The translations under genes and the position numbers were made by a program. Positions 1 to 64,000 of a DNA stretch of 64,000 nucleotides are shown piece by piece. The stretch spans positions 13,507 through 77,506 of the forward strand of contig CAZMKZ010000001.1 of assembly GCA_964567185.1 (NCBI GenBank), in the 5' to 3' direction. The DNA is from an uncultured Thermodesulfobacteriota bacterium. Lineage in GTDB: Bacteria; Desulfobacterota; GWC2-55-46; JADFVP01. Numbering within the stretch: the first letter of the stretch is position 1; each line of letters begins with the position of its first letter. The notes under the pieces were generated by a model, which was given only the letters and a program-made list of their open reading frames with translations, was not told where the DNA came from and ran no database searches.

Positions 1-1
1 C

Positions 2-307
2 TCGCCCTTTGCCCCTCATATTACCGAGGAGCTCTGGGCACGGCTCGGCGCAGAGGCCGCAGCCCCCCTCTATAAGACCCCATGGCCGGGGTATGATGAG
101 TCTGCCGTTAAGCGCGAAGAGGTAACTCTTGTGGTTCAGATAAACGGCAAGGTAAGGAGCAGGCTCTCTGTTGCGCCTGACGCCTCCGAGGAAGAGGTTA
201 TGGCGATGGTGAAAGGGGACAGCCGTTTAACCGCATGGATAGAGGGCAGGGAAATAAAAAAAGTAATATATGTGCCGGGAAGGATCTTTAACATGGTGGT
301 AAGGTGA
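2..307 (+). CDS. leuS: leucyl-tRNA synthetase, C-terminal fragment (5' end lies outside the window)
   Basis: My own translation of the frame ending at TGA 305-307 gives ...ITEELWARLGAEAAAPLYKTPWPGYDESAVKREEVTLVVQINGKVR...VIYVPGRIFNMVVR*, a typical LeuS C-terminus. A leuS-lptE-holA order is conserved. Confidence 0.85.
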   Translation, partial: SPFAPHITEELWARLGAEAAAPLYKTPWPGYDESAVKREEVTLVVQINGKVRSRLSVAPDASEEEVMAMVKGDSRLTAWIEGREIKKVIYVPGRIFNMVVR

Positions 308-831
308 AGTCAAGAAGCTCCCTGATATACATAAGAGGACTATCAGCCTTGCTCCTCATGGCGCTCTCTTTTACGGGCTGCGGCTATCATATCGCCGGAA
401 AATCAGGGACCATGCCCGGAGGCATTAAGGAACTTACCATACCCGTTTTTGTTAACGCCACCTCAAAGCCCGACATAGAGGGCATTATTACATCGGCCTT
501 TGTCAGCGAGTTTGTCACTACCGTAAATATCAACAAAGAGGCCGGTTCGGAGTTGAAGGGCACTATTATATCCTATAGCCTCAGGGGCGTTTCATTTACG
601 GGACAGGACGTGACCAAGGAATACAGGCTTACCGTAGGCGTTAGTATTGCCGTAAGGAATAAAAAGGACGGCCGCGTCATCTGGCAGGACAATGGGATTA
701 CAGACTACGAAGACTTCAAGGTAGACACCGCCGACGTTACCCACACCGAGGAGGTGGAGATAGAGGCATTCAAAAAACTCTCAAAAGATGTAGCCCGAAA
801 GATAAAAGAGAGGATGCTTGAGGGCTTTTAG
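304..831 (+). CDS. lptE: LPS-assembly lipoprotein LptE (RlpB)
   Basis: GTG start overlaps the leuS stop. Signal peptide with lipobox LSFTGC, followed by the GYHIAGKSG motif typical of LptE. Sits between leuS and holA. Confidence 0.75.
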   Translation: MKSRSSLIYIRGLSALLLMALSFTGCGYHIAGKSGTMPGGIKELTIPVFVNATSKPDIEGIITSAFVSEFVTTVNINKEAGSELKGTIISYSLRGVSFTGQDVTKEYRLTVGVSIAVRNKKDGRVIWQDNGITDYEDFKVDTADVTHTEEVEIEAFKKLSKDVARKIKERMLEGF

Positions 832-865
832 CCGGCCCTGCGATAAAGCCCCGAAAGAGGCCCCT

Positions 866-1831
866 GTGACAAAAAGACCATTTGAAAAACCCGTCTACTA
901 TATATACGGCCCGGAGAGCTGTCTCCTTGACGACTTTTTGGACAGGCTGAAGGACGCCGTCCTGACGCCCGGTTTCGAGTCCATGAACTATCATGTCTAT
1001 TATGCCGAGAGCCTTGATATTACAGAGGCCCTTACAGAGGCAAAGACCATGCCCGCCTTCTCCGATAGGAGGCTGATAGTGATTAAGAAGGCCTCTTCAC
1101 TAAGGGCCGCGGCCAAGGAGGCCTTGCTGGGGTACCTATCGGATCCGTCCCCATGGTCTGTGCTCGTCTTTGTGGCCAATAAGGCCAAGCCCGGTTTGCA
1201 GGGAAAATTCCTTGCGGCGCTCAAGGCAAAGGGCGAGGTTAAGGCTTTGCGGCCTCCCTACGAGGAAAAGATCGGTGAATGGCTAACCAAAGAGGCCCGG
1301 TCTTATGGCAAGACCATTAGCCGTGAGGCATGCGAAAACCTTATAGGGCTTACGGGCGGCTCGCTTACGGCCCTGAAGTCGGAATTTACGAAGATTATAC
1401 TCTTTACAGGTGATAAAAAGCGGATAGACGCGGACGATGTTGCCGAGGCCGGCCTTGACGTAAAGGCCGATACCATCTTCAATCTTTCCGACGCCATCGG
1501 CAACAGGGACCTTAAGAAGGCCTTTTCCCTCTACGCCAGGCTCTCAACTGAGCCCTCCCTTCTTATAATAGGGGCCATAGCGAGGCATATGCGTGTGCTT
1601 ATCAAGCTCAAGACGGCCATGCAAGAGGGACTGCCCGCTAAAAGCCTGGCCTCCGTGGCCGGGGTTCCGCCATTTACTCTAAAAAAGTACAGGGAGAGTT
1701 GCCGCCTCTTTACCATGGAAGAGCTGAAGAGGGCCATAAGGTATCTCTTTGAGATGGATAAGGGCCTTAAGACCAGCGCCCTTCCAGAGGAGGTTGCCAT
1801 GACAAACCTTATTATCAGGCTCTGCCAATAG
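866..1831 (+). CDS. holA: DNA polymerase III delta subunit HolA (the track ORF starts at 818; GTG 866 with RBS AAAGAGG is the preferred start)
   Basis: PVYYIYGPESCLLDDFL is the HolA N-terminal motif. 337-aa ORF of the right size. Synteny leuS-lptE-holA. Confidence 0.75.
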   Translation: MTKRPFEKPVYYIYGPESCLLDDFLDRLKDAVLTPGFESMNYHVYYAESLDITEALTEAKTMPAFSDRRLIVIKKASSLRAAAKEALLGYLSDPSPWSVLVFVANKAKPGLQGKFLAALKAKGEVKALRPPYEEKIGEWLTKEARSYGKTISREACENLIGLTGGSLTALKSEFTKIILFTGDKKRIDADDVAEAGLDVKADTIFNLSDAIGNRDLKKAFSLYARLSTEPSLLIIGAIARHMRVLIKLKTAMQEGLPAKSLASVAGVPPFTLKKYRESCRLFTMEELKRAIRYLFEMDKGLKTSALPEEVAMTNLIIRLCQ

Positions 1832-1970
1832 TCCCGCGGCCATGGTTCGGGGCCCCGGCCTCTGGAGTATGAGAGGGCGCAGGCGTCACTATTTGGCGGC
1901 AAGGAAAGAAGCCAGGGTCTTTACGTGGGGGCGCGATGGGAAAGAAGGGGAGGGGTAAGTCCGCATCATA

Positions 1971-2089
1971 AAAAAAGGGGCCCCCTTGAAGGTTGCCCCA
2001 TACATATTGTTATGTCTTTAAACCCCGGCCCTCTTGAATATGCTCTAAAGAGGTTGGTATTGAAAAAAGGGGCCCCCTTGAAGGTTGCC
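1971..2089. repeat. Two identical 27-nt copies (AAAAAAGGGGCCCCCTTGAAGGTTGCC) at 1971-1997 and 2063-2089. On the minus strand each reads as a GGGCCCC hairpin plus T-run terminator for rpsT.
   Basis: Exact direct repeat seen in the sequence. AAGGG-GCC-CCCTT stem-loop followed by an A-run on the plus strand, which is a T-run on the minus strand. Confidence 0.5.
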
Positions 2090-2196
2090 ACTTTTTAAAG
2101 ATTTTCGGCCTGATATAACGGCCCTGTTGTCAGACGGCCTTTTTAAACAATCGGCCTGCGCCATTGAAGAGCAAACCCTTAACCGTGCCCCGGCCC

Positions 2197-2466
2197 TTAG
2201 CCGTTGGTGATGGAGTTGGCCTGTTTTGTGAGGCGCGATATCTTTCTTGCGGCGTTGTTTTTATGAATAATGCCCTTTGAGACGGCCCTGTCAAGAAGGC
2301 GTGTTGTGACGGAAAGGGAGGCGCCTGCTTCCTCTGCCTTGGACTCGGCTATGGCAAGGCGTGTTTTCTTAACGGCGCTCCTTACCGTTGATTTTATGGC
2401 AGCGTTTCTTACCCGCCTCTTTTCGCTCTGCCTGTGTCTCTTAAGGGCTGATTTATGGTTGGCCAA
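2197..2466 (-). CDS. rpsT: 30S ribosomal protein S20
   Basis: MANHKSALKRHRQSEKRRVRNAAIKSTVRSAVKK... is a textbook S20. Confidence 0.95.
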   Translation of the reverse strand: MANHKSALKRHRQSEKRRVRNAAIKSTVRSAVKKTRLAIAESKAEEAGASLSVTTRLLDRAVSKGIIHKNNAARKISRLTKQANSITNG

Positions 2467-2654
2467 TTCACATCTCCTTCTGTTGTTGCTATTTGATAGT
2501 ATTATAATAAGGAATAATTTGTTATATTATTCTTAAAATTGGTTCCTGTCAAGTATTTATGTCTTTAAGATGTGAGCTGGCAGGGTCTTTTTTTTGTAAT
2601 AAACATCGGTATGGCCTGATTAAGGGGCCATGGGCATCTTTTGAGTAAAGGCGC

Positions 2655-4220
2655 ATGACCAAGGGAAGTCATTCAAGAAAAATAGCCGCAGGGGCCTCCA
2701 TTGTGGGCGGTGCAACGGTCCTCAGCAGGATATTAGGCTACATACGTGATATGGCCATAGCCTATTATTTCGGCGCAGGCGCCCTCTCGGACGCCTTTTT
2801 TGTGGCCTTCAGGATATCAAACCTCTTGCGCCGGCTTGTGGGCGAGGGCGCGCTGACCTCGTCGTTTATACCAATATTCCTTGACGAACGGACACGGCGG
2901 GAAGACGAAGACCTCAAGGGGCTTGTGAGCGGCGTCTTTACGCTCTTTACCATCATACTTATTGTGGTCACCTTTCTCGGCATATTTTTTTCCGAGGACC
3001 TCGTGGCCCTCATGTCGCCGGGTTTCCTCTCCGACCCGGAAAAATTCGCACTTACCGTAAATCTTACAAGGCTCATGTTCCCCTATATGATATTCGTGGG
3101 GCTAATGGCCATAGGCATGGGGGTATTGAACTCCCTCAAGCACTTTACGGCGCCTGCGCTTGCCCCCGTATTTTTTAATATAGCCATCATCTCTTCCATA
3201 CTCCTCATTTCCCCTTTTCTTCAGCAGTCCGTCTACGCCCTTGCCATTGGTGTGCTCATAGGCGGCACGCTTCAGTTCGCCATTATGCTGCCATGGCTCA
3301 AGCAATACGGCTTCATGCCCTATATATCCTTCAGGTTCAGGGATAGCGCCATACTTAAGATATTCAAGCTCATGGGACCGGCGGCCTTCGGTATCGGCAT
3401 CTATCAGTTGAATATCTTTATTGTCCTCTGGTTTGCCTCGTCTCTTTCCGAGGGTAGCGTGAGTTATCTGTATTACGCTGGCAGGCTCATGGAACTGCCC
3501 CTTGGCATATTCGGCGTGGCCATCTCAACGGCGGCCCTGCCAAGCCTATCGGAGTGCGCGGCAAAGGGGCAGTGGAGCGGTTTTATGGAGTCCCTTGGTT
3601 ATGCCCTGCGTCTGGTGCTCTTTCTGACCATACCTGCCGCGGTTGGGCTTGTCATCTTGAGCCTCCCTGTCATAGAGACCCTCTTCAGCCACGGAGAGTT
3701 CAGGGAAGGGGCCGCCCACGCAACGTCCATGGCCCTCTATTATTACGCGCCGGGCCTTGTTCCCGTGGCCCTGTACCGCATACTCACATCTGTCTTCTAC
3801 TCATTGAAAGACACCGTTACTCCCGTGGCCGTGGCCTTTGTCACACTCATAATCAACGTTTTTTTCTGCTTTATCCTTGTGGGGCCCATGCAGCACGCCG
3901 GGCTTGCCCTTGCCACCACCATATCGGCCCTTTTCAATATGGCGGCCCTATTGTTCCTCCTCAGGAAAAAGATAGGAGCATTTGACTGGGCAGGTCTTTT
4001 AATATCCGCTCTTAAGAATCTGACTGCCGCCCTTGTAATGGGCGGGGCCGTATATCTTATCTTCTACGTGCCGGGTTTCAACGAGGCCGGACGGCTCCTG
4101 AAGATGGTCACCCTCGGTGGGACCATCCTTGCCGGCGTCTTTGTGTATATAGGCTCCTCACAGCTCCTCAAGGTGCCTGAAGTGGCGTTTTTAAAGGGGT
4201 TTTTCTTAAAAGGGCGTTAA
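2655..4220 (+). CDS. murJ: lipid II flippase MurJ (MviN)
   Basis: 521 aa and polytopic. The N-terminus IVGGATVLSRILGYIRDMAIAYYFGAG is the MurJ signature. Confidence 0.9.
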   Translation: MTKGSHSRKIAAGASIVGGATVLSRILGYIRDMAIAYYFGAGALSDAFFVAFRISNLLRRLVGEGALTSSFIPIFLDERTRREDEDLKGLVSGVFTLFTIILIVVTFLGIFFSEDLVALMSPGFLSDPEKFALTVNLTRLMFPYMIFVGLMAIGMGVLNSLKHFTAPALAPVFFNIAIISSILLISPFLQQSVYALAIGVLIGGTLQFAIMLPWLKQYGFMPYISFRFRDSAILKIFKLMGPAAFGIGIYQLNIFIVLWFASSLSEGSVSYLYYAGRLMELPLGIFGVAISTAALPSLSECAAKGQWSGFMESLGYALRLVLFLTIPAAVGLVILSLPVIETLFSHGEFREGAAHATSMALYYYAPGLVPVALYRILTSVFYSLKDTVTPVAVAFVTLIINVFFCFILVGPMQHAGLALATTISALFNMAALLFLLRKKIGAFDWAGLLISALKNLTAALVMGGAVYLIFYVPGFNEAGRLLKMVTLGGTILAGVFVYIGSSQLLKVPEVAFLKGFFLKGR

Positions 4221-4422
4221 AGGCCCCTCTGCTCATGGTTGCCCGATAAAAAATAGACCGCCTAATCCTAACCTCTTGTTTTATAAGCGAAAAATAGTGA
4301 TGAAAAAATAGGCAATCTGCCATTGCCCCCATAGTTGATTGACTATAAGAGCAAAATTCAGGGGGTTTTCAACAAGTTATTCACAGGTGTTGGGGATACA
4401 TCCTGAAGGTCTTGTTTTTGCG

Positions 4423-5220
4423 CTATTTTTTCTTTTCTTCCACCTTGGCCTCTTCCCATAGCTGGTTCAGCCTATCCATCCCCATCCCGGCGATGCCGTG
4501 GTCCTGGGCGGCCTTTTTTTCCACGTAGTGGAAGCGGTCAACGAACTTTACGATGGTCTTTCTAAGGGCCTCCTCCGGGCTTACCTCAAGGAATCTCCCG
4601 GCGTTTACCAGGGTAAAGAGGAGGTCTCCGAGCTCTTCTTCCATGGCACGGCTGTCTTTATTCCTTATGGCCTCCTCGAACTCGCCAAGCTCTTCAGTGA
4701 CCTTTTCCATAACCCCTTTAATATCAGGCCACTCAAAGCCGGCCTTTGCCGCCTTCTTGCTTATCTTGTGTGCCCTCATGAGCGAGGGCATGGCAGAGGG
4801 CACCTCAAAAAGGGAGCCCCGGGGTTTTTGTTTCTTCTCTCCCTCTTTTATCTCTTCCCAGCGCGCAAGGACCTCGGCGGGGGTCTCGGCTGTGGCGTCA
4901 CCAAAGACATGGGGGTGGCGGCGTATCATCTTTTCCACGGACAGGTCCATGACCTCTTCTATATTCCCTTTGCCCTCTTCTTCGAGGATACGGCAGGAGA
5001 AGATTACCTGAAACAAGAGGTCGCCGAGCTCTTCTTTTATATGCGGGACATCGCCGGAGTCAATGGCCGAGACCACCTCGTAGGCCTCTTCGATGATAAA
5101 GGGGGTGAGGCTTGTGAGGTTCTGCGCCCTGTCCCAGGGACAGCCGCCCTCGCCACGCAGCCTCTCCATGAGGGCCTTTAGCCTTGTTAACCCCGTGCCT
5201 TCCACTGATTTTGTCTCCAT
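4423..5220 (-). CDS. mazG: nucleoside triphosphate pyrophosphohydrolase MazG
   Basis: Tandem MazG domains carrying EEAYEV..ELGDLLFQV and EELGEFEEA..ELGDLLFTLV motifs. Confidence 0.85.
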   Translation of the reverse strand: METKSVEGTGLTRLKALMERLRGEGGCPWDRAQNLTSLTPFIIEEAYEVVSAIDSGDVPHIKEELGDLLFQVIFSCRILEEEGKGNIEEVMDLSVEKMIRRHPHVFGDATAETPAEVLARWEEIKEGEKKQKPRGSLFEVPSAMPSLMRAHKISKKAAKAGFEWPDIKGVMEKVTEELGEFEEAIRNKDSRAMEEELGDLLFTLVNAGRFLEVSPEEALRKTIVKFVDRFHYVEKKAAQDHGIAGMGMDRLNQLWEEAKVEEKKK

Positions 5221-5804
5221 TAGCAGTCCTTTTTCCTTGTTGAACGCATGCTGAGTTCCTGCCTTGTGTTAATGTTGGCTACGGAGGCCTCTATATCCAC
5301 GCCTTTGAAGTCACTCTCTGTGAGTCTCTTTACCTTTACCCTGTCAAAGAGGGTCATTATTCGCAGGTCCTTTTTTTTAATCATCTCTTCTATCGGGTCA
5401 AGGCATCTTTTGTCGTACATGGCGTGCATGGGGTGAAGCCTCCCGCCTATAAAGGGCACAACCACAAGGGCGCCTTCTGCTGGGGTTGAGATAAGCCTTT
5501 GTACGGCCCCTGCGTTTATGTCGGGCATATCGCAGGCCGTTACAAAGGCCTGCTCTGAGCTTGAGTTCAGGAGCGCAGTATAGATGCCTCCGAGGCTTCC
5601 CGCGCCCTTGTAAAAATCGGGTATGGCCTCTGCGCCGAGCCCCTTGAAGAGATTGACCTCGTCGGCTATGATGAGCTTCCGGTCGAATACCTCGCTCAAG
5701 ACACCGAGGACCCGCTCGATAATGGCAGTGCCGTCCACCTCTATGAAGGCCTTGTTGGCGCCCATGCGCCTGCTCTGCCCCCCGGCAAGGACGGCCCCTG
5801 TCAT
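5220..5804 (-). CDS. mobA: molybdenum cofactor guanylyltransferase MobA
   Basis: GAVLAGGQSRRMGANKAF at the N-terminus and an MobA-like fold of ~190 aa. Adjacent to mobB. Confidence 0.8.
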   Translation of the reverse strand: MTGAVLAGGQSRRMGANKAFIEVDGTAIIERVLGVLSEVFDRKLIIADEVNLFKGLGAEAIPDFYKGAGSLGGIYTALLNSSSEQAFVTACDMPDINAGAVQRLISTPAEGALVVVPFIGGRLHPMHAMYDKRCLDPIEEMIKKKDLRIMTLFDRVKVKRLTESDFKGVDIEASVANINTRQELSMRSTRKKDC

Positions 5805-6304
5805 CTTTTGTCTACCTTTATAATCACATTCTCGATAATATCGGCAACACCCTTGAAGTCGTTAATATCAAGGAGGGGCCTGTCAGTATCCACGGGCCCG
5901 TCGCTTACAACGGCAATGAGGGAGGTATCGTCAATACAGGCGCGGGCCTCAGAGACCGACTTTCTGAAGACCTCAATCTTGGGCAGGTTTCCCGTCTTGT
6001 AGCCCTCTGTTATGACAACGTCAAGGTCGTTCATGAACGTGCCGATAGCCTCGGTAAGGGGCATCTCAACATCGGTGCTCTTGATAAAGGCCATTTTTTC
6101 CTTTGAGGTAATGAGAACGCTCACGGCCCCGGCCTGCTTGTGACGCCACGAGTCTTTTCCCTCGCGGTCTATCTCGAACCTGTGGGCATCGTGTTTTATG
6201 GTGCCCACCCTGAACCCCCTTTCCGTTAGTTCGGCCACTACCTTTACGATAAGCGTAGTCTTGCCGGAGCCGGAAAACCCTATTATGGATACCGCTGGAA
6301 TCAT
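5801..6304 (-). CDS. mobB: molybdopterin-guanine dinucleotide biosynthesis adaptor MobB
   Basis: P-loop IGFSGSGKTTL ... GTIKHDAHRFEIDREGKDSW is the MobB signature. Confidence 0.85.
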   Translation of the reverse strand: MIPAVSIIGFSGSGKTTLIVKVVAELTERGFRVGTIKHDAHRFEIDREGKDSWRHKQAGAVSVLITSKEKMAFIKSTDVEMPLTEAIGTFMNDLDVVITEGYKTGNLPKIEVFRKSVSEARACIDDTSLIAVVSDGPVDTDRPLLDINDFKGVADIIENVIIKVDKR

Positions 6305-6547
6305 ATTTTTACTCTACCTCCACGGGTTAAAAGCCGATTAAAATTGATTAAGATAAGAAAAGGATATCAGAGGGTTACGGCGCCTGTCAAATCCAAAAAT
6401 CCCTGTGCCGCAGGCCGCCCTCCCATTAAATGATATGCCTTTACATATGAAAAGCATTTGATTATGGTCTATGATAAACTTACTTGGGGTCTGCTGTGGG
6501 CGAGGGGAAAAAGGGGAGCAGGGGATTATTAAAAAAATGGGGGTCTT

Positions 6548-7981
6548 ATGAAAAAGATACTCAGTAAGCCGAGAGACCTGCCCTCCGTAGAGGCATTGGC
6601 AAACGAAGAGTGCCTTGCAGGGCTCAGAGCTGATTACGGGGCGATCCTCGTGACGGACTCGGCGCGCGCTGTCATTGATGAGGCAAGAGATATACTGTCT
6701 TTTGGGCAAAAGGGCGTAAAGGGCGGTGAGGGGGGCGAATCCATCAGCGTTGATGTGCTTTTGAGCAGAGTGGTTGAGAGGGTGGAGGCCGTCATGGGCG
6801 GCGGGCTACGCAAAGTGATAAACGCCACGGGCACTGTCCTGCATACCAACCTCGGCAGAAGCGTGCTCTGCGACGAGGCCCTTCGCAAGGTTGCCCTTGC
6901 CTGCGCCTCGTACACGGACCTTGAGTTTGATATCGGCAGGGGAGCGCGGGGTGAACGCGATTCATTTTCCGTATCCCTTATAAAACAGCTTACTGGATGC
7001 GCTGAGGCCTCTATTGTTAACAACAACGCCGCGGCCCTGCTCATTACCCTTAATACGCTGGCCGAGGGCAGGGAGGTCATCATATCAAGGGGCGAGCTTA
7101 TAGAGATAGGCGGCTCATTCCGTCTGCCCGATATTATCACTAAGAGCGGCTGTATCCTGCGGGAAGTCGGCACTACGAACAGGACGCACGCCGCAGACTA
7201 CGTAAAGGCCATAGGGGAGAAGACGGCCCTTATATTGAAGGTCCATACGAGTAACTACACCATTGAGGGCTTTACGAGCGAGGTGGGCCTCAAGGAGCTT
7301 GTCTCTATTGGGGCGAAATACAACGTGCCCGTAGTGGAAGACCTTGGAAGCGGCGCTCTGCTTGACCTTACCGCCTATGGCCTGCCCCATGAGCCCCTTG
7401 TCTCGGAGAGCATCCGCGCAGGGGCGGGGTGCGTCACCTTCAGCGGAGACAAGCTCCTTGGCGGCCCGCAGGCAGGGCTTATTGCCGGAAATATGGACCT
7501 TGTGGAGAGGATAAGAAAAAATCCCCTCAAGAGGTCGCTTCGGGCGGGGAAACTAACGCTTGCCGCCCTTGAGGAGACCTTGAAATTGTATTTAACGCCT
7601 TCGAGGCTTCAAGAGCGCCTTCCGGCCTTGAGGCTCATGACCCGCCCTGTTGACGAAATCGAGGCCATGGCAGAAAAGGCCGCTGATATTATCAATAAGG
7701 ATAAGGGCGCGGGCCTCAATGCAACGGTAGAGGAGGCCAGCAGTGTAATAGGCGGCGGTTCACTGCCTGGCCGAACGCTTCCTACGATGGTAGTCTCCAT
7801 AAGGGGCGGCATGGGCCCCGCGGCTCTTTACAGGGCCTTTCTTGAGGCCCGCCCACCACTGCTCCCTGTGCTTGGAAGGATAAGCAAAGACAGCTTTATC
7901 CTCGACGCCCGCACCGTACTTGATGAAGGGGAATTTTTATCGGCCATCAGCACGATTGTCACCCGTATTAAAGGGGGGTAG
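6548..7981 (+). CDS. selA: L-seryl-tRNA(Sec) selenium transferase SelA
   Basis: 477 aa with an N-terminal SelA domain and the PLP-fold region VINATGTVLHTNLGRS and KVHTSNY, consistent with SelA. Confidence 0.85.
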   Translation: MKKILSKPRDLPSVEALANEECLAGLRADYGAILVTDSARAVIDEARDILSFGQKGVKGGEGGESISVDVLLSRVVERVEAVMGGGLRKVINATGTVLHTNLGRSVLCDEALRKVALACASYTDLEFDIGRGARGERDSFSVSLIKQLTGCAEASIVNNNAAALLITLNTLAEGREVIISRGELIEIGGSFRLPDIITKSGCILREVGTTNRTHAADYVKAIGEKTALILKVHTSNYTIEGFTSEVGLKELVSIGAKYNVPVVEDLGSGALLDLTAYGLPHEPLVSESIRAGAGCVTFSGDKLLGGPQAGLIAGNMDLVERIRKNPLKRSLRAGKLTLAALEETLKLYLTPSRLQERLPALRLMTRPVDEIEAMAEKAADIINKDKGAGLNATVEEASSVIGGGSLPGRTLPTMVVSIRGGMGPAALYRAFLEARPPLLPVLGRISKDSFILDARTVLDEGEFLSAISTIVTRIKGG

Positions 7982-7984
7982 GCC

Positions 7985-8833
7985 ATGAAGAGGACCTTGG
8001 CGCCCATCTCGTTTTTCTTCATTTTCCTTTTTGTTGTGCCATGTTACGCCCTTACTCCGAAAGCGATTCCTGCGGAGCCCCATAACCCTACAATAGGCGA
8101 GACCTTTGCAGGGGAGACTCTTTTATATGATATCGGGTTCTGGATTTTCAAGGAGGTAGCGGTCGCCAAACTTACCCTTACCAGAGAAGAGGGCGGCTAT
8201 AAGGCGGTGCTCAGCGCGCATACAGTTGGTTTTGTGGACACCATGTTTCAGCACAGAAGCGATGTATATACGGCCCATCTGAAGGAGGTAGATGGCGGAC
8301 AGAGGTTTGCCACGGTCTCTCTGACGAGTATTGAGGATATTAACGGCAATGTGAGGCACGGCGTTAAAGAGGTGGACAGGAAGGCCGGAGTATTCACGTG
8401 GCGAAGCTGGGGCGGGGGTAAGGACGAGAGGTCCGGCACGGTGCATTTCCCCCCCAATACATACGTGGACGACCCCCTTGGCGGTTTTTACAATTTTCGT
8501 TTCAACGTATACGGCAAGGCCGCTCCCGGCGCCGAGTTTACCATCACTACTTTTCCAAAAGAGGATTACAAGAACGAGTATATAAAGATGAAGATGGGGC
8601 CGGTGATGAAGACAGGGCAAAAAAACGAAAAAACCGGTGAGCCCGGCGAAGGGGGGGCAGAGGCCGCCTATGTAGCGAGGGTCAAGATGAGTAAAAATGT
8701 CTTTGGCACTGACCTTGCTGATATTGATATATACTTTTCACCGGGGCTTGTGCCCCTCCGGGCCGAGGCTCGGGATATAGTTTTTTTTACCGATGTAACG
8801 GGGACCCTGCGGAGCATGAGCAAGGGGCGTTAG
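7985..8833 (+). CDS. exported hypothetical protein (possibly DUF3108-like)
   Basis: Signal peptide MKRTLAPISFFFIFLFVVPCYA. No recognisable catalytic motif. Confidence 0.4.
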   Translation: MKRTLAPISFFFIFLFVVPCYALTPKAIPAEPHNPTIGETFAGETLLYDIGFWIFKEVAVAKLTLTREEGGYKAVLSAHTVGFVDTMFQHRSDVYTAHLKEVDGGQRFATVSLTSIEDINGNVRHGVKEVDRKAGVFTWRSWGGGKDERSGTVHFPPNTYVDDPLGGFYNFRFNVYGKAAPGAEFTITTFPKEDYKNEYIKMKMGPVMKTGQKNEKTGEPGEGGAEAAYVARVKMSKNVFGTDLADIDIYFSPGLVPLRAEARDIVFFTDVTGTLRSMSKGR

Positions 8834-9086
8834 CCCTTGGGATGGGTGAAGTGAAACGCTCCCGCCAATATTTTTTAGTTGACAAACCATGGAAGAGATT
8901 TTACTGGAAGGCGCAAGGCGGGCGGGTTTCCGGCTCATGAGAGAGGTTGTTCCGGGAATAACGATTTGGCGGGTTATGCCGTGCTTCACTCATCACGCAA
9001 GATTTTTAAATAAATCTCTCCCCTTTATGCCTCCTTTTGTGCTACAAAGGTTATCCATATATTGAATAGAAAAGGAGGGGTGCAAG

Positions 9087-9254
9087 ATGCCGGATATCGA
9101 GATATCCATTACATGCCCGGTCTGTAATAAGGACTTTAAGAAGATGACAAGCCAGCTCAAGAAGGGGACGGTAGTGAAATGTCCTGCCTGCGGCGAAAAG
9201 ACGACGATCAATACCGATATGTTCACCAATATGCTTGAGGAAAAGGAGAACTGA
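9087..9254 (+). CDS. 55-aa zinc-ribbon protein (CPVC...CPAC); absent from the ORF track because it is under 60 aa
   Basis: Strong RBS AAAGGAGGGG sits 6 nt before ATG 9087. Product is MPDIEISITCPVCNKDFKKMTSQLKKGTVVKCPACGEKTTINTDMFTNMLEEKEN*, with two CxxC pairs. Confidence 0.5.
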   Translation: MPDIEISITCPVCNKDFKKMTSQLKKGTVVKCPACGEKTTINTDMFTNMLEEKEN

Positions 9255-9393
9255 GCCCGGAGGCCGATCGCCCGTGCCTGGGAGGTCGGGTGGGCACTAT
9301 CCGGCCTCCATTGTAGGCGCTCATTGGACTTGATGGGTTGTCTCTTAAAGGCATCCGTGCCCTACGTCTAAGCCACTTAAAAGGCCGTCCCGG

Positions 9394-11412
9394 TTAAGGC
9401 TGGTCCTCTGAATAGGGGCTTTCCACTGCCTCTTCTTCCCCTTCGCTCTCCTTTATTATCCTCTCGATTTCGTCTTTTTCAAGGACTTCTTTTTCAAGGA
9501 GGGCATTGGCAAGGTTCTCAAGGGTCTTTCTCTTTGACTTCAGAATCTTCGTGGCCGTTTCTTCGGCCTCTACGATGAGTTTTCTTATCTCCTGATCCAT
9601 GAGCCAGGCCATGTCCTCGCTGTAGCGTTTCGGATGTGAGAGTTCCATGCCGAGGAAGGGGTGCTCCTCGCCCCTGCCGAGGTTAATGGGGCCTACCTTT
9701 TCGCTCATGCCCCACTGGGCGACCATCTTTTCGGCAAGGGAGGTGGCGTCTTTCAGGTCGTTCTGCGCGCCGGTGGAGGTGTCGTTGAAGATGAGCCTCT
9801 CCGATACCCTGCCGCCAAGGGCCACTGCAAGCCTGCTCAGCAGGTAGCTCTTGGGGTAAAAATGCCTGTCTTCAGTGGGTAACAGCTTGGTTACTCCCAT
9901 GGCCATGCCGCGCGGGACGATGGTTACCTTGTGAATGGGGTCGGTATTGGGAAGGCTCTGCGCCACAAGCGTGTGCCCTGCCTCGTGATAGGCTGTGATG
10001 CGACGCTCCAGCTCGTTTATCTTTTCCTCGCGTTTTGCTCCCATGAGGACCTTGTCTATTGCCTCCTCGAAGTCGGCGGAGTTAATCTCATTTTTTCGGT
10101 TTCTCGCGGCGTTTAGTGCCGCCTCGTTGACGATATTTTCAAGGTCCGCGCCTGTCATGCCCGGCGTTCCGCGGGCAGTGCTCTCAAGGTTTACGTCATG
10201 GGCGAGTTTTTTGCCACGGGCGTGTATCTTCAGTATTGCCTCTCTCTCCTTGAGGCCGGGCCTGTCTATGAGTATATGGCGGTCAAACCTGCCGGGGCGC
10301 AGGAGCGCCGCGTCCAGGACATCGGGCCTGTTCGTGGCGGCCATTACGATAACCTCTTCGTGGGCCTCGAAACCGTCCATTTCGCTAAGCAACTGGTTAA
10401 GGGTCTGCTCTCTCTCGTCGTGCCCCCCGCCAAGACCCGTGCCGCGGGTGCGCCCCACGGAGTCGAGCTCGTCGATGAATATGATGCTCGGCTGGCTTTC
10501 CTTGGCCTTCTTGAACATATCCCGTACGCGGGCCGCGCCCACACCGACGAACATCTCTATGAACTCCGATGCGCTGATGCTGAAAAAGGGCACATTGGCC
10601 TCGCCTGCCGTGGCCCTGGCAAGGAGGGTCTTGCCGGTGCCCGGGGGGCCCACAAGAAGGACGCCGCGCGGGACCTTGGCACCTATGTTCTTAAATCTTT
10701 CAGGGTCTTTTAGGAACTCGATGGTCTCCATGAGGTCGGCCTTTACGTTCTCAAGACCGGCTACATCCTTGAAGGTAACGCCCGGTTTGCTCGTGTCGTA
10801 TCGTTTTGCCTTGCTTGAACCAAAGGCGAAGAGCCCGCCGGGGCCGCCCTGCATACCGGCGGAGCGCCTCATGATGAGGACCCAGAAGCCTATGATAAGG
10901 ACCCAGGGCAGGATAGCAAAGACAAACTGCCAGAATATGGAGCCGGTCTCGGAGTCCACGGTGACGGAGACGTGTTTCTTTCTGAGCTCCGCCATGAGCC
11001 CGTCGCCCTGAAAGGAGGGCAGGTTGGTAGTGAAGCCTGTTGGTTCCTTAATCCCCTTATCCTTTATGCCTGTCTCGCCGCCCTCCCTTAAGAGCTCTCC
11101 TGTTACGGTAAGACCCTTTAAAGTAACGGACCTTATCTTTGACTGGTCAAGGAGTTCCATGAATCTGCTGTAGGAGATAGGTTTTCGCTGCGGGACATTA
11201 GTGGCTATGCCCCCCCAGAGGTAGAAGAGCAGGGCGATGGCCAGAAAAGGGAGGATAAAGCTCCACTGTGAGCCCGGAAGGGTAGGTCTCTTCTTGCCGT
11301 TAGCCTTCTTGTTTAAAAGCCTTTTGCCTTTAGGCCTGTTATCTTTAGCCATATAAGTCTTCATTTGCCTTTCAGTAGTTTGTGCGTCAGGGCGCGTGGA
11401 TTTGCGCTTCAT
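9394..11412 (-). CDS. ftsH: ATP-dependent zinc metalloprotease FtsH (the true start may be an internal Met near 11352-11364)
   Basis: TM segment, AAA+ Walker [17 protein letters not shown] region, and zinc motif HEAGH within ...[11 protein letters not shown]. Confidence 0.95.
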
Positions 11413-11624
11413 CTTTAATATAATGCCTTAAGGCGGCCATGTCAAAGGAGTTATAAGAGAAAGACAAGTAAAATCAAGGCAAAAAAGGTTTGATATCCTT
11501 GGAAAAAAAGATTTAAGAGATGAGAGGGCCGCTGTAGTCGCCTCTTTGGCGTGCCATCCTTCTACAAAGCGTAAAATAGTAGCGGATTTTTTGTCACGCA
11601 TGTGAAGGGGGCTGGGGAGGGGAC

Positions 11625-12002
11625 TTACTTTAAATCATTGGGGCTCATAACCCAGACCCTTATTGGGAGGTTGAACTCTTTAATGGTTAGGCGCAGCCTT
11701 TTGAGAAACCGCTCTTCAGGGGTTTTTTCCACTATGATTAGTATGCCAGGTTGCCTTCCTGTCTTTCCACTGTAAAATAGGGCCTGCCCGATGGCCTCGG
11801 CCCATTTATCCGCAAAATCCACCTCCACGGCATAGGTATCCGTAAGGCAATCGACGCGTGTACGGTCTGAGAGCACAACTTCGACCTGCCCGCCGATATG
11901 GCCGCACCAGGACTCCTGATAAACTTTTTCAAGGTGTAAGGTCTTGCTGAAGGCATTTACAGGGGTAAGGAAGATAAAAAAGATTAGCAAAGACTTTGAC
12001 AA
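11625..12002 (-). CDS. small secreted hypothetical protein
   Basis: Signal peptide MSKSLLIFFIFLTPVNAFS. No known motif. Confidence 0.35.
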   Translation of the reverse strand: MSKSLLIFFIFLTPVNAFSKTLHLEKVYQESWCGHIGGQVEVVLSDRTRVDCLTDTYAVEVDFADKWAEAIGQALFYSGKTGRQPGILIIVEKTPEERFLKRLRLTIKEFNLPIRVWVMSPNDLK

Positions 12003-12221
12003 AGACCCCCCGCTTTGTTCTCGGCGTTTCAGCGATATCGGGGAGTCTTATTCTCTGGTGTGCTGGAAACCGTTCTCTACCCAAAATGGGCGGACAACCA
12101 TAGCCCTGTTGAGCTGAAGATTATAATACCACTATATTAACAAAATGTGAACCGTTTTAAATAAAAAAAGTATTTTTTTTGAGGTCCAAGGGCCTTAAAA
12201 GGAGCGGCCTATTCCCCGGCC

Positions 12222-12896
12222 TCATTTTTCCAGTGTTCTTACCAGCTTTTTCGCTATTGAGGGGACGTTTTTCACCGTGCCGTCGAAGATTTCATAAACG
12301 CCTATGTCCTCCTCATCGTAGAACCTTGAGTTGGACTTCTGGTCCGTTACAATGGCCGCCCCTGCCAGCGAGACCCCGGCAAAGAGGCCCCTTGACCTTG
12401 AGTAGGAGTATATCTCCGCCTTCATGGTAACATCCGTTGCCGCCTCGCTGTGGCGTCCCACGGGACCTGCGGCCACGGTAGCGTCGGCGCCGAGGGTGAA
12501 CTTCGCCCGCCTCAGCCCGTCTACGCTCTTTTTTGTCCTGAAGACCAGAATTACATCCGATGATTGCGCTCCAACCTGAAAGCCAAGGCTCGCGCCGGCA
12601 ATGGTGATAAAGGAGGGGTAACTCCAACCTGTTTTGTTGCGAACAACGACAACGCCGCGCCCGAATTTTCCGCCTACCACATAGCCCACCTTTATCACCG
12701 AAGGGATGATTGCTATGGCATGCGCCTCGCGCAGGAGGTCCTCAGGGATGCTCTTTTCCGGTATGGACATGATGTCTTCCATGACCTCTATGGCATCTTC
12801 TACCTTTCTCGTCTCTTTTCTTCCCGCCGAAGCCGGGTATGAGGTCAGTAATATCAGAAAGGCCGCTAAAAGTGCCGTCATCATGTGTTTTTTCAT
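12222..12896 (-). CDS. SYLF (Ysc84/DUF500) lipid-binding domain protein, exported
   Basis: Signal peptide followed by ...IIPSVIKVGYVVGGKFGRGVVVVR...GASLGFQVGAQSSDVILVF...FTLGADATVAAGPVGR, the repeated SYLF pattern. Confidence 0.65.
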   Translation of the reverse strand: MKKHMMTALLAAFLILLTSYPASAGRKETRKVEDAIEVMEDIMSIPEKSIPEDLLREAHAIAIIPSVIKVGYVVGGKFGRGVVVVRNKTGWSYPSFITIAGASLGFQVGAQSSDVILVFRTKKSVDGLRRAKFTLGADATVAAGPVGRHSEAATDVTMKAEIYSYSRSRGLFAGVSLAGAAIVTDQKSNSRFYDEEDIGVYEIFDGTVKNVPSIAKKLVRTLEK

Positions 12897-13043
12897 GGAT
12901 TTACCTCCTATACTGAAAATTTACACTTTACACTGCCTTCTGTCAACATTTATGAGGAGTTAAATGGGGCTTTTGAGTAATTTCATCAGGCCGTTATTGT
13001 GTAGACTTTTTAATGTCCGGGAGATAATATCAAGGCATCGGGT

Positions 13044-13283
13044 ATGGTGTGTGGGGCCGAAGAAGACCATTATCGGATAATAATGCAGAATTCATTTAAA
13101 AAGCGTTCTGAAATTCCGAAAATTATATTATCTCTTGTGGTCTTGAGTGCCACTCTTACGGATATTTTTTCTGATGCGTTTTTTGGAAAATTTCAGGAAC
13201 TTCATCCGAAGTCAAAGGTAGCGGTTGTTTTCTTCGCGATCTTTGCTTTCTTTAGTTTGTGCGTGGACTTTGGCAATGTCTAA
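13044..13283 (+). CDS. possible small membrane protein in an AT-rich tract (weak)
   Basis: Two hydrophobic segments. AT-rich, no clear RBS. Could be spurious. Confidence 0.2.
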   Translation: MVCGAEEDHYRIIMQNSFKKRSEIPKIILSLVVLSATLTDIFSDAFFGKFQELHPKSKVAVVFFAIFAFFSLCVDFGNV

Positions 13284-13423
13284 GGAATAAAGGTATATAG
13301 GTATCAGGGCTATGACGAGGGATAGTGATAAAAAATAAAACCCTTTTATGTTTTTATTAGAGTAGTTTTTCAATTCGCCTCTATTGTGGAAAGCCTTTGC
13401 TCTTAAAAAAGGAGAGTAAGCCC

Positions 13424-14647
13424 ATGGCCAGATTTAAAAAAGATGAGTGGGACAGGGTTATGAAGTTTTTGGACGAGCACCATGGCCGGTTTGGATTGCC
13501 TGAGCGGCGGGCGGACTCTGTTGTCTTCGCGTCATTCAATATCCGAAAAATCGGAAAGGTCAAAAACCGGTCAAAACAGTCGTGGGAGTTTCTGAAAATG
13601 TTCTGTGAGCGTTGTGACCTTGTGGCGGTGCAGGAGGTTCAGGATAATCTCGAAGGCCTTAACTATCTCAAGGGGCTTTTGGGCGATAGCTACGGTATGG
13701 TTTGCTCGGATATCACGGGAGGTGTTCCCGGCGGAGTCGGCATGACAGAACGCCTTGCCTTTCTCTTTCATTGGCCCACGGTCCAGCGAACTGAAGTGGC
13801 ATCTGATATTTCTTTTGACCGAACTTCTGTTTTTGATACGCTATTTAAGAATCGAGCCGATTTTTCCAGGGCCTTCAGAAAATACGCCACGGGCCTCACC
13901 GCATGGGAGAAGAAGGTAGAGGTGTGGAAGGAAGAGGGAAAACCGGGCAAAAAGCCCAAGAAGCCTCCTTTCGTACTTCCCCGTTTTGTGACCTTCGTGC
14001 GCACTCCGCTCTGTGTTTCATTTCGAGTTCCGGGCTTCAACGGGGCCGTACCATATGAGTTTTTGGCCGTAAGCGCCCATCTGCTTTTTGGAGACAAAAG
14101 ACTGCAAAAGCAGGAGCGAAAGATGGAGTTCTATGCGCTGATAAAGTGGCTCATCTCCAGAGCGGCGCATGCGGACAGACTGTATCACAAGAACATCATC
14201 CTTCTCGGAGATATGAACCTTGATTTTGAGGAAGTTGATCCGAGACGGGCCGAGATAGAAGCTGAGATAAAGGGTTTCAATAAAAAATTTCTTAAATATC
14301 ATAAAGCCGCAAAGGTAAATTTCCCCTTTCTCGATGTTCATCCGGGCAATGATACCGTTTTTCGCACAAACGCCCGCAAGAACCAGACCTATGACCAGAT
14401 AGCCCTCTTCAGTCACGATAAGCGCCTGCCTGACGATAAGAAGAACGATACGGCCGGACAGACGCCGGGAGAGTTCGACTTCGGGGTTTTCAACTTTGTT
14501 GACCTCTTTGCCGAGGCGCTCCACGGGAAATCGCTAAAAGATCTATCGAGTAAAGAGAGAAAAGCGCTCTATGCCAGGTTTGAATACGATGTGAGCGACC
14601 ACATGCCCATATGGGTCCGTCTGCCCATGCCTTATGTGGGGCAGTAG
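13424..14647 (+). CDS. endonuclease/exonuclease/phosphatase (EEP) family protein (start at ATG 13424 with RBS GGAGAG; the track start 13397 is probably upstream of the real start)
   Basis: EEP catalytic motifs in order: VVFASFNIRKIG, LVAVQEVQD, LLGDMNLDF, SDHMPIWVRL. No signal peptide. Confidence 0.75.
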   Translation: MARFKKDEWDRVMKFLDEHHGRFGLPERRADSVVFASFNIRKIGKVKNRSKQSWEFLKMFCERCDLVAVQEVQDNLEGLNYLKGLLGDSYGMVCSDITGGVPGGVGMTERLAFLFHWPTVQRTEVASDISFDRTSVFDTLFKNRADFSRAFRKYATGLTAWEKKVEVWKEEGKPGKKPKKPPFVLPRFVTFVRTPLCVSFRVPGFNGAVPYEFLAVSAHLLFGDKRLQKQERKMEFYALIKWLISRAAHADRLYHKNIILLGDMNLDFEEVDPRRAEIEAEIKGFNKKFLKYHKAAKVNFPFLDVHPGNDTVFRTNARKNQTYDQIALFSHDKRLPDDKKNDTAGQTPGEFDFGVFNFVDLFAEALHGKSLKDLSSKERKALYARFEYDVSDHMPIWVRLPMPYVGQ

Positions 14648-14832
14648 AAGAGGGGGCAGGGGCTTGCAGATTGGTGAAGCGGAGCGCACAGCCCGACAAA
14701 TCATTGTTACGATAAGGGGAAGAAATTTAATTTCTCACCTTCTTGTCGCTCCTCTCACGTCCGCCCCTCTACCAGTATCTTCCATGGCATTGCCTCCTTC
14801 GGGAAGATAGGTCAAAAAAACCTAAAAACCCC

Positions 14833-14861
14833 TTGACACCCCGGCATAAATGAAATAATAT
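14833..14861 (+). promoter_or_regulatory. sigma70-type promoter for the rplU-rpmA-obg operon (TTGACA-17 nt-TAATAT)
   Basis: Consensus -35 TTGACA at 14833-14838 and -10 TAATAT at 14856-14861, 30 nt upstream of rplU. Confidence 0.5.
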
Positions 14862-14892
14862 TTAATATTCCAATAATAACGGAGGCATGACC

Positions 14893-15204
14893 ATGAAAGC
14901 GGTAGTCAAGACAGGCGGCAAACAGTATACCATTACAGAAGGCGATACCCTGAGGGTTGAAAAACTTGAAGGTCAGGTTGGCGCTACTATCAACCTTGAA
15001 GAAGTCCTCGCCGTGGGGGAGGGGCAGGACATAAAACTCGGCACCCCTACGGTAGAAGGGGCCAGCGTCAAGGCCGAGATATTGGCCCATGGAAGGGGCA
15101 AAAAAGTCATCGTCTTCAAGAAGAAGAGAAGAAAAGGCTATAAGAAAAAGCAGGGCCACAGGCAGGATTATACGGGCATAAAGATAGCGGAAATTAAGTA
15201 CTAA
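14893..15204 (+). CDS. rplU: 50S ribosomal protein L21 (second ATG 14893 preferred because of RBS spacing)
   Basis: [25 protein letters not shown]. Confidence 0.95.
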
Positions 15205-15223
15205 TTCGAGGGAGGCTGCAAAA

Positions 15224-15478
15224 GTGGCTCATAAAAAAGCGGGCGGAAGCTCAAGAAACGGCAGAGACAGCAACGGCCAGAGAAGGGGCGTGAAGCGCTT
15301 CTCCGGAGAGACGGTTCCGGCCGGTTCCATCATAATAAGACAGCTCGGCACAAGGGTGCATCCCGGAGATAACGTGGGCATGGGCAGAGACTACACCCTT
15401 TTTGCCCGTGTTAACGGTGTTGTTCAGTTCGTTGACAAGGGCAAAAAAAAGTTCGTCAACATCCTTCCCGGCCAGTAG
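15224..15478 (+). CDS. rpmA: 50S ribosomal protein L27
   Basis: [26 protein letters not shown]. Confidence 0.95.
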
Positions 15479-15528
15479 GGGCTCATTAAAGGTCAGGGGC
15501 GTATCAGGGGGGACAGGGCTGAAGTTAA

Positions 15529-16718
<1,190 letters not shown>

Positions 16719-16719
<1 letters not shown>

Positions 16720-17846
16720 TGGAAGGCAAGGCCATGTTGACGAGGAAGAGTCTTCTTAACGGGGCAAGACGTGTTGTCGTAAAGATAGGCAGCGCCGTAC
16801 TTGCCGGGGATAAAAATATCTTCAACAGGGTCGCAAGGGACGCAGGACTCCTTAAGGCAGAGGGCAGGGAAGTGGTCATCGTAAGCAGCGGCGCCGTTGC
16901 CCTTGGAATGAAGGCCCTTGGCCTCTCGGAACGGCCGGCCACCATACCCGAAACGCAGGCCGTTGCCTCGGCGGGCCAGCTGAACCTCATGTTCAACTAC
17001 AAGAAGGCTTTTTCAGAGGCAGAGCTCCTTATGGGGCAGGTCCTTCTTACTCATGATGATTTTAGAGACCGCAAGAGGTTTCTTAACGCCCGCAATACTG
17101 TCCTTACACTATTGAGGATGGGCCTTGTCCCGGTAATAAACGAGAATGATACCGTTGCAACCGAAGAGATAAAACTCGGCGATAACGACGAGCTCTCGGC
17201 CCTTGTCACCAACCTCGTGAACGCCGACATCCTCATAATACTCACGGACATAGACGGCCTCTATGATAGAGATCCCCGTGGCGATCCGAATGCGCAAAGG
17301 ATACCCCTTGTGCCTGATGTAGACAAGTTGTGTCCTGACGCCACGTGTAAAGGGGCCGGACCCCTTGGGTCGGGCGGCATGAGGTCCAAGACCCTGGCGG
17401 CCAGGATGGCCGCCCACTTCGGCGTTGCCACAATAGTTGCCAGCGGCCTTGACGATAATGTTATCACCAAAATATTTACAGGCGGCTCCATTGGCACGTT
17501 TTTCATGCCCGCGGAGCACAAGCTTACGAGCAGAAAACACTGGATAGCCTTTTCTTCGCGCCCAACCGGCAGGGTTACGGTAGACGAGGGCGCAAGAAAG
17601 GCCCTCCTTGACGGCAAAAAGAGCCTTCTGCCATCGGGTATTCTGGAAGTGGACGGCGCCTTTGAGACGGGTGAGGTAATTCACTGCGTCGATACAAAGG
17701 GCATGGAGTTCGCAAGAGGGCTTACCAATTACAGCTCCGAAGAGATTAAACGCATCAAGGGCTTCCAGAGCCGGGATATTGAGGAGCAACTCGGCTACAA
17801 GGTGTACGATGAGGTAATCCACAGGGATAACCTTGTCGTGCTTTAA
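16719..17846 (+). CDS. proB: glutamate 5-kinase ProB (with C-terminal PUA domain)
   Basis: VVKIGSAVL... amino-acid kinase fold, 375 aa. The ATG overlaps the obg stop (TGATG). Confidence 0.9.
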
Positions 17847-17878
17847 GAGATTTTTACAAGTACAGGGGGTAGAGGTCT

Positions 17879-19135
17879 ATGAGCATGGCAGATGAGTTTA
17901 CAGAGCTGGGCCGGAGGGCCAGAGAGGCGGGCCGCCTTGTGGCCAGGCTCGGAACAAAGGTAAAAAACAACGCCCTTGCCGCCATGGCCGAGGGTATTGA
18001 AAAGAACGCCGCCTTTTTGCAGGCAGAGAACGAAAAAGACCTTGTGGCGGGGAGGGAAAAGGGCCTTTCCACGGCCATGATCGAGAGGCTCAGGCTCTCC
18101 GATAAGGTCATAGCCTCCATGGCGGAGGGGCTCCGTGAAGTCGCGGCCCTGCCGGACCCCGTGGGAGAGGTTACGGGCATGTGGAAGAGACCCAATGGTC
18201 TGGTTGTGGGAAAACAGCGCATCCCCCTGGGCGTGGTGGGCATAATATACGAATCGCGTCCCAATGTGACGAGCGACGCCGCGGCCCTCTGCCTTAAATC
18301 CGGCAACGCCGTTGTGCTTCGCGGCGGCTCCGAGGCCATTCACTCCAACCTTGCCATAGCGAAAATACTCCATGAGGCCTGCGCGCGCTCCGGTGTGGCA
18401 GAGGCGGCTATTCAGGTTGTCTCAACAACAGATAGAGAGGCCGTCCTTGCCATGCTCAAGCTCGAAGACTATATAGATGTTATAATCCCAAGGGGAGGGG
18501 AGGGGCTTATACGCTTTGTGGTGGAGAACTCCAAGATACCAGTAATAAAACACTACAAGGGCGTCTGCCATGTCTATGTAGACGAGTTCGCTGATATGGA
18601 TATGGCCTCGAACATCGCCTTCAATGCCAAGGTATCCCGTCCCGGGGTCTGCAACGCACTGGAGACACTTCTTGTCCACAGGGCCGTTGCGGACGAGTTT
18701 CTGCCGCCCTTTTACCAGAGGCTCAAGGGCGCAGGCGTGGAGGTGCGCGGATGCGCGGAGACCGTCCGCATACTTGGCAATATAAAAGAGGCCGACGAAG
18801 AAGACTGGGCACGGGAGTATCTTGACCTTGTGCTCGCCGTACGGGTAGTGGATGGCTTCAGCGAGGCAGTCTCGCATATAGAAAAATACGGCTCTTTGCA
18901 TACCGAGTCTATTGTTACCAAGAGCTACGCCAACGCGCAGAGGTTTCTCCGCGAGGTGAACTCCTCTACCGTAATGGTTAACGCCTCTACAAGGTTCTCC
19001 GATGGTTTCGAGCTTGGTCTGGGCGCCGAGATAGGCATATCCACTACCAAGATACACGCCTTTGGCCCCATGGGCCTTGAAGAGCTTACGACACGCAAAT
19101 TCATCGTCTACGGCGAGGGGCAGATTAGAGAGTAG
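17879..19135 (+). CDS. proA: gamma-glutamyl phosphate reductase ProA
   Basis: 418 aa with ALDH-like fold, [10 protein letters not shown]... and the catalytic Cys region. Directly follows proB. Confidence 0.9.
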
Positions 19136-19462
19136 CCCGCAGGTTGCTCTCTTAGTGATTCTCCGTCCCCGCCCCATGTGAAAACGCTCCCTCTGCGCCT
19201 GGTTTTTTCTCTCCCTTTTGCCCATGGTAAACTCGTTATCTCCCCGGCGTACTGCGCGCTATTGCCTGACGCGGATATGACAAAAGTTACGGAACTATGA
19301 AAAAAGTGCGTCTTTATCCGGACTCTCTTTGTAAAAAGTCTATATAAATCAATAGGTTGATTTTGGCACAGCTTTTGCTTCTCTTAATAAGCACGATTTT
19401 GTTATAAGATCGCGTTTTAAGAGGACAGCGCGAAATAAAGATAGTCATTTAAAGAGGATACA

Positions 19463-19861
19463 ATGAGTGTAAAGGGCAGGCTTGCCGATATAAGACCAAG
19501 AGACATCCTAAATATATTCGTCAACGAGCACAAGACGGCGGCCGTTCATCTTACCTCGCCGCTTGGTTTCGGCCATATTTATATATGTGACGGGGCCGTG
19601 GTACACGCCCAGTACAGAAACATGGAGGGCCCCGAGGCCCTGAAAGAGCTTTTGCGATGGAAAGAGGGCGAGTTCGAGGTAGAGCCCGACGCGCTTTCAC
19701 AGGAGCAGTCCATAGATGAAGACGCCTTTACAGCCATACTCGGCGAAAAGGGCGGCGGATTTGCATGCGGTTCCGAGGGCAAAGGCCCTGTGGACTTCGC
19801 AGGCGATTCGGTTAGCCTTATTAACAAGCTTCTTGAACTCGATATACTGGAGAGGATATAG
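19463..19861 (+). CDS. DUF4388 domain protein
   Basis: LADIRPRDILNIFVNEHKTAAVHL...GHIYICDGAVVHA...GPEALKELLRWKEGEFEVE matches the DUF4388 pattern. Confidence 0.6.
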   Translation: MSVKGRLADIRPRDILNIFVNEHKTAAVHLTSPLGFGHIYICDGAVVHAQYRNMEGPEALKELLRWKEGEFEVEPDALSQEQSIDEDAFTAILGEKGGGFACGSEGKGPVDFAGDSVSLINKLLELDILERI

Positions 19862-19863
19862 AG

Positions 19864-22173
19864 ATGGGCAAGAAACACGTCGCCATAATAGGCGCCAACA
19901 AAGATGCCTTGAAACTCCTTCCCGTGCTCCTTGCCGACAAGGATACGGATATAAGGATAATCGCCGACACCAACAGGGATGCCATGATATTCAAGCTCGA
20001 TGAGCTCGGGTACAGGCTCTCGCCCAGGCTTAATATCAGGACCACCCATGACCTTGAGGATATAAAGGCCGATACCTCTGTGAATACAATCATAGACGCC
20101 GTTCAGGACAGCGTCAGCTCGGAATTTCTTAAGTCCCCCTGTTTTATCAACATGGAAAGGCTCGGTCCTCTGAGCGCGAGGCTCCTGTGGCTTGTGCGTG
20201 GGTCCTTTGAGGAGGACAGCGAAGGCGGCAACAGGGACACCATATTTACTTCCCTTAGAGAGATAGTTGATTCTCTTTACCTGATTACTGACAGAAAAGA
20301 ATTGACCTCCGTAATATTAAAGCTCGTTATAGAGTTCACAGGGGCCCAGCGCGCCTCCATAATGCTTCTTGATGAGACCGGGAACAACCTCCGTGTAGAG
20401 GCCGCCAGCGGCATGGATGAAGAGGTTATTAGAAAGATTCGCGTGCCCATAGGCTCAGGCGTCTCCGGCTACGTGGTAAAGCATGACAGGGCGGTTATCA
20501 TATCCGGCAGGGCCAACCCCGGCGAATATGTGAGACCAATGGAGAGAGACGACGCCAAGAGCGCCATGAGTGTGCCTCTTAAAGTCGATAACAAGGTCTT
20601 CGGGGTGATAAACGTGAGCTCCAGCGAGTCAGCCCACCTCTATTCCGATGAGGACCTGAAGTTCCTATCGGGCTTCGCCTTACTGGCCGCCGAGGTCATC
20701 CATAAATCCCTTGAGTATGAGGGCATCCGCGCAGATGCGGCAAAGTTCTCGTTCTGGAAGGAGATTGACGGGATGGTATCTTCCGGGACATCGGGAGATA
20801 AGAGCCTTGGGGCAATAGCAAAGAGGATAGCCAGCGAGGTGCCGGGGCTGACATGCCTGTTGTACCTCTATAATGACAAGACCAGAAGCCTTATACTAAA
20901 GGCATCGAGCGCGGGCGGCACCGGCGGGCTCGGTCTCTTTGGCGGCATCAGGCAAGGCCACGGCATAGAGGGTTTTGCCATGGATACTAAAAAAGACGTC
21001 TTTCTCGTGGACAGGACCGAGGAGGATATAATTAAAAAACTCTATATCTCCCTGCCCATGGTCTGCAATAATCGTTTTGTAGGTACGCTTAGCGGGCAGG
21101 TGGTCTCTTCACAGGGACTTTCCACGTACCATGAGTCATTTCTCAAGGATATCAGGACACTTGTCGCACAGAGTATCTACAGGTCCATGGAGTCCGAGAG
21201 AGACAACCGCTGGGGCAAGAAGGTATCGAGCATAGACGACCTCGGCCTTGACCTTATAATTGTCTCGGAACCGGCAAAGCTTAAACGGCTCATTGCCAGC
21301 AAGGCCGCTAACGCCATCGCGGCGGACGGCGCGCTTTTGAGGCTCGAGCAGGGAGACAAACGGTATCAGACAGTGGCCTCATACGGACTTGATGACAGCG
21401 GCCTCAGGCAGGAACTCCATTATATCGAGAAGGAGACGGTCCTTGAGGTCCTGCGTAAGAAGGAGCCCGTGTCAAGGGAGTTCTCAGAAGAGGCTTCGCC
21501 GCTTATTAAATGCGTATTTTCAGTGCCCATCTATGTAAATAATGAGATAAAAGGAGTCTTGACCCTCTTTCACAAGACCTACGAAGAGACACAGTACTGC
21601 GGCGCTTTTTCCGATGATGACGCCGATATACTCCAGAGGTTCCTGCTCTTTGCCGGAAGGGCCCTTGAGGCGACAATATTCAGAACACCGGCCGAGCCGG
21701 AAGATGAGAAAAATGCCCATGAGACCTCTCCAATGGAGGCCCTTGAGATAAAGGTAGACCAGGAGCTGAACAGGGCGAGGCGGCAGGATAAAAGCTTTGT
21801 GCTCTCTACCCTCCGAATCATAGGGCCGGAAAAGATATCAAAGAACAAGATGAAGGCCATGACGGCGAAGTTCTTTGATATTATCCGCGATGAGACGAGA
21901 AACTTCGACTATGTGGTAAGGCTTAGCGATGATGTCTTTGGACTGCTTTATCCGGAGACTGGCGGCGGGGTGAGGCGTGTTCTCAAGGCCATCACCGACG
22001 CCATAAAAGACAATCCCCTCCTCAATAGATCCTTCCTTGAAGAAAACCTCACGGCCTACTATGGCTCCGCACAATTCCCCGCAGATGGAGATTCCTTTAC
22101 CGCGCTCTTTTCAAAAGCCGCAAGACGTGATATCATCGAGCTTAACGGGACTTTTGAAGAGAAAGTGAAGTAA
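19864..22173 (+). CDS. multi-GAF sensory protein with a degenerate GGDEF-like C-terminal domain
   Basis: 769 aa. GAF-like segments such as SIMLLDETGNNLRVEAASG. C-terminal ...RLSDDVFGLLYPETG... corresponds to RYGGEEF...LP.T but has the GGDEF motif lost. Confidence 0.55.
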   Translation: MGKKHVAIIGANKDALKLLPVLLADKDTDIRIIADTNRDAMIFKLDELGYRLSPRLNIRTTHDLEDIKADTSVNTIIDAVQDSVSSEFLKSPCFINMERLGPLSARLLWLVRGSFEEDSEGGNRDTIFTSLREIVDSLYLITDRKELTSVILKLVIEFTGAQRASIMLLDETGNNLRVEAASGMDEEVIRKIRVPIGSGVSGYVVKHDRAVIISGRANPGEYVRPMERDDAKSAMSVPLKVDNKVFGVINVSSSESAHLYSDEDLKFLSGFALLAAEVIHKSLEYEGIRADAAKFSFWKEIDGMVSSGTSGDKSLGAIAKRIASEVPGLTCLLYLYNDKTRSLILKASSAGGTGGLGLFGGIRQGHGIEGFAMDTKKDVFLVDRTEEDIIKKLYISLPMVCNNRFVGTLSGQVVSSQGLSTYHESFLKDIRTLVAQSIYRSMESERDNRWGKKVSSIDDLGLDLIIVSEPAKLKRLIASKAANAIAADGALLRLEQGDKRYQTVASYGLDDSGLRQELHYIEKETVLEVLRKKEPVSREFSEEASPLIKCVFSVPIYVNNEIKGVLTLFHKTYEETQYCGAFSDDDADILQRFLLFAGRALEATIFRTPAEPEDEKNAHETSPMEALEIKVDQELNRARRQDKSFVLSTLRIIGPEKISKNKMKAMTAKFFDIIRDETRNFDYVVRLSDDVFGLLYPETGGGVRRVLKAITDAIKDNPLLNRSFLEENLTAYYGSAQFPADGDSFTALFSKAARRDIIELNGTFEEKVK

Positions 22174-22287
22174 CGGCAGAGGAATCTCTTCCCCCCTCTT
22201 TTTACTCTATGCCGGCAATAACAGATTTTACGGCCTCTCCATGATAGAGCCGTAAGCAAAACAGGTTTACATGAAAATCAGGCTCAG

Positions 22288-22536
22288 ATGATTGAGGTAA
22301 GGTTTTTCGCCATGCTCAAGAGGCTCGCAGGTACGCCCCGCAAGGAGTACGTGCTTGCCGAGCCAATAACAGTGCTTGAGCTCAAGCAGATGCTGGGCCG
22401 CGATATCCCTGCGCTCGCTCCTGTGCTTGAGGGAAGGAGCCTGCTCGTCTCCGTGAACGAGGAGTTCGCCCTTGACGACGAGCTTGTGGCGGACGGAGAC
22501 GTGGTGGGACTTTTGCCGCCATTTTCAGGCGGATAA
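22288..22536 (+). CDS. moaD: molybdopterin synthase sulfur carrier subunit MoaD
   Basis: 82 aa ending ...LLPPFSGG* (the GG terminus). Precedes moaE. Confidence 0.85.
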   Translation: MIEVRFFAMLKRLAGTPRKEYVLAEPITVLELKQMLGRDIPALAPVLEGRSLLVSVNEEFALDDELVADGDVVGLLPPFSGG

Positions 22537-22569
22537 TATTATTTAAAAACAACATGTCAGGGCGGAGAT

Positions 22570-22995
22570 ATGAGTAATCTTGTGAGGATTCAGGAGGCCC
22601 CCTTTTCCATGGAGGAAGTGCACGAGGAAGTTAAGAAGTCCTCTACGGGCATAGGCGCCCTTGTGCATTTTATCGGCACGGCGAGAGACCTTTCCAGGGG
22701 TGTGGAGATAAAGGGTCTCGACTTCGAGCACTATCCCGGCATGGCCGAGAAAAAGCTCACGGACATCCGCAGGCGCGCCCTTGATAACTTCAATATCATG
22801 GAGATGGCCATAGTGCACAGGGTAGGCCCAATCGCCATAGGCGAGGACATAGTCATCATCGTCGCGGCCTCGGCCCATCGTAATGACGCCTTTATGGCCT
22901 GCGAGTGGGCCATTACGGAGGTGAAGCGCACCACCCCCATTTGGAAGAGCGAGACCACGGCCGAGGGCGATGTATGGGTCTCGGATACCCCTTGA
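22570..22995 (+). CDS. moaE: molybdopterin synthase catalytic subunit MoaE
   Basis: FSMEEVHEEVKKSSTGIGALVHFIGTAR... is MoaE-like. 141 aa. Confidence 0.85.
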   Translation: MSNLVRIQEAPFSMEEVHEEVKKSSTGIGALVHFIGTARDLSRGVEIKGLDFEHYPGMAEKKLTDIRRRALDNFNIMEMAIVHRVGPIAIGEDIVIIVAASAHRNDAFMACEWAITEVKRTTPIWKSETTAEGDVWVSDTP

Positions 22996-22997
22996 AT

Positions 22998-23504
22998 ATG
23001 GATGACAAGACCATCATAAGAGCGGCGATACTCACAATAAGCGATAAGGGCTGCGCCGGTGAGAGAGAGGACTTAAGCGGCCCGGAGATAGAGGCCCAGA
23101 TAATAGACCTTCCCGCGCTGATTGCGGCCCGTGACATAGTGGCCGACGAGGTTCCGCTTATTAGCGCAAAACTTATCCATTATGTGGATGAGCTTGGCAT
23201 AGACCTTGTCATTACCACGGGCGGCACCGGTGTAACGCCGCGGGATGTTACGCCTGAGGCCACAAGGGCGGTCCTTGAGAGGGAACTGCCGGGGATGAGC
23301 GAGGCCATGCGTATGGAGAGCCTGAAAAAAACGCCTTATGCCATGATCTCACGCGCCCTCTGCGGGACGCGAGGCTCTTCTCTTATAATAAATCTACCGG
23401 GAAGTCCCCGCGCGGTGCGGGAAAACCTTACCGTGGTAATGCCCGCCCTCCTGCATACAATACTGAAGATAAAGGGCTCGCCGGAAGAGTGCGGCTCTAA
23501 TTAA
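22998..23504 (+). CDS. mog: molybdenum cofactor biosynthesis protein MogA/MoaB (start at ATG 22998)
   Basis: AAILTISDKG...GPEIEAQI...DLVITTGGTGVTPRDVTPEAT is the MoCF_biosynth (MogA/MoaB) signature. Confidence 0.8.
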   Translation: MDDKTIIRAAILTISDKGCAGEREDLSGPEIEAQIIDLPALIAARDIVADEVPLISAKLIHYVDELGIDLVITTGGTGVTPRDVTPEATRAVLERELPGMSEAMRMESLKKTPYAMISRALCGTRGSSLIINLPGSPRAVRENLTVVMPALLHTILKIKGSPEECGSN

Positions 23505-23606
23505 CCGGCCGCTCGGTCCCCCCCCCAAAAAAAACCTTATTAATCTTTTCTTGTTTTTGGCCCAGTCCCTTCTTTTTCATTGTCGGCGTCTTATAAGAAG
23601 GCGTGA

Positions 23607-24455
23607 TTAATCCAGCAGGTTTCTTACGACAAAGTAGATATTCTCTTTTCTCTCCTTGAGACGCCTGAGGACATAGGCGAACCAGTCTTTTCCATAGGGT
23701 ACATATACCCTTACCTTGAAGCCCTCTTCCTTGAGGGCCTTTTGCAGTTTCCGTTTTATGCCCAGGAGCATCTGAAACTCAAAGCAGTCTTTCCCGATAT
23801 TATGATCCATTGCAAGGTCTTTGGCCCTGTCTATCATTGCCTCGTCGTGTGTGGCTATTGCCGGGATGTGGCCTTTCAGGAGCAGGGTCTCCATAAGGGT
23901 AAGGTAATTGACGTCAACGAGTTTTTTTTCCTGAAAGGCCACTCCCGGGGGCTCCATGTACGCGCCCTTCACAAGGCGCACGCTCGCGCGGGCCTCCATG
24001 AGCCGATGTATGTCCTCACCGCTCCTTATTAGCGCGCTCTGAATGGCGATGCCGGTTGCGGGAAAATCCTCATGGAGTTTCAGGAATATATCAATGGTAT
24101 CATTCGTGTATTTGGAGCGTTCCATGTCAAGGCGGGTAAATATATTAAGCGCGCGGGCCTTTCTGAGTATTTTACGGAGGTTGTCTTCCGTTAATTTAGG
24201 GGAGATATCAAGGCCCAGGTGCGTAAGTTTTAATGAAATGCTTGCGTCAATGCCGGTGCTCTGAATGTCCTCAAGGAGGGCCAGGTATTCGGAAACCGCG
24301 TCCCGCGCGTGCTTTTCATCTGTAACGCCCTCGCCGAGCACGTCTATTGTGGCGGCAAGGCCGGCTTCGTTCAGTTCCGTGCATACCCTTATGGCGTCAC
24401 CGCGCTCAGTGCCGGCGATGTATCTATGGGCTAGGTAGCTCGTAAAACCCTTCAT
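23607..24455 (-). CDS. proline dehydrogenase (monofunctional PRODH)
   Basis: 282 aa. The ...VRLVKGAYMEP... motif and TIM-barrel PRODH pattern. Confidence 0.75.
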   Translation of the reverse strand: MKGFTSYLAHRYIAGTERGDAIRVCTELNEAGLAATIDVLGEGVTDEKHARDAVSEYLALLEDIQSTGIDASISLKLTHLGLDISPKLTEDNLRKILRKARALNIFTRLDMERSKYTNDTIDIFLKLHEDFPATGIAIQSALIRSGEDIHRLMEARASVRLVKGAYMEPPGVAFQEKKLVDVNYLTLMETLLLKGHIPAIATHDEAMIDRAKDLAMDHNIGKDCFEFQMLLGIKRKLQKALKEEGFKVRVYVPYGKDWFAYVLRRLKERKENIYFVVRNLLD

Positions 24456-25783
24456 GAGCCTCCCCTGGCCCGGGTATCAAGGAATTGCCGTATAAGGGCA
24501 TCAAGGCCGGGTTTTTGAAAGTCCTCTATCTCGTATGTGACCCTCAGGGCCGGTTTTTTTATATCGATAATCCTTGAGAGGTCTATGGGCGTGGCGATAA
24601 GCACGGCGTCGCAGGGTGTGGCGTTTATCGTGTCGCCAAGGTCGCGGACCTGCCCGGCGGAGTATCCTACGGCGGGAAGGAGGTTTTTGATGCGGGGGTA
24701 TTTATCAAAGGTATCCTTTATGGAGCCGCGGGCAAAGGCGCGGGCGTCTACGGGTCTCCAACCGAATTTTGCGCAGGCCGCGCCCCCCGCTCCAAAGGCC
24801 ATGCCTCCGTGCGTGAGCGTGGGGCCGTCTTCTATTACAAGGACCTTTTTTCCCTCTGCAAGTTCCCCGGCCACCTCAAGGTGAAAGGCGGTTTTTATTA
24901 TTCGGGCCGTTGGGTTTATCTCTCTCACGCTCTGCTCAACGGCGGTTAAGGCGGCCTCGTCAGCGGAACGGGCCTTGTTTATGATAACGCAATGGGAGCG
25001 CCTTACGTTTGTCTCGCCGGGGTAGTAGCCCCTTTCATCACCTGGCCGCAGGGGGTCTGCCACGGTAATCTCAAGGTCGGATTTATAGAAAGGCGTATCA
25101 TTATTCCCGCCGTCCCATATTATGACATCGGCCTCCTTCTCGGCTTCATGAAGTATGGCATCGTAGTCAATACCTGCGTATACAACGAACCCCTCGGCCA
25201 CAAGGGGTTCATACTCTTCCATCTCCTCGATGGTGCATTTTTCTCGTTTTATATCTTCAAGGGAGGCAAAGCGCTGAACGCTCCTCTGCCTGTTAAGCTC
25301 TCCGTATGGCATGGGGTGGCGTATGGCCACGGGGCGCAGCCCCGCCTTTTTTATTATACGGGCTACAAAGCGGGTCAATGCGCTTTTCCCGCACCCCGTG
25401 CGCACAGCGCATATGGAGATAAGGGGAAGTCTGGAGGGAATCATGGATTTTTCGGCGCCGAGGAGCACGAAGTCTGGCCCAAGCGAGTTTACGAGTGAGG
25501 CCTTTTGCATCAGCTCTTTATAGGAGATGTCGCTGTACGAAAAGACAACCTCATCAATGCCATGTTTTTTTATAAGTTCAGGGAGCCTCTCTTCGGGATA
25601 TATGGGGATGCCCTCAGGATAGAGGGGGCCTGCAAGCTCGCCTGAGTATGTCCTTGTCTCAATAAATGGAATCTGCGTTGCCGTGAAGGCCGCTACATCA
25701 TAATCGGGGTCTTCCCTGAAGACCATGTTAAAGTTATGAAAATCTCTTCCCGCGGCTCCCATGATGATTATTTTTTTCTTCAT
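24452..25783 (-). CDS. COG2403-type P-loop protein (cyclic 2,3-diphosphoglycerate synthetase-like predicted GTPase)
   Basis: MKKKIIIMGAAGRDFHNFN... with Walker A AVRTGCGKSALT. Family assignment is from memory and is tentative. 4-nt overlap with the PRODH gene. Confidence 0.4.
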   Translation of the reverse strand: MKKKIIIMGAAGRDFHNFNMVFREDPDYDVAAFTATQIPFIETRTYSGELAGPLYPEGIPIYPEERLPELIKKHGIDEVVFSYSDISYKELMQKASLVNSLGPDFVLLGAEKSMIPSRLPLISICAVRTGCGKSALTRFVARIIKKAGLRPVAIRHPMPYGELNRQRSVQRFASLEDIKREKCTIEEMEEYEPLVAEGFVVYAGIDYDAILHEAEKEADVIIWDGGNNDTPFYKSDLEITVADPLRPGDERGYYPGETNVRRSHCVIINKARSADEAALTAVEQSVREINPTARIIKTAFHLEVAGELAEGKKVLVIEDGPTLTHGGMAFGAGGAACAKFGWRPVDARAFARGSIKDTFDKYPRIKNLLPAVGYSAGQVRDLGDTINATPCDAVLIATPIDLSRIIDIKKPALRVTYEIEDFQKPGLDALIRQFLDTRARGGS

Positions 25784-25857
25784 ACTGAAAGGATAGCCCT
25801 ATTGAAAGTGAAAATCAAGGAAGGAGCAAAGGGGAGGTGGGCAGGGCCCCTTCATAT

Positions 25858-28086
25858 CTATTTGAACGGCAGGTAGCCGTCCCTCTCGCTCATAAGGGCG
25901 AATTCATTGCCCCGGGCGATGGTCTTGAAACCCCTCCCTGCCTCAAGCTCGGCTACGCGCTCTTTTTTTGTAATGATAAATAACCTCTTCTCCTCGTCTA
26001 CGGGCAGTTTATCAAGTGAATCCCCCTCCAGCTTCAGAATCTTTTTACCTGCGTAATAAAAGGCGATAGAGGGCTGGTTTATCTCATAGGTGGCAAGGGC
26101 GGACCCGGCTCCGGCGTTTTTAGCGTATTTTGCGTACTCATAGAGGTCGCGCTGCATGAAGGAGTTTACCGGAGGTATGGCCTCAAGGCGTAAAAAAACG
26201 AGGAGAGCCACGGCCACGGCGGCTATAAAGGGTGTGTATTTTCCGGGGTTTGAGATGGAAAATATGGCGAAGATACCTGTTAGAAGGAAAATAACGCCAA
26301 GGCCCGTAAAGAGAACCGGGGGCATGGGTATCTCCATTTTTAGACCAAGATGGGGGGTTATGAAGGCCGCAGTAGAGAGAATAAAGGAGAGCACGGCCAT
26401 GGCGACAGCGCCGAACTTCTTGGCTCTGCCTTGCTCAATACTCTCTGATATAAGAAGACCAACAAGTACGGAACAGGCAGGTATGGCCGGAAAGATATAG
26501 TTGGGAAGCTTGGTTCTGGAGATGGAAAAGAATATGAATATAAATAAAAACCAGATAGAGGTGAATAAAAATATATCATTATTTTCGGTATGTTTACCTA
26601 TTTCTTTAAAGCCCTTTATTACGGCTTCGGGCAGATGGACTACCCAGGGGAAAAAGCCGGCGAGGAGTATGAGTACATAAAAGTAGGGCGGCCCGCCGTG
26701 GCTTGAGATGACGCCCGTAAAGCGGTGTATATGGTGCTTTATAATAAAGGCGTCAAAGAACTCCCAGCCCTGCGCATGGTATTCAAGGAGGAACCAGGGC
26801 ATGGCTATTAAGAGAAACAGGAGGATATAAAGCGGGTTCAGGAGCCTCTTGATGGCGGGCATGTCTTTTTTTATAAAGAGATATAGCAGGGAAATGGAGA
26901 GGGGAAAGAGCAGGCCAATGGCCCCTTTTGTAAGCATGGCCAGCGCCGATGATGCCCAGAATGCTATATAGAGCCTCTTATCCCCTGTTTTTATGGCCCC
27001 ATAGGCGGAAAAAAGCGCACCGGAGATAAAAAAGGCCAGGGTCATGTCTGTTACGGCGGAGTGCGAGTACACGAAGAACTCGATATTCAATAAAAGCGCG
27101 AGGCACGACCATAGGGCCGCCCTGAAGCCCTTGAAGCGTCTTACAAAGACAAATGTGGTAAGGACAAGAAGGACGCCGAGCCCGGCCGAGGGAAACCTCG
27201 CCGAGAACTCCGAGATGCCGAACATCTTAAAGGCCCCGGACATGGCCCAGTAAAAGAGTATGGGCTTATCGTACCGGGGCTCGAAGTTGTATGTGGGCGT
27301 AATAACGTCGCCTGTGACCACCATCTCCCGTGAGGCCTCGGAAAAGACCGCCTCGTCCACATCGAAGACAAGGTAGCCGCCGAGTTTGAAAAAGCATATG
27401 GATAATACAAGCAAGGTCAGCCCAGCCATGGCCCACCTTCTTTTTCGCATTGCCATGGGTCCGCCCGATGTGAGGAGCCAGCCAACGGCAATTCCAACGA
27501 TGGCCCCGCCCACGATATCCGAGGGATAGTGCGAGCCAAGGGCTATCCTTGAGAGGGCTATAAGGGAGGCCAGAGCGTAAAGGGGCAGGCGCAGGCGCGG
27601 GTAGCGTCTTGCGATTACAGCGGCAAGGGCAAATGCCGTTGCCGTATGTCCGGAGGGAAAGGAATTGAACCTTCCGGTGAGATCGAAGAATGAGGGATGC
27701 TCGATGGCATGGAGCACGTAGCCGGCCACATGCGTTGGCCGGGGCCTCTCGAATACGGCCTTGATTATCTGCGCCACACCGCCGGAGAGGAGCACGGCGT
27801 AGAGGGAATCCCTTCCAGTTAATTTCAGGCAATCACGTTTAAGATACCGGCCCAGGCCGAAGAGTATCAGGGCCAGAGGTATGAGAAGACCGCCGTTGCC
27901 AAGGAGGCTGAAAAATTCTGCGAGACTGGATAGAAGGCCCGTAAGGTGTATGGAAGCGGGGATAAAATCAAGGGTTGCCGAGGCCAGAAGGACAATGACA
28001 GCGATGGCTACCGTAAAAAAGGCCCGCGAAGAATGCCATTGCGCCGTGCCTGCGCCCCCGGCCCAACCCGGCTCCCCTGTGCTCAA
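25858..28086 (-). CDS. fusion protein: N-terminal PAP2 lipid-phosphate phosphatase plus C-terminal ArnT/PMT_2-type (GT-C) glycosyltransferase
   Basis: PAP2 motifs KAVFERPRP, FPSGHTA and SRIALGSHYPSD. Then the ArnT-like DEAVFSEASREM...PRYDKPILFYWAMS...FGISEFSARFPSA and about 12 TM helices. Confidence 0.8.
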   Translation of the reverse strand: MSTGEPGWAGGAGTAQWHSSRAFFTVAIAVIVLLASATLDFIPASIHLTGLLSSLAEFFSLLGNGGLLIPLALILFGLGRYLKRDCLKLTGRDSLYAVLLSGGVAQIIKAVFERPRPTHVAGYVLHAIEHPSFFDLTGRFNSFPSGHTATAFALAAVIARRYPRLRLPLYALASLIALSRIALGSHYPSDIVGGAIVGIAVGWLLTSGGPMAMRKRRWAMAGLTLLVLSICFFKLGGYLVFDVDEAVFSEASREMVVTGDVITPTYNFEPRYDKPILFYWAMSGAFKMFGISEFSARFPSAGLGVLLVLTTFVFVRRFKGFRAALWSCLALLLNIEFFVYSHSAVTDMTLAFFISGALFSAYGAIKTGDKRLYIAFWASSALAMLTKGAIGLLFPLSISLLYLFIKKDMPAIKRLLNPLYILLFLLIAMPWFLLEYHAQGWEFFDAFIIKHHIHRFTGVISSHGGPPYFYVLILLAGFFPWVVHLPEAVIKGFKEIGKHTENNDIFLFTSIWFLFIFIFFSISRTKLPNYIFPAIPACSVLVGLLISESIEQGRAKKFGAVAMAVLSFILSTAAFITPHLGLKMEIPMPPVLFTGLGVIFLLTGIFAIFSISNPGKYTPFIAAVAVALLVFLRLEAIPPVNSFMQRDLYEYAKYAKNAGAGSALATYEINQPSIAFYYAGKKILKLEGDSLDKLPVDEEKRLFIITKKERVAELEAGRGFKTIARGNEFALMSERDGYLPFK

Positions 28087-29360
28087 GCGAGGGCCTCCTC
28101 GAAGATACGGATGGCGCTCATCAACTCATCGCGCGTGATGTTCAGGGGCGGTATGAGGCGGGCTACGTTCTTGTCTACGCCGCAATCAATGATGATAAGG
28201 CCCCTCTCAAGGCACCTGGCCATGACCTTTTCAAGGCGCGCAGGGTCGGCGGAGCCGTCGGCCTTGATAAATTCCACGCCTATCATAAGGCCCATGCCCC
28301 GTACGTCGCCCATGCAGGCATGGTTACGCGCTATTTTTTTAAGCTCCCTTAGGGCAACCCGGCCAAGCCTTTCAGCGTTCTGAAGAAGCCTTTTATTTTC
28401 GATTACATCAATGGTGGCAAGGGAAGCCGCGCAGGCCACGGGATTACCGCCGAAGGTGGTGCCGTGGGCCCCGGGAGGCCATTTCCGCATGAGTTTTCTT
28501 GAGGCCCCTACGGCAGAAAGCGGAAAGCCGGAGGCAATGCCCTTTGCCATGGTGAGGATGTCCGGCGATACGCCGTAGGCCTCGGAGGCGAACCACTTGC
28601 CAGTCCTTCCAAAACCGCTCTGAACCTCGTCGAATATGAGGAGTATGCCGTGAGAATCGCATATCTCTCTTAATTTATGGAGAAAACCCTCCGGCGCCGG
28701 GCAGTACCCGCCCTCGCCGAGCACGGGCTCTATTATCATGCAGGCCACCTCGGAAGGGGTGATCTGCCTCCTGAGCATGGTCTCAAGGTACCCGATGCAC
28801 TCCATGGAGCATCTGTTTTGCCTTTGTCCAAGGGGACAGCGGAAGCAGTATGGGTATGGGGCGTGATAAACGCCGGGAACAAGGGGATGATAACCCTTTC
28901 TGTATCTCGCGCTCGATGTGGTAAGCGTCATGGCCCCGTAGGTCCTGCCGTGAAAACCGCCGAGAAAGGCGATTACGCCCTGACGGCCCGTGGCGATTTT
29001 GGCGAGCTTTATGGCCCCCTCAACGGCCTCGGCCCCGCTGTTTGAGAAGAAAAACGACTCAATGCCTTTCGGGGTTATGGAGGCCAGCCTCTCGGCAAGG
29101 TCAAGTATGCTGTCGTAATAGAATATACAGCCCGAATGGATTAGTTTTTCGGCCTGTCCTGCGGCGGCGTGGACAACATCGGGGTGCGCGTGCCCTACGT
29201 TAGAGGCGGCAAGTCCTGCGGCAAGGTCCATGTAGGTCCTGCCGTCTGAGGCCTCGACATAGACCCCGTGGGCTGAGACGGCCTTGATGGGCGTGTGAAA
29301 GACAAGGGCCGTGGTGAGGAATTTTCGGGCTTTTTTTATATGTTTTTCCGAGTCGGCCAC
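28083..29360 (-). CDS. class-III PLP-dependent aminotransferase (acetylornithine/GABA/omega-aminotransferase family)
   Basis: 425 aa with the class-III AT fold (…GGFHGRT…DEVQSGFGRTGKWFA…). 4-nt overlap (ATGA) with the downstream PAP2-ArnT gene. Confidence 0.85.
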   Translation of the reverse strand: MADSEKHIKKARKFLTTALVFHTPIKAVSAHGVYVEASDGRTYMDLAAGLAASNVGHAHPDVVHAAAGQAEKLIHSGCIFYYDSILDLAERLASITPKGIESFFFSNSGAEAVEGAIKLAKIATGRQGVIAFLGGFHGRTYGAMTLTTSSARYRKGYHPLVPGVYHAPYPYCFRCPLGQRQNRCSMECIGYLETMLRRQITPSEVACMIIEPVLGEGGYCPAPEGFLHKLREICDSHGILLIFDEVQSGFGRTGKWFASEAYGVSPDILTMAKGIASGFPLSAVGASRKLMRKWPPGAHGTTFGGNPVACAASLATIDVIENKRLLQNAERLGRVALRELKKIARNHACMGDVRGMGLMIGVEFIKADGSADPARLEKVMARCLERGLIIIDCGVDKNVARLIPPLNITRDELMSAIRIFEEALA

Positions 29361-29415
29361 TTTTTTTCAGTCCCTTGTCTATTTTTTCGAGCGATTAAAA
29401 GAGGATTGGAAAGGG

Positions 29416-29664
29416 TCAGTCCGCGTCTACGGGAACGGGCTCGCAGAGCATGGAATCGTATATGGCCAGCCTTCCGCATTTTTTGCAGATGTACTCGATT
29501 TTGTCGAGCATGGAGCCGCATACATGGCGGGCGTCATCCACGGTCTTGCCGCAAAACTCACAGGTAAAGGGCAGAGCCTCGGCCCTTGGGTGGCAAAGGT
29601 GACCCCTGCCGCTGGCAAGCCCGTCGCAGTTGGGGCAGTGATATGTCTTTACATATTCTGTCAT
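29416..29664 (-). CDS. small Cys-rich (zinc-ribbon/rubredoxin-like) protein
   Basis: 82 aa with CPNC...C...CEFC...C...CKKC...C. Sits between the ferritin-like gene and the aminotransferase on the same strand. Confidence 0.4.
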   Translation of the reverse strand: MTEYVKTYHCPNCDGLASGRGHLCHPRAEALPFTCEFCGKTVDDARHVCGSMLDKIEYICKKCGRLAIYDSMLCEPVPVDAD

Positions 29665-29704
29665 GGGTTTTTTAAACTCCTGAGTTTTTTTGCCGTCAAG
29701 GGGG

Positions 29705-30208
29705 CTAATCGAATTCTTTTCTCAGCTCTTCGAGTTTTCCAAGGTGCTCTTTTTCCTGCTCTATGAGGGCCGTGAGGACTGGTCTGTCTTTTTCCACGAT
29801 GACCTTCTCATACTCGTTGTAAAAGACGATTGAATCTTTTTCCATGCCAATGGCAAAGTCGAGCACCTCTGCAGGGTTGGTTATCTCTCCGGCAAAGAGG
29901 GCGCCGTCTCCGGGGCTCTTGAAGACCTCGGAGTCCGCCATGGAGCGCAGGTACTCCGATGCCTCTGTAATATAGGGGTCAAAACCCTCGGTTACGTATT
30001 CATCCTTCACAAGGTCTTTCATGGCTGAAAAAGTCTTTATATGGTGCGCTTCCTCAATGGCAAGATTCTTGAAGAGGGCCTTTACCTTCTCGTCTCTTGA
30101 GGCCTTGAAGGCGTCGGTGTAGAACTTCATGCCGTTTTCTTCTATCTTCAAGGCCATCTCTATGACCTCGCTGCCGGTGAACTTGACTGAGCTCATTTCT
30201 ACCTCCAC
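29705..30208 (-). CDS. ferritin-like/rubrerythrin-like diiron domain protein
   Basis: Paired E..H helices: ...IEMALKIEENGMKFY... and ...LAIEEAHHIKTF... Confidence 0.55.
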   Translation of the reverse strand: MEVEMSSVKFTGSEVIEMALKIEENGMKFYTDAFKASRDEKVKALFKNLAIEEAHHIKTFSAMKDLVKDEYVTEGFDPYITEASEYLRSMADSEVFKSPGDGALFAGEITNPAEVLDFAIGMEKDSIVFYNEYEKVIVEKDRPVLTALIEQEKEHLGKLEELRKEFD

Positions 30209-30575
30209 GCTTGTTTTCCGCCGATTATATCACCGCGATAATGCTTTTGCAAATATCTTTAGACGGCCCTCTTCGCCGCCCGGCGGCCCCTGCCGCCCCT
30301 GGCGCGTGGCCTTACATCACAGGTGCCACCTCTTGGAGACCCGTCCATGGATATCCGGCCTCATGCCGGATAATCTTACTGCAAAAATGGGCACAATCAA
30401 GATGAAACCGCCATGCTTTTCCAAAACAAGTCTGTCTTGACTTGGGACCGGCATTAATGTAAGTATGATAAAATTATCAATATTCCGCTACGAAAGACTG
30501 CGTAACGCAGGCCGGGGTCTTGGCAATTAGTGGAATTATCATAAAGGTTTCTTAAAATAAGGCGCGTTTTTATCA

Positions 30576-32537
30576 ATGGAGTCAAAAGTAAGGGGAGATG
30601 ATGCAGAGTCTTTTGGCCCTGTGTTGTGGAAAGGCAGGGCACGGGCAGCGGCCATCCTCTTGATAGCCTTTTCCGCCATCCTCGTCTACTCCAATACCCT
30701 CAATAGCCCTTTTGTCCTTGACGACCCCTATGTAATAGTCAACAGCCCCTATGTTCATGCCCTCTCCAACTTCTGGCCCCCCGGCGGCCCGAGGTATTTC
30801 GGGTACCTCACCTTTGCCCTCAATTACAGTATGGGCGGACTCAGCCTGCCGGGATATCATATTGTAAATATCGCTATTCATATCCTGAACGGGATACTCG
30901 TCTATACGCTGGCGCAATATATCTTCATGACGCCTGCTGTTCGAAATTTTACGGGCACGGAACAAAAAAGCACGGCCCCGTACATTGCCCTTCTATCGGC
31001 CCTTATCTTTACCGTGCATCCCGTAAACACACAGGGCGTAACCTACATCGCACAGCGTTTTACCTCCCTTGCCACCCTCTTTTATCTCCTGACGATAGTT
31101 TTTTATCTCAAGTGGAAAACTCTCAGGGGCACGGGGCGGGGGGCTGTTTTTTATGCCCTTTCACTCCTCTTCGCCATAGTCGCGCAGAAGACGAAGGAGA
31201 TAAGTTTCACGCTCCCCTTCATGCTGGTCTTTTTTGAGTTTGCCTACTTTCCCTCTTCCGGCAGGGATGGTCTGAAAAAGAGGGCAATCTATCTCGCGCC
31301 ATTTCTCTTCTGTCTCATCATCATACCCCTGTCCCTCTTCTGGACGGCCATTACCGGGATGATATTCCACTCCGGCGGGGGCAGTGGCGGCGGCTTCTCC
31401 TCTGCGGTGCCCCTGGACTTGAAAGAAATCCCGCAGTACAATTACGTGATTACACAGTTAAGGGTAACCATTACATATTTCAAGCTCATGGTCTTCCCTG
31501 TTGGCCAGAACCTTGACTATGAGTACCCGGTATTCCAGACCTTCTGGACCCCCGAGGTTCTCTTGAGCCTCCTTGCGAATATCGCCATCGTATCTTCGGG
31601 CATTTATCTTTTCCTTCGCTCAAGGGCCAAAAAAAACCCCTTCCTCCTTATTATCTCTTCGGGTATTTTCTGGTTCTATTTGGCCCTTGCCGTGGAATTC
31701 TTTACCCCCTTGAGAGACGTAATATATGAGCACAGAGTTTATCTTCCGGGCATAGGGATATTTTTTGCCTTTAGCACGGCCGTGCTCTACGGGTTTTCCA
31801 TGGTTCGTGAAAGATTTGCCCTTAAGACATCCTTTGCCAAGGCGGCGGTTGTAATCTTCTGTCTCATTGTTTTTCCCCTTGCCTCCGCCACATACGCGAG
31901 AAATATGGTATGGCGGGATATCGTAGTTTTATATGAGGATATACTTCAGAAGAGTCCCGATAAGGCCAGGGCCCATAACAACCTTGGGGCGGAATACGCG
32001 AAGAGGCGGTTCTTTGAAAAGGCGATAAAAGAGTTCAGGGCGACCCTGAAGCTGGATTCCAGCCTTCATGCCACGATAAGGAATCTTGCCAACGCCCTTG
32101 CGGAGGAAGGCCGTGTCGATGAGGCCGTGGTTGAGTATAAAAGGTTTCTTGAGACGAGTCCCGGCGACATTGACGCGCGCGAACGCCTCGCGGGTATCTA
32201 TTTTGACAGGGGGTTCATGAAACTCGCGGCAAAAGAATATATGATGATACTGGTCAGCCACCCGGATAGTATAAAGGCGCATAATAATCTGGCGAATATA
32301 TTCTTTTTACAGGGCTTGCTCGATAAGGCCCTGAGAGAATACAGTATCGTCTTGTCCATGGAGCCCGGCCATGTAGAGACCCTTTACAACATGGCCATAA
32401 CACTTGAACAGAAGGGCGATATGGCAGGCGCCGTCTCATATTACCGGAGGTTCATTGACGCGGCCACCCCTGAGTATGCCGTTGAGAAGGAGACCTCCAT
32501 CAGCAAGGTAAGGGCCTTTATGCAGGAAAATCAGTAG
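30576..32537 (+). CDS. PMT_2/ArnT-family (GT-C) membrane glycosyltransferase fused to C-terminal TPR repeats (TMTC-like)
   Basis: N-terminal polytopic region with VLDDPYVIVNSPYV and GYHIVNIAIHILNGILVY, characteristic of PMT_2/TMTC. C-terminal third holds TPR repeats (AHNNLG..Y, AIKEF...). Confidence 0.6.
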   Translation: MESKVRGDDAESFGPVLWKGRARAAAILLIAFSAILVYSNTLNSPFVLDDPYVIVNSPYVHALSNFWPPGGPRYFGYLTFALNYSMGGLSLPGYHIVNIAIHILNGILVYTLAQYIFMTPAVRNFTGTEQKSTAPYIALLSALIFTVHPVNTQGVTYIAQRFTSLATLFYLLTIVFYLKWKTLRGTGRGAVFYALSLLFAIVAQKTKEISFTLPFMLVFFEFAYFPSSGRDGLKKRAIYLAPFLFCLIIIPLSLFWTAITGMIFHSGGGSGGGFSSAVPLDLKEIPQYNYVITQLRVTITYFKLMVFPVGQNLDYEYPVFQTFWTPEVLLSLLANIAIVSSGIYLFLRSRAKKNPFLLIISSGIFWFYLALAVEFFTPLRDVIYEHRVYLPGIGIFFAFSTAVLYGFSMVRERFALKTSFAKAAVVIFCLIVFPLASATYARNMVWRDIVVLYEDILQKSPDKARAHNNLGAEYAKRRFFEKAIKEFRATLKLDSSLHATIRNLANALAEEGRVDEAVVEYKRFLETSPGDIDARERLAGIYFDRGFMKLAAKEYMMILVSHPDSIKAHNNLANIFFLQGLLDKALREYSIVLSMEPGHVETLYNMAITLEQKGDMAGAVSYYRRFIDAATPEYAVEKETSISKVRAFMQENQ

Positions 32538-32639
32538 GCCCGGCTTTTTGGAATGACCGAAGATGGAGAGATTAATTGACGCCCTTTTCGTCTCTGGTAA
32601 GGGGCGTCACCGGGCATGGCATCAGGCGCGCTCTTGCGC

Positions 32640-34136
32640 TCAGTCTATCTGCGCCTTCTGCAACGCCCCGCTGAAATCCCTGTAAACCACCTTCACACGG
32701 GAGAACATATCAATGGCCCCGCCGCGTCCGCCCGCCTCCTTGTGGCCAAGGCCGCTCCGGCCCGTGCCGCCAAAGGGCAGGTGCACCTCGGCGCCTATGG
32801 TGGGGGCGTTTATATAGACTATGCCGGCGGTGAGGTCGCGCTCTGCGACGGCAGAGGAGTTAACGTCCTGAGTGTAAATGGCGGAGGATAGGCCGTATTC
32901 AACATTATTGGCTATTTCAATGGCATCTTCAAGGGACTCCGCCTTTATGACGGAAACAATGGGGCCGAAGATCTCTTCAGTGGCGATACGCATGGAGGGC
33001 GTAACACCGCTGAATATGGTGGGCTCCATGAAAAAGCCTTTTTCGTACTTACCTTCCGTAAGGGCCTTTCCGCCAAGGGAGAGGGTGGCTCCCTCGCCGG
33101 CACCCACCTTTACGTATGAGAGGGCTTTTTTCAGTTGAGCCTCGTTGATAAGGGGGCCTATATCGGTTTCCGACTTTAGCCCGTCTCCCACGGTTAGCCC
33201 GGCGGAGTCTGTGATGAGCATATCAAGAAAGCGCTCATAGACCTCTTTGTGAACGATGAGCCTGCTTGCCGCCGTGCATCTTTGACCCGTGGTTCCAAAG
33301 GCCCCCCAGAGCGCGCCCTCAAGGGCGAGTTCAAGGTTGGCGTCACTCATGATGATAATGGGGTTCTTGCCGCCCATCTCGCAGGAGACCGTCTTGTCAG
33401 GGCCCGCGCACATGCGGGCGAGTTTTTCACCCACCGCCGAAGACCCCGTAAAAGATAGGCCGTCCACGTCGGGGTGTGTGGCAAGGTACTCGCCAACTGA
33501 ATCGCCGCCTCCGTGAACAAGGTTAAGCACCCCTTCAGGAAGGCCCGCCTCGGCTATAATCTCAACAAGGCGTGTGGCCGCGGCCGGGGTATAACTCGAG
33601 GGCTTGAAGACCACTGTATTGCCAGCCACGAGGGCCGGGAATATCTTCCACGCGGGTATGGCCGTTGGAAAGTTCCATGGTGTTATGAGTGCAAAGACCC
33701 CGATTGGCTCGCGGAAGGTCTTGCAGTCTTTTGAGGGCAGTTCCGATGGCGTTGTCTCACCGGTAAGGCGCCTGCCTTCACCGGCCATGTAATAGGCCAT
33801 GTCAATGGCCTCCTGAACATCGCCGAGCCCCTCGGAGATAATCTTTCCCATCTCGCGGGTTACGAGCCTGCCGAGTTTTTCTTTCTCGCCTTTTAGTATC
33901 TCGGCGGCCCTGAAAATAATCTCGCCTCTTACCGGAGCCGGGGTAAGGCGCCAGGATGCGTAGGCCTCGCGGGCCGCCGCAACGGCGCTGTCTACCTCGG
34001 CCTTTGTGGATGCCGGAGCCAATGCCACAATCTCGGAGGTGTCCGCCGGGTTCAGGCTTTTAATGGACTCGCCCTTCGAGGCGCTCCACTTTCCGCCTAT
34101 GTAATTCATGAGGTTTCTGGTCCGTGTTGGAGACAT
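32640..34136 (-). CDS. NAD(P)-dependent aldehyde dehydrogenase family protein (start may be the internal Met at 34109)
   Basis: ALDH fold with FALITPWNFP and the catalytic Cys region. 498 aa. Confidence 0.85.
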   Translation of the reverse strand: MSPTRTRNLMNYIGGKWSASKGESIKSLNPADTSEIVALAPASTKAEVDSAVAAAREAYASWRLTPAPVRGEIIFRAAEILKGEKEKLGRLVTREMGKIISEGLGDVQEAIDMAYYMAGEGRRLTGETTPSELPSKDCKTFREPIGVFALITPWNFPTAIPAWKIFPALVAGNTVVFKPSSYTPAAATRLVEIIAEAGLPEGVLNLVHGGGDSVGEYLATHPDVDGLSFTGSSAVGEKLARMCAGPDKTVSCEMGGKNPIIIMSDANLELALEGALWGAFGTTGQRCTAASRLIVHKEVYERFLDMLITDSAGLTVGDGLKSETDIGPLINEAQLKKALSYVKVGAGEGATLSLGGKALTEGKYEKGFFMEPTIFSGVTPSMRIATEEIFGPIVSVIKAESLEDAIEIANNVEYGLSSAIYTQDVNSSAVAERDLTAGIVYINAPTIGAEVHLPFGGTGRSGLGHKEAGGRGGAIDMFSRVKVVYRDFSGALQKAQID

Positions 34137-34269
34137 TACTACCTCCTTGCAGGGGAAATCAGATGGGGTGCGGATGAACAGGGATATATAAAAAACATAT
34201 CATATATTCAGCGAGTTGCAAGGATATTTGAGCGGCGGTTCCGGTCTCTGGCGTCTATGGGAGAAAAAA

Positions 34270-34343
34270 TGGAGCGGGCGATGGGAATCGAACCCACGTG
34301 TGCAGCTTGGGAAGCTGCCATTCTACCATTGAATCACGCCCGC
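34270..34343 (-). tRNA. tRNA-Gly (anticodon CCC)
   Basis: Reverse complement is GCGGGCGTGATTCAATGGTAGAATGGCAGCTTCCCAAGCTGCACACGTGGGTTCGATTCCCATCGCCCGCTCCA. Cloverleaf fits: GCAGC/GCTGC anticodon stem, loop TTCCCAA, TTCGATT T-loop, encoded CCA. Confidence 0.9.
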
Positions 34344-34454
34344 ATGGAAATATGAGACTATTGGCCCCGGAGGAATCTCTTATACTATAAATCAGGGGCA
34401 GGGTCAAGTCCCTGACCTCAAAACAACGGAAGGGCGCAGGCGTTTTTTTAGACC

Positions 34455-34482
34455 TTGACAAAAGGGGGACATGATGTAATAT
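34455..34482 (+). promoter_or_regulatory. sigma70-type promoter (TTGACA-16 nt-TAATAT) for the HlyD/ABC-2 operon, followed by the inverted repeat AGTAAG-TG-CTTACT at 34483-34496
   Basis: Consensus hexamers seen directly in the sequence. A perfect 6-bp inverted repeat abuts the -10 hexamer. Confidence 0.45.
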
Positions 34483-34625
34483 AGTAAGTGCTTACTTACT
34501 TTGGAAGAGAGTCAAAAAGGGTCTGCTTTTTTTGCGAAGCCGGTTTATTATCTTTGACAATTTCTTTGTGCCTTCAGCCTTAAACTTCAGGCAGGGGTTT
34601 TGAGAGCAATTCATTAAAATAAGAG

Positions 34626-35726
34626 GTGCTTTTTTTGAAGGTTTTGAAAAAAATCATTCCCATCGCTGTCTTACTCGGCATCGCTGTGGCGGTGGTCTTC
34701 TATTTCAAGGGCAGGGGCCCCGGGGAGTCGGTAGACTCCATTACCGCCACGGGCACCATAGAGGCCACGGAGGTGGCGCTCTCGCCAAAGATTTCCGAGT
34801 CCATAGATTGGCTCTGCTGTAAGGTAGGCGGACGGGTTAGCGCGGGGCAGGTTGTGGTAAGGCTCGACGCGAGGGAATTAAAGGCCCTTGTGGCCGAGGC
34901 CTCAGCCACGGTGGCGGCCTCTGCCGAGGCCGTCAAGGAGGCCCGCGTTGAGCTGGAGATACGCCGCGTTGCCGTAGAGTCCGAAGGCTACGCCGTTGAA
35001 TCTGCCCGCTCCGAGGTCTTGCGTGTAAAATCCATTGCCATTGACGCTGAAAAAGAGTTCAAGCGTCTCCGGACCCTTGTGAAGAAGGGATTTGTCTCAA
35101 AGAGCGCCTTTGACAGCGCAAAGGCATCCTATGACTCGGCTGCGGCCAGCCTCAGCTCCGCGGAATCCGGGCTAAAGGCCGAAGAGGCGCGCCTCCGTAA
35201 CGCACGCGTGGCCGTAAAGAGGGCCGAGGCCGCGGTCTCGGCGGAAAAGGCGAGGCGCTTTAAAGACCAGGCAACCGAGGCCGTGCTTCGCACAAGGCTC
35301 TCATACGCGGAGCTTAAGAGCCCCATTGACGGCGTTGTATCTTACAAGGCCTTTGAGGCCGGTGAGATGGCCGTGCCGGGCCGGGCCATATATACCATAT
35401 ATGACCTTACGGATATGTGGGCAAGGCTCGACGTTGGAGAATCGGAGCTTGGCCGTGTAAGGCTTGGCGCCAGGGCCGAGGTCTGGACCGAAGCAAACCC
35501 ATCGAGGGTCTTCAAGGCGGTTGTTAGCGAGATAGGGCAGATGGGAGAGTTCGCCACTCATAAAGACGTGGTGCGTGTCTCTCACGATATCAAGACTTTC
35601 AGGATAAAGGTGAGGCTCTCTGACGCGGCGGGATTATTAAAACCCGGCATGACCTGCAAGGTAAGGATTTTGTTTGGTGAGAGCGGGGCTAAGGGCATTA
35701 AAACCCCGCTAAAGGCGGTGAAATGA
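34626..35726 (+). CDS. HlyD-family membrane fusion (periplasmic adaptor) protein
   Basis: N-terminal TM anchor, long Ala-rich coiled-coil segment, and C-terminal beta-barrel region. Precedes an ABC ATPase and permease. Confidence 0.75.
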   Translation: MLFLKVLKKIIPIAVLLGIAVAVVFYFKGRGPGESVDSITATGTIEATEVALSPKISESIDWLCCKVGGRVSAGQVVVRLDARELKALVAEASATVAASAEAVKEARVELEIRRVAVESEGYAVESARSEVLRVKSIAIDAEKEFKRLRTLVKKGFVSKSAFDSAKASYDSAAASLSSAESGLKAEEARLRNARVAVKRAEAAVSAEKARRFKDQATEAVLRTRLSYAELKSPIDGVVSYKAFEAGEMAVPGRAIYTIYDLTDMWARLDVGESELGRVRLGARAEVWTEANPSRVFKAVVSEIGQMGEFATHKDVVRVSHDIKTFRIKVRLSDAAGLLKPGMTCKVRILFGESGAKGIKTPLKAVK

Positions 35727-36724
35727 CCCCTGTTATAGAGACAAAGGGGCTTACCAAGCTCTATGGCGAAAAAAAGGCGCTGGACGGGGTGAACCTCTCT
35801 GTGCCGAGCGGCGATTTTTTCGGTCTTCTTGGTCCTAACGGCGCGGGAAAGACAACGCTTATACGCATACTCTCTACCCTTATAAAGCCCACAGGGGGCG
35901 AGGCACGTGTCTCTGGTTTTGACGTGGTCTCGGCGCGCGGCGCAGTGCGCCGGGAGATAGGCGTCGTCCCGCAGGCCATGACCACTGACCTTGACCTCAC
36001 GGCCAGAGAGGTCCTTGATATCTACGCCAGGTTCTATGGCATGAGGGGAAGGAAAAGACGTGAGCGCATAGATGAGTTGCTTGAAATGGTGGGGCTTACG
36101 GCAAGGTCCGGCGACCTTGTGGCCTCATACTCAGGCGGCATGAGGCGCAGGCTCGAGATAGCCCGCGGGCTTGTGCACATGCCCACGCTCCTTATCCTTG
36201 ACGAACCTACCCTTGGACTTGACCCTCAGACAAGGCACGTGGTCTGGGATCTGCTGCGAAGGTTTCGCGCCGAGGACGGCCTGACCGTACTTCTTACCAC
36301 TCATTACATGGAAGAGGCCGAGTCGCTCTGCGACCATGTTGCCATTATAGATAACGGCAATATCGTGGCCCTTGATACCGTGCCCGGCCTCAAGGCCATG
36401 ATACCGAGCCAGGACGTTATTGAGCTCGGACTTGGAGGCATTGCCCCTGATGAGGCCCAACGCTGGATTTCGTCCCTTGATATGGTAGATACCTGCACCA
36501 TATCCGATGATAACTTTGTCGTCTACGTGAAGGACGCCGTAGTGGTCCTGCCGGTCCTCCTTGAAGGGCTGAAAGCGCGCGGCGCGTCCATTACGAGAAT
36601 GGCCCTTAAGGAGAAGAGCCTTGAGGACGTCTTTATACATTTTACGGGCAGGTCCATAAGGGAAGAAAAGGCAAAGAAGGTAAACTACTTCTTAGGCGCA
36701 GGCGTGCCGGGCAAGATGAGCTGA
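35723..36724 (+). CDS. ABC transporter ATP-binding protein (ABC-2 subfamily)
   Basis: Walker A GPNGAGKTT, signature YSGGMRRRLEIA, Walker B LLILDEPT. Confidence 0.9.
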   Translation: MTPVIETKGLTKLYGEKKALDGVNLSVPSGDFFGLLGPNGAGKTTLIRILSTLIKPTGGEARVSGFDVVSARGAVRREIGVVPQAMTTDLDLTAREVLDIYARFYGMRGRKRRERIDELLEMVGLTARSGDLVASYSGGMRRRLEIARGLVHMPTLLILDEPTLGLDPQTRHVVWDLLRRFRAEDGLTVLLTTHYMEEAESLCDHVAIIDNGNIVALDTVPGLKAMIPSQDVIELGLGGIAPDEAQRWISSLDMVDTCTISDDNFVVYVKDAVVVLPVLLEGLKARGASITRMALKEKSLEDVFIHFTGRSIREEKAKKVNYFLGAGVPGKMS

Positions 36725-36788
36725 CTGCCCTCGCGGCAATAGTGCCTTAACCCCCTTAATTTCCCATAAGAGAAGAATACAGGCTCCC

Positions 36789-37910
36789 ATGCAGCGCATA
36801 TTCGCCCTCCTCGAAAGAGACCTCAGAAAATTCATCCGCAACCCATTTGTGGTAGCCGTCTCCATAGCCATGCCCATTGTCTACCTCATCATAATGGGTT
36901 CGAGCTTTCAGGGCGAACTGAAGCGGCTTTCCGTGGCCGTGGTGGACCAGGACAACGGCGAGTACGCAAGGACGGTTATTGATAACCTGCGCGCCATTGC
37001 CCAGGGCCCGGCCTCCATACGTGTCCTTACTTTAACGGACAAGGCCTCTGCCATGAAGGGCCTCAAAGACGGCCTTTTCAAGGCCGTCGTGGTCCTGCCG
37101 CGGGATTTTTCCAGACGGGCGCTACGCGGCGAGACCGCCGTTGTAGGTCTTTTTCTCGATAATGTGGAGACCATCCCCTCGGCCACAATAGAGAGAAGCG
37201 TCCGCGGCGCCGTCGCCAATGTTTACGGTGATTTTGTCTCCATGCGCGCCGAGCGCGGCAAGGTCATCGTGCGCTCGATAAACACCTACAGAAAGATAGA
37301 TTACGACCAGGGCCTTATACCCGGCGTGGTAATCATGGCCATATTCATCGGGGCCATGACAACGGGCGTTTTCAACGTGGTGATGGACAGGTTTCTCGGT
37401 ATTGACGAGAGCTACTTCCTTACGCCGCTGACAAGGCTCGACATAGTCGTCTCTCTTGTCATAAGCGGGCTCCTCGTGACCACCGTGCTTGCCGTAATCG
37501 TACTCTTTCTCTCTACCCTCACGGCGGGGCTCCAAATCTGGACCTTTCTTACCATCACGGGTTTTCTCTCGGTGCTGGCAATATTCGTCCTGACGGCGCT
37601 TTCGCTTCAGGGGCTTATGTTCCTCGTCATGGGCAGGGCCACGCATCCGAGGATACTGGGCATAATGGGCGGTTTTCTCAATGTCATATTCTTTTTTCCA
37701 AGCGGGGCCATATATCCTGTTGAGAGTTTTCCTCCCTGGCTGCAGGCCTTTGCCAGCGTAAACCCCGAGACATACTCGGTGCACGCCCTGAAGGCCGTGC
37801 TTTTCAAGGGCGCCGGCCTGCACGCCATAAGCAACGACCTGCTCTTTCTGGCGGGTTTTTCCTTTGTTTCCCTTACGGTGAGCATCATAACCTTTAAACG
37901 CTCTCTTTAA
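36789..37910 (+). CDS. ABC-2 family transporter permease
   Basis: 373 aa with an N-terminal TM helix, a large periplasmic loop, then 5 TM helices, as in ABC-2 permeases. Confidence 0.75.
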   Translation: MQRIFALLERDLRKFIRNPFVVAVSIAMPIVYLIIMGSSFQGELKRLSVAVVDQDNGEYARTVIDNLRAIAQGPASIRVLTLTDKASAMKGLKDGLFKAVVVLPRDFSRRALRGETAVVGLFLDNVETIPSATIERSVRGAVANVYGDFVSMRAERGKVIVRSINTYRKIDYDQGLIPGVVIMAIFIGAMTTGVFNVVMDRFLGIDESYFLTPLTRLDIVVSLVISGLLVTTVLAVIVLFLSTLTAGLQIWTFLTITGFLSVLAIFVLTALSLQGLMFLVMGRATHPRILGIMGGFLNVIFFFPSGAIYPVESFPPWLQAFASVNPETYSVHALKAVLFKGAGLHAISNDLLFLAGFSFVSLTVSIITFKRSL

Positions 37911-37941
37911 CCGCGCCCTGTAACACTTTGTAAAAATTCCC

Positions 37942-37970
37942 TTGACAGGGCCGTGAGGATATATTATTGT
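37942..37970 (+). promoter_or_regulatory. candidate promoter TTGACA-17 nt-TATTGT driving the riboswitch transcript
   Basis: -35 hexamer at 37942-37947 and -10 at 37965-37970, about 25 nt upstream of the riboswitch P1 stem. Confidence 0.45.
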
Positions 37971-37995
37971 CATAGCACAATTGAATAAATGGATA

Positions 37996-38150
37996 TCTTA
38001 TCCAGAGTGGTGGAGGGACTGGCCCGATGAAACCACAGCAACCGGTGCATCACTGCATGTCAGGTGCTAAATCCAGCAGGGTTTGCAAAAACCCTGAAAG
38101 ATAAGAAGAACTAAGAGACCCTCTTCTTATCCCAAGAAGAGTTTTTTTTT
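37996..38150 (+). ncRNA. SAM-I (S-box) riboswitch with intrinsic terminator expression platform
   Basis: TCTTATCCAGAGTGGTGGAGGGACTGGCCCGATGAAACCACAGCAACC...CTGAAAGATAAGAAG. The GGTGGAGGGACTGGCCCGATGAAACC core matches the SAM-I kink-turn/P2-P3 consensus, and P1 is TCTTATC/GATAAGA. A terminator CTCTTCTT-ATCCC-AAGAAGAG plus T9 lies at 38121-38150, and its 5' arm can alternatively pair with the P1 3' strand. Confidence 0.85.
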
Positions 38151-38218
38151 GCTCGTTTTTCGAGATGGCTTTAAGGCGAGTTTCTGTTTTTAACGTATCA
38201 GGCACAGGAGAAACCTAG

Positions 38219-39472
38219 ATGAAGTACATGAAAGGATTAAAGTGCAGGGAGTGCGGGAAGCGCTATCCCCTGGAACCGATCCATGTCTGCGAGTTCTGTT
38301 TCGGGCCCCTTGAGGTGGACTATGATTACGAGAAGATAGGCAAGTCCATTACCAGAGACATCATTACCACCAGAGCCCCTAATATGTGGAGATACAGGGA
38401 GTTGCTTCCCATAGACGCCGAGCCCACGGTGGGCAACAACTCCGGATTTACGCCCCTTGTAAGGGCCTATAACCTGGGCGAGGCCCTGGGCGTTAAAGAA
38501 CTGTACATAAAGAACGACGCCGTTAATTTCCCGACCCTCTCTTTCAAGGACAGGGTGGTCTCCGTGGCCATCTCAAGGGCCAGAGAGATGGGCTTTGACG
38601 TCATCGCCTGCGCCTCAACGGGCAACCTGGCCAACTCCGTTGCCGCCAACTCCGCGGCCTGCGGCCTTGATAGCTATGTCTTCATACCCTATGACCTTGA
38701 GCAGACCAAGATAACGGGAACCCTTATCTACGGCACTAACCTCGTGGGCATAAAGGGGACCTATGACGAGGTGAACAGGCTCTGCAGCGAGATAGGCGGC
38801 AAATACGGATGGGCCTTTGTAAACATCAACATCAGACCCTTTTATGCCGAGGGCTCCAAGACATTCGGCTACGAGATAGCCGAGCAGTTGGGCTGGAAGC
38901 TCCCGCAGCACGTTATTGTGCCCATGGCCGGGGGCTCTCTCATCACAAAGATATGGAAGGCCTTCAAGGAGTTCAAGGCCCTTGGTTTTGTCGATTCTCC
39001 GCCGGCGAAGATATACGGCGCGCAGGCAACGGGATGCGCCCCCATAGTAACGGCTGTTAAGGAAAAGAGCGAGCTCATCCGTCCGGTCATGCCCGATACT
39101 ATCGCCAAATCCCTTGCCATCGGCAACCCGGCCGACGGCTTTTACTCCGCAAGGGCCATCAGGGAGAGCAATGGCTGGGCCGAGGACGTTTCAGATGAAG
39201 AGATAATCGAGGCCATGAAGCTCCTTGCCGAGACAGAGGGCATTTTTGCCGAGACAGCCGGCGGCGTTACCGTGGGCGTGACTAAAAAACTCATCGAGCA
39301 GGGCAGGATACCCCGTGACGAGTCCATAGTCATCTCCATTACGGGCAACGGCCTTAAGACTCAGGAGTGCCTGGCGGGAAAAATCGCCGAGCCCCCTGTA
39401 ATAGAGGCTAAACTTGCCGAGTTCGACGCCCTGCTTGAGGGCGGCTCCGTGCGGAAGACGGCGGTAAAATAA
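38219..39472 (+). CDS. threonine synthase-like PLP enzyme (fold type II) with an N-terminal zinc ribbon; candidate O-phosphohomoserine-dependent homocysteine synthase (MetM-like, MA1715-like)
   Basis: CRECGKRYPLEPIHVCEFCFGPLEV zinc ribbon. PLP lysine motif FPTLSFKDRVVSV. ThrC-like length of 417 aa. First gene after a SAM riboswitch. Confidence 0.8.
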   Translation: MKYMKGLKCRECGKRYPLEPIHVCEFCFGPLEVDYDYEKIGKSITRDIITTRAPNMWRYRELLPIDAEPTVGNNSGFTPLVRAYNLGEALGVKELYIKNDAVNFPTLSFKDRVVSVAISRAREMGFDVIACASTGNLANSVAANSAACGLDSYVFIPYDLEQTKITGTLIYGTNLVGIKGTYDEVNRLCSEIGGKYGWAFVNINIRPFYAEGSKTFGYEIAEQLGWKLPQHVIVPMAGGSLITKIWKAFKEFKALGFVDSPPAKIYGAQATGCAPIVTAVKEKSELIRPVMPDTIAKSLAIGNPADGFYSARAIRESNGWAEDVSDEEIIEAMKLLAETEGIFAETAGGVTVGVTKKLIEQGRIPRDESIVISITGNGLKTQECLAGKIAEPPVIEAKLAEFDALLEGGSVRKTAVK

Positions 39473-39677
39473 GGGACGGGGCGTGATCGGGGGAGGCCCG
39501 TAGAGTATTGGCGCGGGGCAGGATTAACCGGCAGGGCCTGTGCAATATAACAAGGGCTGCCCGGTAGAGAGGCGGGTTCGGCTTGTAATAGTGACCCTCT
39601 TTCTGTTATCATTAGGGTTTAAGAAATATAAAAATTTTCCCTCTAAGAGGGGCGGTTTTCTTAAGGAGGTTTTTTTT

Positions 39678-40673
39678 ATGACGGACCATTTCATAGAGGA
39701 TAAGAGCCATAAGGTAGACCTTGACCTTGAGAACCTCAGCGGTAAGGTTAACTTCGGCGACCTCAAATCCGGGGGGTTCATAAAGCAGCGCCAGAAGGAC
39801 CTCTTTACCGTAAGGCTCCGCTGTCCCGGCGGCAGGATGACTACGGACAAGCTCGTGGAGATATCGAGGCTCGCAAAAAAATACAGCAAAGAGGGTGTGG
39901 TGCACTTCAGCTACCGCCAATCCCTTGAGATACTATATGTGGATTATAAGGACTTTCACGCCCTTGTGGGCGAGCTTGAGAAGATAGGTCAGAAAGTGGC
40001 CTCATGCGGGCCCCGTGTAAGGGTGCCCACTGCCTGCGGCGGATGCGAGTATAACCCCAACGGGCTTATAGACGCGCAGAAGATGGCCCGCATGGTGGAC
40101 GGTAAGTTCTTCGGAACAAATACGCCGCATAAGTTCAAGACCTCTTTTTCGGGCTGTCCCATAGATTGCTCAAGGACCGTTGAGATGGACCTCGGTTTTC
40201 AGGGCGTAGTGGACCCCGAGTGGGAGCAGGACCTCTGCACGGGATGCACCATCTGCTCCGAGGCCTGTAAAGAGGGGGCCATTGAGGCCCACCCCGATAC
40301 AGGAGAACCAATCTTCGACGTTAGTAAATGCCTTTACTGCGCCGACTGCATACGGGCCTGTCCCACCGAGGCGTGGAAACCCGGCAAGCACGGCTTTCTT
40401 GTGCGCATTGGCGGCAAACATGGCCGTCATCCCCTTGAGGGCGTTGAAATCTGCCGTTTCCTACCGGAGGAAAAGGTAAGCGACGCCATAGAGATGACCG
40501 TCAGGTGGTATAAAGAAAACGGCAAGAGTTTCGAGAGGATAGGGCACACCCTGCAGAGGGTGGGCATGGACGGTTATCTTGACCACATGGCCCCGCTCTT
40601 CGGTGATTATGCCGTTAGACCAAAGCATCCGCCCACGGACCGTCCGCTGATCAATAAGCCCGAAGGGGCCTGA
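39678..40673 (+). CDS. small dissimilatory-type-like sulfite reductase (Dsr-like, alSiR-type) with an inserted 2x[4Fe-4S] ferredoxin domain (start ATG 39678 with RBS AAGGAGG)
   Basis: NIR_SIR-type Cys cluster SCGPRVRVPTACGGC ... GCPIDCSRT. Ferredoxin motifs CTGCTICSEAC and CLYCADCIRACP. Confidence 0.7.
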   Translation: MTDHFIEDKSHKVDLDLENLSGKVNFGDLKSGGFIKQRQKDLFTVRLRCPGGRMTTDKLVEISRLAKKYSKEGVVHFSYRQSLEILYVDYKDFHALVGELEKIGQKVASCGPRVRVPTACGGCEYNPNGLIDAQKMARMVDGKFFGTNTPHKFKTSFSGCPIDCSRTVEMDLGFQGVVDPEWEQDLCTGCTICSEACKEGAIEAHPDTGEPIFDVSKCLYCADCIRACPTEAWKPGKHGFLVRIGGKHGRHPLEGVEICRFLPEEKVSDAIEMTVRWYKENGKSFERIGHTLQRVGMDGYLDHMAPLFGDYAVRPKHPPTDRPLINKPEGA

Positions 40674-40788
40674 TTAGCCGCGCTTCATTGGGTCGGGTAT
40701 GGATAATGGGGGGTAATCGGCGCAGTGGGTTTTCAGCTTTCGCCGGGAACCCGAAACATAACAGATCAGGACAAACGGTAAGGTTGAT

Positions 40789-41028
40789 ATGAGTGAGATA
40801 AAGGCAAAGGACAGCATCGATTTAAGGGGCGTCATGTGTCCCACAAACTTTGTAAAGACCAAGCTCAAGCTCGAGGCCATGAACCCCGGCGAGATACTCG
40901 AAGTGGTGCTTGACAGCGGCGAGCCTATCGCCAACGTGCCGAAAAGCGTCAAGGAAGAGGGACACAAGATAGTCAAGGTAAGCAAAGACGACGGCTCATT
41001 CAGGATTTTGATAGAGGTCTCTGAATAG
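40789..41028 (+). CDS. TusA/SirA-family sulfurtransferase-like protein
   Basis: 79 aa. ...IDLRGVMCPTNFVKTKLKLEAM... is a Cys-Pro TusA-like motif in a two-layer alpha/beta fold. Confidence 0.65.
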   Translation: MSEIKAKDSIDLRGVMCPTNFVKTKLKLEAMNPGEILEVVLDSGEPIANVPKSVKEEGHKIVKVSKDDGSFRILIEVSE

Positions 41029-41063
41029 CCCCTAATAAAGTTTTCAAGTACAAGGAGGAGAGT

Positions 41064-41348
41064 ATGTCAGTAAAGGTGAGGATACCCACACCCCTGAGGA
41101 AGATTACAAAGGACAACGACGAGGTCACTGCCGACGGGGCCACGGTCTCCGAGGTAATAGACGACCTGGAGAAAAACTATCCGGGAATAAAGGAGAGGAT
41201 ATGCGAGGCCGACGGGAACCTCCGCCGCTTTGTAAACCTCTATCTCAATGACGAGGACATTCGCTTCAAGGATAACCTCGCTACTGCACTGAAAGACAAC
41301 GATGAACTCTCCATCATTCCGGCCATCGCCGGAGGAGGTGGCCTTTGA
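41064..41348 (+). CDS. ThiS/MoaD-family sulfur-carrier protein (CysO/HcyS/MetO-like) whose C-terminus ...AIAGGGG-L* needs proteolytic exposure of Gly-Gly
   Basis: 94 aa beta-grasp pattern with a glycine-rich C-terminus followed by a single Leu before the stop at 41346-41348. Confidence 0.7.
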   Translation: MSVKVRIPTPLRKITKDNDEVTADGATVSEVIDDLEKNYPGIKERICEADGNLRRFVNLYLNDEDIRFKDNLATALKDNDELSIIPAIAGGGGL

Positions 41349-41581
41349 AAAAAAAGGTCTATCTAACCTATCCTCCGGAGAGGGTGAGAGAGCCTCTTCT
41401 CTGTGAGTGCGTGCGCAGGTTCAATGTCGTAACCAACATAAGGCAGGCCTCTGTTACGGACAAGATAGGCATCGTGGCCCTTGAGCTCGAAGGCGAGCCC
41501 ACGGAGATAGAAAAGGCCATGGACTTTTTTACTGAAAACGGCGTGAAGGTCGAGCCTATTGAGATGAATATTATCGAGTAG
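41345..41581 (+). CDS. stand-alone NIL-domain protein (the MetN C-terminal-type domain). TTG start overlaps the carrier-gene stop by 4 nt (TTGA); RBS GGAGGAGGTG
   Basis: KVYLTYPPERVREPLLCECVRRFNVVTNIRQASVTDKIGIVALELEGEPTEIEKAMDFFTENGVKVEPIE aligns by eye to the MetN NIL domain (LTFTGE...PLISEL.RRFGVDVNIL.GNIE...G.L.VELEGD...ALAYL.E.GV.VEVL). Confidence 0.7.
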   Translation: MKKKVYLTYPPERVREPLLCECVRRFNVVTNIRQASVTDKIGIVALELEGEPTEIEKAMDFFTENGVKVEPIEMNIIE

Positions 41582-41679
41582 CGCCCTCTCACCTTTCCCC
41601 GTCCTTGTCCAAAGGACGGGGAGCCTTGCAAATTCAACTCCCATTGGATTCTTTTCCTTGAAATCACTGCATATTATTC

Positions 41680-41706
41680 TTGACAAACCCGCTAAGGTAT
41701 TATAAT
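41680..41706 (+). promoter_or_regulatory. possible internal promoter (TTGACA-15 nt-TATAAT) upstream of the CysM-like gene, preceded by a 10-bp hairpin CCCCGTCCTT-GTCCA-AAGGACGGGG at 41594-41619
   Basis: Hexamers and hairpin seen directly. The spacer is short at 15 nt. Confidence 0.3.
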
Positions 41707-41810
41707 TTAAAAACTTGATTGTTTTAGTAAGGTAATAAAAAATGCCTTGTAAAAAGCGAGGTTTTAAGGCGCCTCTCCATAATGCTTAACATAATTCCAA
41801 GAGGCCTTGA

Positions 41811-42767
41811 ATGAGCAGCCATACCTTGAAGAGTTTTGACGCAGGGAACGAGTTTGCCATCCCGAAGGCGAGGTCCTCGGCCCTTGACCTTGTGGGCAAT
41901 ACGCCCCTTGTGAGGATAAACAGCATTACAGCGGGTCTTCCAGCCGGCGTAGAGGTATACGCCAAGCTCGAGTCCGCCAACCCCGGGGGCTCTGTAAAGG
42001 ACAGGCCGGCGCTCCGTATGATAGAAGACGCCGAGAAGAGCGGAAGGCTTACCAGGGATAAGATAATACTGGACTCCACATCGGGAAACACGGGCATTGC
42101 CTATGCGTGGATAGGCGCCGTAAAGGGCCATCGCGTAGAGCTGGTGGTTCCGGAAAACGTCAGCGCCGAGAGAAAAAAGATACTCGACGCCTTTGGGGCC
42201 AAGGTCATATTTTCAAGCCCCTTCGAGGGCTCCGACGGTGCGATACGTCTTGCCTGGAAGCTCTACGTGGATAACCCCGAAAAGTACTGCAAGCTCGATC
42301 AGTACAATAACCCCTCCAACCCCCTTGCCCATTACCATGGCACGGGAGTTGAGATAATCGAGCAGACAGGGGGCAGGATCACGCACTTTGTCACCACCAT
42401 AGGCACGGGCGGCACCATAATGGGGACCATGCGCAGGCTCAAGGAGTTTAACAGCAATATCGAAGTAACCGCCGTTGAGCCCGACAACCCCATGCATGGG
42501 CTTGAGGGCCTGAAACACATGGCCTCGTCCATAGTGCCGGGCATCTATCACGAGGACTCGCTGGACAGGAAGATACCGGCCTCCACCGAAGAATCTTACG
42601 AGATGGCCAAGAGGCTAGCCCGTGAAGAGGGCCTTCTTGTGGGGCAGTCATCGGGGGCGGCCATGCTCGGAGCGCTCAAGGTGGCCATGGAGCTTAAAGA
42701 GGGTCTTGTTGTGACAATATTCCCCGACGGCGGAGATAAGTACCTCTCCACAAGCCTCTGGGATTAA
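41811..42767 (+). CDS. cysteine synthase-like PLP enzyme (CysM/CysK family, fold type II)
   Basis: GNTPLVRINSI...VYAKLESANPGGSVKDRPALRMIEDAEKSGRL...DSTSGNTGIAYAWIGAVKGH is the classic CysK/CysM N-terminal half, including the PLP lysine. Confidence 0.85.
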   Translation: MSSHTLKSFDAGNEFAIPKARSSALDLVGNTPLVRINSITAGLPAGVEVYAKLESANPGGSVKDRPALRMIEDAEKSGRLTRDKIILDSTSGNTGIAYAWIGAVKGHRVELVVPENVSAERKKILDAFGAKVIFSSPFEGSDGAIRLAWKLYVDNPEKYCKLDQYNNPSNPLAHYHGTGVEIIEQTGGRITHFVTTIGTGGTIMGTMRRLKEFNSNIEVTAVEPDNPMHGLEGLKHMASSIVPGIYHEDSLDRKIPASTEESYEMAKRLAREEGLLVGQSSGAAMLGALKVAMELKEGLVVTIFPDGGDKYLSTSLWD

Positions 42768-43010
42768 GGGCTACGGGGAGCCCGGGCAGATTATTATTTT
42801 AAATGGCTGACAACAGCCGGTATTGATTTTTTTGGCCTGTCTTTTTTTGAAAAAAGAAGGCCACGCGGTTTTTTTTGATGGTTTCGGCTTCACGGGTTAT
42901 GCTTTGCTTTGTCCATCGTGCAAGTGTTTCCATGCGGCTACAGGCCGCTTATAAATGTGATTAAAGGGGCGTATTGCCCATAACGTGTAAATAAAGATAA
43001 GGGGCAAGTA

Positions 43011-43463
43011 ATGGGTCTACTCTCAAAGTTCAAGAAAAAGAATAAGCTGAAGGTGCCTAAGGACGTTTACGATATCATCATTGAACATGCCAGAGAGGAG
43101 TATCCCCATGAGTGTTGCGGAGTTCTCATAGGTAACGCCATGATGGGCAGAAAGATATTCTACGCCGACAAATGCACGAACCTGAACCGCGAGAGCGCAC
43201 ATAACAGGTATCTCATGGACCCCAAGGAGATAAATCTTGCCGATAAGGGTGCGCGCTCGCAGAGCCTTGAGCTTATGGGCTTTTATCACTCTCATCCGGA
43301 CCATCCGGACAGGCCCTCGGAGTACGACAGGGAGATGGCCCAGCCCGGATACTCATATATAATAGTCTCCGTAAAGGGCGGTACCGAGTTCTCCTTGAAG
43401 TCATGGACCTTTAACGAGGACGATGAACCCTTCAAGGAAGAGCCCGTGGAGATAGGCAAATAA
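43011..43463 (+). CDS. JAMM/MPN+ family metalloprotease (Mec+/HcyD/QbsD-like)
   Basis: E...ECCG, HSHPDHPDRPSEYD (JAMM motif HxHx7Sx2D). 150 aa. Confidence 0.85.
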   Translation: MGLLSKFKKKNKLKVPKDVYDIIIEHAREEYPHECCGVLIGNAMMGRKIFYADKCTNLNRESAHNRYLMDPKEINLADKGARSQSLELMGFYHSHPDHPDRPSEYDREMAQPGYSYIIVSVKGGTEFSLKSWTFNEDDEPFKEEPVEIGK

Positions 43464-43584
43464 AAACCCGGAGGGGTATGTTTGCAGTATACTTTCGGCG
43501 TTAGCGTCCCTGTAATGGGGTGAGTTTTCTTTTTTTGCCGCGATACTACATTTTGTTTTTGCATAGAGGGGGTTAGAGGTCAAG

Positions 43585-44394
43585 ATGGATTTTACCGATG
43601 AACAGATAGAGCGTTACTCAAGGCATATCATACTTCCGGAGGTAGGCGGAAAGGGGCAGGCAAAGCTCCTTGAGTCCAGGGTCTTTGTCCTCGGCGCGGG
43701 GGGGCTCGGTTCTCCGGCCCTGCTTTACCTTGCCGCGGCGGGCGTGGGCACCATAGGGGTTGCAGACGGCGACGTTGTGGATGTAAGCAACCTTCAGCGC
43801 CAGATAATACACGACAACAATACCGTTGGTATGCCAAAGGTGGATAGCGCGCGAAAGTCCATTGAGGCCCTTAATCCCGATGTTGAGGTAAAGACCTTTA
43901 ACGGCAGACTTGATACGGAGAACATCAGAGAGGTCCTTCGGGATTACGATGTGGTCCTTGACGGCTCTGATAATTTTCCAACGCGCTACCTCATGAACGA
44001 CGCCTCTTTTTTCGAGGGCAAGACCCTTGTCTCGGGGTCCATGTTCAGGTTTGACGGGCAGGTCTCTGTCTTCAAGCCGCAGGAGGGCTTTCCCTGTTAC
44101 AGATGCCTCTACCCGGAGCCCCCGCCAAAGGGCATGGTTCCGTCCTGTCAGGAGGCCGGTGTGCTTGGGGCCCTTGCGGGAGTTATAGGGGTACTGCAGG
44201 CCGTGGAGGCCATAAAAGAGATACTCTCCATCGGCAAATCCCTTGCCGGCGAGCTCTTGATATTCGACGCCCTTGCCATGAGTTTCCGCAAGGTCAAGGT
44301 GCGCACAGACCCTGATTGCGCGCTCTGCGGCGGGAATGCTACCATAAAGGAGCTCTCGCTCTATGAGCAGGCCCCATGCGAGCTGCGTACCTGA
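43585..44394 (+). CDS. ThiF/MoeB/HcyF-type E1-like adenylyltransferase (no rhodanese domain)
   Basis: RYSRHIILPEVGGKGQAKLLESRVFVLGAGGLGSPALLYLAAAGVG nucleotide-binding motif. C-terminal Zn motif CYRC...CALCGG. Confidence 0.85.
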   Translation: MDFTDEQIERYSRHIILPEVGGKGQAKLLESRVFVLGAGGLGSPALLYLAAAGVGTIGVADGDVVDVSNLQRQIIHDNNTVGMPKVDSARKSIEALNPDVEVKTFNGRLDTENIREVLRDYDVVLDGSDNFPTRYLMNDASFFEGKTLVSGSMFRFDGQVSVFKPQEGFPCYRCLYPEPPPKGMVPSCQEAGVLGALAGVIGVLQAVEAIKEILSIGKSLAGELLIFDALAMSFRKVKVRTDPDCALCGGNATIKELSLYEQAPCELRT

Positions 44395-44461
44395 TTCGGC
44401 TTTTCGGACTTATGCCGCAAACAGGGGACGGAGAAAGCGGTCTTTTACCTGAGGCGGTTGA

Positions 44462-45697
44462 GTGGTATTGAAAAGCCTGGATTACTTCAAGAACCCCGGA
44501 GCCCTTAAGATAGACCTTATGCTGAGGGGGGCGGCCATAGAAGACCCCCTTGTGAAGGCGCATGCCTGCGGGGCCTCTGGCATAGATATACTCCTGCCTA
44601 AAAAGACCCTCGTAAACATCCCCTGCGAAGACTGGTTTACCGTGCGCTCCCCTTATCTCATTAAAAAGTCTGAAAAGGGGTATGTCCTTACAAACGGCAA
44701 GGCCGAGGTCAGGGTAAGCATACTTCCGCCGCCGAAGTTTTACGGACTGAAGACAAGTTCAGGCGTAAGGCTTGGAGAAATAGCCAGCACTCACGGGAGT
44801 TACACCGTCATAACGCCCGACCAGAGGTGCGCTTTTTTTAAATCAAGCGCCCAGTGCCGTTACTGCGCGGGAAACTTCAGGTCCGACGCCGCCGCGTCCG
44901 GCGCGCGCGTCTATACAGTAGACGAGGTATTAGAGACAGTAAAAGCGGTATTCAGGGAGAGGGCCTCCGGGATAATATACCTCTCAATAGGTTTTGCCGA
45001 GGGCGATGACGGGGGTATAAAATTTCTTGAGCCCTATGTAAGGGCCATTAAGGGGCATTTTAACTGCCTTGTCGCAGTAGAGGCCCTGCCCCCCGCGCGA
45101 AACGAGTGGATCGACAGGGCGTACGCCAGCGGCGTTGATTCACTGCTCTATAACCTTGATATCTTTGATAAGGAGCTTTTTTCCATAATCTGCCCGGGCA
45201 GGGCCGGCCTCATAGGCAGGAAGAGGACCCTTGAAGCCCTGAAATACGCCGCGGGTATCTTCCCTAACGGCACGGTGGCCTCGCACCTCATTGTGGGGCT
45301 TGAACCGCCGGGTTCCACTATCATGGGCATAGATTATCTTACGGATATCGGCGTAGTGCCCATACTGCCCATATTCCGGCCTTCAAGGGAGAGGCCCCTT
45401 GATGTTACGGACCTTCATGCCGAGGTGATTATACCGGTATATCAGCACCTGTACCGGTCCTTGAAGAAAAAGGGCATTAACTTCAACTGGGTCCGCGACA
45501 TAAGCATGGTGACAACCCCCGTGGAGGGCAGGTTCCTCCTTGGGGAAAAAGAGGGCTCAGCCTCTCTGCTTGATAATTTTTACGGCTCAAAGCTCGGCCT
45601 TAAGACGGCATGGGGGCTCTCGGCCCTTCGAAGGCGGCTGCGGGTAAAAAAGCCCGCCAATGAAGAAAACCCCCCAGGCGGGTCTGAAAAGACATAA
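44462..45697 (+). CDS. uncharacterised protein with the Cys triad CAFFKSSAQCRYC (CX8CX2C). Possibly a non-canonical radical-SAM-like TIM-barrel enzyme, or alternatively the COG1900/DUF39 homocysteine-synthesis protein
   Basis: GTG start. 411 aa. Glycine-rich stretch IYLSIGFAEGDDGG about 35 aa after the Cys triad, and later ...VPILPIFRPSRERPL, reminiscent of radical SAM beta-strand motifs. No canonical CX3CX2C. Confidence 0.35.
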   Translation: MVLKSLDYFKNPGALKIDLMLRGAAIEDPLVKAHACGASGIDILLPKKTLVNIPCEDWFTVRSPYLIKKSEKGYVLTNGKAEVRVSILPPPKFYGLKTSSGVRLGEIASTHGSYTVITPDQRCAFFKSSAQCRYCAGNFRSDAAASGARVYTVDEVLETVKAVFRERASGIIYLSIGFAEGDDGGIKFLEPYVRAIKGHFNCLVAVEALPPARNEWIDRAYASGVDSLLYNLDIFDKELFSIICPGRAGLIGRKRTLEALKYAAGIFPNGTVASHLIVGLEPPGSTIMGIDYLTDIGVVPILPIFRPSRERPLDVTDLHAEVIIPVYQHLYRSLKKKGINFNWVRDISMVTTPVEGRFLLGEKEGSASLLDNFYGSKLGLKTAWGLSALRRRLRVKKPANEENPPGGSEKT

Positions 45698-45710
45698 AGG
45701 GAGTATTACC

Positions 45711-47135
45711 GTGAGAGTGGAGATAGACAGGAGGCCCATATCAATAATCATCGCCAATAAGGCGCTGAGGCCCCTTTTTTTCCTTCTCCTTACGGTGGGA
45801 TTTTTCTCATTCCTATACCTCCCCGTGCCCGAGGGGCTGGGGCAGGGCGGCATGAGGGCCATAGCCGTCTTTCTTCTATGCCTTGTGCTCTGGGTCTCAA
45901 ATGCCGTTCCCGTGGCCATTACGGGGCTCTTCGCCATAGTCCTCGTGCCGCTTCTGGGCATACTGCCAAGGGGCGATACGTATTCCCTATTCGGCAATGA
46001 GGCCGTGTTTTTCATACTCGGCGCCTTTATCCTCTCCGGGGCGGTCATGCAGTCCGGCCTCTCGAACAGGGTGGCCCTGCGGCTGATGGAAAAATACGGC
46101 GGCTCTCCGAAGAGGCTTATCATAAGCATATTTCTTCTCGCCGCGGCACTCTCATTCGTAATGAGCGAGCACGCCGTTGCGGCCATGCTCTTTCCCATAG
46201 TGCTTGAGATATCAAAGAGCCTGAAGCTCCGGCCCGGCGTTTCCAACTACGGAAAGCTCCTCTTCTTTGCCCTTGCCTGGGGTTCGGTCATAGGCGGGGT
46301 GGGGACCTTTCTCGGCGGAGCGCGTGTGCCCCTTGCCATGGGCATTCTGAAGGAGACCACGGGCTCTACCATAGGCTTTCTGGATTATACCGTGGCCGTC
46401 GCGCCCCTTGTCGTGGTGCTGCTGGTGGTGGGATACATCGTGCTGACAAGGTTCTTTCCCATTGACATCGAGGGCGTAGAGAGCGCGCACGAGGTCATTG
46501 TAAGGCGCGCCCGCGCCCTTGGCAAGGTGCGCCCGGCAGAGTACGCCGTAGGGGCCATACTCCTTATTACCATCTTTTTCTGGGTGACCATTGGCAAGAC
46601 CGTGGGCCTTGCCGCCATCGCCATGGTCTCGGTGATGGCCCTCTTTGTATTGAAGCTCGTAAAGTGGCGTGAAATTGAGGAGTATGTGAACTGGGGAATA
46701 ATCCTCATGTACGGCGGGGCTATTATCCTCGGCACGGCCCTTGACAGGAGCGGCGCCGCCAAATGGATGGTAGACGCCATTATGACTCAATGGGCCGAGA
46801 CGCCGGTGACGGTGCTGGCGCTCTTTTCACTCCTGGCCATACTGCTCACCGAGTCCATGAGCAACGCCGCCGTCATCGCCGTGCTCCTGCCCGTGAGCAT
46901 CGGCATGGCCGGAAGCACCAATATGAGCCCGGAAGTCCTTACCTATGCCGTGGCCATTCCGGCGGGTCTGGCCTTTATGCTGCCCATGAGCACGCCGGCC
47001 AACGCCATCGCCGTATCAAGCGACTACATATCCGTGCGCGATATGGCAAAGGGAGGGGTGATAATGTTCATCACCTCATGGGTCACCTTTAATCTCATGG
47101 CCCATTTTTACTGGCCCCTCATAGGGCTAAGGTAG
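45711..47135 (+). CDS. SLC13/DASS-family anion permease (Na+/sulfate symporter-like). Start at GTG 45711 with RBS AAGGGAG; the track start 45660 overlaps the upstream gene
   Basis: Polytopic. The PVPEGLGQGGMRAIAVFLLCLVLWVSNAVPVAITGLF hairpin-loop motif is typical of DASS transporters. Confidence 0.65.
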   Translation: MRVEIDRRPISIIIANKALRPLFFLLLTVGFFSFLYLPVPEGLGQGGMRAIAVFLLCLVLWVSNAVPVAITGLFAIVLVPLLGILPRGDTYSLFGNEAVFFILGAFILSGAVMQSGLSNRVALRLMEKYGGSPKRLIISIFLLAAALSFVMSEHAVAAMLFPIVLEISKSLKLRPGVSNYGKLLFFALAWGSVIGGVGTFLGGARVPLAMGILKETTGSTIGFLDYTVAVAPLVVVLLVVGYIVLTRFFPIDIEGVESAHEVIVRRARALGKVRPAEYAVGAILLITIFFWVTIGKTVGLAAIAMVSVMALFVLKLVKWREIEEYVNWGIILMYGGAIILGTALDRSGAAKWMVDAIMTQWAETPVTVLALFSLLAILLTESMSNAAVIAVLLPVSIGMAGSTNMSPEVLTYAVAIPAGLAFMLPMSTPANAIAVSSDYISVRDMAKGGVIMFITSWVTFNLMAHFYWPLIGLR

Positions 47136-47224
47136 GGTTGGGGCAAAACCTGGCGGGTTTATGGGAAAAAATACCGATAAACCCGCCATTATTGTTTACC
47201 TTCCAGAGGATTTAGGTTAAAATA

Positions 47225-47689
47225 ATGGGCAATAAAATACTACTCGTTCTATCGACTCACTCGTACTCGGACCAGGCCGTTGAATATGCTGTCACGAGGG
47301 CCGCGCAGGAGGGCCGTGTGCTTGTGGCCTTCTTTCTGCTTGAGTCGGAGCTTGCCAGAGAGGCCTCGGAGAGGTTCTCGGATATCGGCTTTACAGGCGA
47401 CAAGCCTTCGGCCACGCTCACGGAGTCTCTTATGCGTGAGTACAGGCAGAGGGGCTACGAGGCCCTTGGCAGGGCGCAGATAAGGGCCATGGAGGAGGGC
47501 GTGAGCTTTGAGCCTCTTCTGGATGAAGGGCCTTATGTCTCCACCATACTCGATGCCATAGAGGTCAATGATATAGGACTTGTGGTTATACAGAAGCGCA
47601 GGGAGAGGTCTCTTTTCAAGTACTTTAAAAAGGGTCTTTCCGCAGAGGTGAAAGAGATGGCCTCCTGTGAGGTCGTTATAGTGGAGTAA
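47225..47689 (+). CDS. universal stress protein (UspA family)
   Basis: 154 aa Usp alpha/beta fold. NKILLVLSTHSYSDQAVEYAV...CEVVIVE. Confidence 0.75.
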   Translation: MGNKILLVLSTHSYSDQAVEYAVTRAAQEGRVLVAFFLLESELAREASERFSDIGFTGDKPSATLTESLMREYRQRGYEALGRAQIRAMEEGVSFEPLLDEGPYVSTILDAIEVNDIGLVVIQKRRERSLFKYFKKGLSAEVKEMASCEVVIVE

Positions 47690-47724
47690 TGTAAATTCAT
47701 CACGGTTGAAAGGGAGGATTCAAA

Positions 47725-48432
47725 ATGGCAGTAAAGAAGTGGTCTGAAGAAGAACTTAAAGAGGTATCCGCGGAGCTTGAAGACAAGGGGCCGCAGGCGG
47801 CCATTCAGTGGGCCGTGGACAATTTTGAGAGGCAGGACCTGTCCCTTGCCTGTAGCTTCGGCGCCGAGGATGTAGCCCTGGTGGATATGCTCGTGAAGAT
47901 AAAACCTGACGCCAGGATATTTTATCTTGATACAAACAAGCTCTTTAAGGAAACCATTGATGTTATGGAGCGCCTTAAGGAGAAGTACCACATAAACCCT
48001 GAAAAATACTGCACAAAGATGAGCCTTGAGGAGCAGGCCGAAAAATTTGGACCTGAGCTCTGGAAAAAAGACCCCAAGCAGTGTTGCGATATCAGGAAGA
48101 TAAAACCTCTTAGAGAGGCCCTGTCTGGGCTCAGCGCATGGATAACTGGCATAAGAAGGGACCAGGCCCCTGCAAGGGCCAATGCCCCTGTCGTTGGCTG
48201 GGATTCCATGTTCAACCTGGTGAAGATAAACCCCCTTGTCAAATGGACGAGCGACGATGTATGGGATTATATCCGCGCCAATGACGTGCCCTACAATGTG
48301 CTCCACGACAGGAATTATCCCTCCATCGGCTGTGAGCCATGCACCAATGAGGTAAAACCCGGCGAAGACCCCAGGGCCGGAAGATGGGCTGGTTTCAAGA
48401 AGACCGAGTGCGGCCTTCATGACAAATCATAG
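47725..48432 (+). CDS. cysH: assimilatory adenylyl-/phosphoadenylyl-sulfate reductase (CysH family, Fe-S type)
   Basis: PAPS_reduct fold (SFGAEDVALVDMLVKI). Fe-S Cys pairs KQCCDIRK and IGCEPCT. Catalytic C-terminal ECGLH. Confidence 0.85.
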   Translation: MAVKKWSEEELKEVSAELEDKGPQAAIQWAVDNFERQDLSLACSFGAEDVALVDMLVKIKPDARIFYLDTNKLFKETIDVMERLKEKYHINPEKYCTKMSLEEQAEKFGPELWKKDPKQCCDIRKIKPLREALSGLSAWITGIRRDQAPARANAPVVGWDSMFNLVKINPLVKWTSDDVWDYIRANDVPYNVLHDRNYPSIGCEPCTNEVKPGEDPRAGRWAGFKKTECGLHDKS

Positions 48433-48520
48433 ACATAACCAGTATGAGGTTGCTGCTTCAATATATTGATTTATCAGCCTTTATGTCTTTTAACCCACAG
48501 CATAAGGAGGTTCTCTAAAA

Positions 48521-49684
48521 GTGGAGTCATTGATACCGCCCCATGGCGGCGTGCTTGTTAACAGGGTCGTAGAGGGTAAGGCCCGTCTTGATATGGAAAA
48601 AGCCTCTCTTGATATGAATACCCTCACCCTTAATGCGAGGGAGATATCAGACCTTGAGATGATAGCCACGGGCGGGTTCAGCCCCCTCGAGGGGTTCATG
48701 TGTCATGACGATTATCACTCTGTCATGGATACCATGACGCTGATAAACGGCCTGCCCTGGACCATACCCGTAACCCTTTCTGTAACCACGGAGGAGGCGG
48801 CCGGACTTAAAGAGGGCGTGGATGTTGCCCTTAATAACGAAAAAGGGGAGCTTCTCGCTATCCTTCATCTTGAGGAGATTTTCAAGCATGACAAGGAAAA
48901 AGAGGCCCTTCGAGTATACGGCACCGCCGAAGACGCGCACCCGGGGGTGAAAAACGTCTATGCAATGGGCGAGATGCTTCTTGGCGGCAAGGTCTCCATG
49001 CTCAAACGCACCGAGTACGGCGAGTTCAATGAATACCGCAGGGACCCGCTTGAGACAAGACAGCTCTTCAAGAAGAACGGCTGGAGGCGTGTTGTGGGCT
49101 TTCAGACAAGAAACCCCATACACAGGGCCCATGAGTACATACAGAAGTGCGCCCTTGAGACAGTTGACGGTCTTCTCATACACCCCCTTGTGGGCGAGAC
49201 AAAGGCCGACGACATACCTGCCGATGTGCGGATGCGTTGCTACACGACCCTTATGGAGAAGTATTACCCCGCCGACAGGGTAGTGCTCTCCGTATACCCG
49301 GCGGCCATGCGCTACGCAGGCCCCCGTGAAGCCGTCTTTCATGCCCTGATTCGCAAAAATTACGGCTGTACGCATTTTATCGTAGGCAGAGACCACGCAG
49401 GGGTGGGCGGGTATTACGGCACCTTTGACGCCCATCTCATATTCGACCAGTTCGAGCCCGAGGCCATAGGCATAGCGCCCATGTTCTTTGACTATACCTT
49501 TCATTGCAGGAGCTGCGGCGGCATGGCCTCGTACAAGACCTGCCCCCACGATTCATCGGAGCATATTACCCTTTCGGGAACAAAGGTAAGGGAGATGCTG
49601 AGGGCCGGAACGTGCCCTCCGCCTGAATTCTCAAGGCCGGAGGTGGCAAAGGTCCTCATTGAAGCCATGAAGCCGGCGGATTAA
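48521..49684 (+). CDS. sat: sulfate adenylyltransferase (ATP sulfurylase)
   Basis: GTG start with [26 protein letters not shown] and GRDHAGVG motifs. Confidence 0.9.
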
Positions 49685-49710
49685 GGACGGCTCTCAACCA
49701 GCGTCATTAA

Positions 49711-49740
49711 AAGGCCCCTCATGGAGGGGTCTTTTTTTTT
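49711..49740 (+). terminator. rho-independent terminator after sat (GGCCCCTC-ATG-GAGGGGTC plus T10)
   Basis: Perfect 8-bp GC-rich stem followed by ten T residues. Confidence 0.7.
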
Positions 49741-50002
49741 GGGCAATAATTGCAGTCCGCCTTAATCGTTCTTTTTTTTACCTTTTAATCTTGTTCTCAT
49801 GTTATATGATGAATATTAATAGTATCTCTGAAGTATTATGGCCGCTTTTTTGTCATTATGTCGTAATGCCCTTCGCGGGGGGCGGGGTAGAGCCGGCTGG
49901 TTTACAGCAGGGGGCTTGAGGGTTTGGCGCTCCATGGCCGGTCTTTTGTCATGAGAGCCGATTTACGTAACCTGTACTCAATAATAAGTGTGTCCATGAC
50001 TT

Positions 50003-50776
50003 ATGATTCGTAAGGGTCTCAGCTGTTTTTGGATAATACTGCTTCCACTGCTCTTTTTATACGGTTGCGGCGCCACGCACGGGCCGTATTATATCGCGCC
50101 CAACCCCTATTCACCCGTGCGCACCATTGCCGTCCTGCCCGTATACAACATCACCAATGACGTCGGCGGCGCCGATATGGTGCGCAGGCAGGTATACAAG
50201 GAGTTTGTATACAGGCATTACAGCGTCATGCCCCTTGCAGAGTCGGACCGCATGCTAAGGGAGAAAATGGGCATTACCCTCGGCGGTCAGCTTGAGTATA
50301 CCAACGCGCAGGCAGTGGCAAAGGCGCTTGGCGTGGATGGCCTTGTCTACGGGTATCTTCTTAATTTTGACGATATTACTACCGGGGTATATAATGTAAA
50401 AGAGGTAAGAGCGGGGTTTAAACTCATCGACGGCTCCACCGGCGGGGTAATCTGGGCTAATGGCGGCGGTGTGAAGAGCTTTTACGTGGCCGGCAGGGCC
50501 GGGACCGCCGTGACGATACTCAAGGAGATTGGTTCCGGCCGCGAGGTGCCCTCCCTCATTAGCGGGCTCAAGGATATACCTGGACTTAAGGACTGGCATA
50601 TAATACGGGTCATATATCTTGAAAAACTGGAGCATGCGGCCGCTTTCTCCCTTGGAGAGGAGATAGTGACGAGTGTATTTCGAGTTCACCTCAAGTTTGA
50701 GACAAACGCGCTTTTAAGGAGAGTATTAAGGTCTCTGCCCGCCGGACCGGGCGAACTGGCCCCGGCGAGCGGCTGA
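50003..50776 (+). CDS. lipoprotein (lipobox LFLYGC), possibly DUF799/GNA1162-like
   Basis: Signal peptide plus lipobox. IAVLPVYNITNDVGGADMV resembles the DUF799/LpoB-type lipoprotein motif. Precedes a CsgG-like gene. Confidence 0.45.
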   Translation: MIRKGLSCFWIILLPLLFLYGCGATHGPYYIAPNPYSPVRTIAVLPVYNITNDVGGADMVRRQVYKEFVYRHYSVMPLAESDRMLREKMGITLGGQLEYTNAQAVAKALGVDGLVYGYLLNFDDITTGVYNVKEVRAGFKLIDGSTGGVIWANGGGVKSFYVAGRAGTAVTILKEIGSGREVPSLISGLKDIPGLKDWHIIRVIYLEKLEHAAAFSLGEEIVTSVFRVHLKFETNALLRRVLRSLPAGPGELAPASG

Positions 50777-50815
50777 GGCGTGGAAGGGTAATTTGCTTAA
50801 AAAGGAGATTTAATC

Positions 50816-51802
50816 ATGGTCAATATATCGCCGCACAGGTTCAAGGGTTCATGCGTCCCTGTTTTTTTGGCCCTTCTCTCTATTATCTTTCTCGCCGGGT
50901 GCGGGCCTACCATAAAGGGTTCCGTAAAGGAGGACGTAAGCAGGACAGGAGAGTCGGGGAGGCTGGAAGCTGAAGGCCTTGATTACAGGGGGCCTTCATA
51001 CAACGTGGCCATTATCGCCTTCAGGGACAAGACCCCGGGCAGGGCCCTTGGCGTTGCAAGGGCCGCTACGGATATTCTGAGGACTATTGTAAAGCACGCG
51101 GGTCTTGAGCCCATTGTCCTCACTGAAGATGACCTGCGCGAGCAGGAGAGCCTCAGCGCCTTTCAGGAGACGGGCGTTCTCAAAAAGGGCAAGAAGAACG
51201 TGCTTGCAGGTTATGACTCCGTGGACTTCAGGATATCCGGGGCCGTGACTGCCTACTCGGCTGTTGAGGAGAGCACAAACGTCTTGCTGGCGCAGTCCAA
51301 GACCGTCATCTCAAGGGTGCAGGTGGATTATGCCCTCGTAGACGTAGAGACGGGCAAGAGCCTTGTGGCGGATTCGGGCATGGGCGAGTACAGAAAGACC
51401 ACGGGAGGGCTCCTTGGTCTGGGCTCAAAGTCTACCTTTGACATGAGCCTGCGAGACGGGGCGCTTCGCGACGCCCTTACAAAGGCCATGACAAGGATGG
51501 TGGCAAAACTGAACACTCTGCCCTTCAGGGGGCGCGTCCTATCCGTGGAGGGCAATACCCTTTATATCAGGGCCGGCACAAAGAGCAGGCTAGCCACGGG
51601 CACCGTCCTCTCTGTGTACCGGCGCGGTAAAGAGCTTGTAGACCCGGATACTGGCAGGGTAATCGGCAGGGCAGAGTCAAAGATAGGCGAGGTCGTATTG
51701 AGCTCGCATCAGGATGAGAGCATCTCGCGCGCTATCATCAAAAGCGGAAGCGGCTTCAGGGCCGGAGACGTTATAAGGACCTCATCGGGGGCCGCCGGGT
51801 GA
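50816..51802 (+). CDS. CsgG-family outer-membrane lipoprotein with a C-terminal SH3-like extension
   Basis: Lipobox FLAGC. YNVAIIAFRDKTPGRALGVARAATDILRTIVKHAGLEPIVLTEDDLREQ matches the CsgG pattern (krvaV.pFenktg...lg..ltdml.taL...g.f.vveR..l..l..Eq). Confidence 0.7.
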   Translation: MVNISPHRFKGSCVPVFLALLSIIFLAGCGPTIKGSVKEDVSRTGESGRLEAEGLDYRGPSYNVAIIAFRDKTPGRALGVARAATDILRTIVKHAGLEPIVLTEDDLREQESLSAFQETGVLKKGKKNVLAGYDSVDFRISGAVTAYSAVEESTNVLLAQSKTVISRVQVDYALVDVETGKSLVADSGMGEYRKTTGGLLGLGSKSTFDMSLRDGALRDALTKAMTRMVAKLNTLPFRGRVLSVEGNTLYIRAGTKSRLATGTVLSVYRRGKELVDPDTGRVIGRAESKIGEVVLSSHQDESISRAIIKSGSGFRAGDVIRTSSGAAG

Positions 51803-53037
51803 CAGAGGGGTTAAAAAAAGGTCCGGTATCAAGGGGGGTAAGAGGCGGCGCCGGCGCATATGTCTTTTTTGCCGTCCTTTTCGCCATAACCCTTGCCGGT
51901 TGCGGCGGTCCGTCCTCGAAGTGCCTCCTCTCCGATGACAGGATAGGAGAGTCCTATCTTTACGGCATGAACTATCTTGGAAAAAAACAGGCAATGCTTG
52001 CCGCGGGCGCCTTCAAGAGCATACTCGCCTGCAACGAGAGGTTCTCGCCTGCCTACAGCGGACTTGCCGTATCCTACGCGCAGATAGCCGCCGCCGGTAT
52101 CAACCCCGACGGCAAGACTATAATGGCCTCTTCAGTGGCCCTTAGGAAGGCGGAAAAGTATTCCACCGGCAGGGAGGATACCTTCCGACGCCATATAGCC
52201 GCCATGCGCGCAGCTACTATCTATAAGTCTCCGGGTTGGTTCGTGACGGTAGAGAACGAGTACAGGCTTGCCATGAAGACAAGGGTTGAGGCCGCGAAAC
52301 TTCCCTATTACCAGAGCAGCGACGCCGCCGGGTACTTCATGGGCAATGCTTTTTTCGACGCGGGGCTTATCGAGAGCGCCATGGCCGAGTACGAGGCCCT
52401 TTTCAAGGTAAACCGTCTTGACAGGTGGGGCAGGCTCTCTCAAAAGGCATTCAAGAGGAGCGGCCTCATATTGAGTCATATAGAAAGGTCCGTGGCAGGG
52501 CCCGATGTGGTGGTTCTTGCCTTTCATAAAGATGTTACAAGGGGAGACGTGGCGGCTATCCTCATAGGTGAACTACAGGTTGATGAACTGCTCGGCATTA
52601 ATGAGATACCGATGGGTATGAGAAACAATACCTCCCCGGTGCCCGTCGATATCCTGAAGAGCCCCTTCAAGGCCAAGATACTGAAGGTGATAAGGCTGCA
52701 CATAAAGGGGCTTGAGCCATCCTATTCGCCGGAATCCTCAACATACCTTTTCAGGCCCCGTAAGGTGGTCTCCAGAAAAGACTTCGCCGTCATTATGGAT
52801 GATATACTTAAGAGGTTATCGGCCTTTACACCGGCCTTTAGTGAGGGGGCCCATAAAGAGCGGAGCTTCACCGACGTGCCGCCCGATGAGCCCTGGCACA
52901 AGGCAGTAATGGACGTTACAAGGCGCAGTCTTATGAGTTCTGTCTCGGGCAGGCTCTTCAGGCCCGATGAAGGCCTTGACGGTCCCGACGCCTTCAGCGC
53001 AGTTTTTGGCCTCAAGAGAATGCTTGAGTCGCGCTAA
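51799..53037 (+). CDS. lipoprotein (lipobox LAGCG) with a TPR-like N-terminal region
   Basis: Signal peptide plus lipobox. 4-nt overlap with the CsgG-like gene. Confidence 0.4.
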   Translation: MTEGLKKGPVSRGVRGGAGAYVFFAVLFAITLAGCGGPSSKCLLSDDRIGESYLYGMNYLGKKQAMLAAGAFKSILACNERFSPAYSGLAVSYAQIAAAGINPDGKTIMASSVALRKAEKYSTGREDTFRRHIAAMRAATIYKSPGWFVTVENEYRLAMKTRVEAAKLPYYQSSDAAGYFMGNAFFDAGLIESAMAEYEALFKVNRLDRWGRLSQKAFKRSGLILSHIERSVAGPDVVVLAFHKDVTRGDVAAILIGELQVDELLGINEIPMGMRNNTSPVPVDILKSPFKAKILKVIRLHIKGLEPSYSPESSTYLFRPRKVVSRKDFAVIMDDILKRLSAFTPAFSEGAHKERSFTDVPPDEPWHKAVMDVTRRSLMSSVSGRLFRPDEGLDGPDAFSAVFGLKRMLESR

Positions 53038-53271
53038 GCCCCCCTCATGAGCGCTATCCCATAATCGCACGCAACCCCCTTTTTATTCTTTGTCAATAAA
53101 AACAGCACCGCTTAATAAGCTGTTTTAACAGCATTTTTTTGCTATTTCGAGTTTGCTTTCTCAAGCCTGCCCCCGGTGACCGTGGTCACACCCATCTGCA
53201 CCCCTTTTTTGTATAATCAGGTTGTGGATTAAGAGTGTTGTTCTTGTTGACTGAAGAAAAGGAGGTAAGCA

Positions 53272-54027
53272 GTGCGAAGACTTGTTATGGCAGTATCAGT
53301 CTTTATCTCATTTCTTCTCTTAAGCGTTAATGCTTACGCCCTCGTTGATGTTGAGGCGAGATACTGGTTTACCAACCTTGATGCAAACATCGAGGCCAAC
53401 AGCGGCACTGTCATAGGCACGGACCTGGACCTTGTAAACGACCTCGGTGTAGACGACCATGAAAACTTCCTTGAGGGCAGGATTACCCTTGAGCTTGGCC
53501 ATCATAGTTTTCGTTACGCCTACATGCCCCTTTCATGGAGCGGTAACGGAGTGGTTGCGCAGAACATAAGCTTTGCAGGAAAGACTTTTTCGGCCTCTAC
53601 CGCTGTTTCCACGGATGTGCAGATAGATTACCACCGTTTCAGTTACCGCTATGATTTTTTTAATAAACTGAAGAACCGTATTGGTGTTATCGCTGAGGTC
53701 AAGTACTTTGACGGCAGGGTGAACCTCAAGGACGCGGCACTCGGACTCGACGAGTCCACGCGTCTGCAGATACCCATGCCGGCCATCGGCATAGGCGGTC
53801 AGATATCCATACCTTTGCTCGCTAAAATAGGGGCCGAGGTGACGGGTATGAGCCTCGGCACGCTGGCCTATGTGCTTGACGCAGAGGCCAACATCGGTTT
53901 CAAGCCACTGCCCTTTGTAGACATCTCCGCCGGGTACAGGTACTTGAAATTCCATATTGACAAAGATGGAGATGTGGGCAGCATTAGCCTGAGAGGACCC
54001 TTTATCACATTGACGGCTGATTTTTAA
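53272..54027 (+). CDS. outer-membrane beta-barrel protein
   Basis: Signal peptide, alternating hydrophobic beta-strand pattern, and a C-terminal aromatic residue (…TLTADF*). Confidence 0.5.
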   Translation: MRRLVMAVSVFISFLLLSVNAYALVDVEARYWFTNLDANIEANSGTVIGTDLDLVNDLGVDDHENFLEGRITLELGHHSFRYAYMPLSWSGNGVVAQNISFAGKTFSASTAVSTDVQIDYHRFSYRYDFFNKLKNRIGVIAEVKYFDGRVNLKDAALGLDESTRLQIPMPAIGIGGQISIPLLAKIGAEVTGMSLGTLAYVLDAEANIGFKPLPFVDISAGYRYLKFHIDKDGDVGSISLRGPFITLTADF

Positions 54028-54250
54028 TTTTCTCAAGGCCCCGCTTTCACCGGTCTTTCATAAAGTCAAAATGTTATTGCGCTGTTTTTACGTGACCTTT
54101 TGTGTTAAATTATAATTTCGAGGGCGCGCCTTGTGTGCATGAGAGCCGGTGTTGCAAGGCCTCTTGCAGGGGCGCTCTTACAGGTTTTCTTTTTTTTGTA
54201 TATAAGGCGTAGCGCCATAATTTTCATACCATTTAAACCCTGATTAACCC

Positions 54251-55219
54251 TTGATGAAATACAGGTATATGCCTGGCCGGGCGAGCCGCTATCCTGCCAT
54301 GGCGGGGTACTTTTTTCTCCTTCTCATGGCCGTGACCTTTTACGGTTGCGCCACTGCGGAAAAGACTCCTACCGAGGATACCTTCCTTCTGGAGAGGGCC
54401 CGCCATACAAGAGAGAGCGGAAACGCGGCCTATGCCGAAGGTGATTACCGGAGGGCGCTCTTGAAGTACAGGGAGGCCTTTGAGATTGACAGCCGGATAA
54501 ACGGGCAGAGCGGGCAGATATCCGACCTTATCGGAGCGGGCAGGGCCTATACCGGACTCGGCAACGAGGAGCAGGCAACGCGGTATCTTACGAGAGCCGT
54601 GAAAAAGGCCTTTTCCTCAAGGGACGACAGGGGGCTTTCCCGCGCCTACTCCGCCCTGGCGAGAAGTTATCTCAAAGGCCGTAAATACAGCCTCGCGTTG
54701 CAGAACGTCAATGACGCCATAAGCCTTGAGAGGGCCGGCGGCAGAGAGCCCCTTGAGCTCTTTAACCTCGCGGCAGTCATCTACCTTAAGGCCGGAAGGC
54801 TCAACGAGGCCGGACTCATGATAGAGAGCGCCCTCAGGGCCGTGGCCACGGCCCCAGGCCCCGCCAGACTTGCCGATATATACAGGATAAAGGCCGTAAT
54901 ACTCTCGAAAAAAGGGGATATCGCCGGGTCAATGCGTTATTTTGATATGGCGTACGACGTTGACAGGGCGCTCGAAGACAATAGAAAGATGGCGCTTGAC
55001 CTCTGGAGCGCCGCGGTGGTCCTCATTGACTCGGGGCGCTATGACGAGGCCGTAACCAGACTTAAAAAATCCTACCTCCTTTACAGAAAAAGCGGCTTTT
55101 TGGAAGGTGCCGTAAGAGACCTTGATAAACTTGTTGAAGTTTATCTCGCTTTGGGGGATAAGAAAAGTGAGCGGTATTACCGCAACATGAAAGAGGCTGT
55201 TCTGGCCGACATGAGATGA
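54251..55219 (+). CDS. TPR-repeat lipoprotein
   Basis: Lipobox FYGCA. Multiple TPR-like repeats (…AYAEGDYRRAL.KYREA…). Confidence 0.55.
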   Translation: MMKYRYMPGRASRYPAMAGYFFLLLMAVTFYGCATAEKTPTEDTFLLERARHTRESGNAAYAEGDYRRALLKYREAFEIDSRINGQSGQISDLIGAGRAYTGLGNEEQATRYLTRAVKKAFSSRDDRGLSRAYSALARSYLKGRKYSLALQNVNDAISLERAGGREPLELFNLAAVIYLKAGRLNEAGLMIESALRAVATAPGPARLADIYRIKAVILSKKGDIAGSMRYFDMAYDVDRALEDNRKMALDLWSAAVVLIDSGRYDEAVTRLKKSYLLYRKSGFLEGAVRDLDKLVEVYLALGDKKSERYYRNMKEAVLADMR

Positions 55220-55232
55220 AAAGACGGGTCCG

Positions 55233-56294
55233 GTGAAACCAAGCATACTTATCGTAGACGATGATGAGAGAAACGTAATCCTTCTTACCGTGAAGATGGA
55301 GCGCGAGGGGTATGAGGTGGCGAGCGTCTCTAACGGCGTAGACGCCCTTGAACGTGTGCGCACCTTTAACCCCGACGTCATACTAATGGACGTTATGATG
55401 CCGCGCATGAACGGATATGAGGTATTGAAGGCCCTTAAAAGCGATGAACGGACCCGTTATATCCCTGTAATCATGCTCACGGGCCTTGGCGAGGTAGAGA
55501 ACAAGGTACAGGGCTTTGACGTAGGGGCCGAGGATTACATAACAAAACCCTTCAGCCTCCGTGAGGTATCGGCCAGGGTAAGGTCGCTTCTCCGGGTGCG
55601 CGCCCTTCAGAAGCGTATAAGGGATACGGAGAAGATGGCGGCCCTTGGCGGCATGGTGGACGGCATCGCCCATGAGATAAGAAATCCGCTTATGGTGATA
55701 GGCGGCATGGCCAGACGTCTCCATGAACGGGAGTGCGATGAAAAGTGTAAGGGATATGCCGGAGCCATCATCAAGTGCGTGGAGCGCCTTGAGAAGATGA
55801 TAGAGCGCGTCGATGATTACAAACGCATCCTCGTCTCCAAACCAAGGCCCGTGGAGATTAATCGTGTCGTCGAGGACGCCTTCCGTGACGCGGCCTTTCT
55901 CCTTGAGGGGACGGAAATAAAGACAAAGGTCTCCTGCGTGAGTCCGTCACCGGTGGTTAATATGGATTACATCAACCTCAAGACGGCTATATTCAACATA
56001 ATCCAGAACTCCGTGGAGGCCATGGGGAATAGCGGGCTCCTGGAGATAAAGACAGGCCTGAAGGACAACAGGGCCATTGTGGAGATAAAGGACAACGGCC
56101 CCGGCATAGACCCTGATGAGCAGAAGAAGATATTCCACCCCTTTCAGACCTCGCGCATCGAGGGCGCCGGACTTGGCCTTACCATGGCGCACAGGATAAT
56201 CTCGGACCACAGCGGCGAAATAACCGTAAGCAGCGAGAAGGACGAGGGCACGGTAATGACCATCTCCCTTGAGACCGTCCGCCAAGAGGGCTGA
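55233..56294 (+). CDS. hybrid response regulator receiver / histidine kinase
   Basis: REC domain ILIVDDDERN...DVILMDVMMPRMNGYEV...YITKPF. H-box IAHEIRNPL. HATPase_c with G-boxes. Confidence 0.8.
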   Translation: MKPSILIVDDDERNVILLTVKMEREGYEVASVSNGVDALERVRTFNPDVILMDVMMPRMNGYEVLKALKSDERTRYIPVIMLTGLGEVENKVQGFDVGAEDYITKPFSLREVSARVRSLLRVRALQKRIRDTEKMAALGGMVDGIAHEIRNPLMVIGGMARRLHERECDEKCKGYAGAIIKCVERLEKMIERVDDYKRILVSKPRPVEINRVVEDAFRDAAFLLEGTEIKTKVSCVSPSPVVNMDYINLKTAIFNIIQNSVEAMGNSGLLEIKTGLKDNRAIVEIKDNGPGIDPDEQKKIFHPFQTSRIEGAGLGLTMAHRIISDHSGEITVSSEKDEGTVMTISLETVRQEG

Positions 56295-56324
56295 GCTGTC
56301 AACGCCCCCTCGCCACTGCCCTTC

Positions 56325-57914
56325 TTAAAGGCTTATCTCCGTATCTCTTCCAAAATTTTCATCGTCCCTTTCGGGGTAGTCGATGTTGTAGTGCAGGCCC
56401 CGTGATTCTTTTCTCAATATAGCGGATCTTATTATGAGGCCGGCAACGGTGGCGATGTTGCGCAGCTCCACAAGGTCGCTCGTAATGGTAAAGTTCCAGT
56501 AATACTCGTCTATCTCCTTTTCAAGAAGGTTTATCCTGTGCAGCGCCCTCTCAAGCCTCTTGTTGGACCGCACGATGCCTACGTAGTTCCACATGAAACG
56601 GCGTATCTCGTCCCAGTTCTGCGTTATGAGAACGGCCTCGTCGCTGGGTCCGGCAAGTCCCGGCTGCCATGGCGGTATGGGGGGAAGATGCCCTGTCTTG
56701 TCCTCCGCGATAAAACCTTTAAGGTCTCTCGAGGCCCTCTCCGAGAGCACAAGGCCCTCAAGAAGGGAGTTTGAGGCCAGCCGGTTGGCCCCGTGAAGTC
56801 CGGTGCAGGCGGTCTCGCCTATGGCGTAGAGCCCCTTTAGATTGGTCCGGCCCATAAGGTCCGTCTTTACGCCGCCGCATGTGTAGTGCGCGGCGGGCAC
56901 AACGGGGATAGGCTCCTCTGTCATGTCAATGCCGAAGGAGAGGCATTTTTCGTAGATATTCGGGAAGCGTTTTTTGATGAAATCGGAGGGCTTGTCCGTA
57001 ATGTCAAGGTACACGCACTCGGAACCGCTCTTTTTCAGCTCAAAGTCAATGGCCCTTGCCACGATGTCCCTTGGCGCGAGGTCTGCCATGGGGTGACGGT
57101 CTTTCATGAAGGGAGTCCCGTCGCTGAGCCGGAGGACGGCGCCTTCGCCCCTTACGGCCTCGGAGATAAGAAAATTCTTTGCCTGCTCGTGATATAGACA
57201 GGTGGGATGAAACTGGACGAACTCCATATTTGAGATAACGGCCCCGGCCCTTGCCGCCATGGCTATGCCGTCGCCTGTTGCAACGTCGGGGTTGCTCGTA
57301 TAGAGGTAGACCTTTCCCGCCCCGCCCGTGGCGAGTATTGTGGCCCTCGCCATGAAGGTATGCACAAGGGCGTCCTTTTTATCAAGGACATAGGCTCCGC
57401 GCACAAGACCACCCCCTTTGGTGCCCCGGGCGTCGTCTTTTATGAGATTAACGGCGATATGCTCTGTGTAGACGGATATGTTGTCTTTTTTCTTTACTGC
57501 GGCGACAAGGGCCTTCTCAATGACGCTTCCCGTAAAGTCCCCTGCGTGCACAATGCGGCGTTTCGAGTGTCCGCCCTCCTTGCCGAGGTCGAGGTCACCA
57601 AAGGGGCTGCCGGAAAAATGCACGCCAAGCTCCCGCAGCTCGTTGATAAGGGCGGGACCTTCCTCTACTATTACCTTCACCACGTCTTCGTGGCAGAGCC
57701 CCGCCCCGGCGTAGAGCGTGTCCCTTACGTGCGAGGCAAAGGAGTCGCCGGGGTCTACCACCCCGGCTATGCCGCCCTGGGCGTAGTATGTGGCCGATTC
57801 TTCGATGTTGCGTTTGGTAACGAGGCAGACGCTTCCGGCCTCTGAAAGCTTAAGGGCAAGGGTGAGCCCCGAAATGCCGCTGCCTATAACAAGAAAATCA
57901 GAGACTATCTCCAT
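56325..57914 (-). CDS. nadB: L-aspartate oxidase NadB (start at ATG 57914; the track ORF extends upstream to 57995)
   Basis: [24 protein letters not shown]-binding fold with the succinate-dehydrogenase/fumarate-reductase flavoprotein-like motifs of NadB. ~530 aa. Confidence 0.85.
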
Positions 57915-58118
57915 CTGCCATCTCCGGATAAGGGATAAAAAAAAGGGGGATCTATCGTATTGAAGAGACTTTAAGGATAAGAAAAATGAATTCACCTGTC
58001 AATTTTTTATTTGAGATTCCTCTTATCAAAGGTTATTCATGGCGGGCAAGGGGTTGATTTTTATCTTATTAACTGCTATCTTCAATTAACAGGCCAGGGT
58101 GGCCTCAGGTGGCTTATT

Positions 58119-58697
58119 ATGAAAAAGCTGGTTTCCTTCATCTTATTAACCCTTATCCTTGTTTTTGCCTTTGCCGCCGTCTCCATGGCTGATTTCTATG
58201 CCTTTACGGACAGCTCAGGAAAGATGCATATCTCCAATGCCCCGAAGAGCGCGCGCTATGTGATGATAATGCGCGAGACCAGAGAGATAAAGGCCGCCAA
58301 ACACAGGGAGGCCTCCCTTGATAGAATAATCAAGGTCAAATCAGAAAAATACGGCGTTGACCCGGCCCTTGTAAAGGCCCTTATAAAGGCCGAGTCCAAC
58401 TTTAAGTCTTCTGCCGTTTCAGAAGACGGGGCAAGGGGGCTCATGCAGCTCATGCCCGAGACCGCGCAAGAGATGGGCGTTGCCGACAGGGCCGACCCGG
58501 AGGAGAATATCGATGGCGGGGTACGGTACCTGAGCAGACTTCTGAGGGTATTTGGTTCAGATACCGGGCTTGCCATAGCCGCCTACAACGCCGGAGAGCA
58601 AGCGGTCCTCAGGTACGGCGCCATACCGCCCTTTGCCGAGACAAGAGATTATGTCAAGAAGGTCCTTCAGTACTATAATGATTATAGCCCGAGGTGA
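58119..58697 (+). CDS. lytic transglycosylase (SLT domain), secreted (start at ATG 58119)
   Basis: Signal peptide MKKLVSFILLTLILVFAFA. SLT motifs AESNF...GLMQLMP...AYNAG. Confidence 0.8.
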   Translation: MKKLVSFILLTLILVFAFAAVSMADFYAFTDSSGKMHISNAPKSARYVMIMRETREIKAAKHREASLDRIIKVKSEKYGVDPALVKALIKAESNFKSSAVSEDGARGLMQLMPETAQEMGVADRADPEENIDGGVRYLSRLLRVFGSDTGLAIAAYNAGEQAVLRYGAIPPFAETRDYVKKVLQYYNDYSPR

Positions 58698-58830
58698 GTT
58701 TGCCGGTCCTTTGCATGATTCGGGCAGAGACCTTGTTATCTGATATTTTAATTCAGGCGATATGTCTTTTAAGATGATAGGAAATTACCCCGAAAGGCTG
58801 AGGCGAAAAATCAGAGAGACCTTTCGAAGG

Positions 58831-59406
58831 ATGCGGGTAGGCGGCCGCGGCGGAGAAGCTCTTAACCTCCCGAACATGCTTTCTCTGGCCAGAGTGGCGG
58901 CCGTTCCGGTTATCATCCTCCTGCTTATTTACCCCGGAAGGGTCTTGAGCATCATTGCGGCCGTCTTCTTTCTCCTTATCTGCGTCACCGACTGGCTCGA
59001 CGGGTATGTGGCGAGAAAAAAGGGGCTTGTCACCTCTCTTGGCAAGTTTCTCGACCCCCTCGCCGATAAACTTCTTATCCTCTCTTCCTTTATCATGCTC
59101 ATACCCTCGGGAAGGGTCCCGGCATGGGTGGTGGCCCTTATCGTGGCGCGCGAAATCGCCGTTACCGGGCTACGCGCCGTGGCCTCGGACATGGGGCTCG
59201 TCATAGCGGCCGGTAAGCTCGGAAAAGTCAAGACCGTCTTTCAGATAATCTGCGTGGCCTCTCTTCTCGCACATTACCGCTTCTACGGCATAGATTTTCA
59301 CGCCCTTGGTATCCTTGCCCTTATCCCGGCCTTTATCCTCACCATGTGGTCAGGCGTGGATTATTTTGTCAAGTTCTTCTCCTCTCCTGAGCCCGGCAGG
59401 GGCTGA
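58831..59406 (+). CDS. pgsA: CDP-diacylglycerol--glycerol-3-phosphate 3-phosphatidyltransferase (start uncertain; the track ORF begins at 58762)
   Basis: NLPNMLSLARV...DWLDGYVARK...GKFLDPLADKLL, the CDP-alcohol phosphatidyltransferase motif DG(x2)AR(x8)G(x3)D(x3)D. Confidence 0.8.
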   Translation: MRVGGRGGEALNLPNMLSLARVAAVPVIILLLIYPGRVLSIIAAVFFLLICVTDWLDGYVARKKGLVTSLGKFLDPLADKLLILSSFIMLIPSGRVPAWVVALIVAREIAVTGLRAVASDMGLVIAAGKLGKVKTVFQIICVASLLAHYRFYGIDFHALGILALIPAFILTMWSGVDYFVKFFSSPEPGRG

Positions 59407-59773
59407 GCCCCTCTCGTGCCGATTCTGCGCCCGCAAAAAATCCATTGACTTATCTTAATAAGCCGTTACAATAAGTACGGCCTTCCATCCCGTATCTTCC
59501 ATCATTGATTTCCCCTATGGAACCTCTGAATAATTCGTCCCTGCATTATTCAGAGACGGGAAAGAAAAAGCGCGGTTTTTCTTTCCCTCACATTTTTTCA
59601 ACAACTTACAGTTGCCGAAAATGGCAACACATCCATGTGTTGCTGGAAAGTCTGAATTAATCAGACTTTCCCTATATTTAACGCCGCACTGCGGCGGCGT
59701 CCCTGGCGGCCTACCGCCGTGCGCGCCTCGGTGCTTCCGGGCGGTGACCTTTTGTGAGTATACCCCTCTAAAT

Positions 59774-61402
59774 ATGAAACTTGTCAGCAGATTTTACATT
59801 CATATCAGCGTAATTTTCTTTGCAGGCATGATTGCCCTCTTCTATCTTATCCATCTTGAGAATGCAAGACTGCTTAATGAGCTTGGGGGCCTTTCAACGC
59901 GCCTGTCTCATGGAAGGGCCGAGGCCATTCTTGCAGTCCATGGAAGATATACGCTCCTTGGCGCCATGCTCATACTCGCGCTTGCACTGGCTTCCATTAT
60001 TCTCCTTCTTCGAAGAAGGGTCTTCGCGCCGCTTGGGGACCTTGGCCGTGGCCTTGATGGAATAGCCCCGGTAAAGCCCGCGGAGCCGACGGGTGGAGAT
60101 ACTCTTGATGAGTTGGCGGGGATTACCCGTGCCTTCAAGGCCATGGCAGAGTCCCTCACGAGGACCGCCTCGGAGCTTGAGGATTCCATGCTCAAGTATT
60201 CCTCTCTTGTAGATACAACGAGCGATGCCATTGTGCTCGTGGATATTGAGAGCATGAAGGTGAGGGAGGTGAACAAGGCCGCCACGCATCTAACGGGCTA
60301 TTCAAGGGATGAACTCCTCGAAAAAACCACCCCGGACCTCTACGGACCTGATGAGGTAAGCGGCAGATACAGGGATTTATTCAGAAAATGGGTCTTCGAT
60401 GGAAAGGGCTACATGCACGATGGCGGTATCCGCAAAAAGAATCATGGCGCTGTGGACGTCGAGGTCTCCGCGGCTACGTTAGAGCTCGGGGGCAGGGGCT
60501 TTGTGCTGGAGATATGGCGCGATGTATCGGACAGAAAGTGCCTTGAGGGTAACCTCAGGAATCAGGTAGAGGTCCTTGAGGAGCGGGTAAGGGAGAGGAC
60601 GGATGAACTCGAGGACGCCCTGCAAAGACTGAAATTATCAAAGCAGAAGATGATAGAGTCTGCCAAGCTCATCTCTCTTGGAGAGATGGGCGCGGGCATA
60701 GCGCATGAACTTAACAGCCCCCTTGCCGGCATACTGACCATAGTAGAGGTCCTGCTTGGGCGTATGGACAAGGATGACCGAAGCTACGCCCTCCTTCTGA
60801 AATTGAAAGACGCCGCTGTCCGCTCAAAGTATATAATCATCGATATGCTGAGCTACGCGCGGCCCTTCAAGGGCGAGCGCGAGCCCATCAACATGAACGA
60901 TCTCATAAAGTCCACTCTATCTCTATTTATTTCCGAGATTAACGCCGCATCCGTGGAGATAAGGCTCGATCTTGCCGCTTCCCTTCCCATGGTCCTCGGC
61001 GCCAGAGGTCAGCTCATGGAGGTTATGTTCAATATAATAAAGAACGCCCGTGACGCACTTGACGGTTACGGCAGTATATATCTCACCACCTCTGTTACGG
61101 AAGAGCACGGCATGCCGGCAGTTGCAATAGATATCAGGGACACGGGCCCCGGCATCCACGCGAAAATTCTTGAGAGGGTCTTTGACCCCTTTTATTCAAC
61201 AAAAGACAGGGGCGGAGGGCTGAACATAGGGCTCGGGCTTTCCATAGCCCAGAGCATTGTAAAAAAACACGGCGGAACGATTATTGCTGAAAACCTTACT
61301 GAAGGCGGCGCCTGTTTCAGGGTCGTCATTCCCGCACTTGTCGAAGGCCCTGATGAGAGGGCTGAGACGCACCCTGCTGGCGGGGATAATGGAGGAGATT
61401 AA
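59774..61402 (+). CDS. sensor histidine kinase (TM-HAMP-PAS-HisKA-HATPase); start at ATG 59774
   Basis: Two TM helices, a PAS-like region, H-box IAHELNSPL, and HATPase G-boxes. Confidence 0.8.
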   Translation: MKLVSRFYIHISVIFFAGMIALFYLIHLENARLLNELGGLSTRLSHGRAEAILAVHGRYTLLGAMLILALALASIILLLRRRVFAPLGDLGRGLDGIAPVKPAEPTGGDTLDELAGITRAFKAMAESLTRTASELEDSMLKYSSLVDTTSDAIVLVDIESMKVREVNKAATHLTGYSRDELLEKTTPDLYGPDEVSGRYRDLFRKWVFDGKGYMHDGGIRKKNHGAVDVEVSAATLELGGRGFVLEIWRDVSDRKCLEGNLRNQVEVLEERVRERTDELEDALQRLKLSKQKMIESAKLISLGEMGAGIAHELNSPLAGILTIVEVLLGRMDKDDRSYALLLKLKDAAVRSKYIIIDMLSYARPFKGEREPINMNDLIKSTLSLFISEINAASVEIRLDLAASLPMVLGARGQLMEVMFNIIKNARDALDGYGSIYLTTSVTEEHGMPAVAIDIRDTGPGIHAKILERVFDPFYSTKDRGGGLNIGLGLSIAQSIVKKHGGTIIAENLTEGGACFRVVIPALVEGPDERAETHPAGGDNGGD

Positions 61403-61647
61403 GCGGCTTGTTTTCAAGATGAGCCGTGGCGGCAGGTACGGGCAAGGGGGTAAAGCTGTAAGTGGGCAGGCAGGGTCAGACAGAGGCCGGCCCCACACCG
61501 CCTTTAGCTAATCTCCCTTTCCGGGACGCATCGGAGCGGACAGGCGCTTCTCTGCTGCCATGGGGTAATTACCTTGACAGGCAGAGCGATTTTATATAAA
61601 CTGACAATGTCATTTCATGTCACACCTCACATCACCCCTATACGCTT

Positions 61648-63348
61648 ATGATGACAGACAGGCTCGGCGAGCTCCTACTTAGAGAAAAACTCATATCCCC
61701 CGAACAGCTTTCAAAGGCCATTGAGGCCCAGAAAGAGGGAGGAGGAAGGCTTGGCTACAATCTCACCGTACTGGGGTTTGTAACGGAGCAGGAGCTTACC
61801 TCGTTCCTGAGCACGCAGTACGGCATACCCACGGTAGACCTTTCAGAAGAGGAAGTAGACCCCGATATAATCAAACTCATACCTGAAGAGGTATCGAGAA
61901 AATATCATATCATGCCTATCAGCAGGACGGGCTCTACCCTTGTTATCGCCATGGCCGATCCTTCGAACATCTTCGCCATTGACGATATCAAATTTCTCAC
62001 CGGATATAATGTCGAGCCCCTTGTGGCCTCTGACGAGGCTATCAAGAAGGCCATTGACGAGTATTATGAGAGCTCTGATTACGGCCTTGAGGGGGTTCTT
62101 ACAGATTTTGAAGAAGAAGACATGGAGGTTGTCAAGGAAGAGGATGAACTCGATGTCTCAGACCTTAAAAAGGCCACGGAAGAGGCGCCCGTTGTAAGGC
62201 TTGTCAACTTTATCCTTACGGACGCCATCAAGAAGGGCGCCAGCGACATCCACATCGAGCCCTACGAAAAGCTTTTTCGTGTGAGGTACAGGATAGACGG
62301 TGTCCTTCACGAGGTGATGAAACCCCCCATCAAGCTAAAGAACGCCATTGCCTCAAGGATAAAGATAATGAGCCAGTTGAATATCGCAGAAAGAAGGCTC
62401 CCGCAGGATGGCAGGATAAAGCTGAAGCTGGGAAAGAGTCGTGAGATGGATTACCGTGTATCAGTGCTGCCCACCCTTTTTGGCGAGAAGGTGGTGATGC
62501 GGCTCCTTGACAAGAGCAACCTTCAGCTTGACATGACAAAGCTCGGTTTCGAGCAGAACGCCCTTGATTCCTTTCTTGAGGCCATACACCAGCCCTGGGG
62601 CATGGTGCTCGTGACGGGCCCTACTGGGAGCGGAAAGACCACCACCCTCTATTCCGCCCTCTCTGACCTTAATAAGATGTCCGATAACATATCCACCGCC
62701 GAAGACCCCGTGGAGTTCAACCTCGCGGGCATCAATCAGGTTCAGATGCACGATGAGATAGGGCTTAACTTTGCCGCGTCTCTGCGGAGTTTTCTCCGTC
62801 AGGACCCCGATATAATCATGGTGGGAGAGATAAGGGATTACGAGACCGCCGAGATAGGCATCAAGGCGGCCCTTACCGGCCACCTCGTACTCTCCACCCT
62901 CCATACAAACGACGCCCCCTCTACTGTCAACAGGCTCCTCAATATGGGAATCGAGCCCTTTCTTGTGGCCTCGGCGACAAACCTCATCCTCGCCCAGAGG
63001 CTCGCGCGCAAAATTTGCACGGAGTGCCAGGAAAAGGTGGATGTATCGCCTAATGTCTTAAAAGACCTTGATATCAATGATGATGATATGAAGGATATGA
63101 CCTTTTATACCGGCAAGGGTTGCTCGGTCTGCAATGGAACGGGTTTTAAGGGCCGAATTGCCCTCTATGAGGTAATGCCCTTTACGGAGACCCTGAAGGA
63201 GCTTGTCCTTAACGGGGCCTCATCTTCTGAGATAAAACGCGCCGCCATTGACGAGGGCATGAAGACCCTGAGGATGAGCGGGATGACAAAGGCCGCAGAA
63301 GGTGTTACCACCCTTGAGGAGATTCTAAGGGTTACCATGGCGGATTGA
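61648..63348 (+). CDS. pilB: type IV pilus assembly ATPase PilB (GspE family)
   Basis: N-terminal GSPII_E_N domain. Walker A LVTGPTGSGKTTT. Tetracysteine CTECQ...CSVCNGTG. Confidence 0.9.
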   Translation: MMTDRLGELLLREKLISPEQLSKAIEAQKEGGGRLGYNLTVLGFVTEQELTSFLSTQYGIPTVDLSEEEVDPDIIKLIPEEVSRKYHIMPISRTGSTLVIAMADPSNIFAIDDIKFLTGYNVEPLVASDEAIKKAIDEYYESSDYGLEGVLTDFEEEDMEVVKEEDELDVSDLKKATEEAPVVRLVNFILTDAIKKGASDIHIEPYEKLFRVRYRIDGVLHEVMKPPIKLKNAIASRIKIMSQLNIAERRLPQDGRIKLKLGKSREMDYRVSVLPTLFGEKVVMRLLDKSNLQLDMTKLGFEQNALDSFLEAIHQPWGMVLVTGPTGSGKTTTLYSALSDLNKMSDNISTAEDPVEFNLAGINQVQMHDEIGLNFAASLRSFLRQDPDIIMVGEIRDYETAEIGIKAALTGHLVLSTLHTNDAPSTVNRLLNMGIEPFLVASATNLILAQRLARKICTECQEKVDVSPNVLKDLDINDDDMKDMTFYTGKGCSVCNGTGFKGRIALYEVMPFTETLKELVLNGASSSEIKRAAIDEGMKTLRMSGMTKAAEGVTTLEEILRVTMAD

Positions 63349-63503
63349 CGCTTTTGGGGCCAAAAACACGCCGCAGGAAGATTAGAGAAAAAAAATCATT
63401 TTGTAACCTAAGTCATAACATTTCCCCTCTTAACCCTTTATTATCTTAATGAAGATAGCCCTGTTCTGAGGCTTTTCTCAAGATTTCATGAAAGGAGCTT
63501 AAC

Positions 63504-64000
63504 ATGCCTACGGGAGAAGCCAGTTCATACTCCATCCAGAAATTACTTCGTGAATTAATAGAAAAAGAGGGTTCAGACCTTCATATCACCGCCGGATCAC
63601 CGCCGAGAATGAGGATAATGGGAAGGCTTGACTCCGTAGACGGCCCACCGCTTAACAACGTGGATACAAAAAACCTCTGCTATTCCATAATCACAGACCA
63701 GCAGAGGCAGCAGTTCGAGGAGGGTAACGAGCTCGATTTTTCATTCGGCATCAAGGGGCTCAGCCGTTTCAGGGCCAACCTCTTTATTCAGCGCGGCACT
63801 GTGGCGGGTGTCTTTCGGAGCATACCTTACAGGATTATGTCTTTCAAAGAACTGGGTCTGCCCGCTGTGGTGGCCGATCTCTGCCGGAAGCCCCGCGGCC
63901 TTGTCCTTGTAACAGGCCCCACGGGTAGCGGTAAATCCACTACGCTGGCCTCCATGGTTGACAGTATCAACAGGGAGAGGTACGAGCACATAGTCACCAT
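63504..64000 (+). CDS. pilT: twitching motility ATPase PilT, N-terminal fragment (continues past the window end)
   Basis: LHITAGSPPRMRI...GLVLVTGPTGSGKSTTLASM. Confidence 0.85.
   Translation, partial: MPTGEASSYSIQKLLRELIEKEGSDLHITAGSPPRMRIMGRLDSVDGPPLNNVDTKNLCYSIITDQQRQQFEEGNELDFSFGIKGLSRFRANLFIQRGTVAGVFRSIPYRIMSFKELGLPAVVADLCRKPRGLVLVTGPTGSGKSTTLASMVDSINRERYEHIVT

Follow-up and report, generated by a model that had tools for sequence, protein, structure and literature searches.

The DNA analyzed here (the window, 64,000 nucleotides long) encodes a single polypeptide of 742 aa in which a PAP2 lipid-phosphate phosphatase is fused to an ArnT-like GT-C glycosyltransferase. We propose, with a probability of roughly one half, that this protein is a bifunctional enzyme of the inner membrane, acting from the periplasmic side to remodel lipid A, and thus unites in one chain the LpxE-then-RgtF or LpxF-then-RgtD logic.

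The ORF list and the translation revealed 742 codons running unbroken through positions 25858..28086 of the minus strand, with no internal stops. The start codon, TTG, shares nucleotides with the TGA that ends the class-III aminotransferase gene upstream (cgcTTGAgc). An overlap of 4-8 nt between the same two genes was also found in two other loci (L008 and L010), and the aminotransferase and fusion genes are probably co-transcribed. On an identical public contig the product defined by the gene callers (P0001) is likewise 742 aa long, with 100% identity and coverage. The initial annotation had described one polypeptide combining PAP2 and ArnT-like GT-C parts, and this was borne out by the single uninterrupted ORF, with PAP2 at aa 45-210 and GT-C at aa 223-742. 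The motifs quoted in it were found where it had placed them when coordinates were checked by translation. The features of the region are the following.

28083..29360, minus strand: upstream class-III aminotransferase gene, whose stop overlaps the start of the fusion gene
25858..28086, minus strand: whole gene of the PAP2/GT-C fusion protein, 742 aa, a single ORF with the stop codon at 25858-25860
27457..27954, minus strand: PAP2 lipid-phosphate phosphatase domain, aa 45-210, six predicted helices including aa 12-44 (PF01569, 6ebu)
27736..27762, minus strand: PAP2 motif C1, KAVFERPRP, aa 109-117 (K109, R116; translation)
27646..27657, minus strand: PAP2 motif C2, PSGH, aa 144-147 (translation)
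27517..27552, minus strand: PAP2 motif C3, SRIALGSHYPSD, aa 179-190 (R180, H186, D190; translation)
27421..27468, minus strand: basic linker SGGPMAMRKRRWAMAG, aa 207-222, leading from the last PAP2 helix to the first GT-C helix and putatively cytoplasmic
26116..27420, minus strand: ArnT-like GT-C membrane domain, aa 223-657, 13 predicted helices (5ezm, 5f15, PMT_2)
27247..27363, minus strand: first periplasmic loop, DVDEAVFSEASREM...RYDKPILFYW, aa 242-280, with the catalytic DVDE and the subfamily motif DVDEAVF (translation)
25861..26115, minus strand: C-terminal alpha/beta domain, aa 658-742, periplasmic by analogy with ArnT (AlphaFold model)

PAP2 enzymes are recognized by the tripartite motif KX6RP - PSGH - SRX5HX3D (PMC6581854). 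This motif is complete in the N-terminal half of the protein (K109-P117, P144-H147 and S179-D190), and the translation confirmed that all three parts reported earlier are intact. Alignment of 44 homologues of 43-78% identity showed no variation at K109, R116, S145, G146, H147, R180, H186 or D190. The Pfam search located PF01569 at aa 95-207 with 92.2 bits (E 2.8e-26), well above the gathering score of 27.2 bits, and so upheld the PAP2 assignment by domain HMM. The closest solved PAP2 enzyme by sequence is Aquifex LpxE (6ebu, E 4.6e-10); Foldseek aligned the PAP2 part to this structure with a target-normalised TM-score of 0.68 and about 24% identity in the structural alignment. All NCBIfam matches of the PAP2 part were below threshold: SepP 43 bits, the YbjG-type model (PRK11837) 31, PgpB 27 and LpxE 20. 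The LpxE model PRK09597 requires 177 bits and gave 20.4, a low-power result that says little because the characterised LpxE enzymes share only about 14-17% mutual identity (PMC6581854). These enzymes also cleave undecaprenyl pyrophosphate and PGP (PMC6581854). The substrate specificity of PAP2 enzymes is unreadable from sequence.

The GT-C half was identified with similar clarity at the level of family. PF13231 (PMT_2, Pfam) matched aa 273-431 with 54.6 bits against a cut-off of 26.1 (E 1.9e-14), as the initial annotation had anticipated. Its best solved relative by sequence is the Cupriavidus metallidurans ArnT 5ezm (E 4e-43), and Foldseek matched it to 5f15 with E 4e-19 and a target-normalised TM-score of 0.78. 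Residues D242, D244, E245, V247, F248, K274, D347, R455 and Y530 are invariant in the 44 aligned homologues. Among these D242/D244/E245, K274, D347, R455 and Y530 align with the DE, K (YFEKP), D (LDMTL), R (QRYT) and Y (LPGYI) of CmArnT. The earlier estimate of about 12 transmembrane helices needs correction: 13 are predicted, followed by an alpha/beta C-terminal domain as in ArnT. In the AlphaFold model strands and helices of this domain occupy aa 662-733, and stand-alone relatives align across it.

The motifs specific to ArnT are RYA and YFEKP (PMC5377068). In the fusion protein VFS (aa 247-249) takes the place of RYA and RYDKP (aa 271-275) that of YFEKP, with only Lys and Pro of the latter retained. 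The NCBIfam ArnT model PRK13279 matched aa 216-638 with 154.9 bits, short of its cut-off of 567. Judged by its sequence, the fusion protein is not a true ArnT, because VFS and RYDKP stand for RYA and YFEKP. The ArnT signature claimed earlier is therefore present as quoted and holds at the family level, whereas the ArnT-specific RYA/YFEKP motifs are absent and the PRK13279 score lies below the cut-off. A GT-C subfamily with DVDEAVF/RYDKP motifs is now delimited; its members have so far been labelled 'PAP2 family protein' or 'glycosyltransferase family 39'.

Topology was analyzed by hydropathy, the positive-inside rule and AlphaFold helices. Hydropathy and AlphaFold predict the order as six PAP2 helices, the basic linker and 13 GT-C helices. 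Basic loops at aa 77-93, 160-166 and 210-222 are predicted to lie opposite the PAP2 motifs, and both active sites (the three PAP2 motifs and the DVDE loop) are predicted to face the periplasm. The AlphaFold model of the fusion has pLDDT 85 and pTM 0.88. Alignments with stand-alone GT-C relatives start at aa 207-230 of the window protein.

The fused architecture is not peculiar to this contig. It was found in all of the 120 closest database proteins, which share 45-100% identity and come from independent assemblies; apart from a few fragments these are about 700-790 aa long. One close homologue, P0030, belongs to the MAG GCA_040960315.1. Together with the invariance of the catalytic residues of both halves in the 44 aligned homologues, this shows that the fusion is genuine and conserved. 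In one relative, P0152, the order is reversed, GT-C coming first and PAP2 second with every PAP2 motif intact; this is an independent fusion. Its PAP2 part lacks the first helix, and its existence rules out PAP2-then-GT-C as the only topologically possible order. A tblastn search of the plasmid collection revealed no fusion, only unfused GT39/ArnT matches with at most 31% identity, and a full-text search of the literature found no description of a PAP2-ArnT-like fusion.

Association of the two halves was further analyzed in 80 metagenomic loci retrieved by the GT-C half alone, 66 of which could be scored and 14 could not. PAP2 and GT-C are fused in 3 of the 80, and a PAP2 gene immediately adjoins the GT-C gene in 43 (upstream in 30 and downstream in 13). 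In 5 loci PAP2 is present elsewhere in the locus and in 15 there is none despite adequate flanks. Fused or adjoining genes thus account for 46 of the 66 scorable loci, split pairs being the usual form. By Rosetta-stone logic these counts and the reverse fusion P0152 show the two halves to be a conserved module with strong genomic coupling, and support functional coupling of the two activities. The original suggestion that the fusion couples dephosphorylation to glycosylation of lipid A stands as to the coupling of PAP2 and GT-C; lipid A as the acceptor, the action of both steps at the same site, the position and the sugar are putative. The split pair in locus L015 is about equally similar to the window protein in both parts (PAP2 41.6%, GT-C 38.9%). 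The stand-alone relative P0125 (L017) was set aside: the ORF fragment upstream of it is not PAP2, and its contig is only 2.5 kb long.

The neighbours of the module are few in kind. An ArnC-like GT2 gene was found in 28 of the 80 loci, usually straight after the GT-C gene, and an LPG_synthase_TM flippase-like gene in 17; a donor pathway accompanies the module. Cassettes with both a GT2 and a flippase gene include those of L015 and L051. Unbiased clustering of neighbours in 82 loci (the 80 plus L015 and L018) returned GT2, LPG_synthase_TM and PAP2 as the only recurrent partners. Recognisable lpx genes were present in almost none of the 80 metagenomic loci.

In the window the fusion is preceded in the gene run by rubrerythrin, a small Cys-rich protein and the class-III aminotransferase, and followed by the cDPG-synthetase-like gene and proline dehydrogenase; an aldehyde dehydrogenase lies near. 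Relatives of 47-50% identity have the same gene run, and collinearity with them reaches MoaB, MoaE, ThiS, a GAF regulator, ProA, ProB and Obg. Since it spans unrelated housekeeping genes, this is lineage-wide synteny and not functional evidence, and the neighbours in the window, which belong to amino-acid catabolism, are uninformative on the function of the fusion. The aminotransferase was considered as a sugar aminator and support for this was not found. A tblastn search of the 64-kb window for LpxA, LpxB, LpxD, LpxI, LpxK, LpxL, KdtA, GT2, ArnD and LPG_synthase_TM found none of them, the sole match to these queries being an unrelated ABC ATPase. There is also no arn operon (arnB, arnC, arnA, arnD) in the window.

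More informative contexts were found around distant fused relatives. P0196 (L012) sits between MsbA and KdtA/LpxK/LpxL in an lpx operon that also contains LpxD, FabZ, LpxA, LpxI and LpxB; genes resembling ArnC and ArnD are found beside it, as is a second GT-C. P0239 (L016) takes the ArnT slot after ArnB, ArnC, ArnA (formyltransferase), ArnA (dehydrogenase) and ArnD. The fused relatives of L016 and L012 have canonical ArnT motifs (DEGRYA...YFEKP). P0124 is of the window type (DVDEAVF/RYDKP) and its neighbours are a GT9 heptosyltransferase, KdtA, LpxI and a Kdo-kinase-like gene, an LPS-core cluster in which a separate PAP2 and PMT_2 pair is present alongside. The contexts of the distant fusions P0167, P0272, P0143 and P0142 held no functional clue and are uninformative. 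The location of distant fused relatives in lpx, arn and LPS-core clusters makes lipid A a reasonable target.

Based on these data the following mechanism is proposed. Lipid A would first be flipped across the inner membrane. The N-terminal PAP2 domain would then cleave one of its phosphates, at position 1 or 4', with K109/R116, S145-H147 and R180/H186/D190 as catalytic residues. Finally, the C-terminal GT-C domain would move a sugar from a polyprenyl-phosphate-sugar donor to lipid A, most probably to the hydroxyl newly freed by PAP2. An ArnC/RgtE-like GT2 encoded at another place in the genome would synthesise the donor, which would then be flipped. Lipid A is preferred as the substrate because the nearest solved structures of the two halves, ArnT (a glycosyltransferase) and LpxE (a 1-phosphatase), are both lipid A enzymes, and because P0196, P0239 and P0124 lie in lpx, arn and LPS-core clusters. 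Against it stands the gene set of the window and of close relatives, in which the fusion lies between aminotransferase, cDPG-synthetase-like and proline dehydrogenase genes and not in LPS surroundings. The negative tblastn search of the 64 kb, the uninformative contexts of P0167, P0272, P0143 and P0142, the rarity of lpx genes in the 80 metagenomic loci and the further substrates of LpxE enzymes also count against it.

The strongest alternative, which we nevertheless regard as unlikely, is that both domains act on lipid A in different places: PAP2 would remove the 1-phosphate or trim a 1-diphosphate, and GT-C would glycosylate the other phosphate or a sugar of the core. Fusion would then provide co-expression and co-localisation for remodelling of charge and not substrate channelling. 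ArnT glycosylates phosphate itself, Ara4N being attached to the phosphate. The fusions with ArnT motifs, one located in the complete arn operon of L016 and one next to the ArnC- and ArnD-like genes of L012, favour action in different places, because a phosphatase acting at the same site would destroy the phosphate that ArnT decorates with Ara4N; the GT of the arn-operon relatives has true ArnT motifs, and at least in these relatives the two domains cannot act serially on one phosphate. The second GT-C in L012 and in the P0124 locus and the second PAP2 in the latter fit several modified sites. In addition, a physical interaction between ArnT and the PAP2-family protein LpxT is known from P. aeruginosa (PMC13142001). 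The window protein, however, is of the other motif type (VFS, RYDKP), and the behaviour of the arn-type relatives need therefore not apply to it. Fused enzymes usually catalyse consecutive steps, which also speaks against separate sites. The known pairs LpxE/RgtF and LpxF/RgtD act serially at one site (PMC9393093).

Next, and also improbable, PAP2 could be an undecaprenyl-pyrophosphate or polyprenyl-phosphate phosphatase that keeps a carrier pool for GT2, flippase and GT-C, in which case the acceptor could be any periplasmic one. The best NCBIfam matches of the PAP2 part point in this direction, as they are undecaprenyl-diphosphatases (SepP and PRK11837), with scores far below their cut-offs. 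LpxE enzymes, including the closest solved one, cleave C55-PP efficiently (PMC6581854). A polyprenyl synthetase gene was found near the module in five loci. The donors of ArnT-type GT-C enzymes, on the other hand, are monophosphates, and what these enzymes release is Und-P and not Und-PP; the transferase thus makes no substrate for the phosphatase. To our knowledge, other two-step systems of GT2 and GT-C operate without a dedicated PAP2. A housekeeping role in recycling would also leave unexplained why the genes adjoin in about 70% of the loci and why there are two independent fusion orders.

Less probable still is a non-LPS substrate, such that a phospholipid, ceramide phosphate or phosphoglycolipid would be dephosphorylated and the product glycosylated in the outer leaflet of the inner membrane. 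The absence of LPS genes near most module loci and a motif type unlike that of ArnT are in line with this, and PAP2 enzymes accept many lipid phosphates (PMC6581854). However, the sole informative contexts found are LPS/lipid A clusters, and each half has a lipid A enzyme as its best structural match. We know of no GT-C enzyme that glycosylates diacylglycerol or ceramide. Finally, the PAP2 gene end overlaps the GT-C start in the split relatives L015 and L018, so one indel could merge them, but a frameshift or assembly artefact joining two neighbouring genes is ruled out for practical purposes by the 120 fused homologues from independent assemblies, by the linker, a conserved basic segment between two helices, and by the conserved catalytic residues.

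The proposed remodelling of lipid A by dephosphorylation and glycosylation may have a wider setting. We tentatively suggest, at somewhat less than even odds, that PAP2, the non-ArnT DVDEAVF...RYDKP GT-C, the ArnC-like GT2 and the LPG_synthase_TM flippase make up an uncharacterised four-part 'phosphate-for-sugar' cassette that is widespread in uncultured lineages. If so, phosphate-free, glycosylated lipid A would be common among bacteria of groundwater and sediment, these Thermodesulfobacteriota included, and the repeated fusions in both orders would reflect direct hand-over of the intermediate between active sites. In a bolder variant the acceptor of the cassette may be a membrane lipid phosphate other than lipid A.

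Should the proposed function be correct, the fusion would provide evidence, drawn from letters alone, for physical coupling of lipid A dephosphorylation and glycosylation, and this uncultured Thermodesulfobacteriota lineage would be predicted to make lipid A in which a sugar replaces phosphate. Such a replacement alters the charge of the surface and the phosphorus demand of the cell, as well as resistance to cationic peptides and innate immune recognition. With the fusion a single gene would serve as a handy reagent for the engineering of lipid A that is dephosphorylated and glycosylated, and the protein is a good structural target for the study of acceptor delivery to GT-C enzymes.

Among the closest known parallels is LpxE + RgtF (+ RgtE), which removes the 1-phosphate of lipid A and then adds alpha-(1,1)-GalA in Mesorhizobium loti, Oligotropha carboxidovorans and Aquifex with a PAP2 enzyme and an ArnT-family GT-C on the periplasmic face, as proposed for the window protein. 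The donor in that pathway comes from a GT2 polyprenyl-phosphate glycosyltransferase. There the proteins are separate, whereas the window has one polypeptide and no GT2 nearby. The H. pylori genes for LpxE (Hp0021) and EptA (Hp0022) lie in one operon; here PAP2 is coupled to a lipid A modifier as well, but by the operon and not by covalent fusion, and the partner is a phosphoethanolamine transferase. ArnT (GT83; 5EZM / 5F15) resembles the window GT-C in its 13 helices, periplasmic C-terminal domain and conserved DE, K, D, R and Y. It lacks a phosphatase domain and glycosylates phosphate, whereas the window fusion has PAP2, VFS/RYDKP and no arn operon nearby.

In the characterised pathways, removal of a lipid A phosphate by LpxE or LpxF is followed by glycosylation, at position 1 by RgtF and at position 4' by RgtD (PMC9393093). 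In Oligotropha rgtE, lpxE and rgtF are adjacent (OCA5_c19730/40/50; PMC7663294), an arrangement matched by the cassettes of PAP2, GT-C and GT2 among the relatives of the window protein, and in Aquifex addition of GalA requires prior 1-dephosphorylation (PMC6581854). LpxF + RgtD, responsible for 4'-GalA in Rhizobium leguminosarum, is like the window in its two-step logic and protein families (PMC9393093); its genes are separate and unclustered, and the window data do not tell position 4' from 1. The multifunctional lipid A 1-phosphatase LpxE of Aquifex aeolicus (6EBU) has a tripartite site on the periplasmic face, as does the window domain. The PSGH histidine is kept in the window domain and is Asp in LpxE-Aa (PMC6581854), and the window PAP2 has, compared with 6EBU, an extra N-terminal helix and a predicted cytoplasmic N-terminus. 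Coupling of P. aeruginosa LpxT to ArnT is by physical interaction without covalent fusion, and is antagonistic, LpxT being a phosphotransferase (PMC13142001). Since the chemistry proposed here is already known from rhizobia and Aquifex, our finding extends that work and does not overturn it.

The fusion is encoded by a single ORF of 742 codons with no internal stops (window 25858..28086, minus strand). It begins with a TTG codon that overlaps the TGA stop codon of the class-III aminotransferase gene lying upstream (cgcTTGAgc). The gene call on a public JGI contig (P0001) gives an identical protein of 742 aa. Both domains proposed in the initial annotation scored above the Pfam cut-offs, PAP2 at aa 95-207 (92.2 bits, cut-off 27.2) and PMT_2 at aa 273-431 (54.6 bits, cut-off 26.1), and the coordinates of every motif cited there were verified. 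Against NCBIfam the PAP2 part matched undecaprenyl-diphosphatases, PgpB and LpxE, all sub-threshold at 20-43 bits. The closest solved structures by sequence were Cupriavidus ArnT for the GT part (5ezm, E 4e-43, query aa 225-573) and Aquifex LpxE for the PAP2 part (6ebu, E 4.6e-10, query aa 52-204).

A frameshift merging two ORFs had been named as what would refute the fusion. Of 601 proteins found by a word-indexed search (E <= 1e-5), the best 120 (45-100% identity, many independent assemblies, chiefly Thermodesulfobacteriota or 'Deltaproteobacteria' MAGs) were all PAP2-then-GT-C fusions by home-built PAP2 and GT-C profiles, which rules out a frameshift or assembly artefact; the fusion is genuine. 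In an alignment of 44 of the 120 (43-78% identity to the window protein) the PAP2 catalytic residues K109, R116, S145, G146, H147, R180, H186 and D190 are invariant, as are D242, D244, E245, K274, D347, K387, H451, H452, R455 and Y530 of the GT-C part. Judged from this alignment, the fusion is under selection in both halves.

Hydropathy and an AlphaFold model built on the same 44-homologue alignment (mean pLDDT 85.2, pTM 0.88) give the same picture: the PAP2 part has six helices and the GT-C part thirteen, where about 12 had been proposed; the basic linker SGGPMAMRKRRWAMAG (aa 207-222) joins the two parts, and the chain ends in an alpha/beta domain (aa 658-742). Positively charged loops (aa 77-93, 160-166 and 210-222) are predicted on one side of the membrane, opposite the DVDE loop and all three PAP2 motifs. 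The positive-inside rule, together with analogy to PgpB, LpxE and ArnT, predicts a periplasmic location for both active sites. The top Foldseek match in PDB was ArnT (5f15, E 4e-19, target-normalised TM-score 0.78); the best PAP2 match was Aquifex LpxE (TM-score 0.68), with B. subtilis YodM/PgpB behind (0.64).

We put at about one in two the probability that the window gene is the LpxE-then-RgtF, or LpxF-then-RgtD, two-step scheme fused into a single chain. The PAP2 half would remove a lipid A phosphate (1- or 4'-type) at the periplasmic face, and the ArnT-like half would then add a sugar at the freed position from a polyprenyl-phosphate donor made by a GT2 enzyme.

Seven distant fused relatives were looked up. 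Four (P0167, P0272, P0143, P0142) had uninformative contexts, and the other three are listed below.

Informative contexts of distant fused relatives
P0196 (818 aa), L012 8001-12580 (GCA_020444165.1, JAHLLK010000003.1): fusion and second GT-C inside an lpx operon; upstream Skp - LpxD - FabZ - LpxA - LpxI - GFO/IDH oxidoreductase - LpxB - MsbA; downstream second GT-C - ArnC-like GT2 - ArnD-like deacetylase - KdtA - LpxK - LpxL - GT9
P0239 (796 aa), L016 2938-10391 (metagenome contig ERR13655508_22677): complete arn-type operon; fusion in the exact ArnT slot, after ArnB, ArnC, ArnA formyltransferase, ArnA decarboxylase and ArnD
P0124 (750 aa): neighbours GT9 heptosyltransferase, KdtA, LpxI, a Kdo-kinase-like gene and GT2; a separate PAP2 + PMT_2 pair adjoins

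The second GT-C of L012 (708 aa, ArnT-like) lies directly after the fusion; it has no precomputed Pfam record and was detected by tblastn and the NCBIfam ArnT model (190 bits). This arrangement suggests two glycosylation sites served by one phosphatase domain. In P0239 the KX6RP motif of the N-terminal PAP2 domain is apparently degenerate and the ArnT part has canonical RYA and YFEKP; a phosphatase fused to an enzyme requiring the lipid A phosphate is a paradox.

Alignment of periplasmic loop 1 revealed two motif types. The ArnT type is found in P0239 (DEGRYA...YFEKP) and, as the close variants DEGEYA...YLEKP and DEARYA...YLEKP, in P0196 and the second L012 GT-C, all of them linked to arn or ArnC/ArnD genes. 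Burkholderia ArnT requires Tyr43 and Lys69 of these motifs (PMC5377068). The FDVDEAVF...RYDKP type is found in the window clade, P0124 and most split pairs (neighbouring separate PAP2 and GT-C genes); in the window clade RYA is replaced by VFS (V247 and F248 invariant) and YFEKP by RYDKP. The NCBIfam ArnT model gave 154.9 bits over aa 216-638, below its cut-off of 567. By its motifs, therefore, the window protein is a member of the ArnT-family fold and not an ArnT equivalog, and the ArnT signature first proposed is one of the family; its donor or acceptor chemistry is likely to differ from that of ArnT. The arn-type fused relatives hint that the two domains act at different lipid A sites, since ArnT needs the phosphate. 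Binding of ArnT by the PAP2 enzyme LpxT in P. aeruginosa (PMC13142001) points the same way; we consider this reading unlikely.

An exhaustive search reduced to 50%-identity representatives gave fused proteins of 700-820 aa mixed with stand-alone GT-C proteins of 505-570 aa, equally close to the window GT part (36-43% identity). By home-built profiles, 23 were PAP2-then-GT-C, 123 GT-C only and one GT-C-then-PAP2. The last (P0152, 733 aa) is a complete reverse-order fusion, with GT-C and its periplasmic domain first and PAP2 at the C-terminus. This PAP2 has five helices and all three motifs intact; the first helix is missing, so the reversed topology still works. It must be an independent event. 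Two of the three stand-alone relatives looked up, L015 (PAP2 / GT-C / GT2 / LPG_synthase_TM) and L018 (PAP2 / GT-C), come after a separate PAP2 gene, the end of which runs into the GT-C start. The two L015 genes resemble their halves of the window protein to much the same degree (PAP2 41.6%, GT-C 38.9%).

Metagenome contigs were scanned using alignment A2, which is restricted to the GT-C half, and the 80 loci returned were scored with home-built profiles. PAP2 was fused to GT-C in 3, directly upstream in 30, directly downstream in 13 and elsewhere in the locus in 5; 15 had no PAP2 with flanks of at least 900 nt on both sides, and 14 were unscorable, one flank being too short. PAP2 was thus fused or adjacent in 46 of 66 scorable loci. 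By our estimate a genome has only a handful of PAP2 genes, so chance adjacency at this frequency is very unlikely; on gene-order evidence PAP2 and GT-C form a conserved module. An ArnC-like GT2 was present in 28/80 loci and a flippase-like LPG_synthase_TM gene in 17/80. Unlabelled clustering of all neighbouring ORFs in 82 loci (the 80 with L015 and L018) gave PAP2, GT2 and LPG_synthase_TM as the sole recurrent partners; the next clusters were single-lineage housekeeping genes (cation-efflux protein, RecJ, PurU, lipocalin, ABC exporter, polyprenyl synthetase, FBPase). The window fusion may belong to a widespread, poorly annotated four-gene cassette. Polyprenyl synthetase lies within a few kb of the module in 5/82 loci (including L047 2498-3472), which may reflect a carrier-lipid supply link or lineage synteny.

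A role for the PAP2 domain as a C55-PP phosphatase serving the carrier pool appears rather improbable: ArnT-type enzymes release Und-P, not Und-PP, and so specific a PAP2/GT-C coupling would be left unexplained. This reading owes its plausibility to the promiscuity of LpxE enzymes (PMC6581854).

Features around the fusion in the window
23607-24455 (-): proline dehydrogenase, Thermus-type
24452-25783 (-): 443-aa soluble P-loop protein (GCGKS), directly downstream of the fusion
28083-29360 (-): class-III (ornithine/GABA-type) aminotransferase
29416-29664 (-): 82-aa Cys-rich protein (CPNC...C...C..C...CKKC), between rubrerythrin and aminotransferase
30253-30224: promoter-like site of the probable operon
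30576-32537 (+): 653-aa protein, flanked by rubrerythrin and aldehyde dehydrogenase
32640-34136 (-): aldehyde dehydrogenase, best matches alpha-ketoglutaric semialdehyde / 2,5-dioxovalerate dehydrogenases

The probable operon runs rubrerythrin, Cys-rich protein, aminotransferase, fusion, P-loop protein, proline dehydrogenase. Its order is kept in three loci with relatives of 47-50% identity (L008, L010, L011), each with an ORF of 81-83 aa at the position of the Cys-rich protein. Collinearity runs on into unrelated genes (MoaB, MoaE, ThiS, GAF regulator, ProA, ProB, Obg), so we read the conserved order as lineage synteny and not as functional linkage. Proline dehydrogenase, aminotransferase and aldehyde dehydrogenase look like a proline/ornithine-to-glutamate catabolic set, to which the fusion appears translationally coupled by the 4-nt overlap. 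The P-loop protein had no Pfam or NCBIfam match but shows distant homology to archaeal cyclic 2,3-diphosphoglycerate synthetase (PDB 8oru, E 2.5e-7); its gene, also found between fusion and proline dehydrogenase in the 47-50% identity relatives, is oddly placed inside a bacterial amino-acid catabolism cluster. The 653-aa protein, absent from the equivalent position in L008 and L010, has C-terminal TPR repeats (aa ~450-630) and, at the N-terminus, a multi-helix membrane domain of ~440 aa that includes 'VLDDPYV'. In layout it resembles TMTC-like or PMT-like GT-C glycosyltransferases, with no supporting Pfam or PDB sequence match. A tblastn scan of the 64-kb window for GT2, flippase-like, ArnD and lpx genes found none. 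The window context does not help in naming the module's target. We regard an acceptor other than LPS as improbable.

Database names of the fused architecture are generic ('phosphatase PAP2 family protein', 'glycosyltransferase family 39 protein', an IMG double name), and a full-text literature search found no paper describing or testing a PAP2/ArnT-like fusion. The two-enzyme lipid A remodelling step is already known; the window gene would be a fused form of it. The fusion is of use and yields a prediction that is clear and testable. In the known systems the 1- and 4'-phosphates are removed at the periplasmic face by LpxE and LpxF, the ArnT-like RgtF and RgtD then add sugar at the dephosphorylated positions, and the GT2 enzyme RgtE makes their polyprenyl-phosphate donor (PMC9393093, PMC7663294). 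The rgtE, lpxE and rgtF genes of Oligotropha lie side by side (PMC7663294), and in Aquifex GalA addition requires prior dephosphorylation by LpxE (PMC6581854). Whereas LpxE/RgtF and LpxF/RgtD are each two enzymes, the window gene would be such a pair in a single chain.

Follow-up and report, generated by a model that had tools for sequence, protein, structure and literature searches.

The 13 genes that follow a SAM-I riboswitch in an uncultured Thermodesulfobacteriota bacterium form a real gene cluster that is kept in many genomes. Their families suggest that it is quite likely a sulfur-assimilation supercluster, in which assimilatory sulfate reduction would be coupled to the formation of homocysteine, and probably of cysteine, from a protein thiocarboxylate. 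The window that we analysed, a 64,000-nt stretch of DNA (GCA_964567185.1, contig CAZMKZ010000001.1, positions 13,507–77,506, forward strand), contains the cluster as 13 open reading frames (ORFs) 3′ of the riboswitch that end at a strong terminator; these and all features below lie on the plus strand. Pfam and NCBIfam profile searches bore out the domain assignments that a preliminary description had made for all 13 ORFs. Comparing gene neighbourhoods across lineages, a check suggested in that description, showed that about 17 genomes of uncultured Thermodesulfobacteriota have all 13 genes in this order. The full order persists among independent metagenome-assembled genomes whose first protein is as little as 76% identical, and the genes bordering the block are unrelated to it; thus, the arrangement is not due to chance. 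Zetaproteobacteria, Nitrospira and other lineages also have a core of ThrC-like, carrier and NIL genes. Gene content was counted in 45 related loci for which 6 kb or more of downstream DNA was available: the carrier gene was present in 45, NIL in 44, a CysK/M-type gene in 42, thiF in 40, the radical SAM gene in 37, tusA in 36 and the DASS permease gene in 34.

SAM sensing and transcription units

As the preliminary description had proposed, a SAM-I riboswitch heads the block: the aptamer (37995–38107) matched the full RF00162 model (positions 1–108) with 94 bits against a gathering threshold of 44.4 (E = 2.7e-21). Of 80 related loci, which span Thermodesulfobacteriota, Zetaproteobacteria, Nitrospira and anammox bacteria, 66 have a homologous aptamer 5′ of the operon. 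A consensus scan placed a putative promoter, TTGACA-17-TATTGT (37942–37970; 10 of 12 matches), 5′ of the riboswitch, and the leader is 77–85% conserved in the related loci L003–L006. The expression platform is an intrinsic terminator (38121–38150; stem 38121–38141 plus nine Ts), the 5′ arm of which (TCTTCTTATC, 38122–38131) is exactly complementary to the 3′ strand of P1 (GATAAGAAGA, 38100–38109). In RNA folding, the terminator was mutually exclusive with an antiterminator in which its 5′ arm pairs with the P1 3′ strand. Abundant SAM would be expected to cause termination at the riboswitch, directly gating metM, sir, tusA, carrier and NIL.

Whether SAM shuts off the whole 11.8-kb block as one operon depends on the gap between NIL and cysM. 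The 13 genes are contiguous on the same strand, no further riboswitch was found inside the block, and the one strong terminator, which had been predicted to close the block, was located at its end (49709–49740; a hairpin at 49709–49735 with a 12-bp stem, then a T-run). A 10-bp GC-rich hairpin 3′ of NIL (41597–41621) has no T-run in the window, so transcription from the riboswitch promoter may read through into cysM. However, at the same position about 10 of 17 relatives carry a canonical terminator, the hairpin being followed by a run of seven to nine Ts. Beyond the hairpin, a promoter-like TTGACA (41680–41685)-N15-TATAAT (41701–41706) lies inside two tandem copies of CTTGA-N8-CTAAGGTATT (41679–41736), an element that occurs once in the window. 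Of 17 clade loci, 16 have TTGACA-N15-TATAA[T/A/G] within such a tandem repeat ahead of cysM; the other intergenic gaps are unconserved, and a conserved promoter-like motif occurs in this gap alone. The element is probably an internal promoter and operator for cysM and the genes beyond, with an atypical spacer of 15 nt. On the strength of the conserved hairpin or terminator and the promoter-like repeat, the block probably comprises at least two transcription units, with SAM directly gating the first five genes only and not, as previously described, the whole cluster. The second unit (cysM, JAMM, thiF, rSAM, DASS, usp, cysH and sat) would be under separate control. We regard a single operon as doubtful, although a serious contender.

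Sulfate uptake and reduction

The complete sulfate-to-sulfide module that had been described was also recovered, consisting of a DASS permease, ATP sulfurylase, an Fe-S type APS reductase and a small sulfite reductase. The DASS/SLC13 anion permease (45660–47135; PF00939 (Na_sulph_symp), 205 bits; TIGR00785, 254 bits) is presumed to import sulfate; it has an alternative start at about 45711, and the JGI gene call is 474 amino acids long. ATP sulfurylase (Sat, 48521–49684) scored 572 bits against a cut-off of 387 for NF003166. The thioredoxin-dependent APS reductase (CysH, 47725–48432; TIGR02055, 247 bits against 235; NF002537, 275 bits) carries the CC...CxxC Fe-S motif and ECGLH, as read from its translation. 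The siroheme-type sulfite reductase (39678–40673; NIR_SIR, NIR_SIR_ferr and Fer4) has a 2×[4Fe-4S] ferredoxin insert and resembles the C-terminal half of Fsr or Dsr; among solved structures, the F420-dependent sulfite reductase 7NPA is its closest relative (residues 332–614, E = 1.9e-37). Its start is most likely the ATG at 39678 (331 amino acids), with AAGGAGG 8 nt 5′, rather than the GTG at 39540. A TusA/SirA-type sulfurtransferase (40789–41028; PF01206, 79 bits) with a conserved cysteine (RGVMCP) follows; in Mariprofundus micogutta, TusA is fused to a sulfite reductase, an apparently new fusion. A universal stress protein family member (Usp, 47225–47689; PF00582, 34 bits) is encoded between the permease and CysH. 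Based on these families, sulfate would be taken up by the permease, converted by Sat to APS and reduced by CysH to sulfite, on which the sulfite reductase would act; no APS kinase would be needed, because CysH reduces APS directly to sulfite.

A sulfur carrier and its NIL partner

The CysO-type ThiS/MoaD sulfur carrier (41064–41348; PF02597, 67 bits) ends in a conserved ...PAIAGG followed by a three-residue tail, GGL; tails past the conserved GG vary from zero to six residues among relatives. The solved structure nearest to it is M. tuberculosis CysO (3DWG_C, 1.6e-24) and no MoaE is present, which rules out a MoaD of a molybdopterin pathway. The next ORF, whose first 4 nt (TTGA) overlap the end of the carrier ORF, encodes a stand-alone NIL domain protein (41345–41581; PF09383, 56 bits). 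The carrier is almost never without NIL, as the counts of 44 and 45 loci indicate, and the two are fused in frame in 12 loci; both features appear to be new. The protein is homologous to the C2 (NIL) domain of MetN, from the MetNI importer (3DHX, 8.6e-5). In MetN, the N295A change abolishes L-methionine binding (PMC6233128), and all 66 orthologues have the equivalent asparagine, which is N31 here. No conserved cysteine was found among the 66 aligned orthologues. We conclude that the protein is most likely a methionine-type, ACT-like ligand-binding partner of the carrier and not a sulfur relay.

A NIL domain is also found in the NIL-ferredoxin MA1822 of the DUF39 homocysteine pathway, and as in MetNI it is tied there, as here, to methionine or homocysteine metabolism. 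The earlier comparison with the methanogen DUF39/NIL-ferredoxin pathway comes down to this domain, and some databases name NIL homologues ‘L-aspartate semialdehyde sulfurtransferase ferredoxin’ or ‘FeS-binding protein’. However, the NIL protein here stands alone or fused behind the carrier Gly-Gly, with no ABC ATPase, ferredoxin domain, conserved cysteine or DUF39 partner. We found neither a DUF39/COG1900 match nor COG2122, and the 411-amino-acid candidate is a radical SAM protein. The cluster is thus almost certainly not a bacterial version of the pathway that makes homocysteine from aspartate semialdehyde, a reading that the gene content by itself refutes.

That 411-amino-acid protein (44462–45697), noted earlier for a cysteine triad, was rejected as DUF39 on its match to Radical_SAM and to NF045502 ‘variant_rSAM’ (166 bits; cut-off, 125). 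It has a Cx8CxxC motif (C123/C132/C135) and a TIM-barrel core with a lipoyl-synthase-like fold, preceded by a β-rich N-terminal domain of about 110 residues. By contrast, members of the lipoyl synthase, biotin synthase, HydE, HydG and ThiH group have Cx3CxxC; the cluster's protein also differs from them in lacking conserved auxiliary-cluster cysteines and in its extra N-terminal domain and its fusions. Its fusions, with the DASS permease at 11 loci and with a JAB protease at one, also appear to be new.

Two PLP enzymes and their proposed use of the carrier

The first gene (38219–39472) encodes a ThrC homologue with an N-terminal zinc ribbon of four cysteines (PALP, 234 bits; TIGR00260, 294 bits). 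From its gene context, we predict that it is a carrier-thiocarboxylate-dependent homocysteine synthase (MetM-like). It could instead be an ordinary threonine synthase, with the carrier, E1 and JAMM protease serving the CysM step only, as in the M. tuberculosis CysO system, and the riboswitch acting for the other genes of the unit. Indeed, it passed the NCBIfam ‘threonine synthase’ equivalog cut-offs (TIGR00260; NF006050, 311 bits against 303), its solved relatives are genuine threonine synthases, the closest at about 200 bits, and every database name says threonine synthase. However, MetM is routinely misannotated under that name (GapMind), and the tie to methionine proposed earlier held up: across several phyla, the gene is the leading one after a SAM-I riboswitch (66 of 80 loci), and it has the carrier gene alongside in all 45. 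In anammox loci, only the ThrC-like gene and the carrier are retained behind the riboswitch, without CysM, which suggests that the carrier pairs with the ThrC homologue itself. An ordinary threonine synthase is therefore very unlikely.

The remaining enzymes are a CysM-type cysteine synthase, a protease and an E1. CysM (41811–42767; PALP) passed TIGR01136 (cysKM, 349 bits against 344) and fell just under the cysM equivalog cut-off (TIGR01138, 376 bits against 394). It scored higher against E. coli CysM (2BHS, 234 bits) than against M. tuberculosis CysM (3DKI, 199 bits). E. coli CysM uses sulfide or thiosulfate. Use of O-phosphoserine and CysO by CysM has been described. The JAMM/Mec-type metalloprotease (Prok-JAB, 43011–43463; PF14464, 94 bits) has the motif HSHx7SxxD, read from its translation. 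CysM-type and JAMM genes co-occur: 23 loci had both, 19 had neither and three were discordant. Carriers in Zetaproteobacterial clusters end in GG-X, yet no JAMM gene is nearby, indicating that JAMM is not universally coupled to the MetM step. The ThiF/MoeB-type E1 adenylyltransferase (43585–44394; PF00899, 267 bits) lacks a rhodanese domain, matching the MoeZ model at positions 15–271 of 392 only.

From family membership, we propose that the carrier is made with a GGL tail past the conserved Gly-Gly, which the JAMM protease would remove, and is adenylated by the rhodanese-less E1. Sulfur addition to give carrier-COSH could use free sulfide or, more likely, proceed via the TusA cysteine in place of the missing rhodanese domain. 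The MetM-like enzyme would then form homocysteine from carrier-COSH and O-phosphohomoserine, and the CysM-type enzyme cysteine from carrier-COSH and O-phosphoserine or O-acetylserine; the JAMM protease would free the amino acid from the carrier adduct. It is plausible that one carrier serves both PLP enzymes. The proposed flow draws on the cluster genes other than NIL, rSAM and usp.

Alternatively, both PLP enzymes might use free sulfide, and the ThiS-like protein, E1 and JAMM might have a separate function (SAMP-like conjugation, tRNA thiolation or cofactor synthesis), merely sharing the sulfur regulon. The carrier also passed the SAMP1 model (69.5 bits against 60), the E1 resembles the SAMP-activating UbaA, CysM is closer to the E. 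coli enzyme and CysK-type enzymes take its place in many related clusters. Against this, there is no E2-like, MoaE, ThiG or tRNA-thiolase gene in or near the cluster, the closest solved structure to the carrier is CysO, the ThrC-like/carrier/NIL adjacency is conserved, CysM co-occurs with JAMM, and sulfide-free precedent systems are built from the same parts. We consider such a separate function unlikely and favour the thiocarboxylate route.

Comparison with known systems

The preliminary description did not recognise this composition as a described system, but MetM/MetO, which has a SAM riboswitch, was reported in 2024 and is covered by GapMind, and the logic of the cluster is that of known systems: ThiS/JAB/E1/SirA operons, MetM/MetO and CysO/CysM/Mec. 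As summarized in GapMind, Streptomyces albulus MetM/MetO, with Mec and MoeZ, makes homocysteine from O-phosphohomoserine in a thiocarboxylate-dependent manner, and this pathway has a SAM riboswitch (Hasebe et al. 2024, via GapMind 2026 and PMC12172450). Both there and here, a ThrC homologue (MetM-like here by gene context) lies beside a ThiS/MoaD-type carrier with a SAM riboswitch 5′, and a JAMM protease and an E1 would be needed for carrier maturation and charging. Unlike S. albulus, the unit here has an E1 without a rhodanese domain, with TusA present instead, and adds a sulfite reductase and the NIL protein; next to it lie CysM, the radical SAM variant and all the genes for taking up and activating sulfate.

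With M. tuberculosis CysO/CysM/Mec/MoeZ, the cluster shares a carrier nearest to CysO and a CysM-type gene followed by JAMM, a pair that co-occurs across loci. It differs in that the E1 lacks the MoeZ rhodanese domain and in that CysM is closer to the E. coli enzyme, its use of O-phosphoserine being predicted.

The class 4e ThiS/MoaD-JAB-E1 operons, in which SirA was predicted to replace rhodanese (Iyer, Burroughs and Aravind 2006, PMC1779556), include the HcyS/HcyD/HcyF/MetY pathway of Wolinella succinogenes (Krishnamoorthy and Begley 2011). As here, they group a carrier extended past its Gly-Gly, JAB, a rhodanese-less E1 and SirA/TusA with a sulfate transporter, APS/PAPS reductase, ATP sulfurylase and sulfite reductase. 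The cluster described here has a DASS instead of an ABC transporter, has no APS kinase and adds NIL and the radical SAM protein. Whereas Wolinella uses the fold-type I O-acetylhomoserine sulfhydrylase MetY, the cluster has CysM and a fold-type II ThrC homologue that presumably acts on O-phosphohomoserine.

Gene content, riboswitch control and conservation of the cluster

Between a SAM-I riboswitch and a strong terminator at 49709-49740, the window carries 13 genes, all on the + strand, in keeping with the contiguous same-strand block of the preliminary description, whose domain calls were all borne out by Pfam and NCBIfam. In order, the genes encode a ThrC-family PLP enzyme, a sulfite reductase, TusA, a ThiS-type carrier, a stand-alone NIL domain protein, a CysM-type enzyme, a JAMM protease, a ThiF-type E1, a radical SAM protein, a DASS permease, a Usp, an APS reductase and ATP sulfurylase. 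For the sulfite reductase, ATG 39678 replaces GTG 39540 as the start: a strong ribosome-binding site (AAGGAGG) precedes the ATG, and the product is then 331 aa long. The flanks are unrelated to the cluster (an ABC efflux system, aldehyde dehydrogenase, lipoproteins and sensor kinases). No other methionine or cysteine genes were found among the window's flanking genes, and a fold-type I Cys/Met-metabolism PLP enzyme of the MetY type is absent from both the 13 genes and the flanks. The gene for a tRNA-Gly(CCC), at 34270-34343 on the - strand, is found upstream of the efflux genes and occupies the same relative position in a related locus, L004. Downstream, three consecutive ORFs of 328, 412 and 251 aa follow a GNA1162-like lipoprotein gene (50816-54027, + strand) and gave no Pfam match at E <= 1e-5.

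The riboswitch at the cluster head was confirmed by a full-length match to RF00162 at 37995-38107 on the + strand (94 bits against a gathering score of 44.4; model positions 1-108 of 108). It is preceded on the same strand by the promoter-like sequence motif TTGACA-17-TATTGT (37942-37970) and followed by a terminator hairpin (38121-38141) with a run of nine T (T9), together spanning 38121-38150 (+). The 3' strand of P1 (38100-38109) is exactly complementary over 10 nt to the 5' arm of the terminator (38122-38131). When folded with the 5' half of the aptamer, the leader forms the terminator; without it, the leader forms an antiterminator, and the two structures are mutually exclusive. The leader is thus predicted to be a classical transcription-terminating OFF switch. 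An Rfam search of 37700-50100 at E <= 1 revealed no second riboswitch or other RNA family within the cluster.

We assembled 80 loci with ThrC-like relatives at 66-91% identity by scanning one genome per species, and searched them with the 13 window proteins and with a covariance model built from eight aptamers. Of the 80 loci, 66 have a SAM-I riboswitch 5' of their first gene, and most of the others have no upstream DNA. The nearest relatives of the window are uncultured Thermodesulfobacteriota, and gene-neighbourhood comparison recovered the complete order, metM-sir-tusA-carrier-NIL-cysM-JAMM-thiF-rSAM-DASS-usp-cysH-sat, in about 17 genomes of this phylum ('Deltaproteobacteria'). Nitrospira and other lineages have rearranged versions, Zetaproteobacteria, including the cultured Mariprofundus micogutta ET2, have metM-carrier-NIL-cysK-thiF-[sir::tusA]-[rSAM::DASS]-cysH-cysD, and anammox bacteria retain metM and the carrier alone. 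Downstream DNA of at least 6 kb is available for 45 loci; of these, all 45 have the carrier, 44 NIL, 42 a CysK/M-type enzyme, 40 ThiF, 37 the radical SAM protein, 36 TusA and 34 DASS.

A ThrC homologue constantly associated with a sulfur carrier

The first gene encodes a ThrC-family fold-type II PLP enzyme with an N-terminal four-Cys zinc ribbon. It matches the NCBIfam 'threonine synthase' models, and all of its close homologues bear that name in databases. Its gene is accompanied, in every one of the 45 loci counted, by that of a ThiS/MoaD-type carrier with a C-terminal Gly-Gly. MetM of Streptomyces is described as a ThrC homologue that makes homocysteine via a carrier (GapMind 2026, PMC12172450) and as often misannotated as threonine synthase (GapMind 2026), and a SAM riboswitch is reported upstream of metM in S. 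albulus (PMC12172450). Because both the SAM riboswitch and the carrier are constantly associated with the ThrC homologue, analogy with the Streptomyces enzyme argues for a MetM function here, and the 'threonine synthase' names of the homologues are probably a systematic misannotation.

The best solved relative of the carrier is M. tuberculosis CysO (3DWG_C, E = 1.6e-24), far ahead of MoaD proteins. Its tail consists of a conserved ...PAIAGG followed by GGL in the window and by 0-6 variable residues in relatives, and this variable extension after GG fits trimming of the carrier tail. The JAMM protease (94 bits) has the motif HxHx7SxxD in its translation. The E1, at 269 aa, has no rhodanese domain: the MoeZ model aligns only at positions 15-271 of 392, which is the adenylation half, with a score under the cut-off. 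Rhodanese-less E1s in such operons are always accompanied by SirA/TusA, with a predicted rhodanese role (Iyer et al. 2006, PMC1779556).

The CysM-type enzyme scores above the cysKM subfamily cut-off and falls narrowly short of the cysM equivalog (376 bits vs 394); E. coli CysM gives it a higher score than M. tuberculosis CysM does. Across loci, CysM type and JAMM go together, with both in 23, neither in 19 and three discordant, as a raw count that ignores kinship, and JAMM-less clusters have a CysK-type enzyme in place of CysM. In many related clusters, a CysK-type cysteine synthase recognised by TIGR01139 lies directly under the SAM riboswitch (L067, the M. micogutta locus, 2383-3315; L028, 4358-5287; L065, 1584-2513; L018, 11918-12826). 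Clusters without a CysM-type enzyme are also without JAMM, yet their carriers end in GG plus one residue (C, K or R). One locus, L044, has the carrier joined in a single protein with the ThiF E1 and not with NIL.

Sulfate reduction and TusA

The sulfite reductase is of the small NIR_SIR type with a ferredoxin insert and is closest to the C-terminal half of F420-dependent sulfite reductase (7NPA, 1.9e-37). CysH scores above the cut-off of the APS-reductase model TIGR02055 (247 bits vs 235), and its translation contains KQCCD, GCEPC and ECGLH, that is, the CC...CxxC cluster motif and ECGLH. Since CysH is of the APS-reductase type with an Fe-S motif, APS kinase is not needed. In M. micogutta, a single 785-aa protein (L067 4351-6708) combines a two-module NIR_SIR sulfite reductase with a C-terminal TusA domain, a fusion that supports direct sulfur hand-over between TusA and the sulfite reductase.

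NIL and a variant radical SAM protein are fused to partners in the pathway

In the window, the carrier gene shares 4 nt with the NIL gene (41345-41348), and in 12 loci of several lineages one reading frame joins the two, NIL following immediately on the Gly-Gly (L018, L028-L030, L032, L033, L037, L040, L053, L057, L059 and L061). Before such a fused carrier can be adenylated, NIL must be cut off. NIL is a homologue of the methionine-binding C2 domain of MetN, and all 66 of 66 orthologues keep the Asn corresponding to MetN N295. In MetN, the N295A substitution lowers L-methionine binding to undetectable levels (PMC6233128). A cysteine-based sulfur relay by NIL was considered and rejected, as no Cys is conserved; together with the invariant Asn, this makes a ligand-sensing or adaptor role more likely than a sulfur relay. 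Searching for NIL homologues returned 78-aa stand-alone relatives of the same clade and nothing else. Proteins of this 78-aa family are named 'FeS-binding protein', 'L-aspartate semialdehyde sulfurtransferase ferredoxin' or 'MetN', which are probably systematic misannotations.

The 411-aa protein had been singled out for a Cys triad, and this triad proved to be the Cx8CxxC motif, three conserved cysteines, of a variant radical SAM protein. It has both hallmarks of the radical SAM superfamily, a three-Cys motif for the SAM-binding [4Fe-4S] cluster and a partial or full TIM barrel, and has no conserved auxiliary-cluster cysteines. The mean pLDDT of its AlphaFold model is 78. The alternative that it is a DUF39 protein is ruled out by Pfam and NCBIfam, which show radical SAM. 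A PDB sequence search was without match, and the family has few members, with 82 clusters at E <= 1e-30 out of 1.84 billion representatives. In 11 zetaproteobacterial loci, the protein is joined to the N terminus of the DASS permease (878 aa in M. micogutta, L067 6729-9365; L052, L058, L062, L069, L072, L074-L076, L078 and L080), and in one metagenome contig (L083 719-2446) it is fused behind a JAB protease, with a carrier gene adjoining.

A rather unlikely joint reading, which we put forward tentatively, would see these two conserved proteins as novel modules, regulatory or mechanistic, of pathways built on ubiquitin-like sulfur carriers. NIL may sense methionine or homocysteine as a partner of the carrier, or may form a C-terminal pro-domain of it that can be cleaved off, with JAMM releasing it in the 12 fused forms. 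It may provide protein-level feedback on carrier activation, and may be an element common to the carrier/MetM route and the DUF39/NIL-ferredoxin homocysteine route. The radical SAM protein may have the carrier system and sulfate uptake as its targets, either acting on them or gating them. TusA, much as DsrC does, may receive sulfur straight from the sulfite reductase, and no free sulfide would then be released between sulfate and homocysteine.

A second transcription unit may begin at cysM

The gap between NIL and cysM is the only intergenic gap of the cluster with sequence conserved among close relatives. It starts with a 10-bp GC-rich hairpin (41597-41621), and at this position about ten of 17 relatives carry textbook terminators ending in a run of seven to nine T. 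Within a tandem repeat 5' of cysM lies the promoter-like element TTGACA (41680-41685)-N15-TATAAT (41701-41706), with an unusual spacer of 15 nt; the repeat comprises two copies of CTTGA-N8-CTAAGGTATT (41679-41701 and 41714-41736). Repeat and promoter-like element are kept in 16 of 17 clade loci and occur once in the window, and none of the other intergenic gaps of the cluster has a conserved promoter-like motif. The hairpin has no T-run in the window, and transcription may read through it into cysM in this lineage. The hairpin or terminator and the promoter-like repeat in one gap nevertheless lead us to infer that a separately regulated second transcription unit begins at cysM. The tandem repeats look like two imperfect palindromic operators for a putative regulator; no regulator gene lies within the cluster.

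A hairpin with a T-run also occurs between JAMM and thiF in nine of 16 relatives (L007, L020, L050 and others), less uniformly than the post-NIL sites, and the window has a weak hairpin with a T-run in this gap (43505-43530). A third transcriptional boundary, or else an attenuator, may lie here.

Significance and comparison with known systems

If these assignments hold, a misannotated MetM route would be widespread in environmental lineages: uncultured Thermodesulfobacteria, iron-oxidising Zetaproteobacteria, Nitrospira and anammox bacteria would make homocysteine by the carrier/ThrC-homologue route. The key gene is called 'threonine synthase' in all of them, which would affect auxotrophy predictions and metabolic models. 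The fusions of NIL, the radical SAM protein and TusA make mechanistic questions testable, and the cultured M. micogutta ET2 has a related cluster. The cluster offers handles on the role of NIL in non-canonical homocysteine synthesis, on the sulfur path from the sulfite reductase to the carrier with a rhodanese-less E1, and on the role of the permease-fused radical SAM protein.

The cluster is not part of the DUF39/NIL-ferredoxin/COG2122 pathway: Pfam and NCBIfam searches revealed no DUF39 (COG1900) protein here, and the 78-aa NIL has neither a 4Fe-4S ferredoxin fusion nor a conserved Cys. The preliminary description did not recognise this exact composition as a described system. The literature that we covered, which lacks key subscription papers and so gives weak evidence of absence, describes neither this composition nor a carrier-NIL or rSAM-DASS pairing, and searches on NIL with ThiS, sulfur carriers or threonine synthase, and on O-phosphohomoserine with thiocarboxylate, gave the same result. 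For the architecture, class 4e, MetM/MetO and CysM/JAMM all provide precedents. The cluster shares with class 4e (PMC1779556) the carrier, JAB, rhodanese-less E1 and SirA/TusA together with genes for sulfate uptake, activation and reduction. Class 4e ThiS/JAB/E1/SirA operons have been characterised in Wolinella (PMC1779556, PMC5764234); relative to class 4e and Wolinella HcyS, MetY is replaced here by the MetM-type ThrC homologue and the CysM/JAMM pair. It resembles M. tuberculosis CysO/CysM/Mec/MoeZ in its CysO-type carrier and its pair of a CysM-type enzyme and a Mec-type JAMM, and differs in that its E1 lacks the C-terminal rhodanese of MoeZ. With Streptomyces MetM/MetO it shares the ThrC homologue beside a Gly-Gly carrier and the SAM riboswitch upstream. 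The cluster is real and well conserved; its architecture is of a kind already known, its regulation is probably split into two units, and what looks new is the combination and the fusions.

Follow-up and report, generated by a model that had tools for sequence, protein, structure and literature searches.

Organization of the locus

The window analysed here is a stretch of 64,000 nucleotides from the genome of an uncultured Thermodesulfobacteriota bacterium, and all coordinates are counted from its first nucleotide. On its forward strand lies a cluster of 13 genes headed by a regulatory leader. A pattern scan places a sigma-70-like promoter (10 of 12 matches) at 37942-37970, with the -35 hexamer TTGACA (37942-37947) separated by a 17-nt spacer from the -10 hexamer TATTGT (37965-37970), and transcription would probably start a few bases past it. 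In the leader alignment, seven close leaders all have CTTGACA in the -35 region, and the first two bases of the -10 hexamer, TA, are conserved as well. The promoter is followed by a SAM-I (S-box) aptamer (37995-38107), an intrinsic terminator (38121-38150) and, according to the sequence and the list of open reading frames, the ribosome-binding site AGGAGA (38206-38211) and the ATG start codon (38219-38221) of the first gene. AGGAGA is kept in the closest relatives in the leader alignment (the window and loci L001-L003).

The first gene (38219-39472) encodes a PLP enzyme of 417 amino acids that is homologous to threonine synthase (ThrC), as indicated by a Pfam PALP match of 234 bits, and that carries an N-terminal CxxC...CxxC zinc ribbon. 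It is followed by a gene for a small sulfite/nitrite-reductase-like protein with a 4Fe-4S ferredoxin insert (39675-40673; Pfam NIR_SIR, NIR_SIR_ferr and Fer4), the reading frame of which has a possible start as early as 39540 and the product of which weakly matches sulfite reductase subunit C in NCBIfam. Further downstream are genes for a TusA-family sulfur-transfer protein (40789-41028; Pfam TusA, 79 bits), a ThiS/MoaD-family sulfur carrier of the MetO/CysO-like kind (41064-41348; Pfam ThiS, NCBIfam SAMP1 and MoaD family) that ends in PAIAGG followed by the three-residue tail GGL, and a stand-alone NIL-domain protein (41345-41581; Pfam NIL). A PLP enzyme of the CysM/CysK family is encoded at 41811-42767 and was recognised as cysteine synthase B-like from NCBIfam and structure matches; it scores 376 bits with TIGR01138 (cysM), just below the cut-off of 394 bits, passes the cysKM subfamily model and has CysM structures as its best solved relatives. 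The JAB/MPN metalloprotease encoded at 43011-43463 (Mec/HcyD-like; Pfam Prok-JAB) reaches 84 bits with the NCBIfam desampylase model, below its cut-off of 130 bits, and its presumed role would be trimming of the carrier C-terminus, liberation of the amino acid from a carrier adduct, or both. The remaining genes encode a ThiF/MoeB-family E1-like adenylyltransferase for the carrier (43585-44394; Pfam ThiF, 267 bits, with the NCBIfam MoeB subfamily model passed), a variant radical-SAM protein (44462-45697; NF045502 variant_rSAM, 166 bits), a DASS-family anion symporter (45660-47135; Pfam Na_sulph_symp and TIGR00785), which is a candidate importer of sulfate or thiosulfate, and, by Pfam matches, a Usp-like protein (47225-47689), the APS/PAPS reductase CysH (47725-48432) and the ATP sulfurylase Sat (48521-49684). 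Judged by the predicted activities of its products, the cluster appears to encode a complete assimilatory route by which sulfate is turned into a protein thiocarboxylate, with two PLP enzymes at its end.

A SAM-I aptamer with competing downstream helices

A preliminary description of this DNA had called the leader element a SAM-I riboswitch and had named a covariance scan with RF00162 as one way to check it. The Rfam scan bears out the assignment: RF00162 (SAM-I) matches 37995-38107 on the forward strand over its full length (model positions 1-108 of 108) with 94.0 bits against a gathering score of 44.4 (E = 2.7e-21), and every element that the description had quoted was found in its place. 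Helix P1 consists of TCTTATC (37996-38002) paired with GATAAGA (38100-38106), the conserved core GGTGGAGGGACTGGCCCGATGAAACC has its first base at 38009, and the P2 loop forms a pseudoknot with J3/4, in which CUGG (38020-38023) pairs with CCAG (38073-38076). Helices P1 to P4 and the pseudoknot are well supported by covariation: in 67 gene-linked aptamers, 92.5% of the alignment cells are paired and 20 pairs have changes on both sides, values that none of 500 shuffles attained, and slid controls gave 35-52% pairing. The pseudoknot taken separately is paired in 93.6% of the cells, and its second pair occurs in the homologues as U-A 29 times and as A-U 27 times. Among the homologues the aptamer core is nearly invariant, and the stems carry compensatory changes. 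The leader element is a SAM-I riboswitch, with SAM binding predicted from its sequence and fold. No other riboswitch was matched when the 64,000 nt were scanned with Rfam, and a lenient search (E <= 1) for a second regulatory RNA in 37900-47300, the long intergenic gaps included, returned SAM-I alone.

The intrinsic terminator downstream of the aptamer is composed of CTCTTCTT (38121-38128), the loop ATCCC, AAGAAGAG (38134-38141) and nine T residues (38142-38150), which gives an 8-bp stem with three G-C pairs and a 5-nt loop. This is the hairpin with T9 that had been reported earlier, and it was located independently by a pattern scan and by folding. The energy of the hairpin is -8.5 kcal/mol (z = -3.1), and termination may be leaky because the stem is short and A/U-rich. 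Folding also produced an antiterminator helix (38100-38131), in which the 3' strand of P1 plus three nucleotides, GAUAAGAAGA (38100-38109), pairs over 10 bp with part of the 5' arm and the loop of the terminator, UCUUCUUAUC (38122-38131), with an energy of -10.4 kcal/mol (z = -3.4). Bases 38122-38128 are common to the antiterminator and the terminator, and the 3' strand of P1 is also used by the antiterminator; P1 and the terminator exclude the antiterminator because it shares strands with both. The mutually exclusive arrangement that had been proposed is thus reproduced by folding, and the complementarity between the P1 3' strand and the terminator arm on which the proposal was built exists as the 10-bp antiterminator, with 10 of the 11 quoted bases paired and the first C of CTCTTCTTATC facing an A. 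When the full leader is folded without ligand, the minimum-free-energy structure contains P2, P3, P4 and the antiterminator and lacks P1 and the terminator, and this modelled fold corresponds to the default-ON state that an OFF switch should have. The ribosome-binding site lies about 100 nt past the aptamer and, with the ATG, about 55 nt past T9, and neither of the two takes part in any alternative helix.

Conservation of the leader and of its gene linkage

A genome scan yielded 80 loci encoding a ThrC-like protein 66-91% identical to that of the window, which come from Thermodesulfobacteriota, Brocadiia (anammox), Zetaproteobacteria, Nitrospira and Auribacterota. Each of eight loci scanned with Rfam had SAM-I just upstream of the ThrC-like gene, and a covariance model of our own, built from the hits in those loci, found a coding-strand SAM-I aptamer in 66 of the 80. 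The aptamer is located 67-328 nt 5' of the start codon in 60 loci and 0.9-2.4 kb upstream in six, where a CysM-like or ThiF gene lies between it and the ThrC-like gene. In four of the 14 loci without an aptamer the upstream sequence is shorter than 190 nt; a rescan of the remaining ten with every Rfam family, meant to reveal another SAM class, found nothing. The linkage between SAM-I and the ThrC-like gene is common and, because these ten loci have enough upstream DNA and lack the riboswitch, it is not obligatory.

A hairpin with a T-run lies 3' of the aptamer in at least 62 of 67 homologous leaders, a lower bound in that the simple finder skipped five leaders with hairpin loops of more than 8 nt; when inspected by eye, the five show CCTCTTCTTA...AAGAAGAGG and then a T-run. 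For leader L040 the finder gave a weak, unrelated hairpin, and the fold shows the same long-looped terminator. The delta-type leaders have CCTCTTCTTATC...GAAGAGG-T7 in common. In the zeta-type leaders the 3' strand of P1 reads differently (GAGCGATGA) and is matched by ATCGC in the terminator, so that the anti-P1 complementarity changes in step with the P1 sequence between lineages. The Mariprofundus leader (L067) likewise has a long antiterminator helix, GCGAUAA/UUAUCGC, of another sequence and the same logic.

The gene neighbourhood is conserved as well. A ThiS-like gene stands beside the ThrC-like gene in all 73 of the 80 loci that have enough downstream DNA, being directly adjacent in 37, and in the seven loci without it the contig ends within 1.6 kb of the ThrC-like gene. 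PAIAGG is invariant in the relatives of the carrier and is followed by nothing, by one to three variable residues or by a fused NIL or ThiF domain. The ThiS-like gene has a NIL gene for a neighbour in 66 of the 80 loci and is fused to it in frame in 12, the variant radical-SAM gene is found in 36 of the 80, Zetaproteobacteria included, and the order DASS-Usp-CysH(-Sat) is kept in loci L009 and L016. A protein search of PLSDB led, in addition, to a chromosome-sized record of Nonomuraea gerenzanensis, in which SAM-I (68.7 bits) precedes a ThrC-like gene (56% identity, same zinc ribbon) that is directly followed by a ThiS-like gene; the product of the latter has 91 amino acids, ends in AGG and is 51% identical to the window carrier. 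In Nonomuraea, 13 nt separate the end of the aptamer from the start codon, a spacing that points to control of translation in that lineage.

Identity of the first gene

The preliminary description had placed the riboswitch before a threonine-synthase-like gene rather than a canonical met gene. The first half of this statement holds, as Pfam and NCBIfam agree on the homology of the 38219-39472 product to ThrC, which exceeds the cut-offs of two threonine-synthase equivalog models of NCBIfam, TIGR00260 (293.9 versus 167.1) and PRK08197 (311.1 versus 303). Both models are older than the description of MetM and do not tell it apart from ThrC, and passing them does not establish ThrC function because, as noted in GapMind, MetM is misannotated as ThrC. 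According to papers that cite the work on Streptomyces albulus (Hasebe et al. 2024, Appl Environ Microbiol 90:e01247-24), MetM and MetO of that species form homocysteine from O-phosphohomoserine and the MetO thiocarboxylate, and a SAM riboswitch lies upstream of metM. GapMind (2026, citing Hasebe 2024) describes MetM as homologous to threonine synthase and often misannotated as such. The citing papers add that Mec (JAB) and MoeZ (ThiF-like) steps, which are listed in GapMind 2026, serve MetM, and one of them reports a cyanobacterial homologue 51.6% identical to MetM.

Solved ThrC structures align only to residues ~52-400 of the first-gene protein, at about 40% similarity, and its PDB matches consisted of canonical ThrC structures alone, with no MetM structure among them. 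The protein has thousands of relatives, mostly in uncultured Thermodesulfobacteriota/Deltaproteobacteria, and these are named 'threonine synthase' where the source names them. Cysteate synthase was rejected as an identity for the protein (TIGR03844, 73 bits against a cut-off of 325 bits). The N-terminal zinc ribbon was considered as a marker of MetM and dropped, since several NCBIfam threonine-synthase models and haloarchaeal plasmid thrC genes cover it too. Instead of the hom/thrB neighbours and threonine-responsive control that characterise the genomic context of ThrC, the first gene has neighbours that all belong to sulfur metabolism and a leader predicted to respond to SAM. Neither hom nor thrB was found among the cluster genes and about 40 other window ORFs of at least 180 amino acids, a set that excludes about a dozen ORFs situated mainly at 1-16.7 kb.

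From these observations the first gene is assigned to the MetM type, that is, it is a predicted O-phosphohomoserine-dependent homocysteine synthase and not a housekeeping threonine synthase. The assignment draws on context and on similarity to the uncharacterised actinomycete counterpart. The contrast with a canonical met gene, which was the second half of the earlier statement, consequently falls away: the ThrC homologue matches the MetM type and has a linked MetO/ThiS-like carrier. Since the first gene matches that type, the placement of the riboswitch is not odd, and its predicted control of a methionine-pathway gene is ordinary end-product feedback.

Comparison with known systems

As described in the papers that cite Hasebe et al. 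2024, the S. albulus metM-metO locus resembles that of the window in having a ThrC homologue and a ThiS-like carrier ending in GG behind a SAM riboswitch. The window locus differs from it in that the carrier is encoded three genes downstream, with the sulfite-reductase-like and TusA genes intervening, in that the carrier has a three-residue tail after GG, and in that the operon adds genes for NIL, CysM-like, JAB, ThiF, radical-SAM, transporter, CysH and Sat proteins. Control by termination is predicted for the window, whereas the Nonomuraea aptamer abuts the start codon. S-boxes with a hairpin and poly-T had already been described in 2004 in delta-proteobacteria (Geobacter, Desulfuromonas; PMC545781). 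The four-helix aptamer, the pseudoknot, the core and the competition between P1, antiterminator and terminator are shared by the window leader with those of Bacillus subtilis yitJ/metI and of Geobacter/Desulfuromonas metIC and metX, and the sole difference is the target, which in the window is a ThrC-homologous gene and not metIC, metX, metE, metK or a transporter gene.

Two thiocarboxylate pathways offer a parallel for the proteins of the cluster. Mycobacterium tuberculosis uses CysO, CysM, Mec and MoeZ in a thiocarboxylate pathway to cysteine, and all four components, a ThiS-like carrier, a CysM-family enzyme, a JAB/MPN hydrolase and a MoeB/MoeZ-like activator, have counterparts in the window. 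Unlike the M. tuberculosis pathway, which leads to cysteine only and which to our knowledge is not under a SAM riboswitch, the window adds a MetM-like enzyme and has the whole set behind SAM-I. In Wolinella succinogenes, a thiocarboxylate pathway to homocysteine (HcyS-HcyD-HcyF-MetY) was reportedly described by Krishnamoorthy and Begley in 2011. It is said to resemble the window in the removal of the carrier tail by a JAB protease, in an E1-like activator and in a linked sulfite reductase, and to differ in the homocysteine-forming enzyme, which would be MetY with the fold of O-acetylhomoserine sulfhydrylases in W. succinogenes and is ThrC-fold in the window.

Discussion

The best explanation of these data, which we hold to be highly probable, is a SAM-I transcriptional OFF switch over a MetM-type gene and a sulfur-supply operon. 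When SAM is plentiful, it would be bound by the four-way-junction aptamer (37995-38107) and helix P1 would be locked, which would make 38100-38106 unavailable and let the hairpin 38121-38141 form, so that the polymerase would terminate in the T9 tract, short of the genes. When SAM is scarce, P1 would open and its 3' strand would pair with 38122-38131, and this antiterminator would block the terminator and allow the operon to be transcribed. The MetM-type enzyme would then convert O-phosphohomoserine to homocysteine using the thiocarboxylated C-terminus of the operon's ThiS-like carrier. Sulfate uptake, activation and reduction would be provided by DASS, Sat, CysH and the sulfite-reductase-like protein, sulfur transfer and carrier activation by TusA and ThiF/MoeB, and carrier trimming or product release by JAB, with the CysM-like enzyme serving a parallel cysteine branch. 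The preliminary description had gone further and taken the leader as direct evidence that the operon responds to SAM; the aptamers in 66 of 80 loci and the terminators in at least 62 of 67 leaders speak for such a response, which is nevertheless a sequence-based prediction, and the wording was too strong.

Two other accounts concern the leader and its first target. The element could be a translational switch or a decayed relic instead of a transcription terminator switch, as the weak terminator hairpin (-8.5 kcal/mol) and the aptamer that ends 13 nt before the start codon in Nonomuraea might indicate. In the window, however, the ribosome-binding site about 100 nt past the aptamer and outside any alternative helix makes translational control unlikely, and a relic would hardly show a hairpin and U-tract in that many leaders or a nearly invariant core with compensatory stem changes, so that we regard this account as extremely improbable. 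Only slightly easier to entertain, and still very unlikely in our judgement, is that the first gene is a genuine threonine synthase which SAM represses to partition O-phosphohomoserine between threonine and methionine. The regulatory logic would then be backwards, for high SAM should send the shared precursor to threonine; the threonine synthase of plants is activated by SAM. Although the protein passes TIGR00260 and PRK08197, is about 40% similar to solved ThrC structures and has relatives that public sources call 'threonine synthase', mistaken labelling of MetM as ThrC is common according to GapMind, and the case for a true ThrC is a weak one that stems solely from HMM models which do not separate the two. 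Against it also stand the linkage of the gene to a ThiS-like carrier in 73 of 73 informative loci, its position inside a sulfur-assimilation cluster, the actinomycete counterpart with exactly the published metM-metO layout, and the three ThrC-like matches in the Nonomuraea record, where the housekeeping copy may be one other than that linked to the riboswitch.

The extent of the controlled transcript raises a more serious alternative than the threonine synthase question does. Because of internal gaps of 200-250 nt and weak terminator-like sites, the riboswitch may not govern all 13 genes. It is conceivable, though clearly less likely than not, that it controls only the first one to five genes, from the ThrC-like gene to NIL, and that the CysM-JAB-ThiF-rSAM-DASS-CysH-Sat portion is expressed from SAM-unresponsive internal promoters: gaps of about 230-245 nt precede the CysM-like and JAB genes, a pattern scan found weak terminator-like sites after 42767 and after 43463, and SAM control over cysteine synthesis and all of sulfate reduction would be an unusually broad regulon. 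On the other hand, the genes all lie on one strand and most of the gaps between them are short, their order is retained in different phyla, and the lenient Rfam search of 37900-47300 found no second riboswitch in the cluster. Moreover, in loci L026-L028 the aptamer lies upstream of the CysM-like and ThiF genes, which are themselves 5' of the ThrC-like gene, and because the aptamer precedes them these functions would be under the switch there.

Beyond the switch over the MetM-type gene and its sulfur supply, we tentatively consider a wider and rather doubtful scheme, in which one SAM-I gates a complete route of 13 genes that leads from sulfate to cysteine as well as homocysteine and one ThiS-like carrier serves the CysM-like and the MetM-like enzymes, with the NIL partner and the radical-SAM enzyme participating. 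If this were true, the NIL extension that follows the carrier Gly-Gly in a dozen lineages would need to be cut off, and assimilatory sulfate reduction would in these bacteria answer to SAM as its master signal, not to cysteine or sulfide. The conserved NIL partner, the variant radical-SAM gene and the apparent control of a SAM sensor over cysteine synthesis and sulfate reduction are side observations that go beyond the finding.

The locus is a new instance of a textbook riboswitch family and of the SAM-riboswitch/metM pairing reported in 2024, and it leaves the understanding of SAM-I riboswitches unchanged. Compared with the two-gene actinomycete version, the window holds a larger sulfur-assimilation operon, in the genome of an uncultured Thermodesulfobacteriota bacterium. 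The main value of the finding is for annotation: on account of the riboswitch and the linked sulfur carrier, this gene and thousands of relatives labelled 'threonine synthase' would belong to methionine synthesis. In genome-scale models of uncultured Thermodesulfobacteriota, of anammox bacteria and of Zetaproteobacteria, this would supply the homocysteine step; the finding also extends the pairing of a SAM riboswitch with a metM-type gene, first reported in Streptomyces, to several other phyla.

Leader fold, upstream genes and loci without a riboswitch

In the predicted ligand-free fold of the leader, the 5' strand of P1 is sequestered in a small local hairpin (UGGAUA/UAUCCA, window 37990-38004), its pairing partner being the bases immediately 5' of the aptamer. 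The GGATA sequence is kept in the closest relatives, and the modelled hairpin may help to hold P1 open or may be incidental. An exporter set on the forward strand (HlyD-like adaptor, ABC ATPase and ABC-2 permease, 34626-37910) precedes the leader, and farther upstream there is a tRNA-Gly(CCC) gene on the reverse strand (34270-34343). The exporter set is syntenic with the riboswitch locus in three related loci (L001-L003), and it was also found in L010 and L018.

Neither SAM-I nor any other Rfam family was detected in 10 related loci with usable upstream sequence (L007, L030, L033, L034, L041, L042, L051, L055, L057 and L059). Four of these (L051, L055, L057 and L059) have a common alternative gene order, namely the ThrC-like gene, CysM, JAB, ThiS fused to NIL, and ThiF.

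A counterpart in Nonomuraea gerenzanensis

A SAM-I riboswitch followed by a metM-like and then a metO-like gene was found at positions 3816-5506 of NZ_LT559118.1 from Nonomuraea gerenzanensis (locus L081). PLSDB enters this nearly unannotated record as a 'plasmid', but its length of 11.85 Mb is evidently that of a chromosome. Three ThrC-like matches were found across the record. Because the aptamer of L081 ends only 13 nt before the start codon, the arrangement suggests control of translation rather than of termination.

The ThiS-like carrier and its partners

The ThiS-like carrier, encoded together with the NIL protein at 41064-41581 of the window, has a constant terminal motif, PAIAGG, which is shared by the related loci. 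In the unfused forms this motif is followed by 0-3 variable residues, which are GGL in the window. The NIL protein is the most constant neighbour of the carrier (66 of the 80 related loci), and in 12 loci a NIL domain is fused in frame behind PAIAGG (L016, L026-L028, L030, L031, L035, L038, L051, L055, L057 and L059). A single locus, L042, has a ThiF domain in frame at the same position. Activation of the carrier would have to involve cleavage after Gly-Gly.

The distal part of the cluster

A variant radical-SAM protein (NF045502, MSMEG_0568-like) is encoded on the forward strand at 44462-45697, and in the window its gene overlaps the start of the DASS transporter gene by 38 nt. The radical-SAM gene is kept in the cluster in 36 of the 80 loci, from delta- through zeta-proteobacterial ones; it has no obvious role in a thiocarboxylate pathway.

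Three ORFs of 250-330 aa, at 47533-48420 (reverse strand), 50816-51802 and 53272-54027 (both forward), matched no Pfam family. The one on the reverse strand is probably an opposite-strand shadow of the CysH gene, and the other two adjoin genes for an SLH-domain protein (51799-53037) and a GNA1162-like lipoprotein.

Beyond the DASS transporter, genes continue on the same strand (47225-49684, forward) and encode a Usp-like protein, APS/PAPS reductase (CysH) and ATP sulfurylase. The order DASS-Usp-CysH(-Sat) was found again in L009 and L016. This stretch rounds off the assimilatory sulfate-reduction gene set of the cluster.

Follow-up and report, generated by a model that had tools for sequence, protein, structure and literature searches.

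The open reading frame at 38219-39472, on the forward strand of the 64-kb window (the whole stretch of DNA analysed here), starts with an ATG that has an AGGAG 8 nt upstream and encodes a protein of 417 aa with a PALP domain (Pfam, E=2e-69). Its K110, within the motif FPTLSFKDRV, aligned to K61, the PLP lysine in T. thermophilus ThrC, and its similarity to ThrCs of solved structure (E=6e-58) is high enough to fix the fold; the product is a fold-type II, ThrC-homologous PLP enzyme with its PLP lysine in place, as is MetM. A NinF-type zinc-ribbon match (Pfam) covers residues 8-32, and its four cysteines (C9, C12, C24 and C27) were invariant in a 12-sequence clade alignment, although the ribbon is not diagnostic because canonical-type ThrC relatives carry it too. 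We could confirm both structural claims of the first-pass annotation, namely that a PLP enzyme of ThrC architecture is the first gene after a SAM riboswitch and that it has an N-terminal CxxC...CxxC zinc ribbon. A contig from a JGI metagenome is recorded as encoding a protein identical to this product.

The leader carries a full-length match to the SAM-I model (Rfam, E=3e-21; 94 bits, where the gathering score is 44.4). This match ends 111 nt before the ATG of the enzyme gene and is followed by a terminator stem (38121-38141) with a T9 run. The segment GAUAAGAAGA forms the 3' strand of P1 and has UCUUCUUAUC as its alternative, antiterminator partner, and the GAUAAGAAGA:UCUUCUUAUC pairing appears in the minimum-free-energy fold. 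With a full aptamer and a terminator that competes with P1, the leader reads as a SAM-I riboswitch of the transcriptional OFF type: when SAM is abundant, the bound aptamer would form P1, the terminator would form and transcription would halt before the enzyme gene.

Downstream, the gene heads a same-strand string of about 12 genes that probably form one operon, with a transcript whose extent is predicted. The products of the string cover the uptake and reduction of sulfate and include TusA, a single CysO/MetO-type carrier, a NIL protein, a CysM-type enzyme, a JAMM protease and an E1 that lacks a rhodanese domain (Table 1). The gene order of the string is conserved in the complete Thermodesulfobacteriota genome CP129479.1. 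Between 38219 and 49684, PLP enzymes are limited to the ThrC-like and the CysM-like protein, and no fold-type I sulfhydrylase was found in that interval. The first-pass annotation had placed the carrier gene next to the enzyme gene, which needs correction, as it lies 1.6 kb downstream, behind the sulfite-reductase-like gene and tusA.

Table 1 Features of the riboswitch leader and of the gene string that follows it.
Feature	Position	Strand	Evidence
Predicted sigma-70-like promoter, TTGACA-17-TATTGT	37942..37970	+	consensus scan, 10/12 matches
SAM-I (S-box) riboswitch aptamer	37995..38107	+	RF00162, full-length model match
Intrinsic terminator, OFF switch in the expression platform of the riboswitch	38121..38150	+	terminator scan
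MetM-type ThrC paralogue, candidate O-phosphohomoserine-dependent homocysteine synthase	38219..39472	+	Zn ribbon C9/C12/C24/C27, K110, RPFYAEGSKT at residues 206-215
Small sulfite-reductase-like protein, NIR_SIR and 4Fe-4S ferredoxin domains	39678..40673	+	Pfam
TusA/SirA-family sulfurtransferase	40789..41028	+	PF01206, E=2e-22
CysO/MetO-type ThiS-family sulfur-carrier protein	41064..41348	+	PF02597
Stand-alone NIL-domain protein, 78 aa	41345..41581	+	PF09383, E=3e-15
CysM-type cysteine synthase	41811..42767	+	TIGR01136, TIGR01138, PDB matches
JAMM/Mec-type metalloprotease, HSHPDHPDRPSEYD motif	43011..43463	+	Prok-JAB, E=7e-27; motif from translation
ThiF/MoeB-type E1 adenylyltransferase, 269 aa, without rhodanese domain	43585..44394	+	PF00899, E=1e-79
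Variant radical-SAM protein, role unassigned	44462..45697	+	NF045502, 166 bits
DASS-family anion symporter, candidate sulfate importer	45660..47135	+	PF00939, TIGR00785
Universal stress protein family	47225..47689	+	PF00582
APS/PAPS reductase	47725..48432	+	PF01507, E=8e-53
ATP sulfurylase	48521..49684	+	PF01747 and PUA_2

Several of these genes were characterised beyond their domain matches. The sulfite-reductase-like gene probably starts at the ATG at 39678 and not at the GTG at 39540; the product of the called gene is 331 aa long in the source contig, compared with 316 aa in CP129479.1. The carrier ends in ...AIAGG followed by a GGL extension, is 54-62% identical to the products of Streptomyces MetO-type genes, and has CysO of M. 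tuberculosis as its best solved match (3dwg_C, 89 bits). The NIL gene begins with a TTG that overlaps the carrier gene's stop codon. The CysM-type protein scored 349 bits with TIGR01136, above the cut-off of 344, and 376 bits with TIGR01138 (cysM), below the cut-off of 394, and its PDB matches were CysM and O-phosphoserine sulfhydrylase. The NCBIfam MoeB model matched the E1 over the E1 part only (profile positions 120-382); a JAMM protease is thus encoded as in the MetM pathway, but this E1 lacks the sulfurtransferase domain of a MoeZ-type E1, for which TusA may substitute. The radical-SAM gene recurs together with the DASS transporter in three metagenome loci (L145, L150 and L166).

Relation to the MetM clade and to threonine synthase

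By its NCBIfam name, the protein would be a threonine synthase: it exceeds two ThrC equivalog cut-offs (NF006050, 311.1 bits against 303; TIGR00260, 293.9 against 167.1), and every database homologue seen carries the same name. These two models do not separate MetM from ThrC, and MetM is explicitly described as commonly misannotated as ThrC (GapMind 2026 preprint). In direct comparison, the product was 54% identical to a Streptomyces MetM-type protein (395 bits) and 34-38% identical to solved ThrCs (about 200 bits). The MetM anchor consisted of Streptomyces orthologues recognised by synteny and by the published identity of 33%, and not of the S. albulus MetM sequence itself; a Streptomyces orthologue was 33.1% identical to B. 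subtilis ThrC, equal to the value published for S. albulus MetM. The anchor was located by scanning GTDB genomes with a codon-biased DNA pattern. Protein searches aimed at it had reached Micromonosporaceae and Solirubrobacteraceae instead.

Eight Streptomyces genes and one Nonomuraea gene with the riboswitch-metM-metO arrangement were then compared with five solved ThrCs in a neighbour-joining tree. Sequences with the motif RP[YFW]Y.EG[SA]KT were monophyletic in 100/100 bootstrap replicates, and the window protein, Streptomyces and Nonomuraea formed a subclade of motif sequences only, likewise in 100/100 replicates. The protein thus stands with the riboswitch-metM-metO genes and does not cluster with the experimentally characterised ThrCs, in line with the assignment of the first-pass annotation. 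Residues T88, N154, S155, R160 and N188 of T. thermophilus ThrC, reportedly described by Omi and colleagues in 2003, are those we take to be the phosphate site of ThrC. At four of these positions the window protein differs (T88 to L137, S155 to N204, R160 to Y209 and N188 to G238), and the substitutions were invariant across 20 clade members, whereas N154 is retained as N202; R206, K244 and K297 are new relative to canonical ThrC. Two simple markers that tell MetM-type proteins from ThrC follow: RP[YF]YAEG[SA]KT as opposed to NPxRxEGQKT, and L/N/Y/G as opposed to T/S/R/N at the presumed phosphate-site positions.

An alternative explanation for the ThrC model scores and names is that the gene encodes a genuine, possibly bifunctional threonine synthase/threonine deaminase inside a sulfur operon, either as the cell's thrC or as a drain of O-phosphohomoserine/threonine at low SAM. 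A Microcystis member of the clade, named 'ThrC' and 51.6% identical to S. albulus MetM, was reported to act in vitro both as a threonine synthase and as a threonine deaminase, and inducing it did not raise methionine (PMC12172450). Further in favour of this explanation, tblastn and Pfam annotation of all large ORFs found no second thrC within the 64-kb window of the metagenome contig; neither thrB nor hom was found there. We nevertheless regard a threonine synthase as quite unlikely, given the fully supported separation from all solved ThrCs, the replacement of four presumed phosphate-site residues and the SAM-I control found across the clade (see below), which suits a methionine gene and not a threonine gene. 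Moreover, Nonomuraea gerenzanensis carries riboswitch-MetM-MetO and keeps a separate canonical ThrC alongside, 65.5% identical to that of M. tuberculosis.

Another beta- or gamma-replacement, such as O-phosphoserine plus sulfite in the manner of cysteate synthase, or the synthesis of a non-proteinogenic sulfur amino acid, was also considered, as cysteate synthase is a ThrC paralogue and sulfite is made by the same operon. The corresponding match to TIGR03844 reached 73 bits, far below the cut-off of 325, and the logic of a SAM regulon, the homoserine dehydrogenase gene linked in five relatives and the orthology to Streptomyces MetM loci all point to homocysteine, so that such a reaction appears highly improbable. 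Overall, we consider it likely, on comparative sequence evidence, that 38219-39472 encodes a MetM-type homocysteine synthase, a ThrC paralogue that would use O-phospho-L-homoserine and the thiocarboxylate of a carrier protein.

Riboswitch and carrier associations across the clade

The genomic context was assessed in 120 genome loci that carry the clade motif and in the 80 closest metagenome loci. A SAM-I riboswitch was present upstream in 96 of the 99 assessable genome loci, and a MetO-type carrier gene lay immediately downstream in 66 of 91, including every Streptomyces locus with downstream sequence. Among the closest metagenome loci, 54 of 58 have MetO next to the enzyme gene on its downstream side and 30 of 68 have SAM-I ahead of it, a detectable riboswitch being missing from more than half of these relatives. 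The link to SAM control and to a sulfur-carrier protein, in which the first-pass annotation had seen a fit to a MetM-type reaction, holds clade-wide. In 16 relatives without the riboswitch, no other riboswitch class scored above the Rfam gathering scores. Nine of the 80 metagenome loci, including some without the riboswitch, carry a gene for an Rrf2-family regulator, which may be a stand-in for the riboswitch.

Adjacency of the carrier gene is not universal, because Micromonospora coriariae has the riboswitch and lacks an adjacent carrier ORF, and in 25 of the 91 GC-rich clade loci (about a quarter) the carrier gene is not next to the enzyme gene. Two apparent MetM-MetO fusion proteins, P0249 and P0266, were rejected as frameshifted read-throughs of adjacent genes.

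The loci without an adjacent carrier gene could also be accounted for if the enzyme were an O-phosphohomoserine sulfhydrylase acting on free sulfide from the sulfite reductase, with the carrier, E1 and JAMM protease serving the CysM-type enzyme only. In the window, the carrier gene adjoins the NIL gene and cysM and not the ThrC-like gene, the carrier's closest solved structure belongs to a CysO-CysM system, and Na2S was used to mimic MetM activity in the Microcystis study (PMC12172450). However, the carrier gene directly follows the enzyme gene in most genome and metagenome loci of the clade, often without cysM nearby, and the pathway as published is said to require the MetO thiocarboxylate (GapMind 2026 preprint). 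We therefore judge a sulfide-dependent enzyme to be unlikely and retain the carrier thiocarboxylate as the probable sulfur donor.

Proposed pathway and comparison with known systems

In the MetM-type pathway proposed for this locus, O-phospho-L-homoserine would undergo gamma-replacement in place of the water addition at C-beta, the nucleophile being the C-terminal thiocarboxylate of the ThiS-type carrier. The GGL tail of the carrier would be trimmed by the JAMM protease, after which the rhodanese-less ThiF/MoeB E1 would adenylate the carrier. Thiocarboxylation would use sulfide produced within the same operon through the DASS transporter, ATP sulfurylase, APS/PAPS reductase and the small sulfite reductase, with TusA possibly delivering it. 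The carrier-homocysteine adduct would then be hydrolysed by the JAMM protease, while the CysM-type enzyme would probably be fed by the same carrier for cysteine. We infer the substrate, the sulfur donor and the sharing of one carrier by two enzymes.

This pathway corresponds to the one in which MetM, MetO, Mec and MoeZ turn O-phosphohomoserine into homocysteine and in which S. albulus metM is under a SAM riboswitch, as relayed by papers that cite the original work (Hasebe et al. 2024, Appl Environ Microbiol 90:e01247-24, as cited by PMC12172450 and the GapMind 2026 preprint). The clade, the identity to Streptomyces MetM-type proteins and the riboswitch and carrier context support the MetM/MetO-type, O-phosphohomoserine-dependent homocysteine synthase put forward in the first-pass annotation, a reading that appears correct rather than new because the pathway has already been published. 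The gene is most likely a correct re-annotation within a family described in 2024 and no new kind of enzyme.

As far as the citing papers describe the S. albulus system, it resembles the window in having a ThrC-homologous PLP enzyme behind a SAM riboswitch, in the same operon as a ThiS-family carrier that ends in GG with or without a short tail, and in its JAMM (Mec) and E1 partners. Compared to that description, the string in the window is longer, at about 12 genes, and adds sulfate uptake and reduction as well as cysM. Its carrier gene comes three genes after the enzyme gene, it also encodes a stand-alone NIL protein, and a rhodanese-less E1 with TusA takes the place of a MoeZ-type fusion. 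A single carrier is apparently available to two PLP enzymes, and the host is a Thermodesulfobacteriota-like bacterium.

A second related system is the HcyS/HcyD/HcyF/MetY system of Wolinella succinogenes, reportedly described by Krishnamoorthy and Begley in 2011. It corresponds to the class of gene neighbourhoods with ThiS, JAB, E1, SirA and sulfate assimilation that Iyer, Burroughs & Aravind list as 4e (2006, PMC1779556). The operon in the window belongs to this class: it combines a ThiS-like carrier extended at its C-terminus, a JAB protein, a rhodanese-less E1 and SirA/TusA with clustered sulfite reductase, PAPS reductase, ATP sulfurylase and sulfate transporter genes. The logic of protein-thiocarboxylate-dependent homocysteine synthesis is also shared with W. 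succinogenes, whereas the enzyme there is an O-acetylhomoserine sulfhydrylase (MetY, fold type I) and that in the window is a ThrC paralogue (fold type II) presumably using O-phosphohomoserine.

Similar to the CysO-CysM-Mec+-MoeZ system of M. tuberculosis, the window co-encodes a CysM-type enzyme and a JAMM protease with a carrier that is nearest to CysO among solved structures, but the M. tuberculosis pathway makes cysteine only and is not SAM-controlled, while the operon in the window is led by a second, ThrC-type PLP enzyme. Canonical ThrC (T. thermophilus, B. subtilis, M. tuberculosis and A. aeolicus structures) and the window protein have the same fold, PLP-lysine motif and S-T-G-N loop and probably also the same substrate, O-phosphohomoserine; the window protein differs in its separate clade, its SAM-riboswitch control and its link to a carrier protein. 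The DUF39/NIL-ferredoxin/COG2122 route (MA1821, MA1822 and MA1715) of methanogens and Desulfovibrio is likewise an anaerobe route to homocysteine with a NIL-domain protein, but it starts from aspartate semialdehyde and not from homoserine esters, and in the window the NIL protein comes without a ferredoxin domain and DUF39 is absent. The parallel drawn in the first-pass annotation between the enzyme and MA1715 as a methanogen ThrC paralogue does not hold, as MA1715 is a COG2122/ApbE-like protein (PMC5764234); this domain is not in the window protein, a member of the PALP/ThrC family.

Re-annotation of such genes corrects a systematic misnaming of MetM-type genes as threonine synthases, through which many anaerobes and soil bacteria have an entire methionine route overlooked and are falsely predicted to be auxotrophs. 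The MetM route would extend well beyond Streptomyces, to Thermodesulfobacteriota-like, Chloroflexota, Acidobacteriota and Planctomycetota genomes, and lie inside a sulfate-to-thiocarboxylate operon.

A NIL gene recurs after MetM-MetO, in 44 of 58 metagenome loci, and the 61 NIL homologues collected had 69-79 aa and no conserved cysteine. We tentatively suggest, as a possibility more doubtful than the enzyme assignment itself, that outside Actinobacteria the working unit is MetM-MetO-NIL and not the MetM/MetO pair, and that here one carrier supplies the synthesis of cysteine as well as that of homocysteine, with one SAM switch controlling the two. The ACT-like NIL protein (78-79 aa, without conserved cysteines) could be a regulator that senses methionine, SAM or homocysteine, or an adaptor between enzyme and carrier. 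If it is such a partner, it would tie this route mechanistically to the NIL-ferredoxin protein that takes part in homocysteine formation by the DUF39 pathway, and its recurrence is a lead on the control of protein-thiocarboxylate pathways.

The enzyme gene, its leader and the operon

We confirmed the first-pass description of the enzyme gene with regard to the extent of the ORF, the catalytic lysine and the N-terminal cysteine ribbon. In Pfam, the product matches PALP (E=2e-69) and, over residues 8-32, a NinF-type zinc ribbon; its K110, within FPTLSFKDRV, corresponds in the alignment to K61, the PLP lysine of Thermus thermophilus threonine synthase. C9, C12, C24 and C27 are unchanged throughout a 12-sequence alignment of the clade, i.e. 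ThrC homologues with the motif RP[YFW]Y.EG[SA]KT. The SAM riboswitch claimed ahead of the gene is indeed a full-length SAM-I element (Rfam, 94 bits vs a gathering score of 44.4). In the minimum-free-energy fold of the leader, the P1 3' strand forms a helix with the terminator's 5' arm, and the predicted layout is that of a classic transcriptional OFF switch.

Features of the riboswitch operon and selected flanking genes
Feature	Coordinates	Strand	Remarks
SelA (L-seryl-tRNA selenium transferase) gene	6548-7981	+	
tRNA-Gly(CCC)	34270-34343	-	
Promoter-like site	37942-37970		
SAM-I riboswitch	37995-38107		full-length
Intrinsic terminator	38121-38141		nine T residues directly after
1, ThrC-like enzyme	38219-39472	+	417 aa; ATG start; AGGAG 8 nt upstream
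2, small sulfite-reductase-like protein	39678-40673	+	start probable
3, TusA		+	
4, ThiS-family carrier	41064-41348	+	
5, NIL protein	41345-41581	+	78 aa; start overlaps carrier stop codon
6, CysM-type cysteine synthase		+	
7, JAMM protease		+	
8, ThiF/MoeB E1		+	without rhodanese domain
9, variant radical-SAM protein	44462-45697	+	NF045502; MSMEG_0568-like
10, DASS anion symporter	45660-47135	+	
11, universal stress protein		+	
12, APS/PAPS reductase		+	
13, ATP sulfurylase		+	

From 38219 to 49684, every gene lies on the + strand with short gaps between. The carrier gene, previously taken to adjoin the enzyme gene, is three genes downstream. For the sulfite-reductase-like gene, the mechanical ORF (39540-40673, +) begins at GTG 39540, while homologues and the gene call of the source metagenome contig point to ATG 39678 (331 aa), which is therefore the probable real start. 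The complete Thermodesulfobacteriota genome CP129479.1 has the identical gene order, likewise behind a SAM-I riboswitch. The operon matches the ThiS/JAB/E1/SirA sulfate-assimilation class of Iyer et al. 2006 (PMC1779556), but has CysM and the probable MetM-type enzyme in place of MetY; it is also richer than the Streptomyces metM-metO prototype. The radical-SAM protein followed by the DASS symporter, after NIL, was also seen in three metagenome relatives (L145, L150, L166).

Threonine synthase or MetM-type enzyme

Curated NCBIfam models name the protein threonine synthase (NF006050, 311>303; TIGR00260, 294>167), as do the labels of all named homologues in the large protein database. We consider these labels too coarse in view of similarity and phylogeny, the active-site residues, and a zinc ribbon shared by both types. 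The protein aligns with solved threonine synthases at about 200 bits (34-38% identity), compared to 395 bits (54% identity) for a Streptomyces clade member. Neighbour-joining trees (56 sequences, 100 replicates) recovered the motif-bearing sequences as monophyletic in 100/100 replicates and placed our protein with eight Streptomyces and the Nonomuraea proteins in a subclade of motif sequences only (100/100), apart from the five solved ThrCs, which bear PTGSFKDRG and NPxRxEGQKT instead. As the ribbon is also present in relatives with canonical ThrC motifs, it cannot separate the two types.

Four T. thermophilus residues are replaced at positions that are reported to retain, in ThrC, the phosphate by which water is directed onto C-beta (Omi et al. 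2003; Murakawa et al. 2011): T88 by L137, S155 by N204, R160 by Y209 and N188 by G238. These replacements are invariant in twenty clade members, as is a new arginine 206; lysines 244 and 297 are also new. In the computed numbering the PLP lysine came out as K61, a point in favour of the alignment register. Taken with the clade and the association with riboswitch and carrier, the replacements argue from sequence that the enzyme is probably a MetM-type homocysteine synthase, as first suggested; other chemistry is hardly to be expected. A genuine or bifunctional ThrC seems quite improbable given the same residues, even though both threonine-synthase and threonine-deaminase activities are reported in vitro for a cyanobacterial clade member (Microcystis 'ThrC'), whose induction did not raise methionine (PMC12172450); the enzyme may therefore have residual or dual activity.

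The gene belongs to a family already published in 2024. Between the Streptomyces clade proteins and B. subtilis ThrC, identity is 33.1%, the value published for S. albulus MetM. The initial comparison with MA1715 as a ThrC paralogue was wrong: MA1715 is COG2122/ApbE-like and belongs to the DUF39 pathway (PMC5764234).

Riboswitch and carrier association in other loci

Loci came from two sources. In genomes, one for each GTDB species, we searched for exact matches to the clade motif back-translated with GC-biased codons; in metagenomes, a scan gave the best 80 of at least 599 relatives (59-75% identity). Both samples are biased, through the motif chosen and through codon usage or ranking on identity, and the fractions below hold for the samples taken, not for the family as a whole. 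The genome scan gave at least 120 loci, with about 19 Streptomyces species among the matches listed. A covariance model made from four Rfam-confirmed SAM-I leaders placed a riboswitch just upstream of the enzyme gene, on the same strand, in 96 of 99 assessable loci (median gap 67 nt); on re-testing with Rfam, 13/14 were confirmed with identical coordinates. Of 91 loci that could be assessed, 66 had a MetO-type ThiS gene as the very next gene, including, among the matches listed, all Streptomyces loci with downstream sequence. PMC12172450 describes this arrangement for S. albulus metM-metO and its SAM riboswitch. Both paralogues coexist in Nonomuraea gerenzanensis, where riboswitch-MetM-MetO lies at 11.81 Mb and, separately at 2.50 Mb, a canonical ThrC that shares 65.5% identity with that of M. 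tuberculosis; they could be found because the chromosome (L005, NZ_LT559118.1, 11.85 Mb) is filed as 'plasmid I' in PLSDB. Riboswitch and MetM-type gene without an adjoining carrier were observed in Micromonospora coriariae (L004), other Micromonosporaceae, Pseudonocardiales and Geodermatophilaceae, where the carrier gene must lie at some other place in the genome unless the enzyme takes another sulfur donor.

Among the best 80 metagenome relatives, MetO came next in 54/58 and SAM-I preceded the enzyme gene in 30/68; no Rfam element was found in 16 riboswitch-less loci. An Rrf2-family (IscR/CymR-like) regulator gene occurred in 9/80, for example in riboswitch-less L130 (217-693), in whose lineage it may replace riboswitch control. 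Homoserine dehydrogenase genes (5/80) and aminotransferase-like genes (10 loci) were also present. Two representatives of 50% clusters considered as MetM-MetO fusions (P0249, P0266) were rejected as frameshifted read-throughs of adjacent genes on high-GC metagenome contigs.

Carrier, NIL protein and proposed pathway

The only ThiS-type carrier in the window resembles M. tuberculosis CysO (89 bits) about as closely as it does Streptomyces MetO-type genes (54-62%), and probably serves both PLP enzymes. Its C-terminus reads AIAGG plus GGL, and homologues stop at AGG or carry 1-7 further residues (e.g. AGG-C, AGG-AL), tails that fit removal by the co-encoded JAMM protease ahead of activation. Operon-encoded enzymes would take up sulfate, activate it and reduce it to sulfide, and the trimmed carrier, adenylated by E1, would become a thiocarboxylate via sulfide or TusA persulfide. 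MetM would eliminate phosphate from O-phosphohomoserine and, without the residues by which ThrC retains the phosphate, could admit the carrier C-terminus for attack on C-gamma; after an S-to-N acyl shift, the JAMM protease would free homocysteine. CysM would perform the equivalent steps for cysteine, and SAM binding to the leader would terminate transcription. A sulfide-dependent variant of the homocysteine synthase is conceivable but unlikely.

The GapMind 2026 preprint lists, for the thiocarboxylate pathway that Hasebe et al. described in 2024, MetO (sulfur carrier), Mec (hydrolase), MoeZ (ligase) and MetM (MetO-thiocarboxylate-dependent homocysteine synthase on O-phosphohomoserine). NIL is absent from these steps, and the stand-alone protein is the sole operon element without a place in any published scheme. 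Outside the Actinobacteria, a stand-alone NIL protein of 78-79 aa is encoded directly behind MetM-MetO in 44 of 58 assessable loci among the best 80 metagenome relatives (L126-L205), and in L028, L035, L055 and L075; it accompanies MetM-MetO in most non-actinobacterial loci sampled. The homologues (n=61; 69-79 aa) keep an NIR.A motif and have no conserved cysteine.

No thrB, hom or second thrC was found within the 64-kb window, the remainder of which is ordinary chromosomal housekeeping (LptE, HolA, MurJ, FtsH, Obg, ProB/ProA, SelA). Given the SelA gene, the organism probably uses selenocysteine. The tRNA-Gly(CCC) gene, located upstream of the riboswitch operon, is flanked by an aldehyde dehydrogenase gene and an HlyD/ABC-2 exporter cluster.
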